Below, piece after piece: positions 1 through 64,000 of a stretch of DNA of 64,000 bases. Where the stretch lies: NCBI GenBank assembly GCA_963662795.1, contig OY759746.1:2528001-2592000 (forward strand), written 5' to 3'. The translations under genes and the position numbers were made by a program. Positions within the stretch are counted from its first letter, which is position 1; every line of letters begins with the position of its first letter. This DNA comes from Spirochaetia bacterium. GTDB taxonomy: Bacteria; Spirochaetota; Spirochaetia; CADAEX01. Under the pieces are notes generated by a model. That model was not told where the DNA came from. It did not search any database and saw only the letters and a list, made by a program, of their open reading frames with translations.

Positions 1-474
1 CCCTCCAGGATTGCATTCATGGTTGCCAGCAAGACTGACTCAAGGATTATTATTGATTCTGTCGGTGCCGAAATGCTGCTGGGGAAAGGAGACATGCTTT
101 TTACATCAGCCTGGAACCCGTATCTGACAAGGATCCAGGGTGCATATCTGTCTGAAAGTGAAGCGGAAAAGGTTGTGGAAAAGGTGAGGGAATACGGCGC
201 GCCTGAATACATTGATGACGAGATATTTATCGATGATGATGAGGATGATCTGTCGGATTACGAAAATGATTACGGAGATGATCCGTTAATGGATAGAGCT
301 CTCGAAATAGTAGCGACCGCCGGTAAGGCTTCTGCTTCATATCTTCAGAGGAGACTGAAAATAGGGTATAACAGGGCAGCGCGGCTGGTCGAAGAGATGG
401 AGAGACGAGGCATTGTAGGCCCCCAGAACGGAAGCAAGCCGAGGGATATTCTTAATATTCCGGATAAGCTTTAA
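1..474 (+). CDS. ftsK: DNA translocase FtsK/SpoIIIE, C-terminal part (truncated at window start)
   Basis: Frame open from base 1 (PSRIAFMVASKTDSRIIID..GAEMLLGKGDML); gamma-domain motif SASYLQRRLKIGYNRAARLVEEME. Confidence 0.95.
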   Translation, partial: PSRIAFMVASKTDSRIIIDSVGAEMLLGKGDMLFTSAWNPYLTRIQGAYLSESEAEKVVEKVREYGAPEYIDDEIFIDDDEDDLSDYENDYGDDPLMDRALEIVATAGKASASYLQRRLKIGYNRAARLVEEMERRGIVGPQNGSKPRDILNIPDKL

Positions 475-490
475 GGATCAGGTTCGGGTT

Positions 491-1708
491 TTGAATAAAA
501 ATTTCAGTTTCAGGCTCAGGGCAATAACTTTTTTTCAGTATGTAGTAATATGCGGCGTTATACCGGTCATGAGTCTCTATCTCAAGGAAATCCCCGGCAT
601 CAGCGGCGTAAAAGTCGGAATCATACTTTCAATGTCAACCGCGGCAGGCATTCTCTCTCCGCTTATCTCTGTCTATATTGCAGACAGGTATATCAGCGCT
701 GAAAAACTTTTTTCTGTCTGCAATATTGCTGCTTCTATGCTTATGACGATGCTAAGGCAGCAGAGCGGTTTTCTGCCGATATTATTTATCTATCTTTTTC
801 TCATGATGTGTATTACCCCATCGACAGCGCTCATAAATATCATGGTTTTTAACTTTCTTAAAACAGAAGGGTTTAGGTTCGGCTCGATAAGGGTCTGGGG
901 AACACTCGGCTGGATATTTATGTCTCTTTTTTTCAGCTATGTGTGGCTGGGGGATATTTTTTTCATGGATTTGGAAAAATCAATCGGTGATATACTGTAT
1001 TTTTCTTCCGCCACCGCTCTTTTCCTCGGATTATTCAGTCTCACCATTCATTCAGAAAAAAAAGAATCAAAAAAGAGCAATGCGGGCCTTTCCCTGTTTG
1101 GAAAAGATCTTTCATCTCCCGACAGGAGGAGGCTTTACGTTTTTTTTATGATAAGTTTCTTTATGTCGATCGTTGATAAATACTATTATATGGGTCTTTC
1201 TCCATACCTGAGATATGCCGGAATCAGTGATAAATGGATTATGCCTGTCATCTCTTCAGGCAATATTTCGGAAATATTTTTAATGTTTTTTTTATTCAGG
1301 ATCCTTGTCAGGTTCGGATTTAAAAAAACACTGGCGGCAGGCGCTGCCGCTCATTGCCTGAGATTTTTTTTCTTTGCATTTTCAGACGGGATAATTCCTG
1401 TTTTGTCTGCAATCCTTATTCACGGCGTAACATTTGCCCTTTTCTCTGCTGCCGCATATATTTACCTGGACATGTACTGCAGCAGTAAAACCAGGACTTC
1501 GAACCATCTTGTTTACAGTTTTGTAATATCAGGCGCCGGAAACCTTGTCGGGAACCTTGCCGCCGGCAATGTCTTTGATATTTCTCTGTCAAATTTCGGA
1601 AGTTATTCATTTTTCTGGTTTATTCCCGCGATTGTCTCACTAATTTCGCTTTTTATGATTATAATATTTATAGATAACTCTAAACCGGTATTTCAGGAAA
1701 AAGGATAA
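491..1708 (+). CDS. MFS transporter, nucleoside:H+ symporter (NupG/YegT)-like
   Basis: ~12 hydrophobic segments; motifs IADRY.SAEK and FGSIRVWGTLGWI. Confidence 0.75.
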   Translation: MNKNFSFRLRAITFFQYVVICGVIPVMSLYLKEIPGISGVKVGIILSMSTAAGILSPLISVYIADRYISAEKLFSVCNIAASMLMTMLRQQSGFLPILFIYLFLMMCITPSTALINIMVFNFLKTEGFRFGSIRVWGTLGWIFMSLFFSYVWLGDIFFMDLEKSIGDILYFSSATALFLGLFSLTIHSEKKESKKSNAGLSLFGKDLSSPDRRRLYVFFMISFFMSIVDKYYYMGLSPYLRYAGISDKWIMPVISSGNISEIFLMFFLFRILVRFGFKKTLAAGAAAHCLRFFFFAFSDGIIPVLSAILIHGVTFALFSAAAYIYLDMYCSSKTRTSNHLVYSFVISGAGNLVGNLAAGNVFDISLSNFGSYSFFWFIPAIVSLISLFMIIIFIDNSKPVFQEKG

Positions 1709-4700
1709 ATGGCAGGTTATACTGCATACTACGGCAATTCCCTTAAAAAACTCTCTGCCCTTTATTCAGGCACTATCTTTAAAGTAAAACTTTTTGATAA
1801 TAATTCCATTGTAATTGTTCAGAACAGGAATATGGAAGAGTGGCTGAAATTCGGGATTGCTTCGGACAGAGGGCTGTGCAACGGGATTTCCTTTATGTTT
1901 CAGGAGCAGGCTGTCCGTTATGTTTTAAGCTTCTTTCCTGATCTTACCGTAGAACTTGAAAAAAAAAGCATCGTATATCTTGATGACCTCAAGATCATAA
2001 TATACAGAAAACTTGAGTCAATACTTTCCTCTATTGAAAAATATCCTGATTTCATCGGGCTGAAAAAATATATTGATGATTCAGCTGTTTCTTCAGACAG
2101 CGATAATGGTAAAGAGGATGTGTCAGACGATCCGGCTTTTATCAGGGGGGAAAGGCTCTTTTTCCTTTCAGACAGTATTGCGGGGCTGTTTTATCATTAT
2201 GGGCTTAACTGCGCAGAAATGACCGCCTCCTGGGGAAAGGGAAAGAGTTTCCTTGATAATTCTGAATACAGTTATCTTCTGGGACATGAAAAATGGCAGA
2301 TGGTTCTGTGGAACATGATATTTTCTGAAGGATCGCGGTATATTCATCCGGGACAGATTATAACCGGCATTCTTGAAAATAAATATGCAGTTCCTGAAAT
2401 AAACATGAATATCGCGATCTTCGGTTCTTCCTTTTTAAGCGAACAGTCAGTTTCTTTTTTCCAGTATCTCTCATCAGTCTGTAATGTTACTGTGGACCAT
2501 TTTATACTTTCTCCTTCTCCGTCATTCAGTACAAATGGAAAACCGGCTGATGCAGATGATTCGCCGGCTTCTCAAAGATGGAGCAGTCTTGTCACAGGAT
2601 TATCGCGGTTATTGTCAGATAAAAAAATTACTGTAAAAGAGTATTTTGATTGTCCTTCTTCATCTACCCTGCTTGGCAGTCTTAAAACAATGATTTTCAA
2701 CAATAAAATACATCCTGTTCCTGAATTTACGGCTGCCGACAACTCGCTTCAGATTATTTCGGCTCCCGGGAAAAAAAGGGAAATTGAAATATTGAAAAAC
2801 AGTATTTTAGGACTTGTTTCTTCAGAAAAAATCAAATTCCACGAAATAGGTGTTGCGGCGCCGGATATAAATGCTTATCTCCCGTATATTGAATCAATCT
2901 TTCCTTCATCGGATGACCTGCTAGATGTTCCGTATAACATTATGGATATCAGTTTTGCAATGCAGTCCCAGTATGTTAAAGGGTTCCTGTCCCTGACTGA
3001 ATTATGCGGAGCGAGGTTTACGAGGAAAGAACTTTTTACCCTTTTTTCCAATCCATGTTTTATGGAAAAATTTGAACTGGATGAAAAGGATATAGCAAAG
3101 TGGCTTGATATCTGCGGAGAACTTTCAATCAAATGGGGCCTTGATTCGGGCCACCGCAGGGATGCCCTTTCATACATTGATAAATCAGGAACATGGACGG
3201 CAGGGTTTGAAAGGGTCGCATCAGGTCTTGTCTTTGACGAGTCAGAGGGGGAAGTAGTTTTCTCCGATAAAGGGGCAGTCCTTCCTTACAGTCTGACTGA
3301 CAGTAATGAAGAAAAAAAAATCTCCCTGATGTTTGCAGTCTCCGAGTCGCTTTACCGTGATTTGTACCATATCAAAAAAAAGGAAATGGAACTTACCGGC
3401 TGGACATCTTTTTTTGAAACAATTATGGACAGATATCTGGAGCCTGTTCCCGGTTTTCAGCATGAAAAGGATAAAAGCTTTCTTAAAAATATTTTCCGGC
3501 AGATAAACAACCTGGCCGGCGGCAGGGAGAAGGAGGAAACAGAAAACCTCTTTCCTTTCCCGGTGTTTAAAGCTCTTCTTGACGGGTACTCGGATGCGGG
3601 AGGTTATTATAAGGGCCAGTATCTTTCTTCCGGAGTCTGTTTTTCCTCGATTAAACCCTTGAGGGCCATTCCATTCAGGGCAATATTTCTGATAGGCATG
3701 GATATCAATACTTTCCCCGGAAAAGACAATCCGCCGGGGTATGATCTGCGGAACCTGACAGAAAAAAGCATAGACCTTACAAAGCAGAATACTGATTCTT
3801 TTGCCTTTCTTGAAACAATAATTTCGGCAGAGGAAAAACTTGTAATATCTTATAACGGTACAGACCCGGTCACGGGAACTTCCGAGGACCCTTCCGTTCT
3901 GGTTACCGAAATAGAAGATATGACAGGTAAATATGCCGCTGAGCAGATAACTTCTGTGCATCCCCTTAAGTCTTACGACCCTGCCTGTTTTGACGGTTCC
4001 AACGGTAAAATATTATCATACGACAGCAGGAACTATCTTCCGGCTCTGTGTGTTTCCTCCGTAACATCAGGAGGTAAAAGAAATAATGTTTTCTATCCTG
4101 TATTTGTCAAAAAACAGATGGAAGGAGCGGTGCCGGACTGCAGCCCTGTTAAAGCAGGCACAGATATATTCAGTCTCCTGCAGTTTCTGAAAACGCCGCT
4201 GAGTCATTACAGCAGGACAATAATGGGCCTTTCTTCCAATCCATTAAGCCTCCCTGAAAACGATATAACTGAAACAATTGGAATTCCATGGCATGAACAG
4301 TTTAATATTACGGATGAGATATCAAAAATTTCAAAACAACAGTCTTTTGATGATTTTATCGAATCAGCATTGAAAGCGAGAATCCTTGACAGCAGGGCCG
4401 GCAATATTCCTGCAACCAGGGTTGAATATGATCTGTTAAAAAAAGACACTTTGAACTTTTATAAAAATCTTGAAAAATCAGGTTATTTCAGTCTTGGAAA
4501 AGTTAAGGTAACTATCGGCCGGGGCAGTTATGTTGAAAAGAATGATGAAATAGTTTCTCTCTCTTTTCCGGCAGTTGTTTTTGAAGGGGAAAAAGGTGTT
4601 CTTGAAATATCAGGAAATCTTCCTGAGCTCAGATGCAGCGGAAGTGATTATTTTTCAGTAGTAAACGGTAAATTCAAATTAAAAAACATTGCAGGCCATT

Positions 4701-5086
4701 TATTGAATTACCTGCTGCTTTCAAAGATAAACGGGAAAAACTCAGCAGTTACTTATTCTGTTTTTGATCTGAACGGGAACAGGAAAGGGGTATTTTCCTC
4801 CGGAAATGTGGCCGCCGGCATTGCGGAAAGTGCAGTTGCGGACGCATTTATTTCTGCATCTGTTAATCCCTGGGTTGTTGATCCAGATTGTATCGAAAAC
4901 GGGATAAAATGCTATAAAAACGGCGGTAATACTGATGATGTTATAATCTCCATGAAGCAGTATTATGAGAATAACAGTTTCAGCGACATGAAATACCTTA
5001 AAGGTTTTGATAATGTCTCTCCATGGTTTGATGATGTGTATTTCAGAAAGCTGCTTGAGAATTTCTATTCTCATCTGGTGTTTTAA
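1709..5086 (+). CDS. recC: Exodeoxyribonuclease V gamma subunit
   Basis: IVQNRNMEEWLK, REIEILK, APDINAY, IKWGLD, PLRAIPFRAIFLIGM motifs; first gene of recC-recB-recD. Confidence 0.88.
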   Translation: MAGYTAYYGNSLKKLSALYSGTIFKVKLFDNNSIVIVQNRNMEEWLKFGIASDRGLCNGISFMFQEQAVRYVLSFFPDLTVELEKKSIVYLDDLKIIIYRKLESILSSIEKYPDFIGLKKYIDDSAVSSDSDNGKEDVSDDPAFIRGERLFFLSDSIAGLFYHYGLNCAEMTASWGKGKSFLDNSEYSYLLGHEKWQMVLWNMIFSEGSRYIHPGQIITGILENKYAVPEINMNIAIFGSSFLSEQSVSFFQYLSSVCNVTVDHFILSPSPSFSTNGKPADADDSPASQRWSSLVTGLSRLLSDKKITVKEYFDCPSSSTLLGSLKTMIFNNKIHPVPEFTAADNSLQIISAPGKKREIEILKNSILGLVSSEKIKFHEIGVAAPDINAYLPYIESIFPSSDDLLDVPYNIMDISFAMQSQYVKGFLSLTELCGARFTRKELFTLFSNPCFMEKFELDEKDIAKWLDICGELSIKWGLDSGHRRDALSYIDKSGTWTAGFERVASGLVFDESEGEVVFSDKGAVLPYSLTDSNEEKKISLMFAVSESLYRDLYHIKKKEMELTGWTSFFETIMDRYLEPVPGFQHEKDKSFLKNIFRQINNLAGGREKEETENLFPFPVFKALLDGYSDAGGYYKGQYLSSGVCFSSIKPLRAIPFRAIFLIGMDINTFPGKDNPPGYDLRNLTEKSIDLTKQNTDSFAFLETIISAEEKLVISYNGTDPVTGTSEDPSVLVTEIEDMTGKYAAEQITSVHPLKSYDPACFDGSNGKILSYDSRNYLPALCVSSVTSGGKRNNVFYPVFVKKQMEGAVPDCSPVKAGTDIFSLLQFLKTPLSHYSRTIMGLSSNPLSLPENDITETIGIPWHEQFNITDEISKISKQQSFDDFIESALKARILDSRAGNIPATRVEYDLLKKDTLNFYKNLEKSGYFSLGKVKVTIGRGSYVEKNDEIVSLSFPAVVFEGEKGVLEISGNLPELRCSGSDYFSVVNGKFKLKNIAGHLLNYLLLSKINGKNSAVTYSVFDLNGNRKGVFSSGNVAAGIAESAVADAFISASVNPWVVDPDCIENGIKCYKNGGNTDDVIISMKQYYENNSFSDMKYLKGFDNVSPWFDDVYFRKLLENFYSHLVF

Positions 5087-5134
5087 ATAAATGCGGTATC
5101 TGTAAGTATCAGGATGCGGCATTAAAAGGAAAGT

Positions 5135-8100
5135 ATGGAAGAACTCGAAATATCAAAAGTCAACCTGGACCGGAACATGGTTATTGAAGCATCTGCCGGC
5201 ACGGGAAAAACCTACAGCCTGGAACATCTAGTTATCCGCTATATAGCTGAAAAAGGGTATGACATATCTGAAATACTTGCCGTAACATTTACTGAAAAAG
5301 CCGCACTTGAACTTAAAAGCAGGATCAGGGCTCTTCTTCGTGAAACAATCAATGAGAGCAGTAATTTGTACAGTAAAAGAGAAACGGAAAGGCTCAGGAA
5401 AGCCTTTACAGGATTCAGCGATGCCCAGATATTTACAATACATGCTTTCTGCCAGTCCTGCATAAAGAATTATCCTTTTGAGAGCAAGGCGGCTTTCAGA
5501 ACTGCAATAATGGATTCAAAAGATCTCTACAGGGAAACTGTTCTTGATTATTTCAGGACTGCGGAAGACGACCTTGACAGCTGTTACCAGAGTTTCAGAA
5601 AAAACAATAAAGAATTTGAAGATGCGGCAGATTTTTTTATTTCACTTCTGGAAAACCCGTCTGTGCTGGAAGCGGAAGAAAATACTGTTATTCCCGGAAA
5701 GGAAGATGTTGAAAGACTTGAAGAAAATATTTTTATGTTCAATAACTCATCCGGTCCGGTTTATCAGGCTGTCAGGGCTCTTTATGAGTGCAGTTTCGAC
5801 TCCGGGACTGTTGAAAATATTTCAAAAACCGTAAAACTCGGGTTCAGGGACAGTACTTTTGAAAAACTTTCAGCACTGCTGCGTCTTGTAGCCTCATCGC
5901 AAAGTCTTTATGAAATATTTTCAGATGATTTTACTGCAGACGCAGGAAAACTCAGGAAACTGACAATCGAATTTATCAGGGGCAGGGGATTTGATCCGGA
6001 AAGTCTTGATAATAAAAGTTTTCAGCTGGTAAAGGCTGTTTCTGATTTTTTTAACGCTGTTGACATGTTTGCGGACCGGGATGAAAGCGGTTCTGTTATT
6101 AATTATCTATATCATAATATTGCTGGTTTCACTTTCATTAAAAAGGCATCGGAAAAAATCAGCTCTATCGCGGAAAGGAAAAAAAAGAGCGCATCCCTTC
6201 TTGATTTCAATGATCTTATCAGGATAACACGGGACTCTGTCAGTAATCCTGATTCATCACTGAATGCTGAGCTGATGCGGAAATACAAAGTAGTTCTAGT
6301 TGATGAATTTCAGGATACGGACCTTGCGCAGTGGGAGATATTCAGCAGAATTTTTAATCAAAAATCCCATGTAATGATTCTGATAGGAGATCCCAAGCAG
6401 TCTATTTACCGCTTCAGGGGCGCAGATCTTGAAATTTATTTCAGGGCAGTTGAATCGCTTTCGCCTGTCTCCAGGTGCCGGCTTGCGACATGCTACAGAT
6501 CTCCTGAGAGCGTGGTCAGCGGGATTAACGATATATTCAGCAGGGTTTTTTCATATACTTCCGGCGGGGGTCACAGGATTAATTATGCTGATGTGAAAAG
6601 CGCGCCTGCCAGTCAGGCGGAAACTGATAAGATAACTGGCAATGAGGAATCAGCCCCGGTTATTGAAACCGGAATAGAAATACTTGGGCTGGAAAACAAC
6701 AGCGATAACAGTTCAAAGGGAAAAATATCAGTAATAATTGAGAATATTTATGCTGATGAAATTGCATCCCTTCTTTTAAATGGTGTTTCCCCATCTGATA
6801 TATGTGTTCTCATGGAAGCCAACAGCGACTGCATATCAATGCTTGATGCATTGAAAGAGAGGAACATTCCTTCAGTCTACGAGGGTGATATAAATCTTTT
6901 TGATTCTGCGGAATCCGCCCAGTTTGCAGATTTTTTATACGCGCTTTCACAGCCTGCCTCTATTCCTGTACTTAAAAAAGCCCTTTTTTCCGATTTTTTC
7001 CGGTTTTCAGCAGAAGACATCCTCAGAATTGAAAAAGACAACAGCATTGAAAGGGTTATAACAATCTTTTCACTCTGGAGCGCCAAAACTGCATCAGGGC
7101 ATCTTTATGAAGTATTCGACACTGTCTTTTACAGTGAAAATCCGTTTGCCGGAATTGCAGAGTTAAATCAAACCGACAGGGTTCCATATATTGCAAGAAA
7201 GCTGGCTGAACCCGGAGGCGAAAGAAAGGTTTCAAATATTCTTCAGATAGCGGAACTATTGACTGTAAAAAACATTCAGGAGAAAGAAAACGCCGCTGCG
7301 ATATTGCGTTATCTGATTTCTGTTATTGAAGGTTCGCAGCAGAGCGATCAGAAGAATATAAGGCTTGCCCATGACAGGAGCTGTGTAAATGTGATGACAA
7401 TACACAAAAGCAAAGGGCTTGAGTTCCCTGTCGTTTTTTTTGCCGGGGGTCTAAGTACTTCAAAGCCCGCGCCGCACAGGGAATCCTGGTATGAATATAT
7501 TGAAAACGGCCGAAGATATGCTGATTTTACCAGAAAAAACGAAAACAGGTTAAAACAATTCAGGGAAATGTGGGAAGAGAAAAAAAGACTCTATTATGTT
7601 GCAATGACACGTGCTTCAAAAAAACTGTATCTCCCATTAATCAAAAACGGAGCTCCTGGAAACCTGAGCAGTTTTTACGCATCACTTGTTTATGAAAATT
7701 TGTGCAGCGGACTTGAAGAAGGAGGTATTGCAATTTCACTGCCTCTCGATATCAGACCGGAACATATTCCAAAAAAGATGAAAATGGAAGAAGCGAAAAC
7801 CATTGTCTCTGAAAAAATATATACACTGATAAAAAATTTCTCCGAACAAAGGAAATATATTAAATTCAGATCCTTTGATGTCGAATCTTCTGAATTTGAA
7901 AAAACTCCTCCAGTCTGTTTTTTGCCTGTTAAACAAAAAAATGCGGGCAGGCTGCACCTTGCTAAACCTGATTATGATAAAAAAACAGCAGGGAGAGGAA
8001 TACCGCTTTACAGTTACTCCAGTCTGTCAAGAACCGGGACAGCGGGTTCTGCATCTGAGTCTGAGCAGCAGCATAACCGGATTAAGCATCTGGAGATGAA

Positions 8101-8887
8101 AGAGGAAAAAACAGATGATGAAAAAGAGACTATTGAAATTGAAGGAATCAAGGGGATAAAGGGAGCAGACTTCGGCAATATCATGCATAAAATTCTTGAA
8201 ACTTCCGATTACGCAAAAACCCTTTCTTTAGGAAGTGAGGATGCTGCTGCCGGGGATCAGGAACTGATTGACCTTGCTGTTTCATCCGCGAGAAATTATG
8301 TCTCATCATCTCTTGCTGAAGTTTGCAGTAAGTCAGTTGTCCGGCTTTTGTACAGGACATTAAACTGCACTATTTATCCAAACGGTGTTCCTGTAAAGAT
8401 CGGCGAAATCAGTGAAGCCGACAGGAGGCATGAGGTTGAATTTTTAATAAAGGTAAAAGAAGGTCATATTGCTGACATACCTGATATGCCGGATATTTTG
8501 CTTGAGGACGGCTATCTTAAAGGATTTATTGATCTTATTTTCCGTTTTAATAATGCATATTATATTATTGACTGGAAAACAAACTATCTTGGCGCATCTC
8601 TTGCCGATTATGAAAAAGCAAGCCTTGAAAGTGCCATGAGGCAAAACAATTATATGCTACAGATGAATCTTTATATGGCTGCACTTGAGATGATAATTGA
8701 ATCGGAAAACTCAGCCTCCTCTCCTGCCGCAGGAGGATGTTATTATCTTTTTTTAAGGGGCCTTTCTGCAGCACCAGATGAAGATTCAGCAAAAAATATC
8801 CATCCCGGCATCTACTTTTCTCCTTTTGAAAGAGAAAAAACGCTCAGACTTAAAAGAATACTGACCGGGAAAGGAGTTTCGGCTTGA
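5135..8887 (+). CDS. recB: Exodeoxyribonuclease V beta subunit (UvrD-type helicase plus nuclease)
   Basis: IEASAGTGKT, VTFTEKAA, LVDEFQDTD, GDPKQSIYRFRGAD, TIHKSKGLEFP, YVAMTRA; C-terminal nuclease GFIDL..IIDWKTN. Confidence 0.93.
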   Translation: MEELEISKVNLDRNMVIEASAGTGKTYSLEHLVIRYIAEKGYDISEILAVTFTEKAALELKSRIRALLRETINESSNLYSKRETERLRKAFTGFSDAQIFTIHAFCQSCIKNYPFESKAAFRTAIMDSKDLYRETVLDYFRTAEDDLDSCYQSFRKNNKEFEDAADFFISLLENPSVLEAEENTVIPGKEDVERLEENIFMFNNSSGPVYQAVRALYECSFDSGTVENISKTVKLGFRDSTFEKLSALLRLVASSQSLYEIFSDDFTADAGKLRKLTIEFIRGRGFDPESLDNKSFQLVKAVSDFFNAVDMFADRDESGSVINYLYHNIAGFTFIKKASEKISSIAERKKKSASLLDFNDLIRITRDSVSNPDSSLNAELMRKYKVVLVDEFQDTDLAQWEIFSRIFNQKSHVMILIGDPKQSIYRFRGADLEIYFRAVESLSPVSRCRLATCYRSPESVVSGINDIFSRVFSYTSGGGHRINYADVKSAPASQAETDKITGNEESAPVIETGIEILGLENNSDNSSKGKISVIIENIYADEIASLLLNGVSPSDICVLMEANSDCISMLDALKERNIPSVYEGDINLFDSAESAQFADFLYALSQPASIPVLKKALFSDFFRFSAEDILRIEKDNSIERVITIFSLWSAKTASGHLYEVFDTVFYSENPFAGIAELNQTDRVPYIARKLAEPGGERKVSNILQIAELLTVKNIQEKENAAAILRYLISVIEGSQQSDQKNIRLAHDRSCVNVMTIHKSKGLEFPVVFFAGGLSTSKPAPHRESWYEYIENGRRYADFTRKNENRLKQFREMWEEKKRLYYVAMTRASKKLYLPLIKNGAPGNLSSFYASLVYENLCSGLEEGGIAISLPLDIRPEHIPKKMKMEEAKTIVSEKIYTLIKNFSEQRKYIKFRSFDVESSEFEKTPPVCFLPVKQKNAGRLHLAKPDYDKKTAGRGIPLYSYSSLSRTGTAGSASESEQQHNRIKHLEMKEEKTDDEKETIEIEGIKGIKGADFGNIMHKILETSDYAKTLSLGSEDAAAGDQELIDLAVSSARNYVSSSLAEVCSKSVVRLLYRTLNCTIYPNGVPVKIGEISEADRRHEVEFLIKVKEGHIADIPDMPDILLEDGYLKGFIDLIFRFNNAYYIIDWKTNYLGASLADYEKASLESAMRQNNYMLQMNLYMAALEMIIESENSASSPAAGGCYYLFLRGLSAAPDEDSAKNIHPGIYFSPFEREKTLRLKRILTGKGVSA

Positions 8888-10701
8888 AAGCAGATCCCTT
8901 TTATAATAAATATCTCGACAGCGGAATAGATTCAAGATATCCGATTCTTGCGAGGTTTTTATGCGGCAAATACGGTTTACAGGATAACAGCTCCCTTTTT
9001 TATTTTTTAAGTGCAGTATTCTTATTACTTGAAAGAGGACATTTGAGATTAAATATTGATACTGTAAAGGAAGAGCTTGAAAAACTTAAATTTACAGCAT
9101 CGGATAAGGAAAGGGAGGCGCTTGAATTATTGATTAATTCAATTGATGATCCTCGCCGGATAATCAGGGAAAACATTTCTCTTTTTATTTCAGATAAAGA
9201 GTCAGACCGTGGAGTAAGATCTCCGTTTGTCCTGCTTGAAAATGGCAGCTTTCTTTCAACAGAGAAGCTGTACCGTGAAGAAAAAAGATTTATTACTGCT
9301 TTTAAAAAGCATCTGATGCCGGAAAAAGCATCTGAAATAAAAAGCGGTTCCAAAAAAGAAAAGGGAATTTATTCTGTAATAGCATCAATAGAGAACAGAA
9401 CTCAGATAATTTTTGAGGAAAAACAGAAACAGGCAATTTTAAAAACATTTGAATGGCCCCTCTCTGTTATTGCAGGGGGTCCGGGAACAGGCAAGACCAC
9501 TGTAATAACAGCTGTGATTGAAGCCCATCTTTCCATAGATCCTTCTATCTCCGGACTTATTGCTCTTGCCGCACCCACCGGAAGGGCCGCTCAGAGACTT
9601 GAGGTCGCTCTCGGCAGTAATCCGGCATACAGTGTAATGGAAAAACCAAAAACCATGCACAGACTTTTAGGGATAGGATATAAAAAGAAATCTGCTGTCC
9701 GCCAGGCAATCCTCCCGTACCATCTTATTGTTATTGATGAATCTTCCATGCTTGATCTTGGAATAATGAATATCCTTTTATCCTCGCTCAGGGAGAACTG
9801 CAGGCTTGTTCTTGTCGGAGATCCTCAGCAACTGCCGTCAGTCGGCGCAGGAACTGTTTTTTCAGATATTATGGAAAGTGTGGATGATGAAAGGCATATT
9901 CTTCATGAAAGGTATATCAGGCTTGATACGGTAAAAAGATCCAAAGGAGAGATACCGGTTTTCGCGGAAAATATAAGACAGGGTAAGTTAATCCTGCCTG
10001 AGGAAAAGAGCAGCTTAAAAGATGACGCCTTCGGGAATGCCGAAGGCAAAGAGGCAGGCAGCGCTGTTTTTTTGATGCGGCCGGAACTCGACACTGTCCT
10101 TAACCTGGCCGCTCTTAAATACAAAAAGTTAAGAGAATATGCAGAACAGGATGACATTGCCTTATTGCCTGATTTTCTATCGCAGTTTGTTCTCCTCTCA
10201 CCGCATAACTACGGGCAGTGGGGCACTGATAATCTTAACAAAAAAATATCGGAAAGACTTTCTGCAGGGGAGAGGGGATTTTATCCGGGAATGCCGGTGA
10301 TGATTTTGCGCAACGATTACCAGAATGATCTCTATAACGGTGACAGGGGTATTATAATATTTGAAAATTCAATATTTCATGCAATTTTCCGGGATAACCA
10401 CGGCCGGATCCGAAAGGTTCCCGCAGCCATGCTTAAAGATTGGGAAGTCTCCTATGCCCAGACAATACATAAAAGCCAGGGGAATGAATATGATACTGCA
10501 GCTGTAATTCTGGATAAATCAGCAGAAAAAATGCTTACAAATGAAATTCTCTATACAGCTGTTACAAGGGCGAAAAAAGAAGTTTTGATATTCGGGGAAA
10601 AAGAAATTATTGAAGCTGCATTAAAGAAAAAAGTAGTGCGATGCTCAGGAATAGACAGGTCGATGATCAAAAGCACCACCGGCCTGCCTGAAGGAAAATA
10701 A
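8884..10701 (+). CDS. recD: Exodeoxyribonuclease V alpha subunit (SF1B helicase)
   Basis: GGPGTGKTT, APTGRAA, DESSM, VGDPQQLPSV, TIHKSQG, YTAVTRA; overlaps recB stop. Confidence 0.92.
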   Translation: MKADPFYNKYLDSGIDSRYPILARFLCGKYGLQDNSSLFYFLSAVFLLLERGHLRLNIDTVKEELEKLKFTASDKEREALELLINSIDDPRRIIRENISLFISDKESDRGVRSPFVLLENGSFLSTEKLYREEKRFITAFKKHLMPEKASEIKSGSKKEKGIYSVIASIENRTQIIFEEKQKQAILKTFEWPLSVIAGGPGTGKTTVITAVIEAHLSIDPSISGLIALAAPTGRAAQRLEVALGSNPAYSVMEKPKTMHRLLGIGYKKKSAVRQAILPYHLIVIDESSMLDLGIMNILLSSLRENCRLVLVGDPQQLPSVGAGTVFSDIMESVDDERHILHERYIRLDTVKRSKGEIPVFAENIRQGKLILPEEKSSLKDDAFGNAEGKEAGSAVFLMRPELDTVLNLAALKYKKLREYAEQDDIALLPDFLSQFVLLSPHNYGQWGTDNLNKKISERLSAGERGFYPGMPVMILRNDYQNDLYNGDRGIIIFENSIFHAIFRDNHGRIRKVPAAMLKDWEVSYAQTIHKSQGNEYDTAAVILDKSAEKMLTNEILYTAVTRAKKEVLIFGEKEIIEAALKKKVVRCSGIDRSMIKSTTGLPEGK

Positions 10702-10709
10702 CCGGAAAA

Positions 10710-11213
10710 TTATGATGTGCTTTCGTCGCCTCTTGCAATCAGTGTCTTTCCGGTTCTTACTACTTCAAGAATCCCGTAAGGTTCAAAAGTTTTTTTAACG
10801 GCATCAATTTTTTCAGATGATCCCGTAACCTCAAAAGCTACTGTTTTGTCGGCAATATCAACTGTAGCGCCCTTGAATGCAGTGATCAGCTGAAAAACAT
10901 CTGCCCTTTTTTCAGAATCACAGAATACTTTAAGCAGGGCAAGTTCCCTCTCAATTGTATTTTTACCGGTATTATCAGTTGCGTGCACAACGTCGACAAG
11001 CTTATTTAACTGTTTGATTATCTGATCAAGAGTTTTGTTGTCTCCTGTCGCTGCTATTGTCATCCTTGAGAATTCGGGGACATTGCCTTCAGATACAACA
11101 AGGCTGTCTATATTGAAACCTCTCCGCGCAAACACAAGAGCAATTCTGATAAGTACGCCGGGTTTGTTGTTTACAAGAAGGCTTATGGAATGTTTTCTAA
11201 TTTCTTCGGTCAT
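10710..11213 (-). CDS. ilvN: Acetolactate synthase small (regulatory) subunit
   Basis: ACT motif VNNKPGVL.RI..VFARRGFNIDSL; QIIKQLNKLVDV; EVVRTG. Confidence 0.95.
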   Translation of the reverse strand: MTEEIRKHSISLLVNNKPGVLIRIALVFARRGFNIDSLVVSEGNVPEFSRMTIAATGDNKTLDQIIKQLNKLVDVVHATDNTGKNTIERELALLKVFCDSEKRADVFQLITAFKGATVDIADKTVAFEVTGSSEKIDAVKKTFEPYGILEVVRTGKTLIARGDESTS

Positions 11214-11215
11214 GA

Positions 11216-12934
11216 TCAGGTACCTCCAACCGGTTTATCAAGTTTTATTTTCGGAGCTTCAAGTATCATCGCGCTTAATGGGGCCCCGGCTGGAACCATG
11301 GGATAGACGTTATCTTCTTTTTCAACTTCGATATCTATCAGGCATGGTCCGTCATTATATTCAAGCGCTTCTTTAAGTATTTTTCTGACATCAGCGCTTC
11401 TCTTTATGCAGTACCCCTTAATCCCGTAGCTTTTGGCAAGCATTACAAAACTGGGGTTGCCCTGAAGGTCTACACCGGAGAGTCTGTTTTCATAAAAAAT
11501 ATTCTGCCATTGTCTTACCATTCCGAGAAATTTGTTGTTTATTACAATAATTTTTACCGGCAGCTTGTTTACAGCTGCAGTTGAGAGTTCGCTCATTGTC
11601 ATCTGAAACCCGCCGTCGCCTACTATTGCTACAACCTGTTTTTCCGGCATTCCTATCTGTGCGCCTATTGCCGCGGGAAAACCGTATCCCATAGTTCCGG
11701 CTCCTCCGGATGAAATCCATTGGTTGGGGAAAGAAGTTTTATAAAATTGCGCAGTCCACATCTGATGCTGACCTACATCTGTTGTGACAATTGCTTTCCC
11801 TTTAGTCAGTGTATAAAGTTCGTCAAGAACATGCTGAACCTTAAGCTTTCCCTGTTTTTTATATTTAAGCGGATACTGTTTTTTCAGCTTATTGACATAT
11901 TTTATCCACTCTTCAGTTTCACCCCTTGTGGCAATAGCGTTAATTGCCTCAACAATTTTTTTTGCATCGCCGACAATTCCCAGATCAACCTGGATAACCT
12001 TGTTTATTTCAGCGGGATCAATATCTATATGAATTTTTACGGCCCGTGTGCAGAATTCATCAACTTTTCCAATGATCCTGTCATCCCATCTTGAGCCTAT
12101 TGACATGATAAGGTCACATTCAACAATCGCCTTGTTTGCATATGCAGTCCCGTGCATACCCGGCATCCCAAGATTCAGTTCATTGGTTTCGGGAAAACAC
12201 CCTTTCCCGAGCAGGGTATTGACAACCGGTATTCTCATTTTTTCCGCAAGATAAGCAACTGCTTTCGATGCTTTTGAAATAATGGCTCCATGTCCGACAA
12301 GGAGAATAGGTTTTCTTGCCTCATTCAGATATTTTGCTGCCTGTTTTATTGATTCGGAATCAAGGGAATCAGGTATTTTATAACCCGGCAATGTAAAATC
12401 TGATAATATTTTTGAGGGATCAAGCAGTTTGCTTGTTACATCCTTTGGCAGGTCAATGAGGACAGGACCAGGCCTTCCTGTCTGAGCTATATAAAAAGCT
12501 TCCTTTACAATTCTGGGTATATCTTCCGCGTTTTTTACAAGATAGGAGTGTTTGACAACCGGTGAGGAAATACCTGAAACATCAGCTTCCTGAAATGAGT
12601 CAAGCCCGAGTGTAAAAGTAGGCATCTGCCCGCAAATGACTACTATAGGTATTGAATCCATCTGCGCTGTAAAAATACCGGTAATTGTATTTGTCGCTCC
12701 CGGTCCTGACGTTACCAGAACTACGCCTGGCCTGCCTGTTGCTCTGGCATATCCGTCTGCCATGTGTGTGGCTCCCTGTTCATGCCTTGTTAAAATCAAA
12801 TTAATCGGAGAATCAAGCAATGCATCAAAAATAGGAATGGCTGAACCACCGGGATATCCGAAGATATATTCAGTTCCTTCTTTTTGAATGGCATCTACAA
12901 GAATTTCTGCCCCTGTTTTCATAATATTACTCAT
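11216..12934 (-). CDS. ilvB: Acetolactate synthase large subunit
   Basis: [33 protein letters not shown] motif [20 protein letters not shown]. Confidence 0.96.
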
Positions 12935-13220
12935 TACGACCTCTGGTGAATAGGAATAAATAAAGAATATTTAATATAATTAAGCTATATATTGAAAACT
13001 GTCAATAAAAAAACATAAATAACATGAAAAACCTGCTTTAAGAATATTAAAATACAAAAAAATGACCGTAAAAATTGTAAAAACGGTTTAGTAGAATAAA
13101 CAATGACATAAATATAGCACAAATATTTGATATATCATTGAAGCTGTGTACTGCCCAATGGTGTGCAGGTAATTATTTTCCCTGTTTACCAAGACTGCAT
13201 TGTTCTGTATTATTTCAGGG

Positions 13221-13940
13221 ATGAAAAAAGAAGTTATTGATGGGAAAATTAACCAAAACAGACCGGGATTTATCGGCAGCTTAAAACTATATATAAAAAA
13301 TCAGAAGGAAAGACCTCAGACCGTCCGGGAGGAGGTTTTTAATTCCGTTACACACGGCATCGGGACTCTTGCTGCAGTTGCAGGAACAATTATTCTTGTT
13401 GTTTTTTCAATAAGCCGGGGACGCCCTGCCATAATAACTTGCGGTGTCGCGATATATGGAAGTGCGATGATTCTCCTTTATCTTGCCTCAACCCTGTATC
13501 ATTGTCTTTCATTTACAAAGGCAAAGGAAGTTTTTAAGGTTTTTGATCACTGCGCTATCTTCATACTTATTGCAGGAACCTATACGCCGATAGCGTTCCA
13601 AATCGGCGGTACCTGGGGGTGGATTATTTTCGGGATAGTGTGGGGACTGACTGTGCTCGGCATTGTCCTTGAATCTGTATTCAAGTCAGGCGTTAAAAAA
13701 ATATCAATGTTTATATACCTTGCTATGGGCTGGCTTGTTGTTATCGCCTGGAACCCGCTGCTTGATCATATTAATTACGGTATGATTTTCTGGCTTATAG
13801 CCGGAGGACTTTCCTACACGGGCGGCGTAATTTTTTATATACTGCCCGGACAGTATTTTTTCCATGTTTTATGGCATTTTGCAGTACTTGCCGGTACTGT
13901 ATTCCATTTTTTCGGAATATTGTTTTATATAGTATTGTAG
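13221..13940 (+). CDS. PAQR/hemolysin-III family membrane protein (TrhA/YqfA-like)
   Basis: EEVFNSVTHGIG, STLYH, DHCAIFILIAGTYTP, HVLWHFAVLAG; ATG 13221 preferred to TTG 13200. Confidence 0.9.
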   Translation: MKKEVIDGKINQNRPGFIGSLKLYIKNQKERPQTVREEVFNSVTHGIGTLAAVAGTIILVVFSISRGRPAIITCGVAIYGSAMILLYLASTLYHCLSFTKAKEVFKVFDHCAIFILIAGTYTPIAFQIGGTWGWIIFGIVWGLTVLGIVLESVFKSGVKKISMFIYLAMGWLVVIAWNPLLDHINYGMIFWLIAGGLSYTGGVIFYILPGQYFFHVLWHFAVLAGTVFHFFGILFYIVL

Positions 13941-14021
13941 AAAATGCATTCAGCTGCTCTAATCCTGAATAAAAATTCATAAAATATACAGATTATATTG
14001 CCGGCACAGAAAATAATGCTT

Positions 14022-14699
14022 CTATTTCGGGTTATTATTCACTAAGTCAGCCATCATTTCCTCTTTTTTGTTCACATGATAAAAAAGATTTTCTATTTCA
14101 ACAGCGAGATTTATGTTGTTGATCACATAACAGCTTTTGCTGTCCAGCGGGATCTGGGAGTCCTTGGTGCACTTGAGCTCAACCGGTGAAAAATTAAGAT
14201 AGCCGAGAATACCGGCTTTTATCATTTTTTCAAAAACTTCGGTTGCAGCTGACTCCGGAACAGCAATAACCCCGACTTTAATCTGTCTGTCGTGAACAAA
14301 ATTATCAAGCTCAGACATCGGAAGGATAAGGATATCCCCCTTGTATGAGACCTTGTCCGGCAGAATGTCAAATCCGGCGGCAACTGTTATGCCGTCCCTT
14401 GCAAGACCGTTGTACTGCATTATTGCTGTCCCTATCTTGCCGCATCCGACAACAATAATTTCAAGGGGATTGTTTTTTCCGAGGATTGTATCGATCTCAG
14501 CAATAAGCTCGTCAATTACATATCCCCCTCTCTTGTTGCCTTTAATTTTAAGGCAGGAGAAATCCTTTCTGACAAGTGCGGAGGTAACCCCGAGCGCATC
14601 ACCAAGGTTGTTTGAAAAAACTTTTTCAAGACCAAGCGCCTTTAATTTCTGGAGAAGCCTTTTATATTTGGATAATCTAAGGATAATTTCTTTGTTCAT
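14022..14699 (-). CDS. rex: Redox-sensing transcriptional repressor Rex
   Basis: wHTH RL..Y.R..S..L...LGV....VRKDFS..G.RG.GY; Rossmann VGCGKIG; LNFSP. Confidence 0.92.
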   Translation of the reverse strand: MNKEIILRLSKYKRLLQKLKALGLEKVFSNNLGDALGVTSALVRKDFSCLKIKGNKRGGYVIDELIAEIDTILGKNNPLEIIVVGCGKIGTAIMQYNGLARDGITVAAGFDILPDKVSYKGDILILPMSELDNFVHDRQIKVGVIAVPESAATEVFEKMIKAGILGYLNFSPVELKCTKDSQIPLDSKSCYVINNINLAVEIENLFYHVNKKEEMMADLVNNNPK

Positions 14700-14708
14700 A
14701 GCTTAAAG

Positions 14709-14726
14709 ATGTTATTATATTCACAT
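14709..14726. promoter_or_regulatory. Putative Rex operator
   Basis: ATGTTATTATATTCACAT fits TTGT(G/T)AANNNNTT(C/A)ACAA; between divergent rex and hyd, overlapping a candidate rex promoter (TTGACA at 14737-14732). Confidence 0.65.
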
Positions 14727-14812
14727 TAAATTGTCAATAATGTTTTTATCATGCTTAAAAAACATCATGCAGACAAAATTATCACAAAAACCGCAGTTTG
14801 AGGTATTTAATA

Positions 14813-14841
14813 TTGAATAATACTCAATAATAACATATAAT
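14813..14841 (+). promoter_or_regulatory. Sigma70-type promoter of the hydrogenase operon
   Basis: TTGAAT-N17-TATAAT; GGAGG RBS before ATG 14889. Confidence 0.6.
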
Positions 14842-14888
14842 GCTGTCGGAAAATACTGTTCAAGAACAGATAAAATAATGGAGGTTTC

Positions 14889-15377
14889 ATGTCTGTACAA
14901 ACTGCTGTAGAGATAAAATTCTCAAAAGAGCTTCTTGCTTTTATTGAGGATTGGAAAGAGAAGCCGGGCAACCTGATAATGGTTCTTCACAAGGTTCAGG
15001 AAGAATTCGGTTACGTACCGAGACAGGCTGCAATAAAGGTTTCTGATCTTCTTGAGGTACCCCTTGCCAAGGTATACGGGGTAATGACATTTTACCATTT
15101 TTTTAAATCTACCAAACCGGGAAAGTATAATATTCAGGTCTGTCTGGGCACTGCCTGTTATTTAAAAGGTGGAGAGGATCTTCTTCAGGAGCTGGAAACA
15201 GTACTTGGAATAGGGATTAATCAAGTAACTGAAGATGGAATGTTCTCCTATGAATCAGTCCGGTGTGTCGGCTGCTGCGGTCTTGCCCCGGTTATGGTTG
15301 CTGGGGGAGAGGTTTTCGGCAAGCTGACAAAGGATTCCATCCCTGAAATTATTGCTAATTTAAAAAACCAGGGGTGA
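14889..15377 (+). CDS. hydC: [FeFe]-hydrogenase 2Fe-2S subunit (NuoE/HydC/HndA-like)
   Basis: TFYHFF, VCLGTAC..CVGCCGLAP. Confidence 0.92.
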   Translation: MSVQTAVEIKFSKELLAFIEDWKEKPGNLIMVLHKVQEEFGYVPRQAAIKVSDLLEVPLAKVYGVMTFYHFFKSTKPGKYNIQVCLGTACYLKGGEDLLQELETVLGIGINQVTEDGMFSYESVRCVGCCGLAPVMVAGGEVFGKLTKDSIPEIIANLKNQG

Positions 15378-15381
15378 GACT

Positions 15382-15960
15382 GTGCATGCTGCCATCTGTG
15401 ATTTTATTGCAGATTGTCTTCAAAACTCGATCGAAGCTGAAAGCAGCCGAATTAGTCTTTTATATGAGAAATCCGGCAGCCTGATTAAAACAGTAATTGA
15501 AGACAACGGGAAAGGGATGACAAAAGAGCAGCTTGAGAAAGCGAGAGACCCTTTCTACACAGACGGCACAAAACATGCAAAGAGAAAAATCGGCCTCGGA
15601 ATACCTTTTTTACTGCAGGCAGTTAATATTTCCGGAGGGGCCTTCTCTCTTGAATCAGAAAAAGGGAAGGGGACAAGGCTTGAATTCAGTTTTGATTCTG
15701 CAAATATTGATACACCTCCCGAGGGAGACATAACATCAACCGTACTGCAGGCCATGATGTTTGACGGGGATTATGAACTTGAGTTCAAAAGGACGCTTAA
15801 ACGCGGCGGAGAGGCTGATAACGGAGATTGTTATAATATAAAAAGATCCGAATTGCTAGAAATCCTGGGAGATCTTTCAACTGCCGATACAATAAACCTT
15901 GCAAGGCAGTACTTGCAGTCCCAGGAAGAAAATTTGAATAAGGAGACAGGTAATGGCTAA
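15382..15960 (+). CDS. Stand-alone HATPase_c (GHKL) ATP-binding protein
   Basis: N box QNSIEA, G1 EDNGKGM, DPFYT, G2 GLGIP, G3 KGT; no HisKA segment. Confidence 0.85.
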   Translation: MHAAICDFIADCLQNSIEAESSRISLLYEKSGSLIKTVIEDNGKGMTKEQLEKARDPFYTDGTKHAKRKIGLGIPFLLQAVNISGGAFSLESEKGKGTRLEFSFDSANIDTPPEGDITSTVLQAMMFDGDYELEFKRTLKRGGEADNGDCYNIKRSELLEILGDLSTADTINLARQYLQSQEENLNKETGNG

Positions 15961-16345
15961 AATGACGCTTGAAGACCTGAGAAAGCTGAGGGAAGACAAA
16001 AAGAAGACCCTTGACAGGCGCGATGTTTCGGAAAATGACATTGCAATAATTATTGGAATGGGGACCTGCGGAATCGCGGCAGGCGCAAAAAAATCATTGG
16101 ATGCTTTTCTTGATGAAATCGATAAAAAAGGGCTTAAGCAGATCACTGTCAAGCAGACAGGGTGCATGGGCCTTTGTTATGTAGAACCGACCGTTGAAAT
16201 TAAAGTACCTGGCATGCCTGATACAATTTACGGGAAGGTTGATGAAGCAGTCGCAAGAATAATTGTCGATGAACATATCATGCAGAGAAAACTTGTCAGT
16301 AATCATATTTTTGACAAGCCTTCTGTGGATATTGTTAAAGGTTAA
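15953..16345 (+). CDS. Thioredoxin-like 2Fe-2S ferredoxin hydrogenase subunit (HydD/HndB-like)
   Basis: GMGTCGIAAGA..TGCMGLC.VEP. Confidence 0.88.
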   Translation: MAKMTLEDLRKLREDKKKTLDRRDVSENDIAIIIGMGTCGIAAGAKKSLDAFLDEIDKKGLKQITVKQTGCMGLCYVEPTVEIKVPGMPDTIYGKVDEAVARIIVDEHIMQRKLVSNHIFDKPSVDIVKG

Positions 16346-16357
16346 CGGAGGAAGTTG

Positions 16358-18151
16358 ATGGCACTTAAAAACTATATACTGGTTTGCGGCGGTACAGCCT
16401 GTGAATCATCTAAAGCAGATAGCATATACCAGGCCCTGGTTAAAGAAATCGAGGTCAACGGATTAAAAAAAGATGTCCAGATTGTGAAGACAGGCTGTTT
16501 CGGATTCTGCGAAAAAGGGCCGATTGTCAAGGTCCTTCCGGAAGAAGCTTTCTATGTGGAAGTAAAACCTGAAGACGCGAAAGAAATTGTGGCAGAAAAC
16601 ATTATAAAGGGACGTCTTGTTAAACGCCTGCTATATAAAGGCGAAGAGGTAAAGGGAAAAGACGCATTTGAAGCTGACGATATAAAATTCTATCAGAAAC
16701 AGTACAGGATAGTACTTAGAAACTGCGGTTTTATTGACCCGGAAAATATCGAAGAATATGTGGCAAGAGACGGATACTGCGCTCTTGAAAAATGTCTTTT
16801 TGATATTACTCCCGATCAGGTTATTGAAGAATTGAAAACTTCAGGACTCAGGGGCAGGGGCGGAGCTGGTTTCCCAACCTGGATGAAGTGGAATTTCAGC
16901 AAAATGGTAAGCGCGGACCAGAAATATATTGTCTGCAACGCGGATGAGGGCGACCCCGGCGCTTATATGGACAGAAGTACTCTGGAAGGAGATCCCCATT
17001 CAGTACTGGAAGCAATGGCTATTGCCGGATATGCGATCGGCTCAAACAAAGGAATCATCTACATTCGGGCTGAATATCCGCTTGCCATTAAACGGCTTGA
17101 AATCGCGATGAAACAGGCAAGGGAATATGGTCTTCTCGGTAAAAATATACTTGGCAGCAAATTTGATTTTGATATCGAAATCAGACTGGGCGCGGGCGCA
17201 TTTGTCTGCGGTGAGGAAACAGCGCTCTTAAGATCTATTGAAGGGAAAAGAGGTATGCCGACTCCCAAGCCGCCGTTTCCTGCAGTTGAAGGACTCTGGG
17301 GCAAACCGACTGTTATAAACAATGTTGAGACACTTGCCAATATCCCTGTAATTATACTTAAAGGCGGCGAATGGTTCTCTTCAATAGGAACACAGAAATC
17401 ACCGGGAACAAAAGTTTTCGCACTTACCGGGAGGATAAACAATTCCGGGCTTGTTGAGGTCCCGATGGGAACAACACTCAGGGAGATTATTTATGATATC
17501 GGCGGCGGAATCAAGGATAACAGGGCTTTTAAAGCTGTTCAGACAGGAGGCCCTTCGGGCGGAGTTATTACCGAAGAAAACCTTGATACACCTATTGATT
17601 TTGATACCTTGACAGCAATTGGCACAATGATGGGCTCCGGTGGCATGATTGTCATGAGCGAGGATGATTGTATCATCGATGTCGCTAAGTTCTACATGGA
17701 GTTCTGTGTAGATGAATCATGCGGAAAATGTTCGCCTTGCCGCATCGGGACAAAGAAACTTTTCCAGTATCTGGACAAGATATCAAAGGGAAATGCTACA
17801 CGCGATGATATGAAAAAAATGGAAGAGATAGGTATTGCAATGAAGAAAGCCGCGCTTTGCGGGCTCGGCCAGACTGCAGCCAATCCTGTCCTTTCCACAA
17901 TGAAATATTTCCGGAATGAATATCTTGAGCATATTGATGGCCAGAAATGTATAGCCGGTAAGTGTAAGGACCTTGTAAGGTTTGAAATAAGCCCTGAAAA
18001 ATGTATCGGCTGTACCATCTGCGCAAGAAAATGTCCTGTCAACTGCATCAGCGGCGAAAGAAAACAGCCGCATGTTATTGATCAGAGCAAGTGTATCAAG
18101 TGCGGTGAATGTTACAGTAACTGTAAATTCGGCGCAATAACGAAATATTAA
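16358..18151 (+). CDS. hydB: NADH/FMN-binding diaphorase subunit of bifurcating [FeFe]-hydrogenase (NuoF/HydB/HndC-like)
   Basis: GLRGRGGAGFPT, NADEGDPG, CGEETAL, ESCGKCSPCRIG, two C-terminal CxxCxxCxxxC. Confidence 0.94.
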   Translation: MALKNYILVCGGTACESSKADSIYQALVKEIEVNGLKKDVQIVKTGCFGFCEKGPIVKVLPEEAFYVEVKPEDAKEIVAENIIKGRLVKRLLYKGEEVKGKDAFEADDIKFYQKQYRIVLRNCGFIDPENIEEYVARDGYCALEKCLFDITPDQVIEELKTSGLRGRGGAGFPTWMKWNFSKMVSADQKYIVCNADEGDPGAYMDRSTLEGDPHSVLEAMAIAGYAIGSNKGIIYIRAEYPLAIKRLEIAMKQAREYGLLGKNILGSKFDFDIEIRLGAGAFVCGEETALLRSIEGKRGMPTPKPPFPAVEGLWGKPTVINNVETLANIPVIILKGGEWFSSIGTQKSPGTKVFALTGRINNSGLVEVPMGTTLREIIYDIGGGIKDNRAFKAVQTGGPSGGVITEENLDTPIDFDTLTAIGTMMGSGGMIVMSEDDCIIDVAKFYMEFCVDESCGKCSPCRIGTKKLFQYLDKISKGNATRDDMKKMEEIGIAMKKAALCGLGQTAANPVLSTMKYFRNEYLEHIDGQKCIAGKCKDLVRFEISPEKCIGCTICARKCPVNCISGERKQPHVIDQSKCIKCGECYSNCKFGAITKY

Positions 18152-18174
18152 ATTAAAGGCAAGGAGATAAAGCA

Positions 18175-19926
18175 GTGAAAACTGTAGAAATAAAAATTAA
18201 TGGTAAACCTGTTATGGTAAATACCGGGACATCAGTTCTGGATGCCGCAAAACTTGCTGGCGTTAAAATACCCAGCCTTTGTGCTCATCCTGATCTTAAC
18301 GCCTGGGGCGCATGCGGTATCTGTGTTGTCAAGATTGAAGGGCAGCCCCGTCTTGTAAGGGCGTGCTCGACAAAAATTGTTGAGGGGCAGAATTATATAA
18401 CACATGATCCCGAGATCCAGAGTGTCAGAAGAACTGTAATAGAGATGATTCTCTCTAACCATCCGCAGGAATGTCTTACCTGCGCAAGGAACCAGACCTG
18501 CGAGCTTCAGAGACTTGCGGCAGAATACAGTATAAGGGAAATCCCTTTTGATCAGAACGTAAGAAGACTTCCCAGGGATGTTTCAACTACATCAATTGTT
18601 CTTGATCCTACAAAATGTATCCAGTGCGGAAGGTGTGCTCTTGTGTGCCAGAACCTTCAGAATGTCTGGGCGCTTGAGTTCCTCAACCGGGGAGAAAATA
18701 CAAGGATTGCACCTGCCGCTGATGTTCAGCTGAACGACAGCCCGTGTATTAAATGCGGCCAGTGTTCAGCCCACTGCCCTGTAGGAGCGATTTATGAAAA
18801 GGATGAGACACAGAAATTCCTCAATGCGGTACGTGAACCTGGTGTCCATGTTTCTGTACAGATTGCTCCGGCTGTAAGGGTTGCGCTCGGCGAGGCATTC
18901 GGAATGAAGCCGGGAGAGGTGGTAACGGGCAAGATATACGCGGCGCTCAGAAGGCTCGGCGTTGATTCAGTTTTTGACACAAACTTCTCCGCAGACCTTA
19001 CGATAATGGAAGAAGGAAGCGAGTTTGTTGAAAGATTGGTAAATGGCAAAGGTGTGCTTCCCCAGCTTACTTCATGCTGCCCGGCATGGACAGATTACAT
19101 GGAGAAATACTATCCGGACATGATCCCCCATTTTTCAACTGCAAAATCGCCGATGATGATGCAGGGGGCAATGACCAAAACATATTTCGCGCAGCTGAAA
19201 AAACTTGATCCTGCAAAAATATGTTCTGTCGCAATTATGCCCTGTACTGCCAAAAAGTTTGAGATATCAAGATGCGGCGATATGAAATCTTCAGGGTATT
19301 GTGATGTCGATCTTGTACTTACAACGAGGGAGCTTGCCCGTCTGATCAAGATCGCCGGTATCAATTTTGCCGACCTTGAAGAGGAACAGTCAGACAGCCC
19401 GATAGGTATGTACACAGGAGCGGCAACCATCTTCGGAGTAACCGGAGGCGTTATGGAAGCTGCGGTCAGAACAGCATACAAACTTGTTACCGACGAAGAG
19501 CTTGGCAACGTAAATGTTGAAGTGGTAAGAGGTATGGAAGGGGTAAAACGCGGTGTAGTTGATATTAAAGGTACCAAGGTCAAGGTAGCTGTAGCGCATG
19601 GTATGGCAAATGTTCAGGACCTGGTTGAAGAAATCAGGACTGCAAAGAGAGAAGGAAAGGAAAGGCCTTATGATTTTATAGAAGTAATGGCATGCCGCGG
19701 AGGATGTATAGCAGGCGGAGGTCAGCCCTATGGAACAGAGGATGAAGTACGGGATGCGAGAACTGCCGGCATCTATTTCGATGATAAACATTCAGCTATA
19801 AGGTGTTCGCACAATAATCCTGAAATTATTCATATATATGATAATTTCCTTGAAAAACCGCTGAGTCATAAATCCCACCAGTATCTTCATACCCACTATG
19901 AAGAAAAACCGGTATATAAAAAATAG
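18175..19926 (+). CDS. hydA: [FeFe]-hydrogenase catalytic subunit (group A, HydA/HndD-like)
   Basis: H-cluster motifs TSCCPAW, MPCTAKK, EVMACRGGCIAGGGQP; N-terminal 2Fe-2S, His-ligated and 2x4Fe-4S domains. Confidence 0.96.
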   Translation: MKTVEIKINGKPVMVNTGTSVLDAAKLAGVKIPSLCAHPDLNAWGACGICVVKIEGQPRLVRACSTKIVEGQNYITHDPEIQSVRRTVIEMILSNHPQECLTCARNQTCELQRLAAEYSIREIPFDQNVRRLPRDVSTTSIVLDPTKCIQCGRCALVCQNLQNVWALEFLNRGENTRIAPAADVQLNDSPCIKCGQCSAHCPVGAIYEKDETQKFLNAVREPGVHVSVQIAPAVRVALGEAFGMKPGEVVTGKIYAALRRLGVDSVFDTNFSADLTIMEEGSEFVERLVNGKGVLPQLTSCCPAWTDYMEKYYPDMIPHFSTAKSPMMMQGAMTKTYFAQLKKLDPAKICSVAIMPCTAKKFEISRCGDMKSSGYCDVDLVLTTRELARLIKIAGINFADLEEEQSDSPIGMYTGAATIFGVTGGVMEAAVRTAYKLVTDEELGNVNVEVVRGMEGVKRGVVDIKGTKVKVAVAHGMANVQDLVEEIRTAKREGKERPYDFIEVMACRGGCIAGGGQPYGTEDEVRDARTAGIYFDDKHSAIRCSHNNPEIIHIYDNFLEKPLSHKSHQYLHTHYEEKPVYKK

Positions 19927-19954
19927 GATTCTTTTCAGTACAGTAAATGAAAGG

Positions 19955-19983
19955 AGGCTTTCCGGCAGCGGAAAGCCTTTTTT
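19955..19983 (+). terminator. Rho-independent terminator of hyd operon
   Basis: AGGCTTTCCG-gcag-CGGAAAGCCT followed by TTTTT. Confidence 0.88.
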
Positions 19984-20023
19984 ATAATTGTTAAAAAAGG
20001 TGATAACATATTATAATGTAAAA

Positions 20024-22714
20024 ATGAAAAAGTATCTGTTTATTGTTATTCCGGTTTTGGCTGTCATTTTTTGTTCCCTGTTTCTCTTAACTTCACTTGA
20101 CAGAAAAGTTTACGATCTTTTTTTAAGAACTCTGCCTTCCCTTAAAGAAGATGAATCAGTTCTTATTGTAAAAGTTGATGATCTGTCTATTGAAAACGTT
20201 GGAATATTTCCCTGGACAAGGGATATTCTGGCAGACGCGATTGTTTTTCTCCGTGAAATGGGAGCTGATTCAGTCGTATTCGATTTAAGCTATCTCGACA
20301 AAAGTCCGGTCAAGGTAGATCCCAAATATGTGAATCAGGAGCTGCCTGAATACCTTAACTATGGATTTAATCAGATTGATGATACCATCAGCCAGGTTAT
20401 GGATGCATTTGCCGGCCGGCAGATCGGCCCTTCCGATGCTGATGCCTACAAGAGACAGATGCTGAATTTTAACAGCACGGTGCGCGAATCGCTGAATACT
20501 TCAATTTCGTATGTTGCCAGGGACGTTGATGCGTACTTCGCAAAGACACTCCGCTTCTTCGGCAAATCATATTTAACCCTGACCATGGTTACTCCGGAAG
20601 ATATAATAGGTGAAGACAAAACCTTTGATATGTCGCCTTACGATGTTAAATGGCTTGAAGAGAATGTCGCGCTTAAAAATATAACAGCACTAAACGATAC
20701 ACTGACGCCGCAGCTGCCGGGTATAATTCCCGCCATCCCTGAGCTGCTTACAAATGCCAGCGGTGCCGGATTTGTGAACGCAGCGCCCGATCAGGACGGA
20801 TACCGCCGGAGGGTACACCTTCTGCTGAAATATAATGATAAATACTACGGACAACTTGGATTTGTTCCACTCCTCGATAAACTGGGAAACCCTGCGGTTG
20901 AGGTGACAAATAATTATATTTTTCTTAAAAATGCTGTTATTAACGGCACGGCAAGGGATGTCAGAATTCCCCGTACCGAAGACGGCTCAATTCTTGTTAA
21001 ATGGCCAAAAAAGGAATTCAGGGACTATAATCAGATTTCATCATGGGACCTGATTGCGAATAACAGGCAGGAAGCAGTATTTGTTAAAAATCTTAAAGCC
21101 ATGGAAGATGCCGGATTTTTTTCCTACTGGAATGAAGGTGAGACTCCTCTTGATAAGTACAATAATGCGGAATATGTAAAACAGATGCTTTTTGAAGGAG
21201 AAAATAATCAGGCAGGGATAACATTTGAAACATATGCTGCTTACAGAAAGGGTTTTATTGATACATCTGATCAGTTTTTAAACGGCAAATATGAAGATAT
21301 TATCCTTTCAGATATTGATAAGGACAACACTGCGGTTGTTGAATATGTTAATGGCTTTTTTAAAGCTGCACGGCAGCAGTACGCAGACCTGCTTGTTATC
21401 CGGGAAAAAGCTGAGAAAAAAACAGCCGGCGCCTTCTGTATTATCGGCGTTGATGCCACTTCCATGACTGACGACGGCCTGACTACATTCCAGGAGAGAT
21501 TTCCTAATGTCGGTATTCATGCTGCAGTAACAAACATGATTATATCTGAAGAGTTTCTGGATGATTCACCGGCTTACGTTTCCATAATTATTGCTCTAAT
21601 ACTTTCGGTATCACTCGGCATCTTTATCCAACGGTTCAATACCAAAAACGCGATGATTGCGGGGTTTCTTACTCTGGCAGTATCTGTTTTTTCCCTGCTC
21701 ATTCTGTTTGTCCTCTTCCGCAGATATATAGGCGTAGTAGTTCCATTTGCCTCAATATCCGCAACCTTTCTTACGCTTTCAGGTATTAATTTCTTCGATA
21801 CAATCAGGGAAAAATCATTCCTGCGCTCCGCTTTTTCCCGGTATCTTGCCCCTGCTGTTATAAATGAAATTATTGCAGATCCTTCAAAATTAAATCTTGG
21901 AGGGGAAAAACGGGAAATGACTGCAATTTTTACAGATATCAGGGGATTTTCAACTATTTCAGAAAGTCTTGATCCTGCCGATCTGGTTAAACTGCTGAAC
22001 CTCTATTTGACTGATATGAGTAATACAATTCTTGCAAACAGGGGAACAATTGATAAATATGAAGGAGATGCGATCATTGCATTTTTTGGAGCTCCCATTC
22101 ATATGGCTGAGCATGCTGCCCTTGCGTGCCGCACAGCGATACAGATGAAAATAGCGGAAAAAGAACTGAATAAACGAATTATTGCGGAAAATCTCTGTCC
22201 GTCACAGCTATTCACCAGAATTGGTATTAATACAGGAGATATGATTGTCGGAAATATGGGAACACCGGATAAAATGGACTATACAATTATGGGAAACGCG
22301 GTAAACCTTGCCGCGCGGCTTGAAGGGGTAAATAAACAGTATGGTACCCGCGGTATCCTGATAAGCGAGCATACAAGGGCCCAGGTCGGGGATGAATTCC
22401 TCCTCCGCCGTCTTGACCGGATCCGGGTTGTCGGTGTCAACAGGCCGCTCAGGATATTTGAGCTGCTTTCGTTTGCCAAGGATGCTGATATGATTACGGA
22501 AAGCTCTGCCGCATCAATAATACCGCAATGGGAAAAGGCGATAGACCTCTATGAAAAACAATTATTCACAGAAGCCCGTGATATTTTTAAGGAAATTGCT
22601 GTAAAGGATAATGAGGATATGGTTGCTCCGCTCTTTGCAGGCCGATGTGAGGCGTTCCTTAAAAATCCGCCGGTTAAGGACTGGGACGGGGTATTTACAC
22701 TTTCAGAGAAGTAA
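20024..22714 (+). CDS. CHASE2-domain class III adenylate cyclase
   Basis: N-terminal TM; CHASE2 motifs (VDD.SI...G.FPW.R, VVFDL, D.DGYRRR, GV.IHA); 3 TM; catalytic FTDIRGF, DKYEGDA, DYTIMGNAVNLAARLEG (Lys/Asp pair of ATP-specific enzymes); helical tail ending WDGVF. Confidence 0.92.
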   Translation: MKKYLFIVIPVLAVIFCSLFLLTSLDRKVYDLFLRTLPSLKEDESVLIVKVDDLSIENVGIFPWTRDILADAIVFLREMGADSVVFDLSYLDKSPVKVDPKYVNQELPEYLNYGFNQIDDTISQVMDAFAGRQIGPSDADAYKRQMLNFNSTVRESLNTSISYVARDVDAYFAKTLRFFGKSYLTLTMVTPEDIIGEDKTFDMSPYDVKWLEENVALKNITALNDTLTPQLPGIIPAIPELLTNASGAGFVNAAPDQDGYRRRVHLLLKYNDKYYGQLGFVPLLDKLGNPAVEVTNNYIFLKNAVINGTARDVRIPRTEDGSILVKWPKKEFRDYNQISSWDLIANNRQEAVFVKNLKAMEDAGFFSYWNEGETPLDKYNNAEYVKQMLFEGENNQAGITFETYAAYRKGFIDTSDQFLNGKYEDIILSDIDKDNTAVVEYVNGFFKAARQQYADLLVIREKAEKKTAGAFCIIGVDATSMTDDGLTTFQERFPNVGIHAAVTNMIISEEFLDDSPAYVSIIIALILSVSLGIFIQRFNTKNAMIAGFLTLAVSVFSLLILFVLFRRYIGVVVPFASISATFLTLSGINFFDTIREKSFLRSAFSRYLAPAVINEIIADPSKLNLGGEKREMTAIFTDIRGFSTISESLDPADLVKLLNLYLTDMSNTILANRGTIDKYEGDAIIAFFGAPIHMAEHAALACRTAIQMKIAEKELNKRIIAENLCPSQLFTRIGINTGDMIVGNMGTPDKMDYTIMGNAVNLAARLEGVNKQYGTRGILISEHTRAQVGDEFLLRRLDRIRVVGVNRPLRIFELLSFAKDADMITESSAASIIPQWEKAIDLYEKQLFTEARDIFKEIAVKDNEDMVAPLFAGRCEAFLKNPPVKDWDGVFTLSEK

Positions 22715-22715
22715 A

Positions 22716-22748
22716 AAAAAAGACTGTTTATTAAAAACAGTCTTTTTT
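22716..22748. terminator. Bidirectional intrinsic terminator between cyclase and FecR-like gene
   Basis: AAAAAAGACTGTTT-attaa-AAACAGTCTTTTTT between convergent genes. Confidence 0.85.
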
Positions 22749-22775
22749 ATACATTGATTTAATTTTTTAAATATT

Positions 22776-23216
22776 TTATTCCTTTTTCTCTTCAACCCAC
22801 TGCACATCTTCTACTGCGTCGCTTGCACGTGTTGAAGCGGTAGAAATGTTTGTCCGCCCCTGGACAGAATTGGCATTTACAGTACTGTCTGTTACAGCAG
22901 CGCCCAGTTTAATACCTGAAAGACCCTGAGCAGGGCTTGTCAGTTTTTCAACAGTGCCTTTCTGCATTGCCTTGACCGTGACCACCCTGTCTCCAATCTT
23001 AAGAATAAGAGAGGAATTAAGACCGGTGTTTATCATTGTCGAGGGCGCAATTTTTTTGTCAGCGGATAAAGCTTCCCATTTGCCCGCAGAAACCTCATAA
23101 CTCACAATTCCGTTTACCGACTGGATAACAATATCCTGTCCTGAAACCTGAGCAAATAAAGCTGTGGAAATTGCAACAGTGCCCAGCACCATCGCCAATA
23201 AGAATATTTTCTTCAT
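22776..23216 (-). CDS. Small secreted FecR-like domain protein
   Basis: SPI signal MKKIFLL..ALFA; V.G.V.Y...W..L....I....INTG.NS...L pattern of FecR-type domains; GGAGG RBS before ATG 23216. Confidence 0.6.
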   Translation of the reverse strand: MKKIFLLAMVLGTVAISTALFAQVSGQDIVIQSVNGIVSYEVSAGKWEALSADKKIAPSTMINTGLNSSLILKIGDRVVTVKAMQKGTVEKLTSPAQGLSGIKLGAAVTDSTVNANSVQGRTNISTASTRASDAVEDVQWVEEKKE

Positions 23217-23235
23217 AGAATCCTCCACTTAATAT

Positions 23236-23265
23236 ATTATATAACACATCCGCCTGGAAATACAA
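23236..23265 (-). promoter_or_regulatory. Candidate own promoter of the FecR-like gene
   Basis: TTGTAT-N18-TATAAT on minus strand. Confidence 0.45.
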
Positions 23266-23310
23266 GGTCGTCTCTGTTAAAGTGCTGTGTTACGGTAAAG
23301 AGCCAGTTTT

Positions 23311-26300
23311 TCATTTTTCATCCCTCTTTATCAGGTATTTACGCCTGAAATAAAGGTATGCGCAAATCATTATCCCGGTTGAAAACAGCAGAGCCATCAG
23401 CGCGATGTGGTTTTTAAAATATTCTGCAGCTGATATTTCAGGAGTTTCAGAAACAGTCATCTTTTTATTAAAAACTGTCTTTTCGGTTTCAGGTATTGAT
23501 GCAGCATGCTCCGGAGAAGATACCTGAATTATTTCATTCACGGCTGATACATTTTCTCCCGTTCCCTGTGTTGTTTTGTTCATGCCGACAGAGGCTTCTG
23601 CATTTTCCGGTGCTGTATTTACACTGCTTACAGTCTGAACTCCCTTAACTCCTGAATCAAATTGATAGCCGGCAACCTGAACAGTACTTTTCACAGCTTT
23701 TCTTGAAGTGGTAGATTTAACCTGGTTCTGAGTAATACCTGAATAAGGTTCTGTAGTTTCAACCTGACTCACCCTGTGCTTTGAATATCTTGTTGTTGCG
23801 TTCCTGACAGAAGCAGATGTATAGTCGGATATTGAAGTGGTTATGGAGTTTTCTGTATAACCTGCTGATCGGGAGGCGGCTCCTCCATATGTCCAGTCGT
23901 CGGTATCCCAAGTCATTTGATATCCGTTGCTTGTTTCATTTCCCAGGTCGTCTGCAACACTGAACCGGAAAGTTTGCTCCTGAACTGAAACATCCAGAGC
24001 TGTTGTTGTTGTCAGCGACCCTGTTTTAACAGCTGTTGCGTGGGTATATGTTTTTACCGTGCCGTCGGTTATAGCCTGAGCCTTGGTACCTGTCCCCGGC
24101 CAGTAATAAATGATCCTGATTCCTGAAACTTCAGCAGAGGATAAAGTTATTGTTAATTTGTTGTTGGCGCTTGAAGCGCTTGGACTGGAAGCACCGGTAT
24201 TTATCTCTGGAGCTGTCGTATCTACAGTGATTGTAGCCGAGTTTGATTTGGTAACATTACCGGCAGAATCCCTTACATAAAGATAGAAAGCCTTATCAGC
24301 CCCGTCAGTTGTAGCAGAAGCAAGGTTGACAGATGTAAGTGTCTGCGAGGTGCCTGTAAGAGTTTCCCATGTTTCAGCGCTGTACGCCGGTGCGGTAGTT
24401 TCGATCGTAACAATATAGGCAGAAAGCGACGTGGTATCTGCAACAGTTAATGATGTTACAGGAACAGATGTAAGTGTTGCAGTCGATGGGTTGGTGAACA
24501 CAAAGGTGCCGGTTAATGTTGGTAGGATTCCTTCAATTATGATGTCTTTTGTGGTACCGCCGAGTGATTCGTCAGAGTCAAGTGCCGGCAATGCCAGATT
24601 AGCATTATTGCTGGCCGCGTCCTTTATTGTTCCTCCGTTCAGAACAAGTGCTGCTGTAGAAGCATAGTTAAGGTCTGAGGTTGTATCACCGGCTGCAACA
24701 GTGTAACTGAAAGTAAGGGCAGAAGTGTCCGATCCGCTTGTGTATGATATATTTTTGTTTCCAGAGGAAAGTGCAAGTGTGAGATAGGGTGTTCCTGTGA
24801 CTGTCACAGCTTCCGGGAAATTAACCTTAATGGGTATTTCAGTTCCGGCAGGGTATGTACCAGTCTCTGTGGTTGTTGTAACGTTTGAGACTGTCGGTGC
24901 GGTTGTATCGATTTTTATATTCTTTGTGGTACCACCGAGTGATTCGTCAGAGTCAAGTGCCGGCAATGTCAGATTAGCATTATTGCCGGCTGTGTCCTTT
25001 ATTGTTCCTCCGTTCAGCACAAGGGCTGATGTACTTGCATAGTTTAGGTCTGCGCTTGTATCTCCGGCTGCAACAGTGTATGTGAATGAGAGCGCTGTTG
25101 TGCCTGAACCGGATGGGTCGTCTAATCCTATATTTTTGTTTCCAGAGGAAAGCGCAAGTGTGAGATAGGGCGTTCCTGTGACTGTCACAGCTTCCGGGAA
25201 ATTGACCGTAATAGGTATTTCAGTTCCGGCTGGATAGGAGCCGCTCTCCTTTGTTGTCGTAACGCTTGAGACTGTCGGTGCGGTTGTATCGATTTTTATA
25301 TTCTTTGTGGTACCGCCGAGTGATTCGTCAGAGTCAAGTGCCGGCAATGTCAGATTAGCATTATTGCCAATTGAATCTTTTATAGTTCCTCCGTTCAGCA
25401 CAAGGGCTGATGTACTTGCATAGTTTAGGTCTGCGCTTGTATCTCCGGCTGCAACAGTGTATGTGAATGAGAGCGCTGTTGTGCCTGAACCGGATGGGTC
25501 GTCTAATCCTATATTTTTGTTTCCAGAGGAAAGTGCAAGTGTGAGATAGGGCGTTCCTGTGACTGTCACAGCTTTGGAGAAATTGACCGTGATAGGTATT
25601 TCAGTTCCGGCTGGATAGGAGCCGCTCTCCTTTGTTGTTGTAACGCTTGAAACTGTTGGCAGAACAGCGTCGATTACAATATTCTTTGTTGTACCGCCGA
25701 GCGACTCGGCAGAGGCAAGTGCCGGAAGAGTAAGTGTGGCATTATTGCCAATTGAATCTTTTATAGTTCCTCCGTTCAGCACAAGGGCTGATGTACTTGC
25801 ATAGTTTAGGTCTGCGCTTGTATCTCCGGCTGCAACAGTGTATGTGAATGAGAGCGCTGTTGTGCCTGAACCGGATGGGTCGTCTAATCCTATATTTTTG
25901 TTTCCAGAGGAAAGTGCAAGTGTGAGATAGGGCGTTCCTGTGACTGTCACAGCTTTGGAGAAATTGACCGTGATAGGTATTTCAGTTCCGGCTGGATAGG
26001 AGCCGCTCTCCTTTGTTGTCGTAACGCTTGAAACTGTTGGCAGAACAGCGTCGATTACAATATTCTTTGTTGTACCGCCGAGCGACTCGGCAGAGGCAAG
26101 TGCCGGAAGAGTAAGCGTGGCATTGTTGCCGGCTGTGTCCTTTATTGTACCGCCGTTCAGCACAAGGGCTGATGTACTTGCATAGTTTAGGTCTGCGCTT
26201 GTATCTCCGGCTGCAACAGTGTATGTGAATGAGAGCGCTGTTGTGCCTGAACCGGATGGGTCGTCTAATCCTATATTTTTGTTTCCAGGTGAAAGCGCAA

Positions 26301-28356
26301 GTGTGAGATAGGGCGTTCCTGTGACTGTCACAGCTTCTGAGAAATTAACCTTAATGGGTATTTCAGTTCCGGCAGGGTATGTACCAGTCTCTGTGGTTGT
26401 TGTAACGTTTGAGACTGTCGGTGGCATTGTATCTTTAAAAAAGTTCCGGGCAGCGATATCTGATACATTACCTGCCGTATCAGTTGCACGTATTCCAACC
26501 GTGAAAGGTCCGGATGAAAGCCCGTCGAAAGAGGTGATCGAATCAATCGAATTACCGCTCGCAAAAGGCTGCCAGCTGCCTGAATTAATTTGCACTTCAA
26601 CTGTTCCTTCGCTTCCTGTAAAGCTGATGTCCTGAGTTCCATTCACATAAGCGCCGTTTGCGGGTGATGATATGGTGATTACCGGTTTTTCAGTATCTTT
26701 AGTGATTTCAAGCTGTGCGCTTAGTCCGCCTGGGTTGCCGGCTTTATCTGTAACTCGTGCTGTGATTTGTTTTGTCCCGTCTGTTCCAAAAGTCGCTGAG
26801 TTGAGAGTAAATATATAATTGCCGGTAACCTCAGCAGCAGTCAATGTGTCTGACATCTTGACTGCTCCGTCGATCAGCAGGCTTATCGTGTCATCTTCTA
26901 CCGCACCGCTTGATGCGAGAGGAGCTGTAATTGTCATGCTTGTCGTGTTTATATTTAAATATGATTCTGATTTGGTAAGGGTTTCCGGAGTTCCAGGCGG
27001 AATGGAATCATAAACTACTTCAGCCGTTAAAGCTGTTAAGCTCACATTTCCTGCCTTGTCATAGGCTGCAATTGTTATTGTATTGTTGCCTTGTGCTGCA
27101 GGGGTGATATCTGTGAAAACCCCGTTAGTAGATGGATCCACAACACCTGATGCACCTGCTGTAACCTTATATTCTTTGATTCCCGAAAGTCCGTTGTCTG
27201 CACCTGAAACTGTGAAAGAAAGCGGTGAATTTGTTAATGCAGCTGGTGGCGACGGAGTAAAAGCCGGTGTATCCGGAGGCTGCCTGTCTAGTATAATGTT
27301 TGCTGTTTTTGTGAGTGATGGATTGTTTGATGGATCATATACAATAACAGAAATTGTTCTATTCCCGTCAATATCAGGCAGTGTAACAGGAATATTGTTT
27401 GTATGTGTATTGTTATAAAGAGTGTTGTCAAATTCGTCTTTGATAAGAGCCTTCAGTTCGGTTGAACCGCTGTTATCTCCTACTTCGAAATTTAAAAGAA
27501 TATTTCGTGAGTTTGTCGGATTATTGACTGGAAGAGCTGTACCGCTTTCATTCTTAACCGTAATGTCCAAAACTGTAGGAGGTTCTGTATCTTTTAGTTT
27601 ACTGGTAACAAAGCGGACTGTTTTACCTGCAGTCATTGTATTACCATTGAGATCCTCAATTTGTTGAAGAATTGTTACAAAAATCTCATAGTATGCATCG
27701 GTTGTTCCGAGAAAATTATCTGATTTTAAATTTAGAGTTAATACAGAACCATCAAGGACCGGATCCTCAAAAAAAGAATTAATGGGATCAGGATCACTAG
27801 ATGACCCGCTTAACCGGCGTTGTATAATGATGTTGCTCTGGGTTGCAGTATTTATATCAACCGGCCTGGAAAAAGTAATTTTTATCGGTCTAGTGATAAT
27901 TACTTCCTGTTCGTTATCATAAGGAGCTGTAGAAACAACGTACGGTCTTGTGTCAAACATTGCACGAATTTCAAGATTGGAAGTTTTTTTATTTACTGTG
28001 GCAGTTGTTTCTTTGCTTGCCGCGTTTGTGAATGTTATATCACCGGAATTTCCGCCGATCTGCATCCAGTTTAAAAAAGCGAATTCGCTGTTTGTAGTTG
28101 TTGTTATATTAAAAGGAACGCCGACTTTTACAATTGCTGCCCCGAGCGGGCTTGTTGTTCCCATACTGTCGCTTTCAGCGCGGACAGTTATTGTAACCTC
28201 TTCCGCATTGGCAATCAGAACTTCATCTTCTATTGCCGCCTTGAGGTCATCATCCCCTGACATGAAATTATTGCAGCTGCTGATGAAGCTGATTAAAAGG
28301 AATGCTGTTATTAAAAAAGCTATTAGAGCCTTTTGATTTCTAATGCGTTTTATCAT
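23311..28356 (-). CDS. Large Ig-like repeat lipoprotein (adhesin-like) with C-terminal TM anchor
   Basis: Lipobox FISSC; successive Ig-like units (PYVVST.P..I.ITFS.PVD; DTxxP..DxAGN); five ~127-aa repeats; Ser/Thr-rich linker; TM HIALMALLFSTGIMICAYLYF plus RRK tail. Confidence 0.85.
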   Translation of the reverse strand: MIKRIRNQKALIAFLITAFLLISFISSCNNFMSGDDDLKAAIEDEVLIANAEEVTITVRAESDSMGTTSPLGAAIVKVGVPFNITTTTNSEFAFLNWMQIGGNSGDITFTNAASKETTATVNKKTSNLEIRAMFDTRPYVVSTAPYDNEQEVIITRPIKITFSRPVDINTATQSNIIIQRRLSGSSSDPDPINSFFEDPVLDGSVLTLNLKSDNFLGTTDAYYEIFVTILQQIEDLNGNTMTAGKTVRFVTSKLKDTEPPTVLDITVKNESGTALPVNNPTNSRNILLNFEVGDNSGSTELKALIKDEFDNTLYNNTHTNNIPVTLPDIDGNRTISVIVYDPSNNPSLTKTANIILDRQPPDTPAFTPSPPAALTNSPLSFTVSGADNGLSGIKEYKVTAGASGVVDPSTNGVFTDITPAAQGNNTITIAAYDKAGNVSLTALTAEVVYDSIPPGTPETLTKSESYLNINTTSMTITAPLASSGAVEDDTISLLIDGAVKMSDTLTAAEVTGNYIFTLNSATFGTDGTKQITARVTDKAGNPGGLSAQLEITKDTEKPVITISSPANGAYVNGTQDISFTGSEGTVEVQINSGSWQPFASGNSIDSITSFDGLSSGPFTVGIRATDTAGNVSDIAARNFFKDTMPPTVSNVTTTTETGTYPAGTEIPIKVNFSEAVTVTGTPYLTLALSPGNKNIGLDDPSGSGTTALSFTYTVAAGDTSADLNYASTSALVLNGGTIKDTAGNNATLTLPALASAESLGGTTKNIVIDAVLPTVSSVTTTKESGSYPAGTEIPITVNFSKAVTVTGTPYLTLALSSGNKNIGLDDPSGSGTTALSFTYTVAAGDTSADLNYASTSALVLNGGTIKDSIGNNATLTLPALASAESLGGTTKNIVIDAVLPTVSSVTTTKESGSYPAGTEIPITVNFSKAVTVTGTPYLTLALSSGNKNIGLDDPSGSGTTALSFTYTVAAGDTSADLNYASTSALVLNGGTIKDSIGNNANLTLPALDSDESLGGTTKNIKIDTTAPTVSSVTTTKESGSYPAGTEIPITVNFPEAVTVTGTPYLTLALSSGNKNIGLDDPSGSGTTALSFTYTVAAGDTSADLNYASTSALVLNGGTIKDTAGNNANLTLPALDSDESLGGTTKNIKIDTTAPTVSNVTTTTETGTYPAGTEIPIKVNFPEAVTVTGTPYLTLALSSGNKNISYTSGSDTSALTFSYTVAAGDTTSDLNYASTAALVLNGGTIKDAASNNANLALPALDSDESLGGTTKDIIIEGILPTLTGTFVFTNPSTATLTSVPVTSLTVADTTSLSAYIVTIETTAPAYSAETWETLTGTSQTLTSVNLASATTDGADKAFYLYVRDSAGNVTKSNSATITVDTTAPEINTGASSPSASSANNKLTITLSSAEVSGIRIIYYWPGTGTKAQAITDGTVKTYTHATAVKTGSLTTTTALDVSVQEQTFRFSVADDLGNETSNGYQMTWDTDDWTYGGAASRSAGYTENSITTSISDYTSASVRNATTRYSKHRVSQVETTEPYSGITQNQVKSTTSRKAVKSTVQVAGYQFDSGVKGVQTVSSVNTAPENAEASVGMNKTTQGTGENVSAVNEIIQVSSPEHAASIPETEKTVFNKKMTVSETPEISAAEYFKNHIALMALLFSTGIMICAYLYFRRKYLIKRDEK
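24535..26433 (-). repeat. Five tandem intragenic repeats, period 381 bp (127 aa; last copy 375 bp)
   Basis: GTGACTGTCACAGCTT recurs at 24797, 25178, 25559, 25940, 26321. Confidence 0.95.
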
Positions 28357-31336
28357 AATCTGTTACTTCTCTTTTATTTATTATAGTCTTTTTTTTCTCA
28401 GCTTTCCTGTTTTTTGATTTTAACTTCTTTCTCAGGATGCGAAGCCTGGCGCGCACAAAAACAGCAGTCCCAGCTGCTGCGGCCGCTATGAACGCCATCA
28501 GCGCAATGAAAGGAGCGGCTTTTGACGGAGATTCTGTTTTTACAGTCTCAGTTGATTCCGGTACCGGTACTGCAGGCACTGGCGCGGCAGGTAATTCTTC
28601 GATAACCGGGGCCTCATCAACAGGATCTTCTTTTACAGAAGAGGGCTTTGGCAGAACAGGTTTAATAGCAGGGGCTGGCGGTTTTTTAATCTCTTCACTC
28701 TCTAAAATACCAGGGCTGATTTCTGAACCGCGCAATCCTGCTGATAGACCTTCTGTTTCCGGAATATCCGATAAAGCAAGTTCCATTGGGGCAGTCGGTG
28801 TCTCAACCGGTAAGATTTCTTTTGGCTCGGTTTCCGGCCCTGCCTCAGCTGTTTCTATAACCCTGTCCGCCTTGTCATCGGTCGTTTTTTCATTAACTTC
28901 AGGGGCGATATTTTCTATTACAGCAACGGAAACCTCAGCCTCCGGTACGGCAATAGCAGGTGCTGCTTCCGGTTTTTCTTCAGCGGCTAAAACAGGTTCA
29001 AGAGCCGGCTGTTCAGCTGCATCAGGTATCTTCGCAAGGTTATTGTTACCTTCTCCTGTAACAGACAGCATTGAAGAAAGTCCCGCGTTTCCGTTAAGAG
29101 GAAAATCTTCAGCAGGTGCTGTTTCCGGTTCATCAGCCGGACTCTCCGGCACCTTTTCCTGAGGATCGGGTTCTTCAGGCTGCACAGCAGGTTCCGATTT
29201 TTTTCCCGTGCTTATAGTTTCTGCAGGAGCTGCGGGAGGAAGGCTCCATTCTGTGGTGGAAAGCCGGTCTGCCAGCGACCAGGCCCTTCCCCTGGTATCA
29301 AAAAAGGACCCGAGATAGGCATATTTCCTGGAAAGCGGTGCATCCTGTTTCTGGAGCGAAGCATACATTGCATCGGAGTTTCCGAAATCATCAAGTTCAT
29401 AATTGCATCTTGCGGCTCCAAGCAGCGCAAGAGAATTGTTTTTGTCAATTGAAAGAACATAATTGTAGTATGTAAGAGCTTCATCGTATTTCTGCTCAAT
29501 AAACAGTATGTTCCCGAGGTTTGTCCATGCGTTCATATCCTTGCCGCGGGCAGCTTTGGTGAATTCTGTTTTAGCCTGCAGTATCATTCCGTATTTCCCG
29601 TATAAAACGCCTAGCTTATTGCGGTTTTTAGGTGTATCGGAAACTGCGAGCAGTTCCTCGTAATGCCTTATCTGGGGACGGATCTCCCGCTCTGCATAAT
29701 TGTTAAGTGTTTTATCAAAGGCAATCGCGGTTTTTGTCTCATCAGGCAGACTGAATCTGGAAACAGCTCCAGGAATACTTACAGGCTTATATATTTTCCA
29801 GGATTCCTTCATCGGCAGAATATTGGCAGTACCTCTTGAATCGGCATCATTCCATTCTTTGGCTCCGATTCTCCATGCTTTATTAAAGTCTTCTTTGATA
29901 AGTGTAATTTCAACCGGGACCCATGCTGTCCCGTCATGATAAATCAGAAGCTCCGGAGCATAAAAAGACTCCTTTGCTTCAGTTTCTGTCATTCCGGAGG
30001 AAAATGCCATAAAGATATGGCCGGGTATTGTTATAAATGCAGTATCAATACCGATTGCTTCAAGCAGTGAGCTGTACAATATCGATAGATCGTCACAGTC
30101 TCCCCCGCGGTACATCAGGGTCTGATAGGGATACTGCAGAAAGTCTATCGCAGTGCTGTTATCGGCGATTTCCGCGTATGAGCTTGAAGGGTCAATAACA
30201 TAATTAGTTCCGTAGATATCAAGAGCTTCAAAAATACCCATGGCATACTGCATATTTTTGTTTAAACCCATCCGGAAGCGGTCATTTACAATGCTTGAGA
30301 CATACTTTGAGAACCATAATGCGGCAGGATCTTTCGAAGATACAAATGCCGCAGCTCTCCTGTCATCTTCCCACGACATGGCATTTCGGTGAAAAACATT
30401 CATGGTTACCGGTATTTCAGCTTTCTGTTTTGCTCCAAGTCTTCTGTACTCAACAATAATCTTCGCCTGGGCATTAAGCGGTTCGCTTAACTCAAGCATT
30501 GTTTCCTTAAAAAAGGCGGAAACCGGAACATCAAAGGATTCCCCCGGCTTCAGGCTCTCAAAGCTTGAACATTCTTTCGGCTGTCCCATATACTGCTCAA
30601 GATAGAATGATGTTTTTACATCTGTAATTGTATTTTTTTCATTATTTGTAATTTTTATAATTGAGAACGGATTATCATCATACCATGAATACAATACAGG
30701 GAAAACAGGCTCCTGTTCCTCTTTTTCCGCGCTAATATTCCTTTCCCGGGAAAGAGCTTCCTTCAGGTTGATGGATATGCCTACTCCGATACTTAAGGAA
30801 TTCATGAAGGGTTCCGGTGTATATGCATAATGCCTGTATGCTCCATATACTGATGTGCTTAATACAGGGGAGACATGATAGGTACCCTCAATTCTTGTCC
30901 CGGCTGATATTCCTGATATTGAAGTTTCATTTCTACTGACTGAATAAATGCCGGTCATCAAATCAGTTCTCAGAGTCAGCCGGTCATTCATCTGCCAAAG
31001 CAGTCCGGCTCCGATGCTTCCGTCCGTTAAAGCAAGAGGTTCAATATTCTCAAGGCCTATGTTGACATATTCCCCCTGGGCAAAAATACTTAAAAACGGG
31101 AGCGGTGTAAAATCAAAGGCCGCAGACGCGCCCATACCGGGCTTAAATACAGGATCATTGACTGGGAAATAATAACCGGGATAAATCCTTACGCCTGTTG
31201 AAGATGAGTCTGCTGTAAGCAGGGGTGAAGAATATATGCAGATAAGCAGAAAAATAATAAGGCAATATTTTGATTTTTTCAGAGATTCTGTCATATCGGC
31301 AGGTAATAATTTATTTAACCGTTTCAGGGAAATCAT
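28340..31336 (-). CDS. Predicted beta-barrel + Ig-like + transglutaminase-like (Cys/His intact) + TPR protein with Pro/Glu-rich linker and C-terminal TM
   Basis: Signal peptide; ~8 amphipathic strands ending GVGISINL; GDCDDLSILYSSLLEAIG..PGHIF..WVPVE; TPR units (NKLGVLY, AWTNLGNI, ALLGAARC); TM FIALMAFIAAAAAGTAVFV plus basic tail; start ATG 31336 or 31294. Confidence 0.8.
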   Translation of the reverse strand: MISLKRLNKLLPADMTESLKKSKYCLIIFLLICIYSSPLLTADSSSTGVRIYPGYYFPVNDPVFKPGMGASAAFDFTPLPFLSIFAQGEYVNIGLENIEPLALTDGSIGAGLLWQMNDRLTLRTDLMTGIYSVSRNETSISGISAGTRIEGTYHVSPVLSTSVYGAYRHYAYTPEPFMNSLSIGVGISINLKEALSRERNISAEKEEQEPVFPVLYSWYDDNPFSIIKITNNEKNTITDVKTSFYLEQYMGQPKECSSFESLKPGESFDVPVSAFFKETMLELSEPLNAQAKIIVEYRRLGAKQKAEIPVTMNVFHRNAMSWEDDRRAAAFVSSKDPAALWFSKYVSSIVNDRFRMGLNKNMQYAMGIFEALDIYGTNYVIDPSSSYAEIADNSTAIDFLQYPYQTLMYRGGDCDDLSILYSSLLEAIGIDTAFITIPGHIFMAFSSGMTETEAKESFYAPELLIYHDGTAWVPVEITLIKEDFNKAWRIGAKEWNDADSRGTANILPMKESWKIYKPVSIPGAVSRFSLPDETKTAIAFDKTLNNYAEREIRPQIRHYEELLAVSDTPKNRNKLGVLYGKYGMILQAKTEFTKAARGKDMNAWTNLGNILFIEQKYDEALTYYNYVLSIDKNNSLALLGAARCNYELDDFGNSDAMYASLQKQDAPLSRKYAYLGSFFDTRGRAWSLADRLSTTEWSLPPAAPAETISTGKKSEPAVQPEEPDPQEKVPESPADEPETAPAEDFPLNGNAGLSSMLSVTGEGNNNLAKIPDAAEQPALEPVLAAEEKPEAAPAIAVPEAEVSVAVIENIAPEVNEKTTDDKADRVIETAEAGPETEPKEILPVETPTAPMELALSDIPETEGLSAGLRGSEISPGILESEEIKKPPAPAIKPVLPKPSSVKEDPVDEAPVIEELPAAPVPAVPVPESTETVKTESPSKAAPFIALMAFIAAAAAGTAVFVRARLRILRKKLKSKNRKAEKKKTIINKREVTDYDKTH

Positions 31337-31364
31337 ATGAAAAATACTTCTCCTGTTCCTCTCT

Positions 31365-33266
31365 CTATTCGGCAAGCTGGGATTGCATTCTGTTAAAACC
31401 GCTTTGAGCGGCCCTGTTGTCAGGTTCAATTTCAAGCGCTTTTTCAAACCAGCCGAGTGCTTCTTTATAATTACGCTGCAGTATTTCGATGTTTCCGAGA
31501 TTTGTCATTGCCGCGGCTGAATCAAGTTCCGCAGATTTGATGAATTCCGCTTTTGCTTCATTATACAATCCTGCCCTTACATATAACAAGCCCAGTTTAT
31601 TGTAAAGAACAACTGATCCTCCGCTATTGCGAATTTCATTTTGCACATCTTTTATTCTTGGACCGAATTCTGCAGCAATGTATCTTAAGAAACTTGTTTC
31701 AACAGCTTTTTCTACAACTGAGGCCGCCGGCTTCTGGAAAGCGGCTTCATTCCCTGTAATTCCGGACGGCGGATACGTTTTCCAGGCTTCCTGAAGCACT
31801 ACAAAGTCAACCGGTCTGCCGCTGTTGATGGCTCTGGAAAGGTTATTTACAGCAGTATACCAGCTGTTGATAAAACCCTCACGCAGGACAGATAAAGACA
31901 GGGGCATCCATATTTCGTTCCCGATGGTAAGTAAATTATCAGTATTGTTAAAAAGTGCTACGGCCTGTTCCTGTGTGATATCGAGTGAAAAAGCTGTAAT
32001 AAAATCATTATCAAGAGGAATCAGGGCTGTTTTTATTCCCACAGATTCAAGCGCGGCTGCGAAAAGTATTCCAAGATCATCATAATCCCCAAGCTTGTAG
32101 GAAAGTGTCTGGAATGGATATTGTATATAGTCAAGCAGTGCCGGGTCTTTGTGGAAAACTGTGTAGGGGGTTGTGTCATCTTTGGATGTGGTAATGCCGC
32201 CTGTATTAAGCCCCTCAAGCAGATACATGGCAAACTGCATGTTCCGGTTAAGGCCGCTTCGCAGATTGTTCCTCGCTATTCCCACAATATATTTTGAATA
32301 ATCCATTACTTCAGGTGAATTGGGTGAAATGAATGAGGCAAGGACATCTGTACTGGTCCACCTGACCGAGTTTCGGTTATACACCGGGATAACCAGCGTT
32401 TGAAATGCAGTGCGTTCTGCTCCAAGAAGTTCGTATTTTATAACCAGTTCGCCCGGAATCATCCCGTTTTCCGTGAAGTTCTGTATGGTCTCCATAAAGT
32501 CGGCATAAAGCGGTATTTTTGCTGTTTCCTTCTTTTTTAGTAACTCTTTTGTACCGCAGGCCATGAGGGAAGAGGTATAGTTTTCAGCCCTGAAACTTAC
32601 AGATACATTGCGTATTTCGGCGGATTCATTATTGACGATTTCAATCGTACCTATTTTGTTGGTTTTATACATGCTGTAAAGGAGAGGGAATACCGGTTCC
32701 TGTTGTTCAAGTGTTACTCCCACATTTCCGGCTGCTGTATCTGTGTCAAATGAAAGCCTGGCCGAGAGACCTAAAACTATTCCGGTATACATCGGCTCCT
32801 GTGAAGCAGTAAAATTTATATATCCTGCCCCGGCAGAGAAAACCAGGGTGGGGGACATCCTGAACCCTGCTTCCCCATATAATTTCCACCAGAGATCGCT
32901 GTATGAAAGTTCGTTGTATGTGAACTGGTACAAACCTCCGGACACGCCGAACAGCAGGGCAAGCCTCGAAAGCGGATAGGAAAACACGCTTGCATTAATC
33001 CCTGCTGAAGTGAAATTGGGATATGTTCCGGTATTTAACAGAGGAGTCACATAATAGCTGAATTCAGGACCAAAAGCCAGAAGGTCGAATAACTGTACAT
33101 CGGTGTTCAGGCATACTCCGCCGCCGGGCGAAAAATATCGGGTTGTCTCATCGCCGACAGGAAAAATTGCGGTCGGGGTTGCTTTTATGTCAAAATCCAA
33201 TGAATATATTTCGCCTGCTGACAGAAGCAGCAGAAAAAAACATAGAACACTGCCTGATAACTTCAC
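31365..33266 (-). CDS. Paralogous predicted beta-barrel + Ig-like + inactive transglutaminase-like + TPR protein
   Basis: Aligns by eye with downstream gene (QEPVFP.LYS.Y, D..QYP.QTL, NKLG.LY) but has GDYDD for GDCDD and LDNDFI for IPGHIF; no linker or TM. Confidence 0.8.
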   Translation of the reverse strand: MKLSGSVLCFFLLLLSAGEIYSLDFDIKATPTAIFPVGDETTRYFSPGGGVCLNTDVQLFDLLAFGPEFSYYVTPLLNTGTYPNFTSAGINASVFSYPLSRLALLFGVSGGLYQFTYNELSYSDLWWKLYGEAGFRMSPTLVFSAGAGYINFTASQEPMYTGIVLGLSARLSFDTDTAAGNVGVTLEQQEPVFPLLYSMYKTNKIGTIEIVNNESAEIRNVSVSFRAENYTSSLMACGTKELLKKKETAKIPLYADFMETIQNFTENGMIPGELVIKYELLGAERTAFQTLVIPVYNRNSVRWTSTDVLASFISPNSPEVMDYSKYIVGIARNNLRSGLNRNMQFAMYLLEGLNTGGITTSKDDTTPYTVFHKDPALLDYIQYPFQTLSYKLGDYDDLGILFAAALESVGIKTALIPLDNDFITAFSLDITQEQAVALFNNTDNLLTIGNEIWMPLSLSVLREGFINSWYTAVNNLSRAINSGRPVDFVVLQEAWKTYPPSGITGNEAAFQKPAASVVEKAVETSFLRYIAAEFGPRIKDVQNEIRNSGGSVVLYNKLGLLYVRAGLYNEAKAEFIKSAELDSAAAMTNLGNIEILQRNYKEALGWFEKALEIEPDNRAAQSGFNRMQSQLAE

Positions 33267-33478
33267 GGTTACCTCTTTAATTGTGATTATAATTAATCAA
33301 TGATTTTTCATCAATTGATTAATAAAAAACCGGATTATGTAATTATATCATTAATTTGTGCGGCATAAAAATATTTTTTATTTTTGTATTAAGGTTTAAT
33401 AGGATAAAATACAGTGCCGCATCAGATGATACTGATTTTTATTCTCTTCCGATGCGGTTGTTAAGAGGCGTATAACTT

Positions 33479-34672
33479 TCAGCTCAAAAGGTCAAAGGCG
33501 AATTTCCGCCCCATTTCATACCCTTTTTCTATATCTTTTTCAGACGCTCCGCCCTGGAACTCAAAAGTACCTGTGAATTCCCATTTAAGAGGTTCTGTAA
33601 TTGCTTTTACTTTTTTAAGAGCGCCGCCGCTCCACCCGTAACTGCCGAAGTAAAGAGCTTTTTTATTTTCTATCTTTTTAAGCGCGAGAAGTTCAAGTGT
33701 GTTTATCATGGGAGGGAATAGACCGACCTCGTAAGTAGGCGCCCCGATTATGACCCCTGACCTTGTCCAGACAGAAGGCATGATATAGCTTGTATCAGTG
33801 CGGGCTACATCAAATATCTCAACAGGCACACCCGCGGAGGATGCCCCGAGTGCTACTGAGTTCATCATTTTTTCCGTATTTCCGTACATGGAACCGTAAA
33901 GAAGGGTAACGCCCGGTTTACCGGGTTTTCCTGCCAGCTCTGCCCATTCTTTGTATAAGGAGACAATTTCTCCCGGTTTATCCCGCCATACAAGGCCGTG
34001 AGAAGGAGCAATTATTTTGATATCGATGCCTTTAAGCTTTTCAATGGCACTTAATACATTGCGTGAAAATTTCGCGATTATATTTACATAGTATCTCAGC
34101 GCTTCTTTTTTATAAAAATCAATATTTTTACAGTCATCATCAAATATATTTCCGGAAAAAGCCCCGTAGCTGCCGAAAGCATCGCACGGGAAAAGTATTT
34201 TTTCCTCAGGATTATATGTTGCCATGGTTTCCGGCCAATGGACAAACGGAATGTGGTAAAAAACGAGTTTTCTTTCTCCAAGATCAAGTACTTCCCCGTC
34301 CTCTACAGCTAAAATATTATCTGTGAGGCCGTAGTAGTCTTCAACCATTTTTTTTGCCTTTGCTGTGCAGAGAATTTTAACCCCGGGGGATAGTCTTCTT
34401 AGTGTTTTAAGTACGCCGGTATGGTCCGGCTCCATATGGTTGATAATTACATAATCAATCTTATCCAGATCAACAACACTCGCAACCTCATCAAAAAAAC
34501 TGTCGGTTTTTATTGATTTTGAAAGATCGATAATAGCTTTCTTTTTATCATTAATAAGATAAGAGTTATAAGTTACACCTTCTTTTGAGATCGGCCAAAG
34601 TCCTTCGAACAAATCAGTAGTTCTGTCATTGACTCCAATCCAGAAAATATTTTTTTTTATTTCGATTGCCAT
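33479..34672 (-). CDS. fprA: Flavodiiron protein (A-type flavoprotein; O2/NO reductase)
   Basis: NHMEPDH, HWPE, CDAFG, PSHG; flavodoxin SMYGNT, GSYGWSGG. Confidence 0.93.
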   Translation of the reverse strand: MAIEIKKNIFWIGVNDRTTDLFEGLWPISKEGVTYNSYLINDKKKAIIDLSKSIKTDSFFDEVASVVDLDKIDYVIINHMEPDHTGVLKTLRRLSPGVKILCTAKAKKMVEDYYGLTDNILAVEDGEVLDLGERKLVFYHIPFVHWPETMATYNPEEKILFPCDAFGSYGAFSGNIFDDDCKNIDFYKKEALRYYVNIIAKFSRNVLSAIEKLKGIDIKIIAPSHGLVWRDKPGEIVSLYKEWAELAGKPGKPGVTLLYGSMYGNTEKMMNSVALGASSAGVPVEIFDVARTDTSYIMPSVWTRSGVIIGAPTYEVGLFPPMINTLELLALKKIENKKALYFGSYGWSGGALKKVKAITEPLKWEFTGTFEFQGGASEKDIEKGYEMGRKFAFDLLS

Positions 34673-34766
34673 TGAAAACTCCTTTTTTGTATCTTAAACT
34701 AAATATAAAACTAATAAATAATTAAAACAATATAGTACTTATTATTTACTTAATCAAAAACCGGAG

Positions 34767-35576
34767 TTGCATTTGCTTAACATCAACAGGACAGGATTGC
34801 TTCTTGAGGAGATTTATTCAAGGTATCATAAACCTGAATACATAAATCCGGATCCTCTGGTTTTTGTAAGAAAATATGATAAAATGGAAGACAGGGAGAC
34901 GGCAGGACTGATTGCGTCATCACTTGCCCTTGGCAGGGTAGAACTTATTATGTCTGCTGTCGACAAAGTTCTCTCAGCAATCCCATCGCCTTTTGAAGAC
35001 GTCAGGAAGCTTGAATACAGGGATTTTGAAAAAATGTATGAAGGATTTTCCTACAGATTTTTCAAAACATCACATCTGGCAGGTTTTTTATCGGGTATAG
35101 GCAGCCTGATAAGAAAACACGGCTCAGCAGGCCGCTGCTTTAAAAAATATTATGCTGATGAAGGTTCGCTTATTCCTGCGGTGCATTCTTTCAGCAGGGA
35201 ACTTCTTGCAGGATGTGAAAAAAACCCTGGAATACTTGTTACGGAAAGCTGGAAGGGGAGCGCTTTTAAAAGGTTTAATCTTTTTTTAAGATGGATGGCA
35301 AGGTCTGATAATATTGATCCGGGCGGATGGGATTTTATTGATAAAGAAGGACTTATTGTCCCTCTGGATACCCACATGATGAATATTGGAAAATATATAG
35401 GACTAACAGGCAGAGCTACCCCTTCTTTGAAAACTGCAATTGAAATTACTGAAAATTTGAAAAAGTATGATAAAATGGATCCTGTCAGGTTTGATTTCAG
35501 CCTAACAAGGCTTGGAATACATCCTGATCTTACAATAGAAAAATTAAAATTGCTGGAGGGAAGAGAAAATGAATAG
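34767..35576 (+). CDS. TIGR02757/DUF2400 family protein (HhH-GPD-related)
   Basis: [42 protein letters not shown]. Confidence 0.85.
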
Positions 35577-36144
35577 TATCAAGGGCACACAGACAGAAAA
35601 AAATATTTTGACTGCATTCTGCGGTGAATCACAGGCCAGAAACAAATACACTTATTTTGCAAGCGTGGCCAAAAAGGAAGGTTTTGTACAGATTTCAAAA
35701 ATTTTTGAAGAAACTTCAGACCAGGAAAAAGAACATGCCAAAAGGCTGTTTAAACTGCTCGAAGGGGGCGAGGTTGAAATAAAGGCTTCTTTTCCTGCGG
35801 GAGTTATCGGCGATACTGCAGCCAACCTGAAGGAAGCGGCAGGGGGAGAACACTACGAGTGGACAGAGATGTATCCAGGATTTGCTAAAAAAGCACGGGA
35901 AGAGGGCTTTCCTGCAATAGCTGCGGTTTTTGAGGCGATTGCGGTTGCTGAAAAACAGCATGAAAAAAGATACCTTGATCTGAGAAAAAATGTTCTTGAG
36001 AATTCAGTTTTCAGGAAAAAATCAAAAACAGTCTGGAGATGCATAAATTGCGGTTATCTGTATGAAGGAGAATCAGCTCCTCTTTCCTGTCCTGCATGCG
36101 CGCATCCGCAATCGTACTTTGAACTTTTTGGAGAGAACTGGTAG
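35569..36144 (+). CDS. rbr: Rubrerythrin
   Basis: [27 protein letters not shown]-terminal [14 protein letters not shown]. Confidence 0.95.
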
Positions 36145-36200
36145 AATATTGTTTTTTTGAACAATAAATTAAGTAAATTTATAAAACGGAGGGAATTAAA

Positions 36201-36575
36201 ATGGCTGAAAAATTTAAAGTCTACAAATGTGAACTATGCGGAAATATCGTTGAAGTATTACACGCTGGAGACGGAGATCTTGTATGCTGCGGGAAAGAAA
36301 TGGTTTTAATGACAGAAAAAACCGCAGACTCATCAACAGAAAAACATGTTCCTGTCATTGAAAAAACCGCTGAGGGCTACAAGGTAACTGTAGGCAGCAC
36401 ACTGCATCCAATGCTGGACAATCATTATATTGAGTGGATTGAGCTTGTCGCGGATGGTCTTTCCTATAAGAAATACCTTAAACCAGGAGATACCCCGTCT
36501 GCTGAATTCTGTATAAAAGCCTCAAAAGTTTCCGCAAGGGAATACTGCAACGTGCATGGTCACTGGAAGGGTTAA
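36201..36575 (+). CDS. dfx: Desulfoferrodoxin (superoxide reductase)
   Basis: [13 protein letters not shown]; EKHVP, HPM..HYIEWI, YCNVHG.W. Confidence 0.95.
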
Positions 36576-36584
36576 GGAGCGGAA

Positions 36585-37070
36585 ATGGAACAGAAACTGA
36601 AAGAACTGCTTATAAAGCAGATCAACGAGGAACTTTATTCCTCATATCTTTATCTTGCTATGGCATCTGATTTTGAAAGCAAAAACATGAAGGGTATGGC
36701 TGCGTGGATGAGCAAGCAGTCAATGGAAGAAACCGGTCACGGGATGAAAATTTACCGTTTTCTTCAGGAAAGAGGTGAAAAACCGGTCCTGGCTCAGATT
36801 GATAAACCGCAGGAATCATGGAATTCTCCCAAAGATGCGTTTGAAGCTTCACTTAAACATGAAAAGCATATAACCGGGTGTATTGATAAACTTGTTAAAG
36901 CTGCCCGCTCAGCGGAAGATTTTGCAACTGAAATATTCCTTCAGTGGTTTGTGACTGAACAGGTTGAGGAAGAGGCAAATGTATCGGATGTTCTTGCCAA
37001 ACTGGAAATGGTCGGCAGCAAATCAACAGGTCTTTATATGCTTGACAGGGAACTTGGTCAGCGGCAATAA
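36585..37070 (+). CDS. ftnA: Non-heme ferritin
   Basis: QINEELYSSYLYLAM, EE..H, HE..IT, FLQWFVTEQVEEE. Confidence 0.93.
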   Translation: MEQKLKELLIKQINEELYSSYLYLAMASDFESKNMKGMAAWMSKQSMEETGHGMKIYRFLQERGEKPVLAQIDKPQESWNSPKDAFEASLKHEKHITGCIDKLVKAARSAEDFATEIFLQWFVTEQVEEEANVSDVLAKLEMVGSKSTGLYMLDRELGQRQ

Positions 37071-37101
37071 CGCACTATAGTGCATAAGCAAGGAGGATAT
37101 T

Positions 37102-37263
37102 ATGAAAAAATATGTTTGTGATGTATGCGGGTATATCTATGACCCCAAAGAGGGTGATCCGGACAACGGCGTAAAAGCAGGAACTTCATGGGAAAATGTC
37201 CCTGAGGACTGGGTTTGCCCTGCCTGCGGAGCCCCAAAAGATCAGTTTTCTCCTATGGACTGA
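37102..37263 (+). CDS. rub: Rubredoxin (53 aa, absent from the supplied ORF track)
   Basis: Translated by hand: [53 protein letters not shown]; AAGGAGG RBS. Confidence 0.96.
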
Positions 37264-37281
37264 ACTTTTTAAAATGTGAAG

Positions 37282-37351
37282 AAAAGTTGCCTGCAGGACC
37301 TGTCATAACGGATTATATATCCTCACGGCTTGTTCTGCGGGCAGTTTTTTT
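37282..37351 (+). terminator. Long imperfect hairpin/terminator after rubredoxin
   Basis: AAAAGTTGCCTGCAGGAC..GTTCTGCGGGCAGTTTTTTT, pairing with several G-U wobbles. Confidence 0.6.
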
Positions 37352-37364
37352 ACCCGCTGAATGG

Positions 37365-38249
37365 TCAGCTCCTGTAAATCAGGCTTCCCGGTGCTACGGA
37401 ACTTGTTATCCATGTATTTCCCCCGATTATAGAACCTTTTCCAATTATAGTTCTTCCGCCCAGAATTGTCGCATTGGCGTAGATAATTACATCATCTTCT
37501 ATATCAGGATGCCTTTTTTCACCCGTTCTCGGGTTTCCTTCCTTGTCAAAAGGGGATAATGCGCCTAATGTTACCCCCTGATAAAGCTTTACCCTGTCCC
37601 CTATTGTAGTAGTCTCGCCAATAACAACACCTGTACCGTGGTCAATAAAAAAACTTCTGCCGATTTTTGCTCCCGGATGTATATCAATCCCTGTTCTTGA
37701 GTGTGCTCTTTCCGACATGATTCTCGGGATAATAGGAACACCGTGAGAATACAGTTTGTGCGCAATGCGGTGTGTGGAAATTGCTTCAATACATGGGTAA
37801 CTGAGCACTACCTCATCCAGAGATGTTGCTGCCGGATCACCGTCTTTTGCTGCCTGAACATCAGTAATAAGAATTTCCCTTATTTCAGGAAGAGACTCTA
37901 TCAGATCCATGAGAACTTTCCCGGCTTTTTCACCGCAGTCGCAATCTCCGCACTCCTTTTCTGTACACATATATCTGAAACTGTCTCTCAGATACTTGAT
38001 AAATCTGTAGCTGATATATCGTAATCTTTCATTGATGTAAAAATCAATTTCCTCAGCTGAAATTGTGTCCCTGCTGTAGCACCCCGGAAAAAGAATTGAA
38101 AGAAAGGCCTCAAGGACATCATAAACCCCATCTCTTCCTGATCTTCCCAGTTCCTCCCCGGCTGTCACGTGATAATCATTTTTAATGCTGTTCCCTATTT
38201 TTTTTGAGATTCCCGGTATACTCTCATTCATGAAACGATCAATCTTCAT
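37365..38249 (-). CDS. cysE: Serine O-acetyltransferase (EpsC/CysE type)
   Basis: DPAA..EV..SYP, HRIAH, TGIDIHPGAKIG..FFIDHGTGVVIGET, KRHP. Confidence 0.92.
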   Translation of the reverse strand: MKIDRFMNESIPGISKKIGNSIKNDYHVTAGEELGRSGRDGVYDVLEAFLSILFPGCYSRDTISAEEIDFYINERLRYISYRFIKYLRDSFRYMCTEKECGDCDCGEKAGKVLMDLIESLPEIREILITDVQAAKDGDPAATSLDEVVLSYPCIEAISTHRIAHKLYSHGVPIIPRIMSERAHSRTGIDIHPGAKIGRSFFIDHGTGVVIGETTTIGDRVKLYQGVTLGALSPFDKEGNPRTGEKRHPDIEDDVIIYANATILGGRTIIGKGSIIGGNTWITSSVAPGSLIYRS

Positions 38250-38337
38250 ATATTCAAAGATATAAAAATCGGAAACAAAATGCAATAATTATAAAAGCTA
38301 GAATATTCTTATAATTACTATTATACTGAATATAACT

Positions 38338-39417
38338 ATGAAAAAATTAGAGGAATGTACTATTCTGGTTGTTGACGACAGTATTCACAACCTTGATATC
38401 ATGGTAAGCATGCTTGACACTATTTATGATGTGATTGTCGCTTCAGACGGAGAAAGCGCACTTGAGCTTGTAAATGAAATTATACCGGACCTTATCCTCC
38501 TTGATATCGTAATGGAAGGGATAGACGGATTTGAGGTCTGCAGAAGGCTCAAGAATAACAGTAGAACATCAGCAATACCTGTGATATTTTTGTCAGGCAA
38601 CAAGGATGCTTCTGACAAAAACAAAGGGTTTGAGTCCGGGGCTGTTGATTATATAACCAAACCATTTGAGGTTAACGAAGTCAAGGCAAGAATAAAAACA
38701 CATCTCTCCTTAAAGATTGCCCAGGAAGAGCTTAAAATCCAGAATGCCAAGCTTGAATCCGAGGTTGAAAAAAGAACATTTGAACTGCGGAAAACTGTTC
38801 TTGAACTAAGATATTCTTATCAGGAAACAATATTTCTCCTGTCAAAAGCGGCTGAATACAGGGATGATGATACAGGCAGCCACCTTTTAAAGGTAAGCAG
38901 CTACTGCAGAGCTATTGCAGAAGCGATGGGCATGGATGAAAGCATGGTAGAAAATCTGTATCATGCTTCATTGCTTCATGATATTGGTAAAATTGGAATT
39001 CCCGACAGCATTCTCCTTAAAAAAGGAGCTTATGATTCTGATGAATGGAATAAAATGAAAAAACATACCGAGATAGGTTCCTATATATTATCGAGTTCAA
39101 ATGTTGAAGTAATAAAAATGGGCAAAATGATAGCGCTTACTCATCATGAAAAATGGGACGGTACAGGCTATCCCAATGGGCTAAGCTATGAGGAGATTCC
39201 TTTAATAAGCAGGATTGTGTCTGTCGCAGATGTATTTGACGCACTTGTATCAAAGAGAGTTTACAAGGATGAATTTACTGTTGAAGACGCGCTTAATGAA
39301 ATAAAAAAAAGCAGCGGACGCCATTTTGACCCAAAAATTGTAGATACATTTCTTTCTATTGTTGATGATATACTTGAGATAATGAATAAATATAAAGAAA
39401 GTCACGCTGCAGTTTGA
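38338..39417 (+). CDS. Response regulator with HD-GYP cyclic-dinucleotide phosphodiesterase domain
   Basis: REC (VVDD, LLDIVM, KPF); LHDIGKIG..HHEKWDGTGYP..ADVFDAL..HFDP. Confidence 0.92.
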   Translation: MKKLEECTILVVDDSIHNLDIMVSMLDTIYDVIVASDGESALELVNEIIPDLILLDIVMEGIDGFEVCRRLKNNSRTSAIPVIFLSGNKDASDKNKGFESGAVDYITKPFEVNEVKARIKTHLSLKIAQEELKIQNAKLESEVEKRTFELRKTVLELRYSYQETIFLLSKAAEYRDDDTGSHLLKVSSYCRAIAEAMGMDESMVENLYHASLLHDIGKIGIPDSILLKKGAYDSDEWNKMKKHTEIGSYILSSSNVEVIKMGKMIALTHHEKWDGTGYPNGLSYEEIPLISRIVSVADVFDALVSKRVYKDEFTVEDALNEIKKSSGRHFDPKIVDTFLSIVDDILEIMNKYKESHAAV

Positions 39418-39500
39418 TTAAAAGCTCCCTGAAAAACATATTGCAGGTAAAATTTTTCATATAATCATCAGACAAATAATAGCAAAGTGCAGGAAGTAAT

Positions 39501-40571
39501 ATGATTAATAAAAAAACTGACGGATTTTCCCATTCGGATAAAACCATAATGGTTGTGGATGATGAAAAAATTGTCAGAGAGCTTACAGCCGAGATGCTGA
39601 AAAGGCTTGGTTATACTGTAATTTCATTTGGAGGTGCATTATCTGCGCTGGAATATTACAGAGATAATATACATACAGTGGATCTCGTAATACTTGATAT
39701 GATCATGCCCGGGATGGGAGGAAGGGAAGCTCTTTATAAATTCAGGGAGATCAATCCGGCTGTGAAAGTTTTTATACTTTCAGGTTTCAGTCTGGACAGC
39801 GAAAACAGGGAGATGCTGAATGACGGTGTTGCTTCATTTATTCAAAAACCCGTATCTCTTGCTTCATTAAGAAACAAGCTTGATGAACTGTTTTTTTCAG
39901 ATGAAATAAACCCTGAACCTGTTGAAAAAGGAATTCAGGATAATAAACAGCCGCTGCCCCTTCTTGAAGGACTTGATACCAAAAAAGCGCTTGAAATGCT
40001 TGACGGTGATACAGGTCTGTATCTCAAACTGGTAGAAAGAGTAAAAACAAATTATAAAGGATCCTCTTCGGCGTTAATTGAAAAATATAACAACGAAGAC
40101 TATGAGTGGATTTATACTTTTGCCCATAGTATTAAAAGTCTTGCCGGTAATCTTGGGGCTGGGAAATTATTAACCGATGCTGAATCTGTAGAACAGTCAA
40201 TAAAACATGATGATAAGGCAAAGCTCAAATATCTTCTTCCGGTATTTGCGCAGAAACTGGATGCTTTTATCAATCTTTTATCTTCAATTGAACCGGGAGA
40301 AACAATAAATAACGACAGTTCCTCTAAAACTTTAAAACCGGATACAGATAAAGGGAATTCTCCCTTGAATACCGGATATCTGGAGGAACTGAAAAAAGCA
40401 GTCAGGGTACACCGCCCCGGAAAAGTGCATAAAATGATTGATTTATTGAAGGCCTCTGATATTCCTGAAGATGCATTGCTGCTTCTTGAAAAAATCCAGG
40501 GAGCGGCAGATGTTTATAATTTCAGGGATGCAGGCGTACTTGTACTGGAACTGGAAAAATTAATTGAATAA
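39501..40571 (+). CDS. REC + HPt domain phosphorelay protein
   Basis: VVDDE..LDMIMP..QKP; HPt motif AHSIKSLAGNLGA. Confidence 0.85.
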   Translation: MINKKTDGFSHSDKTIMVVDDEKIVRELTAEMLKRLGYTVISFGGALSALEYYRDNIHTVDLVILDMIMPGMGGREALYKFREINPAVKVFILSGFSLDSENREMLNDGVASFIQKPVSLASLRNKLDELFFSDEINPEPVEKGIQDNKQPLPLLEGLDTKKALEMLDGDTGLYLKLVERVKTNYKGSSSALIEKYNNEDYEWIYTFAHSIKSLAGNLGAGKLLTDAESVEQSIKHDDKAKLKYLLPVFAQKLDAFINLLSSIEPGETINNDSSSKTLKPDTDKGNSPLNTGYLEELKKAVRVHRPGKVHKMIDLLKASDIPEDALLLLEKIQGAADVYNFRDAGVLVLELEKLIE

Positions 40572-40572
40572 G

Positions 40573-40588
40573 TGTAACAATGGTTACA
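40573..40588. promoter_or_regulatory. HcpR-type Crp/Fnr operator
   Basis: Perfect palindrome TGTAAC-AATG-GTTACA ~60 bp upstream of the 4Fe-4S protein gene. Confidence 0.75.
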
Positions 40589-40649
40589 GTCTCTCTCCGG
40601 ATTTTTTTATAGATTATTTGTGAAACCTGAAAACTTGGGAGAGATTTAT

Positions 40650-41513
40650 ATGAAAAGAAAGATAATTAAAATAGATGAAGATAAATGCAACGGATGCGGA
40701 CTTTGTATTCCGGACTGTCCTGAGGGGGCTCTTCAGATAATAGACGGGAAAGCACGGCTTGTAAGCGACCTGTTCTGCGACGGACTCGGCGCCTGTATAG
40801 GGCATTGCCCTGAAGGTGCAATCGAAGTTGAAGAGAGAGAAGCTGAACCCTATGATGAGAGAAAAGTGATGGCAAATATCGTTTCAAAAGGGGATGCCAC
40901 AATAAAAGCGCATATTGCCCACCTTAAAAACCATAATGCGGAAGATTTTTACAATGCCGCGCTTGAATATCTGGAAGAAAATGGTTACAGGAAATCTGAT
41001 TACATCAAAGAAGAGGTGAAAATTAATGTGTGCCCCGGAACATTAAGCAGGAGCCTTAACCCTTCATCTGCTGCCGGTAATGCTGCTGTTTCTGTTACAT
41101 CCGCAGGAGCATCAGGAGAGGCAGAACAGCCTTCTGAACTTATGAACTGGCCTGTGCAGATGCATCTTGTAAATCCGGATTCGCCCCATTTCAGGAAATC
41201 CGATCTTCTTATTGCCGCAGACTGCACAGCGTTTGTCGCCGGAAATTTTCACAGCTTATTTCTCAAGGGGAAAACCCTTGTCATTGCCTGTCCCAAGCTT
41301 GACAATTCATCGGAAATCTATACAGAAAGAATCATCAGCCTGATTGAAACAGCCGGATTAAATACAATTACAGTTCTTATAATGGAAGTTCCGTGCTGTA
41401 TGGGGCTTACCGCTATTGTTAAAAATGCAGCGGCAAAAGCTTCAGGAAAGGTCCCTGTAAAGCAGATAGTAGTTGGTATTGACGGACATGTTGTCAGGGA
41501 AAACTGGCTTTAG
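40650..41513 (+). CDS. 4Fe-4S dicluster protein (FrdX-like)
   Basis: CNGCGLCIPDCPEGA, CDGLGACIGHCP; C-terminal NWPVQ, AADC, CPKLD, MEVPCC. Confidence 0.85.
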   Translation: MKRKIIKIDEDKCNGCGLCIPDCPEGALQIIDGKARLVSDLFCDGLGACIGHCPEGAIEVEEREAEPYDERKVMANIVSKGDATIKAHIAHLKNHNAEDFYNAALEYLEENGYRKSDYIKEEVKINVCPGTLSRSLNPSSAAGNAAVSVTSAGASGEAEQPSELMNWPVQMHLVNPDSPHFRKSDLLIAADCTAFVAGNFHSLFLKGKTLVIACPKLDNSSEIYTERIISLIETAGLNTITVLIMEVPCCMGLTAIVKNAAAKASGKVPVKQIVVGIDGHVVRENWL

Positions 41514-41561
41514 GGACCTGACCCTGTCAGGCTAAAGGCAGGCGCTTAGCATTCAGCTTTT

Positions 41562-42263
41562 TCACCCAAAACCCGTGTTTTTCAATATCAGTACAAGGGC
41601 AGGTCTGTTTTTTATTATCAGATTTCGCCCCTGCTGCTTAATTATTTTTTCTTTTGACAGCCCTGAAAAAACCCTCGACAGGGAAGGCCGTGTTACACCG
41701 AATATTTCTGCAATTACTTCTTTTGTATAGGGGAGGATTACAGTATCTGATTTCTGCTTTTCAGAAAGATCAAGGATATATCCTGCAGTTTTCTGCTTTA
41801 AACTGGAAAATTTTAAAAGACTGATTTTTTCAGCAAGTAAATTTATTTTATCTCCCGCATCCCTGAGATAGTTTCGCAGAATGATTTCAGAATTTCTGAA
41901 TAGTTTCATTATTGCTTCAATCGGAATAATGAGCAGTTTTGCGTTGCTGCCGGGAGATACTGTAAGAGTAACGGGAATTGAGGGGTCTGAAGCAAATATT
42001 ATTGCAGAAGCTGCAATTGAAGAACTTTTAAGTTTTTCAATTTTTATTGTTTTTCCGCTTATGTCGTTAATTTCAGTATCAAGCTCGCCCCTGAGCACAA
42101 TAATCAGACTTTCGTATTTATCTCCCCGTACTTTTACAATTGCATTTTCTTCGTACTGCTTAATTATATATGGGATGGTAAGGAAAAGCAGTTTAATTTC
42201 CGCAAGTTTTACAGATTTAAACAAAGAGCACTTTGAAATCGCAAGAAGTTCCTGGTCAGTCAT
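41562..42263 (-). CDS. hcpR: Crp/Fnr-family regulator, HcpR-like
   Basis: cNMP-like N-domain; HTH AEIFGVTRPSLSR. Confidence 0.75.
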   Translation of the reverse strand: MTDQELLAISKCSLFKSVKLAEIKLLFLTIPYIIKQYEENAIVKVRGDKYESLIIVLRGELDTEINDISGKTIKIEKLKSSSIAASAIIFASDPSIPVTLTVSPGSNAKLLIIPIEAIMKLFRNSEIILRNYLRDAGDKINLLAEKISLLKFSSLKQKTAGYILDLSEKQKSDTVILPYTKEVIAEIFGVTRPSLSRVFSGLSKEKIIKQQGRNLIIKNRPALVLILKNTGFG

Positions 42264-42377
42264 GATTGTATGTCTATTATAGGACAGCCTGCGTTATTGT
42301 GTAAAGAATAAATGCTGTTTGAAATGGAGGGTGACACCGCAGAAAACAACTTCATGAACAACCTGCAGAATAAACAT

Positions 42378-42413
42378 AAAAAAAAGCTGTCCGCATTAAA
42401 GGCAGACAGCTTT
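42378..42413 (-). terminator. Intrinsic terminator of hppA
   Basis: Minus strand AGCTGTCTGC-loop-GCGGACAGCT followed by T run. Confidence 0.8.
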
Positions 42414-42448
42414 GAAAATATTCAGATAAGAAAAAGGTTGATGATCTC

Positions 42449-44518
42449 TTAACCCCAGAAGTTTTTAAGCATTGGAGCTATAACAAGAGAGACTACAGCC
42501 ATAAGTTTGATAAGTATGTTGAGCGATGGTCCTGACGTATCCTTGAAGGGATCCCCGACTGTATCGCCTACAACAGCTGCTTTATGGGCCGGTGACCCCT
42601 TCCCGCCGCTTGCTCCTGCCTCGATCATTTTCTTTGCGTTGTCCCATGCTCCGCCTGTGTTTGACATGAAAATTGCAAGTACAACACCCGAAGCTGTAAC
42701 ACCTGTCAATAAGCCTGCAAGCATTTCAATTCCGCCGGTAAACCCGATTATTACGGGAGTAGATATTGCTATAATACCGGGGAGCATCATTTTTTTGAGA
42801 GCTGAAGCTGTGCTTATATCAACGCATTTTTTATAATCAGGAAGATCAGTATTTTGCATAATACCAGGTTTTTCCTTGAACTGCCTTCTAACCTCTTCAA
42901 TCATTGCAAAAGCGGCTTTTCCGACTGCAGTCATGGAAAGAGATGAAAAAAGATACGGGATTACGGCACCGAGAAGAATGCCGGCAATTACTTTTACATT
43001 AGTAAGATCAATTTCTCCTACCCCTGTAGTTGCCTTGAATGCTGTAAAGAGAATGATTGCGGTAAGTGCGGCTGAACCGATGGCAAAGCCTTTTCCAATT
43101 GCCGCTGTTGTGTTGCCGACTGAGTCAAGTTTGTCTGTAATTTTCCTTACACCTTCCGGAAAGTGCGCCATTTCCGCCATACCCCCTGCGTTATCGGCAA
43201 TCGGGCCATAGGCATCGACAGCCAGCTGGATGCCGAGCGTTAAAAGCATTCCGAGTGCCGCAATAGCAACACCGTAAAGCCCGGAAAGATAAAAACTCGA
43301 AAGTATAGCGCTTATAATAACAACAATGGCAGGGAAGGTTGAAAGCATACCTACTCCCATTCCTGTGATAATAGTTGTAGCAGCTCCGGTTTCGCAGGAT
43401 TCGACTATGGTTAAAACAGGTTTTTTATCTGTCCCTGTATAATATTCAGTAAGCATACCAATTGCTACACCGGCTGCAAGACCGATTACAGATGATAAAA
43501 ATACCTGAAAAGGGCCGACCCCGTTGTTGAAAGTTTCGCCGCCGAATACAAAAAGGCAGAGAGGGTATGTAAGAATTGCCGCGAGTATTGCCGCACCGAA
43601 CGAACCTGAATTAAGGGCTTTCTGGGGGTCGGAATCAGGTTTTGCCTTTACCATGAATATTCCGATAAGCGAAGCCGCTATTCCGACTACGCAAAGCAGC
43701 AATGGGAGAGCAATAAGTTTCAGCCGCATTGTATCTGAACCGATCATGGATGCGCCGAGGATCATGCAGCCTACTATGGAGCCGACATAGGATTCAAACA
43801 AATCCGCACCCATTCCGGCAACATCGCCTACATTATCTCCTACGTTATCAGCAATTACAGCAGGATTCCTTGGATCATCCTCAGGTATTCCTGCTTCAAC
43901 CTTACCGACAAGGTCTGCTCCAACATCAGCAGCTTTAGTGAATATTCCCCCTCCGACCCTTGCAAAAAGGGCAATTGAAGAGGCTCCAAGTGAAAAACCG
44001 GAAAGAACAGGGAGTATGGTTTCTGAAAACAGCGCTATAGAGTCTCCAAGGAAATTAATTGATCCGAGAAGCACCACAAAGATACCAAACAGTGCAAGAC
44101 CGACAACGCTCATCCCCATAACAGAACCGCCGGCAAATGCTATTTTAAGCGCCTCTGTAAGCCCGGAATCAGCCGCAGCGGTAGTAGTTCTTGCATTGGC
44201 AGCAGTCGCAACTTTCATCCCGATAAAACCTGCAAGTGCTGAGCATGCAGCGCCGATTAGAAAAGCAACTGCCTGAAGCTTGATGTAACCCTGGTTTGCT
44301 ATAATAAGGAAAGCGCTGACAACCAGGACAAAAGGGATTAAAGTCTTGTATTCCCGTGAAAGAAAAGCCATTGCGCCGTCAGCGACGAAACCGTTGATCT
44401 GCTTAAGCTTTTCATTTTCTATCGGCTTTTTAAATATCCATTTTGTTCTTAACAAGGCATAGAGCAATGCAACAAGACTTCCTGCAATTGTTGCATAAAG
44501 CGCAAATTCTATTTTCAT
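42449..44518 (-). CDS. hppA: Membrane ion-translocating pyrophosphatase (K+-dependent, probably Na+-pumping)
   Basis: [65 protein letters not shown]. Confidence 0.95.
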
Positions 44519-44731
44519 AAACCTACCCTTCTTTTTTTGTTTGATTTTTAAACACATTCTCACTGAGGGTGTGTAAAATTAAATACAGATATTATACAGA
44601 ATTGGATAATTTATCAATATGTAAAAATAAAAATAGCGAAAATGAATGAGAAAAACTAATTGATATTTCATTATTATTGCAATTTTTTTATTTATTCTTT
44701 TTCTGTTCTGAATTAAAGATATCATACTTAC

Positions 44732-44760
44732 TTGACCGGCCAGTCATATTGAGGTTTAAT
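44732..44760 (+). promoter_or_regulatory. paaK promoter with overlapping near-palindrome
   Basis: TTGACC-N17-TTTAAT; TGACCGGCCAGTCA (44733-44746) overlaps -35. Confidence 0.5.
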
Positions 44761-44788
44761 TTAATATAACTATTGGAGGTGTTTGAAT

Positions 44789-46090
44789 ATGATCTGGAAT
44801 CCGGACGCAGAAAGCGCAGAATTGAAAACCATGCGGCAGCATCAACTTGAAAGCCTTAGAAAGCTGGTTGACCTTGTTTATAGCAGGGTCCCGTTTTATA
44901 AAAAGAAATTTGATGATGCGGGAGTAAAGCCGGATGATATTAAAAATCTGGCTGATATTCAAAAACTCCCGTTTACTTCGAAATCCGACTTAAGGGAAAC
45001 TTATCCTTACGGTCTTGTTTCAGCTCCGATGGAGGAAATTGTTGAAGTGCACGCCTCCTCCGGAACAACCGGAACGCCTGTCGTGGATGCCTATACTGAA
45101 AATGATATCAATATCTGGTCTGATTCAATGGCGAGAACACTCTCGATGGCCGGTACTACGCATAAAGATATTGTCCAAAATGCATACGGATATGGACTTT
45201 TCACAGGAGGACTCGGCGTTCACTACGGGACCAGAAGGATTGGCGCTCATATAATTCCAATATCAGCGGGAAATACACAGAGGCAGATTGCTGTCATGAG
45301 AGATTTCGGCTCATCAATTTTAACCTGTACTCCTTCGTATTCGCTTTATCTTGCAGAAGCAGCCAAAGAAATGGGTATAGATTTCAGAAAGCTGAAACTC
45401 AAAGCCGGATGTTTCGGAGCTGAGCCCTGGAGCGATAATATGAGGAATGAAATTGAGGAGAAACTTAACCTGAGCGCCCATGATATTTACGGGTTAACAG
45501 AGATTATAGGCCCCGGCGTTGCTTCAGAATGTGAGGCAAAAAACGGCCTTCACATAAATGAGGATTATTTTTATCCCGAGGTAATAAATTCCGAAACCGG
45601 TGAAGTCCTTCCTGAAGGAGAGAAGGGGGAGCTTGTTTTTACAACGCTTACCAGAACCGGTACTCCTCTTATCAGGTACAGAACCCGTGATATAACATAT
45701 CTTTTCAGGGAAAAATGCAGTTGCGGGAGGACGCTTGTAAAAATGCACAGGCTGTTCGGCAGAAATGATGACATGATGATTATCCGCGGTGTAAATGTAT
45801 TTCCATCCCAGATTGAAGATGTTCTTGTCAGGATTGAAGGGACAGAACCTCATTATCAGATTATACTCAGCAGGGGAGATACCCATCTTGATGAGATTGA
45901 AATTCAGGTTGAGGTTGAGGAAAACTTTTTCTCGGATGAAACAAGAAAAATGGAAGAGCTTAGAAATAAAATATCTGAAACTGTAAAGTCAAAACTTGGA
46001 ATAGGTGCTATAATTAAACTTGTTGAACCAAAAACAATTGCCCGCAGCGAAGGCAAGGCAAAAAGAGTTATCGATAAAAGGATAATATAG
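44789..46090 (+). CDS. paaK: Phenylacetate-CoA ligase family protein
   Basis: [63 protein letters not shown]. Confidence 0.9.
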
Positions 46091-46103
46091 AGAGGAGTTT
46101 GCT

Positions 46104-46526
46104 ATGACAATTAACCAGATTTCAGTTTTTCTTGAAAACAAATCAGGCAGGCTTGCCGATGTTACCAAAGTTCTGGCAGACGGTCAGATTAATATAAGAG
46201 CAATGACAATTGCCGATACTGCTGATTTTGGAATTTTGAGGCTTATTGTAAGCGAACCTGATAAAGCCAGTGATATTCTTGAAAAACACGGTTTTACAGT
46301 CAGGATCACAAAAGTGCTTGGAATTGAAATAGATGACAAACCTGGAGGGCTTCATAAAATTATGGAGATATTCAAGGATAACGGCGTCAATATTGAATAT
46401 CTTTATGCTTCACTTGAAAATAAAAACAGTAAGGCTGTTGTAATTTTCAAGGTAGAAGATATTGAACTTGGACTTGAAATTGTTCAAAGGAACTCTCTTG
46501 TTGCAATATCCGGGAAAAGTCTCTAA
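46104..46526 (+). CDS. Tandem ACT-domain protein (PaaK-associated)
   Basis: QISVFLENKSGRL..INIRA..ADTADFGILRLIV; DKPGGL..NIEYLY. Confidence 0.88.
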   Translation: MTINQISVFLENKSGRLADVTKVLADGQINIRAMTIADTADFGILRLIVSEPDKASDILEKHGFTVRITKVLGIEIDDKPGGLHKIMEIFKDNGVNIEYLYASLENKNSKAVVIFKVEDIELGLEIVQRNSLVAISGKSL

Positions 46527-47727
46527 ATATAATATATTATTAAAAATACTGATTCTGATGTTTTCCGTATCCGCTTTACTTGTCTCATGCTCTGATGACA
46601 GGGAAGCAGATTATAATTTTGAGAGTACACCGGATGAACTTCAGGCGCCTCTGCCGGCTTCGGCAGGAGCCCCGGGCGAGGCAGAGGCAGGGTTTGCATT
46701 CGGGGACGGGACCTTAAGCCTTAAATCAATGGGTGAAGCACCCGCTGCAGTAATGATGAAAGAAGCACCTGCTGCATCAGCCCGGCAGCAGGAAACGGAA
46801 AATACAGCAGAGAGGAAAAAAACATATACAGGCGGATGTACAATTCAAAGCGCCTCTGCTGCTGAAACCATTCTTGAAGCCGGAAAAATAGCTGAAAATT
46901 ACGGCGGATGGATCGAATCATCGTCTGCGTCTCATGCTGCAGTAAGAGTGCCGGCGGCGAATTTCAGAAAAGCTTTCAATTCTCTTTTACAGCTTGGCAA
47001 TGTAATTGATAAATATGAGGAAGCTGCCGATGTTACTGAGCAATACACAGATCTTGAAACAAGGCTCGGTGTTCTCCTGGGGGCAAGAAAGCGGCTTGAA
47101 AATCTTCTTTTTACAGTAAATGAAACAGAGAAAAAGGTACCGATTCTCCGTGAACTGAAAAGAATTGACGACCAGATTGAGCGGCTGAAAGCAGAACTCA
47201 AAACGCTTGATGAAGCTGTAAGCTACGCTGTAATAATTTTAAATATAGTGCCGTATAACTACGATAATGCGTCAGTTCCGGCTGGAATGTTCCCCTGGAT
47301 CGGGCATCTTGATCCATTTTCTGTTTCAATAAAGCAGTTGTTCAGGAAGATCTCAGTCCCTCTGCCTGAAGAGTTCGCATTGCTGCGGGGACAGGGATTC
47401 AGATATTTTCATGCGGAATCATCTGATGGAACAGTTCTCCGCATAGGCACAATTGACAATGATCCTGAAGGCAGCAGCAGTTTCTGGCAGAAGGCGATCG
47501 CCCATGGAATAAGCAGTAGATTCTCCGATTCTGAGGAAGGTGAATCGGGAAACATGAAATATGTTGTTTTTAAAGGAAAAAGGTCATCCACTTACAGTTA
47601 CATCGCAGGAACAATTATCAGGCGTAAACTTTTATACGTTGCTGAAATTTATTTCCCCAATCCGGAAAGTTATGATAAATGGAAAGAAAGTTTAACAGAG
47701 TCACTCGGGAGGATGGAAATCAGATGA
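46498..47727 (+). CDS. DUF4349-like lipoprotein with extra C-terminal domain
   Basis: Lipobox LLVSC; VRVPA.NF..DVTEQY.D coiled coil; start uncertain (TTG 46498 has AAGGA upstream). Confidence 0.7.
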   Translation: MLQYPGKVSKYNILLKILILMFSVSALLVSCSDDREADYNFESTPDELQAPLPASAGAPGEAEAGFAFGDGTLSLKSMGEAPAAVMMKEAPAASARQQETENTAERKKTYTGGCTIQSASAAETILEAGKIAENYGGWIESSSASHAAVRVPAANFRKAFNSLLQLGNVIDKYEEAADVTEQYTDLETRLGVLLGARKRLENLLFTVNETEKKVPILRELKRIDDQIERLKAELKTLDEAVSYAVIILNIVPYNYDNASVPAGMFPWIGHLDPFSVSIKQLFRKISVPLPEEFALLRGQGFRYFHAESSDGTVLRIGTIDNDPEGSSSFWQKAIAHGISSRFSDSEEGESGNMKYVVFKGKRSSTYSYIAGTIIRRKLLYVAEIYFPNPESYDKWKESLTESLGRMEIR

Positions 47728-48359
47728 GACTCAATGGCCCGCTTGATAAAATATTCTTCCGTTTTATTGTTTTGGTAATTATCCTGACTGCCGATCTGCT
47801 TTCTGCATCGGAAATTGAAAATAAAAAACTGACCTTTTACATATCTTCCAGCCTGGCTGTTTCAAATCCGCAGGAGAGCGGAGATGAAATAGCTGCTTTC
47901 TGTGAAGCCGGAGGCGGATATTATACCAGAAAATCAGATTATGGCGTATCACTTCGATATCCTCATTCCTGCAAAGACATGATGGAAAAAATGATAAGAA
48001 AATCAGGAATTGTTTTGTCCTGGAACGTCAGCACACAGGATGCCGGAACCGAATATAATGTTCTGGTTAATCAGCTCAAGTCGCGGGAAAAACTTTTATC
48101 TGAATATATGAGACTTATTGAGTCATCCGGATTTTCAGGCACGCTGTCACTTGAAAGAGAGCTTACTTCTCTTGTGACCGAAATGGAAAGTCTTAAAGGG
48201 AGGATCAGAAAAATGGAACATGATTTTGCCTATATCTATCTTGATCTCGATTTTTCATCAGAAGATAATCCTGAACCGGAAAAAAAAGAATCTTCTTTCC
48301 CATGGATAAACAGGATTGACTTTTATGATTTCGCAGGCAGCGGGTACTATGATGAATAA
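47724..48359 (+). CDS. Second DUF4349-like secreted protein
   Basis: Signal peptide; GGY..LR.P..D...EY coiled coil; FPWI motif shared with upstream gene; ATGA overlap. Confidence 0.65.
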   Translation: MRLNGPLDKIFFRFIVLVIILTADLLSASEIENKKLTFYISSSLAVSNPQESGDEIAAFCEAGGGYYTRKSDYGVSLRYPHSCKDMMEKMIRKSGIVLSWNVSTQDAGTEYNVLVNQLKSREKLLSEYMRLIESSGFSGTLSLERELTSLVTEMESLKGRIRKMEHDFAYIYLDLDFSSEDNPEPEKKESSFPWINRIDFYDFAGSGYYDE

Positions 48360-48828
48360 AAATACTGCCCTGCTGATGAAAATTGCAAAATTGGCGCTTC
48401 CGGCCCTGATAGGAGCAGTGCTGCTTTCCGGCTGCCGTCCCTTTTTAGCTGAAATTCCTGATGGTTTTGCCGCCTCAGGTAATCATGCCCGCCTGATAAT
48501 ATATTCACCTGATGGATTTAAGGCAGAGATTAAAACAGAGAAAAATTCTCCCCGTAAAAAAATATCATTCTGGGCGGAAGCTCTTAAAACACAGCTTGTC
48601 AGTGAAGGTTACCCGCTGATTGACGAACGGCCGTTTTCATCTGTTAATCTTGACGGCATTGCTTTTACGTGGCTTATGCCTCTTGGAAACAGTTATTATA
48701 AATATCTGACAGCTGTATCTGTTAAAGGTAAAACCATCTACATAATTGAAGCTTCTGCTGAAAAAGAACTTTTCGATAAATATGAAAATGAAATTGGAAT
48801 TATAATATCATCCGTCTCTGCGCGGTAA
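48349..48828 (+). CDS. Lipoprotein, possible PsbP/DcrB-like fold
   Basis: Lipobox LLSGC; resembles C-terminal domain of 46498-47727. Confidence 0.65.
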   Translation: MMNKNTALLMKIAKLALPALIGAVLLSGCRPFLAEIPDGFAASGNHARLIIYSPDGFKAEIKTEKNSPRKKISFWAEALKTQLVSEGYPLIDERPFSSVNLDGIAFTWLMPLGNSYYKYLTAVSVKGKTIYIIEASAEKELFDKYENEIGIIISSVSAR

Positions 48829-48876
48829 ATTGGGGCAGTACAGCCATACCGGCGGGAAAAATTATGGAGTGGAAAA

Positions 48877-50298
48877 ATGAGTAATGAATCAAAAAATAAT
48901 GAACAGAAAACTCCTGACCCTAAAGACAGAAAAGTTTTCGTAGTTGATACAAATGTTTTTATCCACAAAAGTGATGCTATCCTTTCCTTCCGGGATTCTG
49001 ATGTTATTATTCCGCTTTCCGTACTTGAGGAACTGGATAAGCTTAAATCCTTCAGTGATGAAAGGGGAAGAAACGCAAGGCACGCGGTAAGGCTTCTCGA
49101 TTCCATAAGTAAACACGGGGACCTCAACAAAGGTATCAAGATAGATAACGGCGTAGTTATCAAGGTTTTTGTTGATGAGCCGGAGAATTTTCCTTCAAGC
49201 CTGATTCGGGAAAAGCCTGATAATAAAATAATTTTGACAGCATTGGCCCTTCACCGTGAAAGGGAAAAGGTTTTTTTTGTATCAAAGGATATTAATGCGA
49301 GAGTCAAGGCAGGGGCGCTTGGATTAAAAGCAGTCGATTACGAAAAACAAACAATCAATATTAAGGATTTTTATTCAGGAATTAAGGCATATCCCCGGGA
49401 GATGTTTCCGGAAAATTCAATAGCCTATGAATATGTCAATAAAACAAATGAAACTGAAAAAACTGAATTGGGGTTTGAATGTATGCCGGGAGCGGACTGT
49501 ATTGCTGTTGCTCCCTGGCCTGAAAAACTTATTAACAATCAGTATGTTGTTTTCGGAACAGCAGACAAAGACCAGCTTTTCGGCCGCTTCAGGGAAGGAG
49601 AAAACGGGGCCGGAAGCATAGAAATTATCAAACCTGTGGATACGCCGGTATCCGCGATAAACCCTTTAAATGAAAGACAGCAGATTGCTTTTGATATGCT
49701 TCTTAATGATGAATTTTCTCTTGTAACTCTTGTCGGAAAAGCAGGAACGGGAAAAACATTGCTTGCACTTGCCGCCGGACTCCATAAAGTTATCAGGGAA
49801 AAAAAATATACAAGGGTTCTTGTAAGTCGTCCTGTAATTCCCATGGGGAAAGACATAGGATATCTTCCTGGCGGCAAAGATGAAAAAATGTCGCACTGGA
49901 TGCAGCCGTTATTTGACAATTTAAGTCAGATAACGGAAGCAATTTCTGATAAACAGGAGCAGAAAAACATAGACGGGATGCTTAAAAACAGGCAGATCGA
50001 AATTGAGGCCCTGACATTTATGAGAGGAAGATCACTTCCGAACCAGTATATAATAATTGATGAAGCGCAGAACTTAAGCCCTCACGAGATAAAGACCATA
50101 GTAAGCAGAGCTGGTGAAAATACAAAGATAGTCCTTACCGGCGATCCTGACCAGATTGACAGCCCCTATCTTGACGCAAGTTCCAACGGGCTTACATATC
50201 TTGTCGAGGCATTTAAAGGGCAGAAACTGTTCGCGCACATTGTTCTTGAAAAGTCAGAGCGAAGCAGACTTTCAGAACTTGCTGCAAAACTTCTTTAA
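48877..50298 (+). CDS. PIN-PhoH (PhoH2/YlaK-like) protein
   Basis: PIN VVDTNV..EELD..SKD; G.AGTGKT, MRGRS, IDEAQN, GDPDQID. Confidence 0.9.
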   Translation: MSNESKNNEQKTPDPKDRKVFVVDTNVFIHKSDAILSFRDSDVIIPLSVLEELDKLKSFSDERGRNARHAVRLLDSISKHGDLNKGIKIDNGVVIKVFVDEPENFPSSLIREKPDNKIILTALALHREREKVFFVSKDINARVKAGALGLKAVDYEKQTINIKDFYSGIKAYPREMFPENSIAYEYVNKTNETEKTELGFECMPGADCIAVAPWPEKLINNQYVVFGTADKDQLFGRFREGENGAGSIEIIKPVDTPVSAINPLNERQQIAFDMLLNDEFSLVTLVGKAGTGKTLLALAAGLHKVIREKKYTRVLVSRPVIPMGKDIGYLPGGKDEKMSHWMQPLFDNLSQITEAISDKQEQKNIDGMLKNRQIEIEALTFMRGRSLPNQYIIIDEAQNLSPHEIKTIVSRAGENTKIVLTGDPDQIDSPYLDASSNGLTYLVEAFKGQKLFAHIVLEKSERSRLSELAAKLL

Positions 50299-50313
50299 AA
50301 AGGTAAATACAAC

Positions 50314-51519
50314 ATGATAATAAAAAAATATTGCGGTATTCATACTGCTGTGAATTTTATACATAAAATTCATTTTTTGATTATTCTTGCGGCGATTATT
50401 ATTTTTTCCGGCACTTTGTCCGGCTGCAATGCAGGAAAAAAAAACCAGCCGGTTACCGAAAGCAGGTTTCTGCTTGGAACACTTGTAGACCTTACTGTCT
50501 ATGAAGGGGAAAACGGTACAGTATTCCGCAAAGCTTTTAATCTGATTTCTGAATATGAAAATATGCTTAGCCGCAATATTGAAACAAGTGAAATATCCCT
50601 GATAAATAAAAATGCTGGAAAGTTTCCGGCATCAGTATCTGAAGATACGTTATATGCAATTAAAAAAGGCCTTGAATATTCGGTTCTGACTGAAGGGCTT
50701 TTTGATATATCCATTGGACCCCTTGTCACTTTGTGGGGAATAGGAACCGAATCTGCAAGGTTGCCTACAGACCCTGAAATAAAAAAGGCTGTTGAATTGA
50801 CTGATTATAAAAAAATATTTATTACAGCGGATAAAATTAAAAGTCCCGGGTTCCAGGCAGACAGTCAATCGGCAGAGGTTAAGACAACTGAAGGTGGATT
50901 GGATGACAGCCGGACAAATAATGCGATAACGGCAGGCGATGCAGTTCCTGCCGGTGAAAGTGTATTTCTCGGAAAAGAAGGGATGGCAATTGATCTCGGA
51001 GCTGTTGCAAAAGGATTTATTGCGGATAAGGTGCTTGAATTGTTTGAAGCCAATGGTGTAAAAAGCGCTATCATAAATCTGGGCGGCAATGTTCTGCTGT
51101 TTGGCAGCAAACCCGGGGGGATTCCTTTTAAAATAGGTATACAGAATCCTTTTGATGTACGCGGCAGTTATCTTGGAATAATCAAGGCTTCAGATATTTC
51201 AATCGTGACATCTGGAATATATGAGCGGTATTTCGAGGCTGATGGTAAAAAATATCATCACATCCTGAATCCAAAAACCGGATATCCGGTAGAAAATGAT
51301 ATTATGGGAATATCTGTAATAACCGGAAAATCAATTGACGGTGACTGTCTTTCCACATCTTTATTTATGCTGGGGTCGGTAAAAGCGATTGATCTTGTGG
51401 AAAATCTCGAAAACACAGAAGCTGTAATAATTACGAAAGAGAAAAAAATAATTTTAAGCAGCGGTGCAGAAAAAATGTTTTCCCTTATTGATAATGATTT
51501 TACTGTCAGCGGCAGTTGA
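50314..51519 (+). CDS. apbE: FAD:protein FMN transferase lipoprotein
   Basis: Lipobox LSGC; FDISIGPLV.LW, DLGAVAKG, NLGGN, TSGIYERY, YHHILNP.TGYP, D.LST. Confidence 0.92.
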   Translation: MIIKKYCGIHTAVNFIHKIHFLIILAAIIIFSGTLSGCNAGKKNQPVTESRFLLGTLVDLTVYEGENGTVFRKAFNLISEYENMLSRNIETSEISLINKNAGKFPASVSEDTLYAIKKGLEYSVLTEGLFDISIGPLVTLWGIGTESARLPTDPEIKKAVELTDYKKIFITADKIKSPGFQADSQSAEVKTTEGGLDDSRTNNAITAGDAVPAGESVFLGKEGMAIDLGAVAKGFIADKVLELFEANGVKSAIINLGGNVLLFGSKPGGIPFKIGIQNPFDVRGSYLGIIKASDISIVTSGIYERYFEADGKKYHHILNPKTGYPVENDIMGISVITGKSIDGDCLSTSLFMLGSVKAIDLVENLENTEAVIITKEKKIILSSGAEKMFSLIDNDFTVSGS

Positions 51520-51568
51520 ACAGATATTTCACATAACGGATAGTATTTAAGAAAACAGACCGTATGGC

Positions 51569-51597
51569 TTGACAAGAAAGTAAGTATGCTATATCTT
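51569..51597 (+). promoter_or_regulatory. Candidate proXVW promoter
   Basis: TTGACA-N17-TATCTT ~210 bp upstream of ATG. Confidence 0.5.
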
Positions 51598-51808
51598 TAT
51601 CTTTGTATATTATGTTTTTGTATTGTATTATCGTTTTTGAAAATATTCCCCAATCTCTTTTGAAAATATTAAGAATACTGACATTATACTAACTCATCAT
51701 AAGATTAACTGGTGTAAAAAATTACGCCGGGGATTCCTTTAAATTAATTATTTTGGGAATGGCCGGGGGAATTTTTTCCCTAATTATTTTAAGCATAAAA
51801 GGAGTTAG

Positions 51809-52786
51809 ATGATGAAACAAATTAAAAGAATTGTTCTTTTATTTCTTTTCGCAGCTGCAGTCACAGGAATTCTATTTGCTGCAGGCAGCAGTGAAAAGAA
51901 TAGCAAAGGTACTATTGTTTTCGGCGATGTAAGCTGGGACAGCGTCAAGGTCCATAACAGGATCGCGGGATTTATAATACAGCACGGATACGGCTACACA
52001 CCGGAGTATACGCCGGGCGAGACAATAACCATTTACCAGGGAATGATGCAGGGTGATATCGATGTAAACATGGAATCATGGTCGGACAATGTACAGGAAG
52101 CATATGATAAAGGCGTTAAAGCCGGCAGTATAATTGATCTTGGTCCGAATTATCCGGACAGCGAACAGGGGTGGTATATCCCAACTTATATGATAAAGGG
52201 AGATACCAAGAGGGGCATTAAGGCTTCCGCACCAGATCTTACATCAGTAGAAATGCTGCCGAAATACTGGGAGCTTTTTAAGGATCCTGAAAATCCGTCA
52301 AAGGGAAGACTTTTTGTAGGCCCGCCGGGCTGGGGAGCTACCAAAGTCGGGCAGGAAAAAATGACAAAACTCGGTCTTGATAAAACCTACAATGCTTTTC
52401 TTCCCGGTTCGGACGCCGCCCTTTCAGGTTCAATGATCGCAGCCTACAAAAAGGGAGAGCCATGGGTCGGATATTACTGGGCCCCTACATGGGTTTTGGG
52501 TTCTCTTGATATGACAATGCTTAAAGGTTCTGAATGGCCTCCTGCAAAAGTCAATATACTTATAAATCCTTCAGTAAAAAAGAAGGCTCCCGAAATTGTT
52601 GAGTTTCTGACAAAATATGAAACCACTACACCTGAAAACAACGAATTTCTTGCAATAATGAAAGAAAAAGAATATTCAACAGATGATGCCGCTATGTGGT
52701 TCCTGAAAAACAAGGAAGACAAATGGTCAAAATGGGTATCCAAAGAAGTCCATGAAAAGGTAAAAAAAGCTTTGACTTCATTATAG
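51809..52786 (+). CDS. proX: Glycine betaine/proline ABC transporter substrate-binding protein
   Basis: WDS..HN.IA, DV.ME.W, GPPGWG, GYYWAPTW; signal LFAAGSSEK. Confidence 0.85.
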   Translation: MMKQIKRIVLLFLFAAAVTGILFAAGSSEKNSKGTIVFGDVSWDSVKVHNRIAGFIIQHGYGYTPEYTPGETITIYQGMMQGDIDVNMESWSDNVQEAYDKGVKAGSIIDLGPNYPDSEQGWYIPTYMIKGDTKRGIKASAPDLTSVEMLPKYWELFKDPENPSKGRLFVGPPGWGATKVGQEKMTKLGLDKTYNAFLPGSDAALSGSMIAAYKKGEPWVGYYWAPTWVLGSLDMTMLKGSEWPPAKVNILINPSVKKKAPEIVEFLTKYETTTPENNEFLAIMKEKEYSTDDAAMWFLKNKEDKWSKWVSKEVHEKVKKALTSL

Positions 52787-52802
52787 AATAAGGAAAAATA
52801 AC

Positions 52803-54011
52803 ATGAGTGAAATGGACCATATAGTCTCCATTAAAAACCTCTGGAAGGTCTTTGGGCAGAAGCCCAAAGACCTTTCATGGGAACAGATGAAAACGACAAA
52901 AAATGATGACAAGCTTAAAAAAAGCGGATGCGTAGCTGCGCTTCGGGATGTTTCCCTGGATATTGAGAGAGGAGAGTTTTTCGTAATCATGGGCCTCTCC
53001 GGAAGCGGGAAATCAACGCTTATCAGAACACTTATACGGCTTATAGAACCAACTAAAGGCAGTATTACTGTTTCAGGAAGTGAAGTCAGAAAGCTTGACA
53101 AGAAAGCGCTGATGGAATTCAGACGGCATAAGGCTTCAATGGTTTTTCAGAATTATGCACTGCTTCCCCACAAGACGGTGCTTGATAACGCTGCATACGG
53201 ACTTAAAATTCAGGGCATGAAAGAGAAGGAGAGACTTGCAAAGGCACAAACCGCCCTCGAGACTGTCGGTCTTAAAGGCTGGGAGAGTTATTATCCCGGG
53301 AATTTAAGCGGAGGAATGCAGCAGAGGGTAGGTATAGCGCGGGCGCTCGCCACTGATCCTGAAATACTGCTTATGGATGAACCGTTCAGCGGCCTTGATC
53401 CCCTTATCAGGAGACAGATGCAGGATGAGCTGGTAGAGCTTCAGGATACAGTTAAAAAGACAATAATATTTGTCACACATGACCTTCATGAAGCCTTAAA
53501 GCTAGGAAGCAGGATAGCCATAATGAAAGGGGGCTCAGTAGTCCAGATAGGAACGCCGGAAGAGGTTGTTACAAACCCGGCGGATGATTATGTTAAAGAG
53601 TTTGTAAAGGATGCATCTCCTGCAAAGATTATTACTGCAGGGCTCATAATGGAAGATCCCGATGTTCTTCTTTACAGATGGGAAGGGCCTAAAACCGCCC
53701 GCCACCTTTTAAGAAGTTCAAAAAAGGAATCAGCGTTTGTTATTTCCAAAAAAAGGGAACTTCTTGGTGTTACTACAATAAATGCGCTTGACAAGGTTTT
53801 GAAGGAAGGGGGCAGCGAATTCGGCGACAGTATTGATACGGATGTTGCCCGGTGCACCATAGATACAACGCTTGAGGAACTATTTCCTGTCGCGACAAAC
53901 ACTTCCTATTCCGTAGCTGTTGTTGATGAAAAGGGGAGGTTTCTTGGAGAGATAAGGCCGAGAATGATTCTTGATGCCATGTATCAAAAGGAGGAGGGAG
54001 AAAATGTTTGA
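52803..54011 (+). CDS. proV: Glycine betaine ABC transporter ATPase with CBS domains
   Basis: MGLSGSGKST, LSGGMQQRVG, MDEPFSGLDPLIR. Confidence 0.92.
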   Translation: MSEMDHIVSIKNLWKVFGQKPKDLSWEQMKTTKNDDKLKKSGCVAALRDVSLDIERGEFFVIMGLSGSGKSTLIRTLIRLIEPTKGSITVSGSEVRKLDKKALMEFRRHKASMVFQNYALLPHKTVLDNAAYGLKIQGMKEKERLAKAQTALETVGLKGWESYYPGNLSGGMQQRVGIARALATDPEILLMDEPFSGLDPLIRRQMQDELVELQDTVKKTIIFVTHDLHEALKLGSRIAIMKGGSVVQIGTPEEVVTNPADDYVKEFVKDASPAKIITAGLIMEDPDVLLYRWEGPKTARHLLRSSKKESAFVISKKRELLGVTTINALDKVLKEGGSEFGDSIDTDVARCTIDTTLEELFPVATNTSYSVAVVDEKGRFLGEIRPRMILDAMYQKEEGENV

Positions 54012-54867
54012 ATTTCCTGAAATACTAAGTATACCGATGGCTAAATGGATTGATTATATCATGGAGGCAGTGCTTGAGAATTTCGGCGGTTTTTTTGATC
54101 TAATTGGGGAAATAAGTCTTGTAATGCTTATGTCGGTAGAAAGGGTTTTTCTGGCAATACCCTGGTTTGTCATAGTTATAGCTGTCGGACTTCTCGGGTG
54201 GAAGATATTATCCTCTGTCTGGAAAGGGATTTTATTCTCACTTTTACTCATGATAATCGGCAGTTTCGGTTACTGGGATCTTGCGATGATGACTTTGGCA
54301 ATTGTAATAACATCTGTTATTACAGCTCTTATTATTGGAATTCCTATAGGGATTATCATGGCCTGGAGCAGGACTGTTGAAACAATAATCAGACCGATTC
54401 TTGACGCTATGCAGACTCTTCCGAGTTTTGTATACCTTATTCCGGCTCTTATGCTGTTCGGCCTGGGAAAAGTCCCGGCAGCATTCGCGACCTTTATATA
54501 CGCTGTACCGCCTGTCATAAGGCTGACCTGTGTCGGTATAAGGGGAGTGCCGGAAGATGTAGTTGAGGCGGCGAAAGCGTTCGGTTCAAGCAGGTGGCAG
54601 ATTCTGTTCGATGTGCAGCTTCCGCTGGCCCGGCCTTCCATAATGGTCGGTATAAATCAGACAACAATGATGGCTCTTGCCATGGTTGTAGTAGGTTCAA
54701 TGATCGGCGCCAAAGGGCTTGGAATGGAGGTACTTCTCTCAATCAACAGAATTGAAGTGGGAAGAGGTTTTGAGGCCGGGGTCAGCATTGTACTTCTTGC
54801 GATTGTTATTGACAGACTTACAAACGCGCTTGCAAAAGACACACAGACTTCAGTAACAGGAACATAG
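54004..54867 (+). CDS. proW: Glycine betaine ABC transporter permease
   Basis: LDAMQTLPSFVYLIP, EAAKAFG, GINQTTMMAL. Confidence 0.92.
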   Translation: MFEFPEILSIPMAKWIDYIMEAVLENFGGFFDLIGEISLVMLMSVERVFLAIPWFVIVIAVGLLGWKILSSVWKGILFSLLLMIIGSFGYWDLAMMTLAIVITSVITALIIGIPIGIIMAWSRTVETIIRPILDAMQTLPSFVYLIPALMLFGLGKVPAAFATFIYAVPPVIRLTCVGIRGVPEDVVEAAKAFGSSRWQILFDVQLPLARPSIMVGINQTTMMALAMVVVGSMIGAKGLGMEVLLSINRIEVGRGFEAGVSIVLLAIVIDRLTNALAKDTQTSVTGT

Positions 54868-54887
54868 GTCTGATTTACAATCCTGCC

Positions 54888-54930
54888 AGATCCGGAATTA
54901 GCCGCAATATGAGGGTAATTCCGGATTTTT
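54888..54930 (+). terminator. Terminator after proW
   Basis: ATCCGGAATTA..TAATTCCGGAT inverted repeat followed by T run. Confidence 0.7.
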
Positions 54931-55019
54931 GTATTTAATATCCTACCGGTATCATGGAATAAAACTCCTCTCCAATATATAATGCTCAATATATAATGTT
55001 CAATTCAGGAGAAAATACC

Positions 55020-56489
55020 ATGGCTTTGGCCGACTTGCAGGATTTTATAAAAAAGCTTGATGAAAAAGGGGAACTTGTCCGCATCAGGACATCTGTCTCT
55101 CCTGAACTTGAAATAACCGAGATCGCGGACCGGGTAATGAAAAAAAAAGGACCAGCTCTCCTCTTTGAAAATGTCAAAGGTTCTGATTATCCTCTTTTTA
55201 TAAACGGTTTCGGATCATCCGTACGGATGGCTATTGCGCTGGGGTTTTCCTCTCCTGATGATGTAGCCGCAGAGATCGGAGATATTATTGATCTTTCAGG
55301 ATATGCAACCCTCATTGATAAAATCAAGGCGGTACCGCGTCTTGCCCGTCTTGCCATGGCCTTCCCCGTTACAAAGGGCAGGGGAGCATGTCAGGAAATA
55401 GTTGAGGAGTGCGATTTATCATCACTTCCGGTACTGAAATGCTGGCCAGGCGACAGCGGCAGATTTATAACACTTCCGGTTGTAATTACCCGTGATCCTG
55501 AAACCGGCATGCAGAACATGGGTATGTACAGAATGCAGGTTCTTGATAATACAAGTACTGCAATGCACTGGCATCTGCACAAAGACGGCAGAAGAATCTA
55601 TGAAAAATATAAAAAAATCGGCGGAAAAATGCCGGTTTCTGTTGCCATAGGCTGTGATCCTGCTGTAATTTATGCAGCAACAGCGCCTCTTCCTGAATTT
55701 GTGGATGAGGCATTGTTTGCCGGTTTTATCAGAAAAGCGCCGCTGTCAATGGTAAAATCCCTGGAGAGTGATATCCTGGTTCCTGCCTCATCTGAATTTG
55801 TTCTTGAGGGATTTATTGATATTGATGAGGCACCTGTTCTTGAAGGACCGTTCGGGGACCATACAGGTTATTATTCCCTGGCTGATTACTATCCGGTTTT
55901 TCATATTACAAAGCTCACAAGGAAAAAACATCCTGTTTACCCGGCGACAATAGTCGGCAGACCTCCAATGGAAGACTGTTTTATCGGAAAAGCGACTGAG
56001 AGGATTTTTCTTCCGCTGCTGAGAATGCAGTGTCCTGAAATTATGGATATTGATTTCCCGCTCGAAGGGGTTTTTCATAACTGCGTAATTATTTCAATTG
56101 ACAAAAAATATCCCGGCCAGGCCTTTAAGGTAATGAATAATCTCTGGGGGCTTGGGCAGATGATGTATACAAAAATGATAGTAATTGTGGACAGAGATAT
56201 TTCTCCCCATGATTATTCTGCTGTTACATGGAAAGTCTTCAACAATATTGACTGGGGGAGGGATATAATTATTTCAAGGGGGCCGCTTGATGCGCTTGAC
56301 CACTCATCCCCGTATCCCCATTTCGGAAACAGGATAGGGATTGACGCCACAGTCAAACGGCCTGAGGAAGGGCATCCGAGACCGTGGCCTGATGAGATAA
56401 TAATGAATGATGAAATAAAGAATCTGGTTACTTCAAAATGGACAGAATACGGTCTCGATACTGACAGGGAATCACCGGAGAAAGGATAA
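55020..56489 (+). CDS. ubiD: UbiD-family prFMN decarboxylase (menaquinone-type)
   Basis: NMGMYRMQ, MHWH.HK.G, EGPFGDHTGYY, GRPP.ED, D.LDH, GIDAT. Confidence 0.9.
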   Translation: MALADLQDFIKKLDEKGELVRIRTSVSPELEITEIADRVMKKKGPALLFENVKGSDYPLFINGFGSSVRMAIALGFSSPDDVAAEIGDIIDLSGYATLIDKIKAVPRLARLAMAFPVTKGRGACQEIVEECDLSSLPVLKCWPGDSGRFITLPVVITRDPETGMQNMGMYRMQVLDNTSTAMHWHLHKDGRRIYEKYKKIGGKMPVSVAIGCDPAVIYAATAPLPEFVDEALFAGFIRKAPLSMVKSLESDILVPASSEFVLEGFIDIDEAPVLEGPFGDHTGYYSLADYYPVFHITKLTRKKHPVYPATIVGRPPMEDCFIGKATERIFLPLLRMQCPEIMDIDFPLEGVFHNCVIISIDKKYPGQAFKVMNNLWGLGQMMYTKMIVIVDRDISPHDYSAVTWKVFNNIDWGRDIIISRGPLDALDHSSPYPHFGNRIGIDATVKRPEEGHPRPWPDEIIMNDEIKNLVTSKWTEYGLDTDRESPEKG

Positions 56490-57391
56490 TGAGAGATTCC
56501 ACTATCATGAACACTTTAAAGGGCAGCTTTAAAAAAATTACTGCTTACAGTTCTCTTGTTATGTTTTCACACTCGATATTCTCCGCGTCCTTCGCAGTAG
56601 CGGCGTCTTTTTTTGCTTCGCGCGGTATTCCCGGTTTAATTAATTTTATCTGGATTATGACTGCTTTTTTCGGGGCCAGGAATTTTGCGAATGCCGTAAA
56701 CCGTATTGTAGACAGAAAGATAGATGCGGAGAATCCCAGAACCTCATCGCGTCATATCCCTTCCGGTGAGATATCGGTCAGGGAAGCTTTATCTGTTTCT
56801 GTTTTTTTCTTTGCTGTTTTTATACTGGGAGCCGCAATGCTTCCTCCAATATGTCTTATCATGACTCCGCTGGCCGGTGCCCTTATGATTCTTTATTCCT
56901 ATACAAAGCGTTTTACATGGATGTGTCATTTTTTTCTGGGGGCAGCCTGTGCGTGCGCATCTGCCGGAGGTTGGCTTGGCGTAACAGGGGTTTTCCAATG
57001 GCAGATGTTTCCCCTTGTTTTTGCCAACGGCGCATGGGTCGCCGGATTTGACATAATTTATTCAATTCAGGATGAAAGCCATGACAGGAAAGTAAATCTT
57101 TATTCCATTCCTGCGAAGTTTGGCGTAAAAACAGCTTACTGGCTTGCAGTACTGCTTCATATATTCACGATTGTCATGCTGATTCTTGAAGGATTTATAA
57201 TGAAAAGCGGAATAATTTATTATTCAGGAATTGCCGTTATCGGCTTTCTGTTTGTTTTTCAGCATCTGCATACAATTATTACTTCTTTCAGCAGGGTCAA
57301 TTTTGCGGCCTATACGGTAAGCAGGATAGTTGGAATTGTATTGCTGATTGCAGTGATGGCTGATGCATATTCAGGATGGAGCGGGTTATGA
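56489..57391 (+). CDS. ubiA: UbiA-family polyprenyltransferase (MqnP-like)
   Basis: NRIVDRKID.ENPRT..R.IP.G; YSYTKRFT; AGFDIIYSIQD..D. Confidence 0.88.
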   Translation: MRDSTIMNTLKGSFKKITAYSSLVMFSHSIFSASFAVAASFFASRGIPGLINFIWIMTAFFGARNFANAVNRIVDRKIDAENPRTSSRHIPSGEISVREALSVSVFFFAVFILGAAMLPPICLIMTPLAGALMILYSYTKRFTWMCHFFLGAACACASAGGWLGVTGVFQWQMFPLVFANGAWVAGFDIIYSIQDESHDRKVNLYSIPAKFGVKTAYWLAVLLHIFTIVMLILEGFIMKSGIIYYSGIAVIGFLFVFQHLHTIITSFSRVNFAAYTVSRIVGIVLLIAVMADAYSGWSGL

Positions 57392-57987
57392 AAAGAATTA
57401 TTGTCGCAGTAACAGGGGCAAGCGGAAGCATATACGCGGTAAAGCTTATAGAAGCCCTTATTCAGTTTGATATTGATGTTCACCTGGTTTTCTCAGATAC
57501 TGCGAAAAAAGTTATGTTATATGAAATAAAAGAAAGCTTTTTGGATATGGCAGGGAAGCTTGATAAGCGCATCCGAAGCGATAATCTGCCAGGCCGGATA
57601 ATTTATCATGAAAACAGCGATATGTTCTCTTCCATTGCAAGCGGATCTTTCAGGACGGAGGGGATGATAATTATCCCCTGCACAATGGCCTGCGCCGGAA
57701 GAATCGCCTCCTGCAGCGGCAGTACTCTTATTGAAAGGACTGCTGATGTCTGCCTGAAAGAAAAGCGGGCGCTTGTTCTTGCTGTAAGAGAAACTCCTCT
57801 TAACCTCGTTCATCTTAAAAATCTCACCGCGCTCTGTGAAGCCGGTGCTGTTATTTATCCTGTAATGCCCTCTTTTTACAATAAGCCTGAAACTATAGAT
57901 GAACTTGCGGAAAACTTCTCTTCAAGAATTCTTGAATCATTCGGAATTTTAACGAAAAACTATAAGGAATGGAATGAAAATGAATAG
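57388..57987 (+). CDS. ubiX: Flavin prenyltransferase
   Basis: TGASG, IASGS, PCTM, RTADV.LKE, RETPL, PSFY. Confidence 0.92.
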   Translation: MKRIIVAVTGASGSIYAVKLIEALIQFDIDVHLVFSDTAKKVMLYEIKESFLDMAGKLDKRIRSDNLPGRIIYHENSDMFSSIASGSFRTEGMIIIPCTMACAGRIASCSGSTLIERTADVCLKEKRALVLAVRETPLNLVHLKNLTALCEAGAVIYPVMPSFYNKPETIDELAENFSSRILESFGILTKNYKEWNENE

Positions 57988-58924
57988 CAATACAAAGGTG
58001 AAATATTTTTTTAAACTGATATCAATATTATATCTTTTATTATTGCCGCGAACGGCTTTTTCTGAAAACCGGCCGGATCTGATAATCGGCGTGCTTCCAG
58101 ATGTTGATTCAATTCCTGTCCTTCTTGCAGGGAAGGAAGGGTATTTTGAAAAAGCGGGTGTGAGTGTAAAAATTGAAAAATTCACAAGCCCTGTAAACCG
58201 TGACACCGCATTTCAAACCGGAAATATTGACGGCGCAGTATCAGACATCCTTGCCGCGCTTCTTGCAATTAATGGCGGATTTGATGTCGGGATTACCTCG
58301 CTTACAAACGGATCATACAAGCTTGTCGCATCAGGTAATTCAGGAATAAAAAAAATCAGTGACATAAAAGGAAAAAGTGTTGCAGTGTCTTTAAACACTG
58401 TTATCGAGTACTGCACAGACAGGTTGGCCGCATCTGCAGGGCTTGAATCAGGCAGTTACGGTAAAACCGTAATCCCCCAGATCCCGGTCCGCCTTGAAAT
58501 GCTTAAAGCCGGAAAAATCCCGGCTGCGACACTTCCTGAGCCTCTTGCCTCTGCCGCCGCATCCGGAGGATCAGGTGCTGTAATCATAGACAGTTCCGAC
58601 CGTCTCGGAATAAACCCCGGAGTGATGATCTTCTCCTCTGCCTCACTTTCCGGAAAGGCGGATGCTGTCAAAAACTTTTATAAAGCGTATAACATGGCAG
58701 TCCAATATCTTGCCGGTACCGCTCCCGGCTCCATGGATGATTTTCTTGTAAGGGAATGCGGATTTCCCGAAGCGGTAAGAGGTGTAATTACGCTTCCTGT
58801 TTATACGAAAGCGGCGCTACCTTCTGAAGAAGAATTCAGCAATGTAAGAGAATGGCTTGAAGATAAAAATCTGATTAAAAAAGGGATAAGCTACAGCAGA
58901 GCAGTACAGGTAATTGCAGACTGA
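57974..58924 (+). CDS. ABC transporter substrate-binding protein, NitT/TauT (SsuA/NMT1-like)
   Basis: Signal peptide; G.LPDVDSIP...EGYF...G; LPEP; overlaps ubiX stop. Confidence 0.8.
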   Translation: MKMNSNTKVKYFFKLISILYLLLLPRTAFSENRPDLIIGVLPDVDSIPVLLAGKEGYFEKAGVSVKIEKFTSPVNRDTAFQTGNIDGAVSDILAALLAINGGFDVGITSLTNGSYKLVASGNSGIKKISDIKGKSVAVSLNTVIEYCTDRLAASAGLESGSYGKTVIPQIPVRLEMLKAGKIPAATLPEPLASAAASGGSGAVIIDSSDRLGINPGVMIFSSASLSGKADAVKNFYKAYNMAVQYLAGTAPGSMDDFLVRECGFPEAVRGVITLPVYTKAALPSEEEFSNVREWLEDKNLIKKGISYSRAVQVIAD

Positions 58925-58938
58925 CTTTTATCCAAATA

Positions 58939-60507
58939 TCAGAACGATATAAATGAGACTGACTGGTCATCTGATTTAAAATAGGCAATATCCTGCTGCC
59001 TTCCGGAATTAATGCCGGACTGGGCCATGGCGAAATATTTTTTGTCCTTTTCAAGGTATTTATAGATATCTGACAGAAGGTATCTGCACTCAATAAAATT
59101 ATCACCTTTTTTCATTATGCCTGAAAACAATTGTGTTGACGTTCTGCTCTCACTTTCCCATTTGCTTGAAATTGCATACCAGGAACCGTTCTTAACCCCG
59201 CAGACGAAATTCATATTGCCGCCGGGAACAGTAATGAATACCTGATACCAGAGACCGTCTATGCTTTTAAGCTGATCCCGGCCGGTACCAATATGCATAT
59301 ATAAATATTGATCATCCATTGCCATCTGAACCAGAGATATGTCTCCCGCGGTCCCTGATAGAGAATCTCCTGCCTCATCATCAGCCAAAACAGGAATCGC
59401 GGTCCAGTCCCCGCATTTACCGTCAATAATTATATCTCCCGGCCGGACTAGAGGAATCCTTCCGGATTCCCTCATTTTTTCCTCAAGTATACTCTTTTTT
59501 TCAGACAGAACAGCTGCTGTCCCCGGCGGGAATGCGTAACTGTCAGGCGGTGTTTCCCTGAGATTCCCGCTAAGCAGTGAATCGTATGTTTTCCTGTTAA
59601 AAGCAGGCTTGTTTTCTGAAAAAGCTTTTTCAGCTGAAATCCTGTTTTCAAATAACTTTGGAAATATTGAATACTTTGTCTGAAGAATCCGGTAATCCTT
59701 TCCTGACCGGCCGGAAGCTGATAATCCCGCTTCTGACAGTCTGGTTTCAATTCTTCCCCTGTAATCGCTTTTATACCAGTTCTCCAGGACAAAGCGGTCT
59801 ATTTCTGAAAATTGCTCAACTTCAAAATCGGATATCGGCGGGGATGCGATAGTTATTCTTGTGGTTCTGTTCTCCCTGATCTCTACCATATCTTCAAAAA
59901 CCGGAATATATTCAAGAGCTCCTGCCTGAAGTACTTCAACCTTATATCTGCCGATTAAAATTTTCGGCAGCTGTGTAAAACTTGATCCTATAGGTTCTCC
60001 GTTAAGAAGTATCTGGTACATGCCGGTGTCTTCAAAATCAACTGACAATGTCCCGTATGCTATATGGACCCCGCTGAACGCCTCAAGAAGTGAGGCGGTT
60101 ATGCTGTCTGATGCGTCAAAAATATCAAGAACTGTTTCCGCGGTTTCCTCTTTTTCGAGAACTACCGTATTCTTAAGTTTATCGAAAACTAAAAGTTTTA
60201 TAACGCATGTGTATCCCTTTTTGACTGATGTTTCACCGAAAATAATAGTGTCAATATTATCTTCAACAGCAATAACGGAAGGGGAACGCCTGTCTTCCTG
60301 CGAAATGGGGATAGCATCATATTTGTCAATAATTTTCAGGGACAGCAATATTGTGTCCTGTATTACAGTACTTAAAGTATCGTACTGTTCATCCCCCATA
60401 TTATTGACAGGGACAGATACTGCTACGCGCGGTTTCGGGTTCTGGCTGTATAAATTCTGAAGCGCAAGGATAACAAATAATAAAAGAAACAGGATCCTTA
60501 TTTTCAT
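58939..60507 (-). CDS. Secreted multidomain protein (TolB-N/CsgG-like, PEGA-like, carbohydrate-binding-like)
   Basis: Signal peptide; RVAV..VN alpha/beta domain; GTLSV..LNG..G.Y.VEV; I.IDG..DW..D.AGD..GDI motif. Confidence 0.55.
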   Translation of the reverse strand: MKIRILFLLLFVILALQNLYSQNPKPRVAVSVPVNNMGDEQYDTLSTVIQDTILLSLKIIDKYDAIPISQEDRRSPSVIAVEDNIDTIIFGETSVKKGYTCVIKLLVFDKLKNTVVLEKEETAETVLDIFDASDSITASLLEAFSGVHIAYGTLSVDFEDTGMYQILLNGEPIGSSFTQLPKILIGRYKVEVLQAGALEYIPVFEDMVEIRENRTTRITIASPPISDFEVEQFSEIDRFVLENWYKSDYRGRIETRLSEAGLSASGRSGKDYRILQTKYSIFPKLFENRISAEKAFSENKPAFNRKTYDSLLSGNLRETPPDSYAFPPGTAAVLSEKKSILEEKMRESGRIPLVRPGDIIIDGKCGDWTAIPVLADDEAGDSLSGTAGDISLVQMAMDDQYLYMHIGTGRDQLKSIDGLWYQVFITVPGGNMNFVCGVKNGSWYAISSKWESESRTSTQLFSGIMKKGDNFIECRYLLSDIYKYLEKDKKYFAMAQSGINSGRQQDIAYFKSDDQSVSFISF

Positions 60508-60525
60508 TTTTATCTCCTGAGCTAT

Positions 60526-61479
60526 TTAAAAAACAGCGTTATATGCAAAAAAATCTTTTACCGCTTTTAGTTCCAGCAGTTCTGAAGGATTATCTACTGA
60601 GCCTGGTGCTGAGGTCACTGTAATTAAAAAATAACTTTCTCCGGGTTTGACTCTTAAATAAACACTTGCGGAAGTATCAAGGCTTAATTCCATGGCCTCT
60701 GCTTCAAGGAGCCTGTTGCCGATAAAAACCTGTTTTCCTGATACCTTAGCCGCATCTTTCGAAAACGATTTAAAAAGATCCCCGGTATCATCATCCTGGA
60801 TGCTTATGCTGAGCGGAAATTCGCCTGCGGTAATTGTAAATATACATCCGCCTTTTATATCGTTATGCCATATCCATTTGCCGTCCTGGCTGAAAATACT
60901 GAAATGCCTGTCAATTATTCTTTGCTGTGTAATCATTGGTGTGTCTTCAATTTTTACAGAAACAGCGTATGCAATGGGCAATAAATCCTCAACCGGTAAA
61001 TTTTTACTTGAAAGCCAGAGTCCTGTAACTGCAGATCCGGTAAGCTGCATGCAGTATACTTCGCTTTTTATGCCATCGGGAGGCTGTGTAATATAAACAT
61101 GTGATTCTGATTGATTTTCATCTTTTACAAGGACCCATTTCAGTTCCCTTAAAAGGACTTTGTTCTTAACCGGGTTATTGTTAAACAGTTCCGGAATACC
61201 GGGTTTTTCCGGGCTTATTTTACTTGAGCAGATTTCAATAATCCCTGTATTAATATTGTCCGGAGTATAAATACCTGCCCAGGTGCCCGGTTTTTCCTGA
61301 TATGAAAAAAGCCAGCCTTCAGGAATTGTAATTGAAAGACCGTTCCTGACCAGTCTGTTAACCGCGCCGATTTGCGGCGGTTCAGGAACTGAAGACTTTC
61401 CTGCGCCGGGGCCGCTCAGACACCCAGTAATTATAAAGAACGAAGCTAAAAGAGGGAAGAACCGGTATAATTTATACAT
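60526..61479 (-). CDS. Hypothetical lipoprotein
   Basis: Lipobox IITGC; GLSITIPEGW motif. Confidence 0.6.
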   Translation of the reverse strand: MYKLYRFFPLLASFFIITGCLSGPGAGKSSVPEPPQIGAVNRLVRNGLSITIPEGWLFSYQEKPGTWAGIYTPDNINTGIIEICSSKISPEKPGIPELFNNNPVKNKVLLRELKWVLVKDENQSESHVYITQPPDGIKSEVYCMQLTGSAVTGLWLSSKNLPVEDLLPIAYAVSVKIEDTPMITQQRIIDRHFSIFSQDGKWIWHNDIKGGCIFTITAGEFPLSISIQDDDTGDLFKSFSKDAAKVSGKQVFIGNRLLEAEAMELSLDTSASVYLRVKPGESYFLITVTSAPGSVDNPSELLELKAVKDFFAYNAVF

Positions 61480-61585
61480 AATTCTGATTATCCTCAGATT
61501 TAAATTATATCACGATGTAATTTTAATCAGCAAATGAAATTTTAAACAATAAAAATTTGTCAGCGGCTGACTTACCTTTTCCCTG

Positions 61586-62353
61586 TTACCTGTTTTCGTT
61601 GTTGTTGCCTGTTATCCAGGGACAGAAGTATTTTTCAGCAGCGTCAAGCGAATAAAAAAAAGCAAGCCCGAGAAGAGAAATGCACAGGATGCCTGCCGCC
61701 ATATCCTTATATGCTACCCTTATCCATGAATCCATGATAAAAAACCCGAGCCCCTTGTCTGTGCCGAAAGTTTCGGCGAAAAAGAGTACACTAAGTGATG
61801 TTGCCGCGGATATCCGCACAGAAGAGATGAAGCGGGGAAGCGTGTGGGGCCAGATTACGTAGCGGAAGGCATGGAAGAATCTCCCGCCCAGAATGGAAAT
61901 TGATGTGAAGTATTCTTTTTCAATGTTTTTTACGCTGTCGCGTACGGATAAAAGCACCTGGAAGAATATTACCGAGAAAACAATCAGGATCCTTGATAGT
62001 TCTCCAAGCCCGAAAATGAGAAGAAACAGGGGAAGGAGAGCTATCTTTGGCACAGGATACAGAAGATATGACAGGGGTGAAATAATAAAATCACCTTTCC
62101 GGCTCAGACCTGAAACAACTCCGGCCGGGTATGCAAGGATTGAGGCGAGCAAAACAGGAATAATGGTTCTCAGAAAGCTTGCCGCCGTGTGCCTTAAAAG
62201 AACAGAGGGAAAGATCTCAATAAGTCTTATTATTACGGTGGCAGGGGATGGAAGAAAAAGGCCGGCTCCGGTCATTGAGATTATCTGCCAGATAAAGACA
62301 ATTATAAGCGAAGCGGTTAAAAACTTTGAGGAATTACGGTAAAACTCTCTCAC
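61586..62353 (-). CDS. NitT/TauT ABC transporter permease
   Basis: LPSP, PVPKIALLPLF, AE....GLG.FI. Confidence 0.88.
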   Translation of the reverse strand: MREFYRNSSKFLTASLIIVFIWQIISMTGAGLFLPSPATVIIRLIEIFPSVLLRHTAASFLRTIIPVLLASILAYPAGVVSGLSRKGDFIISPLSYLLYPVPKIALLPLFLLIFGLGELSRILIVFSVIFFQVLLSVRDSVKNIEKEYFTSISILGGRFFHAFRYVIWPHTLPRFISSVRISAATSLSVLFFAETFGTDKGLGFFIMDSWIRVAYKDMAAGILCISLLGLAFFYSLDAAEKYFCPWITGNNNENR

Positions 62354-63081
62354 CTGGTACTCTCCATTATGAGCCTTATACTGTTTATATGTGAAAAAAA
62401 AGCCGGATCTTTTCTGTCCCTGAAATCCTGTCCTGAGCGGTAGACGGAAACAAATCCTTCAGATGGTTTTTCTCCCATGATATAAATTGTATCAGCAAGA
62501 TAAACCGCTTCTTCCATGCTGTGGGTTACAATCAGTGTTGTTATCTTCTTTCCTCTTAATAGATTCTTTAAAAAATCCTGAAGTTCTTCCCTGGTAAGCG
62601 CATCTATCGCTGAGAAGGGCTCATCCATCAATAGAAGCTCCGGGTCTGATGCCATTGTTCTTGCAAGCGCGGTTTTCTGTTTTTCCCCGCCCGAAAGGGA
62701 AGAAGGGTAGCGTTCTTTCAGGCTGCTTATGGAAAAATCCTTCATTATACCTGATACCTTCTTCCTGATTGCGTTTTCTTCAAGCCCGGAGATCTCAAGA
62801 GGGGCCCTTATGTTTTTCTCAACTGTAAGCCATGGAAAAATACCGTAGGTCTGCAGAATACAGCCGACTCTTTTATCTCCTTTTTCAATAATCCTGCCTG
62901 AAAGCTTAACGCTCCCTGCAAGGGGCTTTTTTTGCGCTGTTATCAGGGAAAGAAGGGTTGATTTACCGCAGCCGTTAGGTCCCAGAACCGCGGCTGTTTC
63001 TCCCCCTGTTATATTGATGCTTAATCCCGTGAATAATGACATACCAGGGTATGATGCGGATAGATTTACTGCTTCGAGCAT
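62350..63081 (-). CDS. NitT/TauT ABC transporter ATPase
   Basis: GPNGCGKST, LSGGEKQK, LMDEPFSA.D, VTHS.EEAV.LAD. Confidence 0.9.
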   Translation of the reverse strand: MLEAVNLSASYPGMSLFTGLSINITGGETAAVLGPNGCGKSTLLSLITAQKKPLAGSVKLSGRIIEKGDKRVGCILQTYGIFPWLTVEKNIRAPLEISGLEENAIRKKVSGIMKDFSISSLKERYPSSLSGGEKQKTALARTMASDPELLLMDEPFSAIDALTREELQDFLKNLLRGKKITTLIVTHSMEEAVYLADTIYIMGEKPSEGFVSVYRSGQDFRDRKDPAFFSHINSIRLIMESTR

Positions 63082-63162
63082 GTATTAAGTGTATAGCCGG
63101 AACCGGCTTTATGTAAACAGGAGGCATCAGGTTGTTGTCCAGTTAATACCTTGTTGTTTTAC

Positions 63163-63999
63163 TTAAACTGACAGCAGAACAATTGCAAGAACCGACATCA
63201 TAAGAGCGGATATTTTTCTGAGTGTCAGTTTCTCAATTCCGGTAGCTATAGCGAGAATATATGTTATAAGAAACCCCATATTTGATATCGGGATAACAAT
63301 ACTTATATTTGCGTTTTCAATTGCATAGAAAAGAAAGAGCGCAATGATAAAGATCAGGAATCCCGATATCAGGGAATATTTGAAGTTAATAGCTGTAATC
63401 CTTGTATTTTTTTCACGGAAAAATGAATATACAGCTCCCCCCGCAAACCAGAATAAAGCGCTCATGATTATGATTGCCTTTTTATCTGTTCCGCCAGAAA
63501 TAAGATATTTTGATGAGACCGCGTATAATGACCTGAAGACGGATGCCGCTATCCCGATCATGAGGTAAATAAAAAACCTGCTGCCGGTCCCTTTTTTTTC
63601 TCTTTCAAAGAGGAAAAGGACGGCTGCAATAGAGATTATTATACCGGTAAAATTAATTGCCTTGAGTTTTTCATGAAGCAGTATAATCGAAAGAATAATA
63701 ACAAGCACAGTGTTAAGTCTGTATATTGTTGATCCTGTACTTGCGTCAAGAACTGTCATGCTCTCGATAAGCAGAATATTTGAAAGAAAAACAAAAAATC
63801 CGGGCAGTACAGCGAATGCAAGGGCCTTAGCTGTTATACCACCCGTATTGCCTGTTGCTAAATAGAATGTCATCTGAAATAGAAACCAGATGAGTCCGAT
63901 CATCGAAACAAACATCCCGCGCGACCGGTAAGCGCCTGTCGAATATTTTTTAAATACAAAGTCATTGAGTCCTGAAAAAATTAAACACAGGACCGCAAA
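63163..63999 (-). CDS. EamA/DMT transporter (5' end beyond window)
   Basis: Frame open to window edge (FAVLCLIFSGLNDFVFKK..); duplicated hydrophobic halves each ending in an EKL motif. Confidence 0.8.
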   Translation of the reverse strand, partial: FAVLCLIFSGLNDFVFKKYSTGAYRSRGMFVSMIGLIWFLFQMTFYLATGNTGGITAKALAFAVLPGFFVFLSNILLIESMTVLDASTGSTIYRLNTVLVIILSIILLHEKLKAINFTGIIISIAAVLFLFEREKKGTGSRFFIYLMIGIAASVFRSLYAVSSKYLISGGTDKKAIIIMSALFWFAGGAVYSFFREKNTRITAINFKYSLISGFLIFIIALFLFYAIENANISIVIPISNMGFLITYILAIATGIEKLTLRKISALMMSVLAIVLLSV

Positions 64000-64000
64000 A

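Follow-up and report, generated by a model that had tools for sequence, protein, structure and literature searches.

Several kinds of described system come close to the locus analysed here. With the Lap/Dvh systems (LapA-LapG-LapD; DvhA-DvhG-DvhD) it shares a giant Ig-repeat protein, a transglutaminase-fold cysteine enzyme and second-messenger coupling (the last two predicted here), as well as a domain resembling the retention module, behind which come a linker and a short motif of small residues. As described in the available text of PMC13090378, retention domains contact the LapG-like protease DvhG, LapG and DvhG carry a C-H-D triad, and LapG-type enzymes cut at Ala-Ala, with cutting blocked by an Arg-Arg substitution. 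The second kind links a CHASE2 receptor to outer-membrane barrel, TPR and FecR-type parts, as do S. meliloti NsrA - CyaD1/CyaD2/CyaK - Clr, the CHASE2 cyclase + FecR + TPR clusters of Campylobacterota and the LysM-FecR + CHASE2 kinase operon of Burkholderia, so far as these are portrayed in the sections available (PMC13001267, PMC9239204, PMC5192318). In S. meliloti, CHASE2 cyclases are reported to respond to an outer-membrane barrel protein (PMC13001267), and elsewhere CHASE2 cyclases cluster with FecR and TPR genes (PMC9239204, PMC5192318); the excerpt of PMC5192318 gives CHASE2 ligands as not known as of 2016. The S. meliloti FecR-domain and TPR genes are described as being under cAMP control and dispensable for signal perception (PMC5498481, in part), which counts against the model that we favour below. 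Third, FecA/FecR cell-surface signalling also uses a FecR-type domain, for which PMC12036975 gives a Gly-Thr self-cleavage site.

The window, meaning the whole 64-kb stretch of DNA that was analysed, holds the block of five envelope genes named in the original prediction; all five ORFs were found between 19988 and 33266, and the block recurs in other genomes. Its features are as follows.

19950..19983, + strand: terminator-like hairpin 3' of hydA (15-pair stem, then a T run), the left boundary
20024..22714, + strand: CHASE2 class III nucleotide cyclase (ATG 20024; longest ORF from 19988)
22716..22748, no strand assigned: hairpin between the convergent cyclase and small genes, with A and T runs on its flanks; likely a bidirectional terminator
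22776..23228, - strand: small secreted protein gene (146 aa from ATG 23216)
22797..22841, - strand: conserved C-terminal tag of the small protein (residues 130-144, T-A-S-x-R-A-S ... W)
23311..28356, - strand: giant lipoprotein gene (1681 aa, lipobox Cys28)
28340..31447, - strand: active-type paralogue (1035 aa; likely start 31336)
31365..33266, - strand: dead paralogue (633 aa)

The terminator expected after hydA is thus present, as is the 17-nt overlap at 28340-28356, which joins the lipoprotein gene to that of the 1035-aa paralogue. The idea of a linked block stood insofar as the linkage recurs in other genomes, but the cyclase gene is on the + strand and runs towards the other four, which are on the - strand. 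The block is accordingly not one operon, and in this window the cyclase and the small gene each have their own promoter-like sites. Scanning the window with the CRP-box consensus turned up 19 matches where 25 were expected, with none in the block's intergenic gaps, so cAMP feedback on the operon is without support here.

The predicted inner-membrane CHASE2 cyclase was confirmed. Pfam identified CHASE2 (E 4.7e-32) and Guanylate_cyc (E 2.2e-18), hydrophobic segments lie at residues 11-39 and 527-590, and the protein combines a periplasmic CHASE2 region, membrane helices and a cyclase domain with catalytic motifs, as CHASE2 class III cyclases do. Residues D650, D694, K690, T766, N773 and R777, to which we assign their presumed catalytic-type roles (including Lys/Thr specificity), point to an adenylate cyclase and hence to predicted cAMP synthesis. 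The CHASE2 region had no match among solved structures. Whereas Lap/Dvh systems use a c-di-GMP receptor (LapD/DvhD), the sole inner-membrane receptor in the block is this cyclase, and the flow is likely outside-in, unlike theirs. The same genome encodes two other full-length CHASE2 cyclases, each near predicted barrel, full FecR and lipoprotein genes.

For the small protein, the label of a secreted FecR-like protein was half right. There is a signal peptide, and hhalign supports FecR homology (97.9%, E 4.7e-13, against a full Pfam-FecR protein of the same genome), but only the first half of the FecR domain is there, and Pfam returned no FecR match for the window's protein, with none listed for 32 family members. 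The alignment ends at R-A in the small protein and R-G in the full FecR, the second domain half being absent, and the Gly-Thr self-cleavage motif of the complete domain is missing. In the predicted model, a signal peptide is followed by a half-FecR / retention-module-like domain, a disordered linker and the C-terminal tag; its best fold match is 5IX9 (Z 9.0; runner-up 3.7). The retention_LapA profile matches 117/140 family members at E<=1, the window's copy scoring 14.7 bits (cut-off 50), and the small-protein profile itself had no sequence match among solved structures. Judged by homology and modelling, the protein appears to be a half FecR domain folded like a LapA retention module, an assignment that is new here. 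It differs from the Lap/Dvh arrangement in that the retention-like domain is a free, signal-peptide-bearing protein, and from FecA/FecR in that neither a sigma factor nor a TonB receptor is present, the small protein lacks a membrane anchor, the second domain half is absent, the nucleophilic Thr is not kept and the predicted output is cAMP. An orphan small paralogue occurs elsewhere in the same genome.

The two large paralogues show 30% identity across 640 aligned columns (E 4e-88) and share a barrel-Ig-transglutaminase-TPR layout, in agreement with the original prediction. AlphaFold supports the barrel and transglutaminase-like parts (pLDDT 92.7), Pfam the TPR, and fold searches returned an 8-stranded, NspA/OmpA-like barrel (Z 19.8, rmsd 2.3, 149 aligned); the lists of these searches were filled by barrel and TPR matches and did not reach the transglutaminase domain. 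Transglut_core matches 66/67 members at E<=1 (best 3.9e-6), with the window copy at 17.7 bits, below the 23-bit cut-off, and Peptidase_C93 is absent from the Pfam matches of the protease domain. Searched against the PDB, the protease-domain profile gave 4 matches in all, weak ones including 4fgo (E 0.75) and 4u65 (E 0.9), both of which we take to be LapG. The 1035-aa paralogue comprises an 8-stranded barrel, an Ig-like domain, a transglutaminase-like domain (C451-H477-E513), TPR, a divergent internal tag copy (residues 720-735), a Pro/Glu stalk and a C-terminal hydrophobic (transmembrane) segment with a basic tail; its predicted transglutaminase-like fold and Cys-His-acid triad are features of BTLCP / LapG (Peptidase_C93) enzymes. 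In the 633-aa paralogue the triad is replaced by Tyr/Asp/Ser and the protein stops at the TPR without a tag, so that the suggested split into protease and pseudoprotease is borne out by the residues. Across 99 aligned proteins the C-H-E triad is present in 67, the third residue being Glu in all 67, and none of the other 32 keeps the His. The active paralogue is a predicted outer-membrane protease and the other its predicted dead twin.

This enzyme departs from LapG/DvhG in having C-H-E for C-H-D, and from the Lap/Dvh systems in its 8-stranded outer-membrane barrel and dead twin. The NsrA-Cya, Campylobacterota and Burkholderia systems, as described in the passages available, make no mention of a protease or pseudoprotease; relative to those descriptions, the block also has a FecR part that is halved and tagged and a barrel that is small and carries an enzyme. 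The Prometheus anti-phage protein ProA is similar in one domain: the Ig-transglutaminase part of the active paralogue aligns with positions 14-292 of the NCBIfam model (E 1.5e-8), and the two proteins share this domain only. The model has 1,903 positions and a cut-off of 1500 bits; the score here is 32.5. A further point of resemblance to ProA is a DUF4011-containing cluster among the Atlas neighbours. The protease belongs to a large unnamed family, with 1,518 clusters (50% identity, E<1e-30).

A tag common to the small protein and the protease family appears, from alignments and profiles, to be a sequence-level link between them, and its assignment to both is new here. R134 and A135 are invariant across 140 small-protein sequences, and the tag is present in 110/120 small proteins, at the C-terminal end of 86/93 stand-alone proteases and C-terminal to the TPR in 43 of 45 stalked ones; it was found in none of 120 dead-twin orthologues. 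The strict pattern closes 3/2,535 ORFs of this genome. With a profile trained on protease tails only, the window's small protein ranked first of 4,249 ORF ends (15.2 bits; next 8.4), and 117/120 small proteins scored above the 99.9th percentile. Several observations count against the model built on this tag: a small-protein tail profile retrieved no protease tail in 5 genomes, the internal copy of the window's active paralogue reaches 1.2 bits with the protease-tail profile, and in two genomes (G236 and G248) the tag is degenerate and no short small gene turned up. Loss of the tag from dead twins falls in one clade of a quick tree, so that tag complementarity is a single event, which also weighs against it. 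The motif, R-A...W, is unlike the Lap site [T/A/P]AAG; its Arg-Ala aligns with the Arg-Gly preceding the Gly-Thr self-cleavage site of full FecR domains (site from PMC12036975).

Gene linkage, domain anatomy, a triad in only one paralogue, the shared tag and the Arg-Ala/Arg-Gly alignment together suggest a relay. Also in its favour, dead twins with the tag retained occur in 7 genomes in which no short small gene turned up, and there are the published precedents of retention domains contacting DvhG and of CHASE2 cyclases that respond to a barrel protein or cluster with FecR and TPR genes. We give even chances to a single conserved envelope module made up of the five genes, whose protease pair would bind the tagged small protein and cut it, with this protein in turn setting cyclase output; the small protein is likely the carrier of the signal from protease to cyclase receptor. 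Both paralogues would face the periplasm and pair up, and the stalk of the long one would in addition anchor it in the inner membrane. The docking site of the tag would be the Ig-transglutaminase-TPR body, reached in cis in stand-alone family members; here, with the tag gone from the dead twin, docking would be in trans. The active twin would cut at or near Arg-Ala, an enzymatic counterpart of FecR self-cleavage. The cut or released half-FecR domain would then act on CHASE2, switching the cyclase and so setting cAMP. The giant lipoprotein may be a dispensable addition, either cargo or sensor, through whose state the protease is tuned. Since LapG-type enzymes cut Ala-Ala and are blocked by Arg-Arg, an Arg-Ala site would be a new specificity, a point against the relay. 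Supply of the tag in trans is also not the sole logic, as one genome (G027) has a half-FecR-tag-TPR gene adjoining a tag-bearing dead twin.

The tag might serve as a docking latch instead of a cut site, in which case the dead twin would hold the small protein and release it on a signal, the free protein would act on CHASE2, and the active twin would work on the lipoprotein or its own stalk. We consider this unlikely, although dead twins keep the tag in 7 genomes (where the short small gene was not found), in compact modules the TPR survives on the dead twin but both TPR and tag are gone from the active twin (0/12 short forms tagged), and in the AlphaFold model of the active paralogue the Trp half of its own tag (pLDDT 84) is placed with more confidence than the Arg half (65). 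It sits poorly with the alignment of the invariant Arg-Ala to the FecR cleavage loop, with the position of Arg-Ala C-terminal to a retention-module-like domain, like the LapG site, and with a triad that stays intact in compact modules showing no lipoprotein gene.

The giant Ig-repeat lipoprotein was verified, with the Cys28 lipobox, Big_5/Big_13 domains identified by Pfam and 4.9 copies of a 127-aa repeat (24548-26423). A conserved N-terminal amphipathic segment precedes the Ig-like domains, and a basic low-complexity stalk leads to a C-terminal hydrophobic (transmembrane) segment with a basic tail; this ending, like that of the 1035-aa paralogue, is an addition to the original prediction. Unlike a Lap adhesin, it has a lipoprotein signal at its N-terminus and a transmembrane segment at its other end, and unlike Lap loci the block has no type I secretion genes. 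By eye, 15 giant-lipoprotein C-termini showed no conserved tag before the stalk; Arg was frequent and no Trp motif was seen. The enzyme pair might mature, anchor or release this lipoprotein, with the small protein and cyclase as a separate FecR-CHASE2 sensor that controls or accompanies it. In its favour, of the same-strand genes that lie directly downstream of 63 active-type enzymes, 35 were assigned to lipoproteins whose N-terminal segments are alike, 12 to small proteins and 16 to neither class, although the pattern overlooked several lipoproteins among these 16; the protease domain is present in 115/301 class genomes against about 6 for the short small gene, and the separate promoter-like sites fit as well. 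Such a division of labour leaves unexplained why the small protein bears the tag of the protease family and why the small and cyclase genes come immediately after the protease gene in 20/80 metagenome loci, and we hold it to be unlikelier still. Those 20 loci also speak against the lipoprotein as an essential input, as originally proposed: no lipoprotein gene was recognised in the 5 whose genes were listed.

The co-localisation check called for by the original prediction came out in favour of a module. The cyclase adjoins the small gene in 19/20 genomes examined and in 59/69 informative metagenome loci, which were located with nothing but the small gene as anchor, and 6 other genomes have the full set of five on a single contig; most of these loci are related rumen or gut Treponema-like sequences and not independent samples. 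Treponema zioleckii kT3 (L021, G080) is one cultured carrier. Before these counts, we had guessed that the cyclase might be a chance neighbour (25% linked), a view that they overturned. The active paralogue directly follows the dead one in 35/37 loci, and of 57 metagenome cyclase neighbours within 1 kb of the small gene, 49 are co-directional and 8 convergent, the block recurring with the cyclase in either orientation. Upstream of the small gene, 80 metagenome loci have a protease gene (21), a long ORF (15) or something else (17), or are too short (27). Counting against the relay, the small gene and cyclase lack a nearby protease gene in L121, L221 and L255, and protease pairs occur without either in L122-L127 and L194-L196. 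That unrelated envelope genes are neighbours by chance, as the opposite strands and terminator-like hairpin of the window and the parts found apart in some loci could suggest, is very improbable and largely refuted by these genome and metagenome counts, since the linkage survives inversion and reordering and a long, well-supported branch of a quick tree sets the small-gene-linked cyclases apart from FecR-linked paralogues. Searches of main texts in the open-access literature found no description of the five-gene combination.

Phage-like DNA has repeatedly acquired the small protein or the bare tag: 7 phage or phage-like contigs carry the small protein alone and 2 the tag only. Together with the domain shared with ProA, these copies bear indirectly on a possible part in anti-phage defence. 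The closest protease match in viral contigs belongs to a full module situated where a predicted prophage ends, one pattern searched in viral contigs gave no CHASE2 relative, GenBank phages had no match to a phage tail, and further viral scans yielded no additional loci. We offer, as a tentative and on balance doubtful extension of the relay, an undescribed outside-in spirochaete alarm, in which the protease/pseudoprotease pair would sense surface attack (phage binding to, or loss of, the lipoprotein), cut the diffusible half-FecR messenger at the Arg-Ala...Trp tag and so fire the CHASE2 cyclase; unrelated phages would have captured the messenger at least 3 times, or fused the tag by itself to secreted proteins of their own, so as to block the relay or turn it to their use.

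The module names a 125-residue soluble candidate CHASE2 ligand with a 15-residue conserved tag; its candidate processing enzyme comes with an inactive twin as an internal control, and phages supply natural mimics. CHASE2 sensing across the periplasm thereby becomes open to direct test in E. coli. A large unnamed enzyme family also gains a common tag, and FecR domains are connected to LapA retention modules through both sequence and fold. If the alarm reading were true, the LapA retention module and its cut site would be a repurposed half of a self-cleaving FecR domain.

The five ORFs of the block lie where the original prediction had placed them, with hydA and its terminator-like hairpin on one side and a flavodiiron-type gene on the other. 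The CHASE2 cyclase gene runs on the + strand, tail to tail with the other four (small gene at 22776-23228, giant lipoprotein gene and the genes for two paralogues of 1035 and 633 aa) at a hairpin (22716-22748), so the block comprises at least two transcription units. CHASE2 and cyclase domains, membrane segments and class III motifs are all present in the cyclase. A CRP/FNR-family regulator about 8 kb away (41562-42263), adjoining an Fe-S gene, is probably unrelated to it. The same genome carries two further full-length CHASE2 cyclases (G000:C1:3873372-3894255), with a small helical protein, a predicted barrel protein of ~440 aa, one or more full FecR-domain genes and one or more lipoprotein genes close to each of them; the second is split from its partners by an IS-like ORF (by eye), and other spirochaetes (L175, L176) show the same arrangement.

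The paralogues are 30% identical, and the barrel, transglutaminase-like and TPR make-up proposed for both is supported by predicted structure, a barrel fold match and Transglut_core matches. For residues 79-745 of the 1035-aa protein, AlphaFold (99-row alignment, pLDDT 92.7) predicts an 8-stranded barrel, an Ig-like domain, an alpha/beta domain and TPR helices, the barrel resembling NspA (Z 19.8) and also OmpA in a fold search. The alpha/beta domain matches Transglut_core in 66/67 members; a PDB profile search with it returned four matches in all, every one weak, of which one is named transglutaminase-like and two are presumably LapG. The triad C451-H477-E513 is found in 67 of 99 rows, and the His is kept in none of the other 32, among them the 633-aa paralogue (the dead twin). 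The active paralogue ends, as do most complete orthologues, in a Pro/Glu stalk and then a membrane segment, and could therefore span the envelope. A stalk and membrane segment also close the giant lipoprotein, as in 12/15 such C-termini; giant lipoproteins without that segment (L002, L068, L072) finish in a P-[FI]-C-M-P motif.

Across 37 genome loci fetched via the dead paralogue, the active one follows directly in 35, the exceptions being one contig end and one partial match without an active paralogue. A giant lipoprotein is seen in 19 of the 37; this core of enzymes plus lipoprotein recurred in the present data, as did the lipoprotein's N-terminal segment. The small gene was searched for in 20 of these genomes, mostly those with longer contigs, and found in every one, its best copy lying beside a cyclase orthologue in 19 and at a contig end in the 20th; six genomes (G062, G063, G064, G065, G066, G075) have the whole set of five on a single contig. 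As these genomes had been picked through the predicted protease, the test was repeated with the small gene as anchor. Among 80 metagenome loci, many of them close kin, a cyclase lies <1 kb away in 57 and within 3.1 kb in 2 (59 of the 69 informative loci), with none in 10 and 11 loci too short. Upstream of the small gene, 21 loci have a protease gene (immediately next to it in 20), 15 a long ORF and 17 something else, 27 being too short. The predicted co-localisation thus holds in other genomes. Orientation of small gene and cyclase varies (49 co-directional, 8 convergent), and at L120 and L281 the cyclase sits between the two paralogues. No lipoprotein gene was seen in the compact four-gene modules. 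Counting against strict unity, small gene and cyclase occur on their own (L121, L221, L255), as do protease pairs (L122-L127, L194-L196); in a 301-genome sample of the class, 115 genomes have the protease domain and about 6 the short small gene. We consider it highly probable that the five genes form one functional module. In two genomes of the same family (L091, L096), hydA is followed by another cassette (half-FecR-TPR protein, single active enzyme, lipoprotein, LVIVD protein); this position (19988-33266 in the window) is a swappable locus for cassettes of one enzyme family.

The small protein gave no Pfam match. Its model is folded over mature residues 1-73 and disordered thereafter, and a fold search of 48,161 chains placed 5IX9, a 'cell surface anchoring domain', first (Z 9.0, rmsd 4.7, 75 aligned; next Z 3.7); 5IX9 served as template for the LapA retention module (10.1101/198937, available part). 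NCBIfam retention_LapA matches 117/140 small-family members at E<=1 (best 7.6e-8, the window copy falling far under the cut-off). A small-family profile aligns to full FecR-domain proteins (97.9%) and stops exactly where the R-A of the small protein's C-terminal tag (Arg-Ala...Trp) faces R-G of FecR, in which self-cleavage falls between Gly and Thr (PMC12036975, available part). Considering these three lines together, the small protein comprises a FecR domain's first half, with the shape of a retention module, and a conserved tag after it. Its earlier label 'FecR-like' is right as to homology and too broad as to extent, as this is not a full FecR by the tests that define one. An open-access literature search found no paper naming both the FecR domain and the LapA retention module. 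An orphan paralogue (G000:C1:2453693-2454157), 58% identical with tag intact, has no cyclase or enzyme gene near it. At L091, L096, L101, L184 and L193, a ~290-aa protein (half-FecR, G-V-R-x-x-E...W, TPR) near single or paired enzymes of the protease family is likely a longer ancestor.

The tag is shared with the enzymes. In seven genomes with an enzyme pair and no short small gene seen, the dead twin is ~50 residues longer and has the R-A-S...W-acidic end of the small protein; G236 and G248, where likewise no short small gene was found, are exceptions in that the tag is degenerate. In 150 database representatives of the enzymes, the motif ends 86/93 stand-alone enzymes, follows the TPR in 43/45 stalked ones and occurs in 0/12 lacking TPR; it ends 110/120 small proteins, 0/120 orthologues of the window's dead twin and 2/120 cyclases. 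The pattern having been derived by visual inspection of these same families, control tests were added. Of the 2,535 ORFs in the window's genome, 3 end in a strict form of it, and a profile from enzyme tails alone ranked the window's small protein first of 4,249 ORF ends, passing 117/120 small proteins, 0/120 dead twins and 0/120 cyclases. The reverse test, from small-protein to enzyme tails, failed. The window's active paralogue holds an internal copy that has diverged (1.2 bits on the enzyme-tail profile); only its position identifies it. Dead twins without the tag form a single clade of 8 rows (quick tree, 35 rows), indicating that it was lost once. Catalytically dead single enzymes at L090 and L097 have a tail without Arg-Ala; each is encoded divergently from a ~760-aa lipoprotein gene, whose product at L090 is of FecR-PEGA-beta-propeller type.

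The small gene has been captured repeatedly without cyclase or enzyme, with 6 of 10 cyclase-less small-gene loci looking phage-like; two IMG/VR contigs (L279, L280) fuse an unrelated N-terminal part to the bare tag.

Phage-like loci carrying the small gene or its tag
L273: major head gene adjoining the small gene
L209: head-tail adaptor gene
L256: phage RNA ligase gene
L271: 369-kb contig, nucleotide-metabolism genes
L239 and L275: weakest cases, homing endonucleases and flagellin genes (L239:3563-5331, with FlaA; L275:6129-6968) a few genes from the small gene
L279: terminase gene alongside, tag-bearing ORF incomplete at its start, 18.4 bits on the enzyme-tail profile
L280: tag-bearing protein with signal peptide, 17.9 bits

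IMG/VR contains the L273 contig and another small-gene copy on a 224-kb contig (L278). Seven phage or phage-like small proteins take at least three separate positions among 30 host copies (quick tree); as the scans demanded the tag pattern, its conservation there is not independent evidence. At 9728-17081, L209 also has short paralogous ORFs lined up in a long tandem array, their repeats being rich in Trp and Gly.

For the mechanism, we rate at about even chances a relay in which the enzyme pair would bind the tag of the small protein, the active twin would cut in or close to Arg-Ala, and the half-FecR protein, once processed, would alter cyclase output, with the giant lipoprotein as optional cargo or sensor. 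Gene linkage, protein anatomy and the tag are observed, whereas pairing of the twins, docking, cleavage and control of the cyclase are inferred. That the small protein is sequestered without being cut is unlikely. Marginally less likely again is a lipoprotein-handling machine with small protein and cyclase as a merely co-regulated sensor. The relay could be likened to a Lap system run in reverse, although the module is not a Lap system by that system's defining tests, or, by description, to an NsrA-CHASE2 pathway into which a protease has been built. CHASE2-FecR-TPR-barrel clusters are already published (PMC9239204, PMC5192318, PMC13001267, PMC5498481, each in its available part). An open-access literature search found no report combining CHASE2 cyclase, tagged small protein, enzyme pair and lipoprotein, in keeping with the original prediction, which had not recognised the combination as one already described. 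Overall, we regard the block as real and conserved, and as trans-envelope CHASE2 signalling in a new form.
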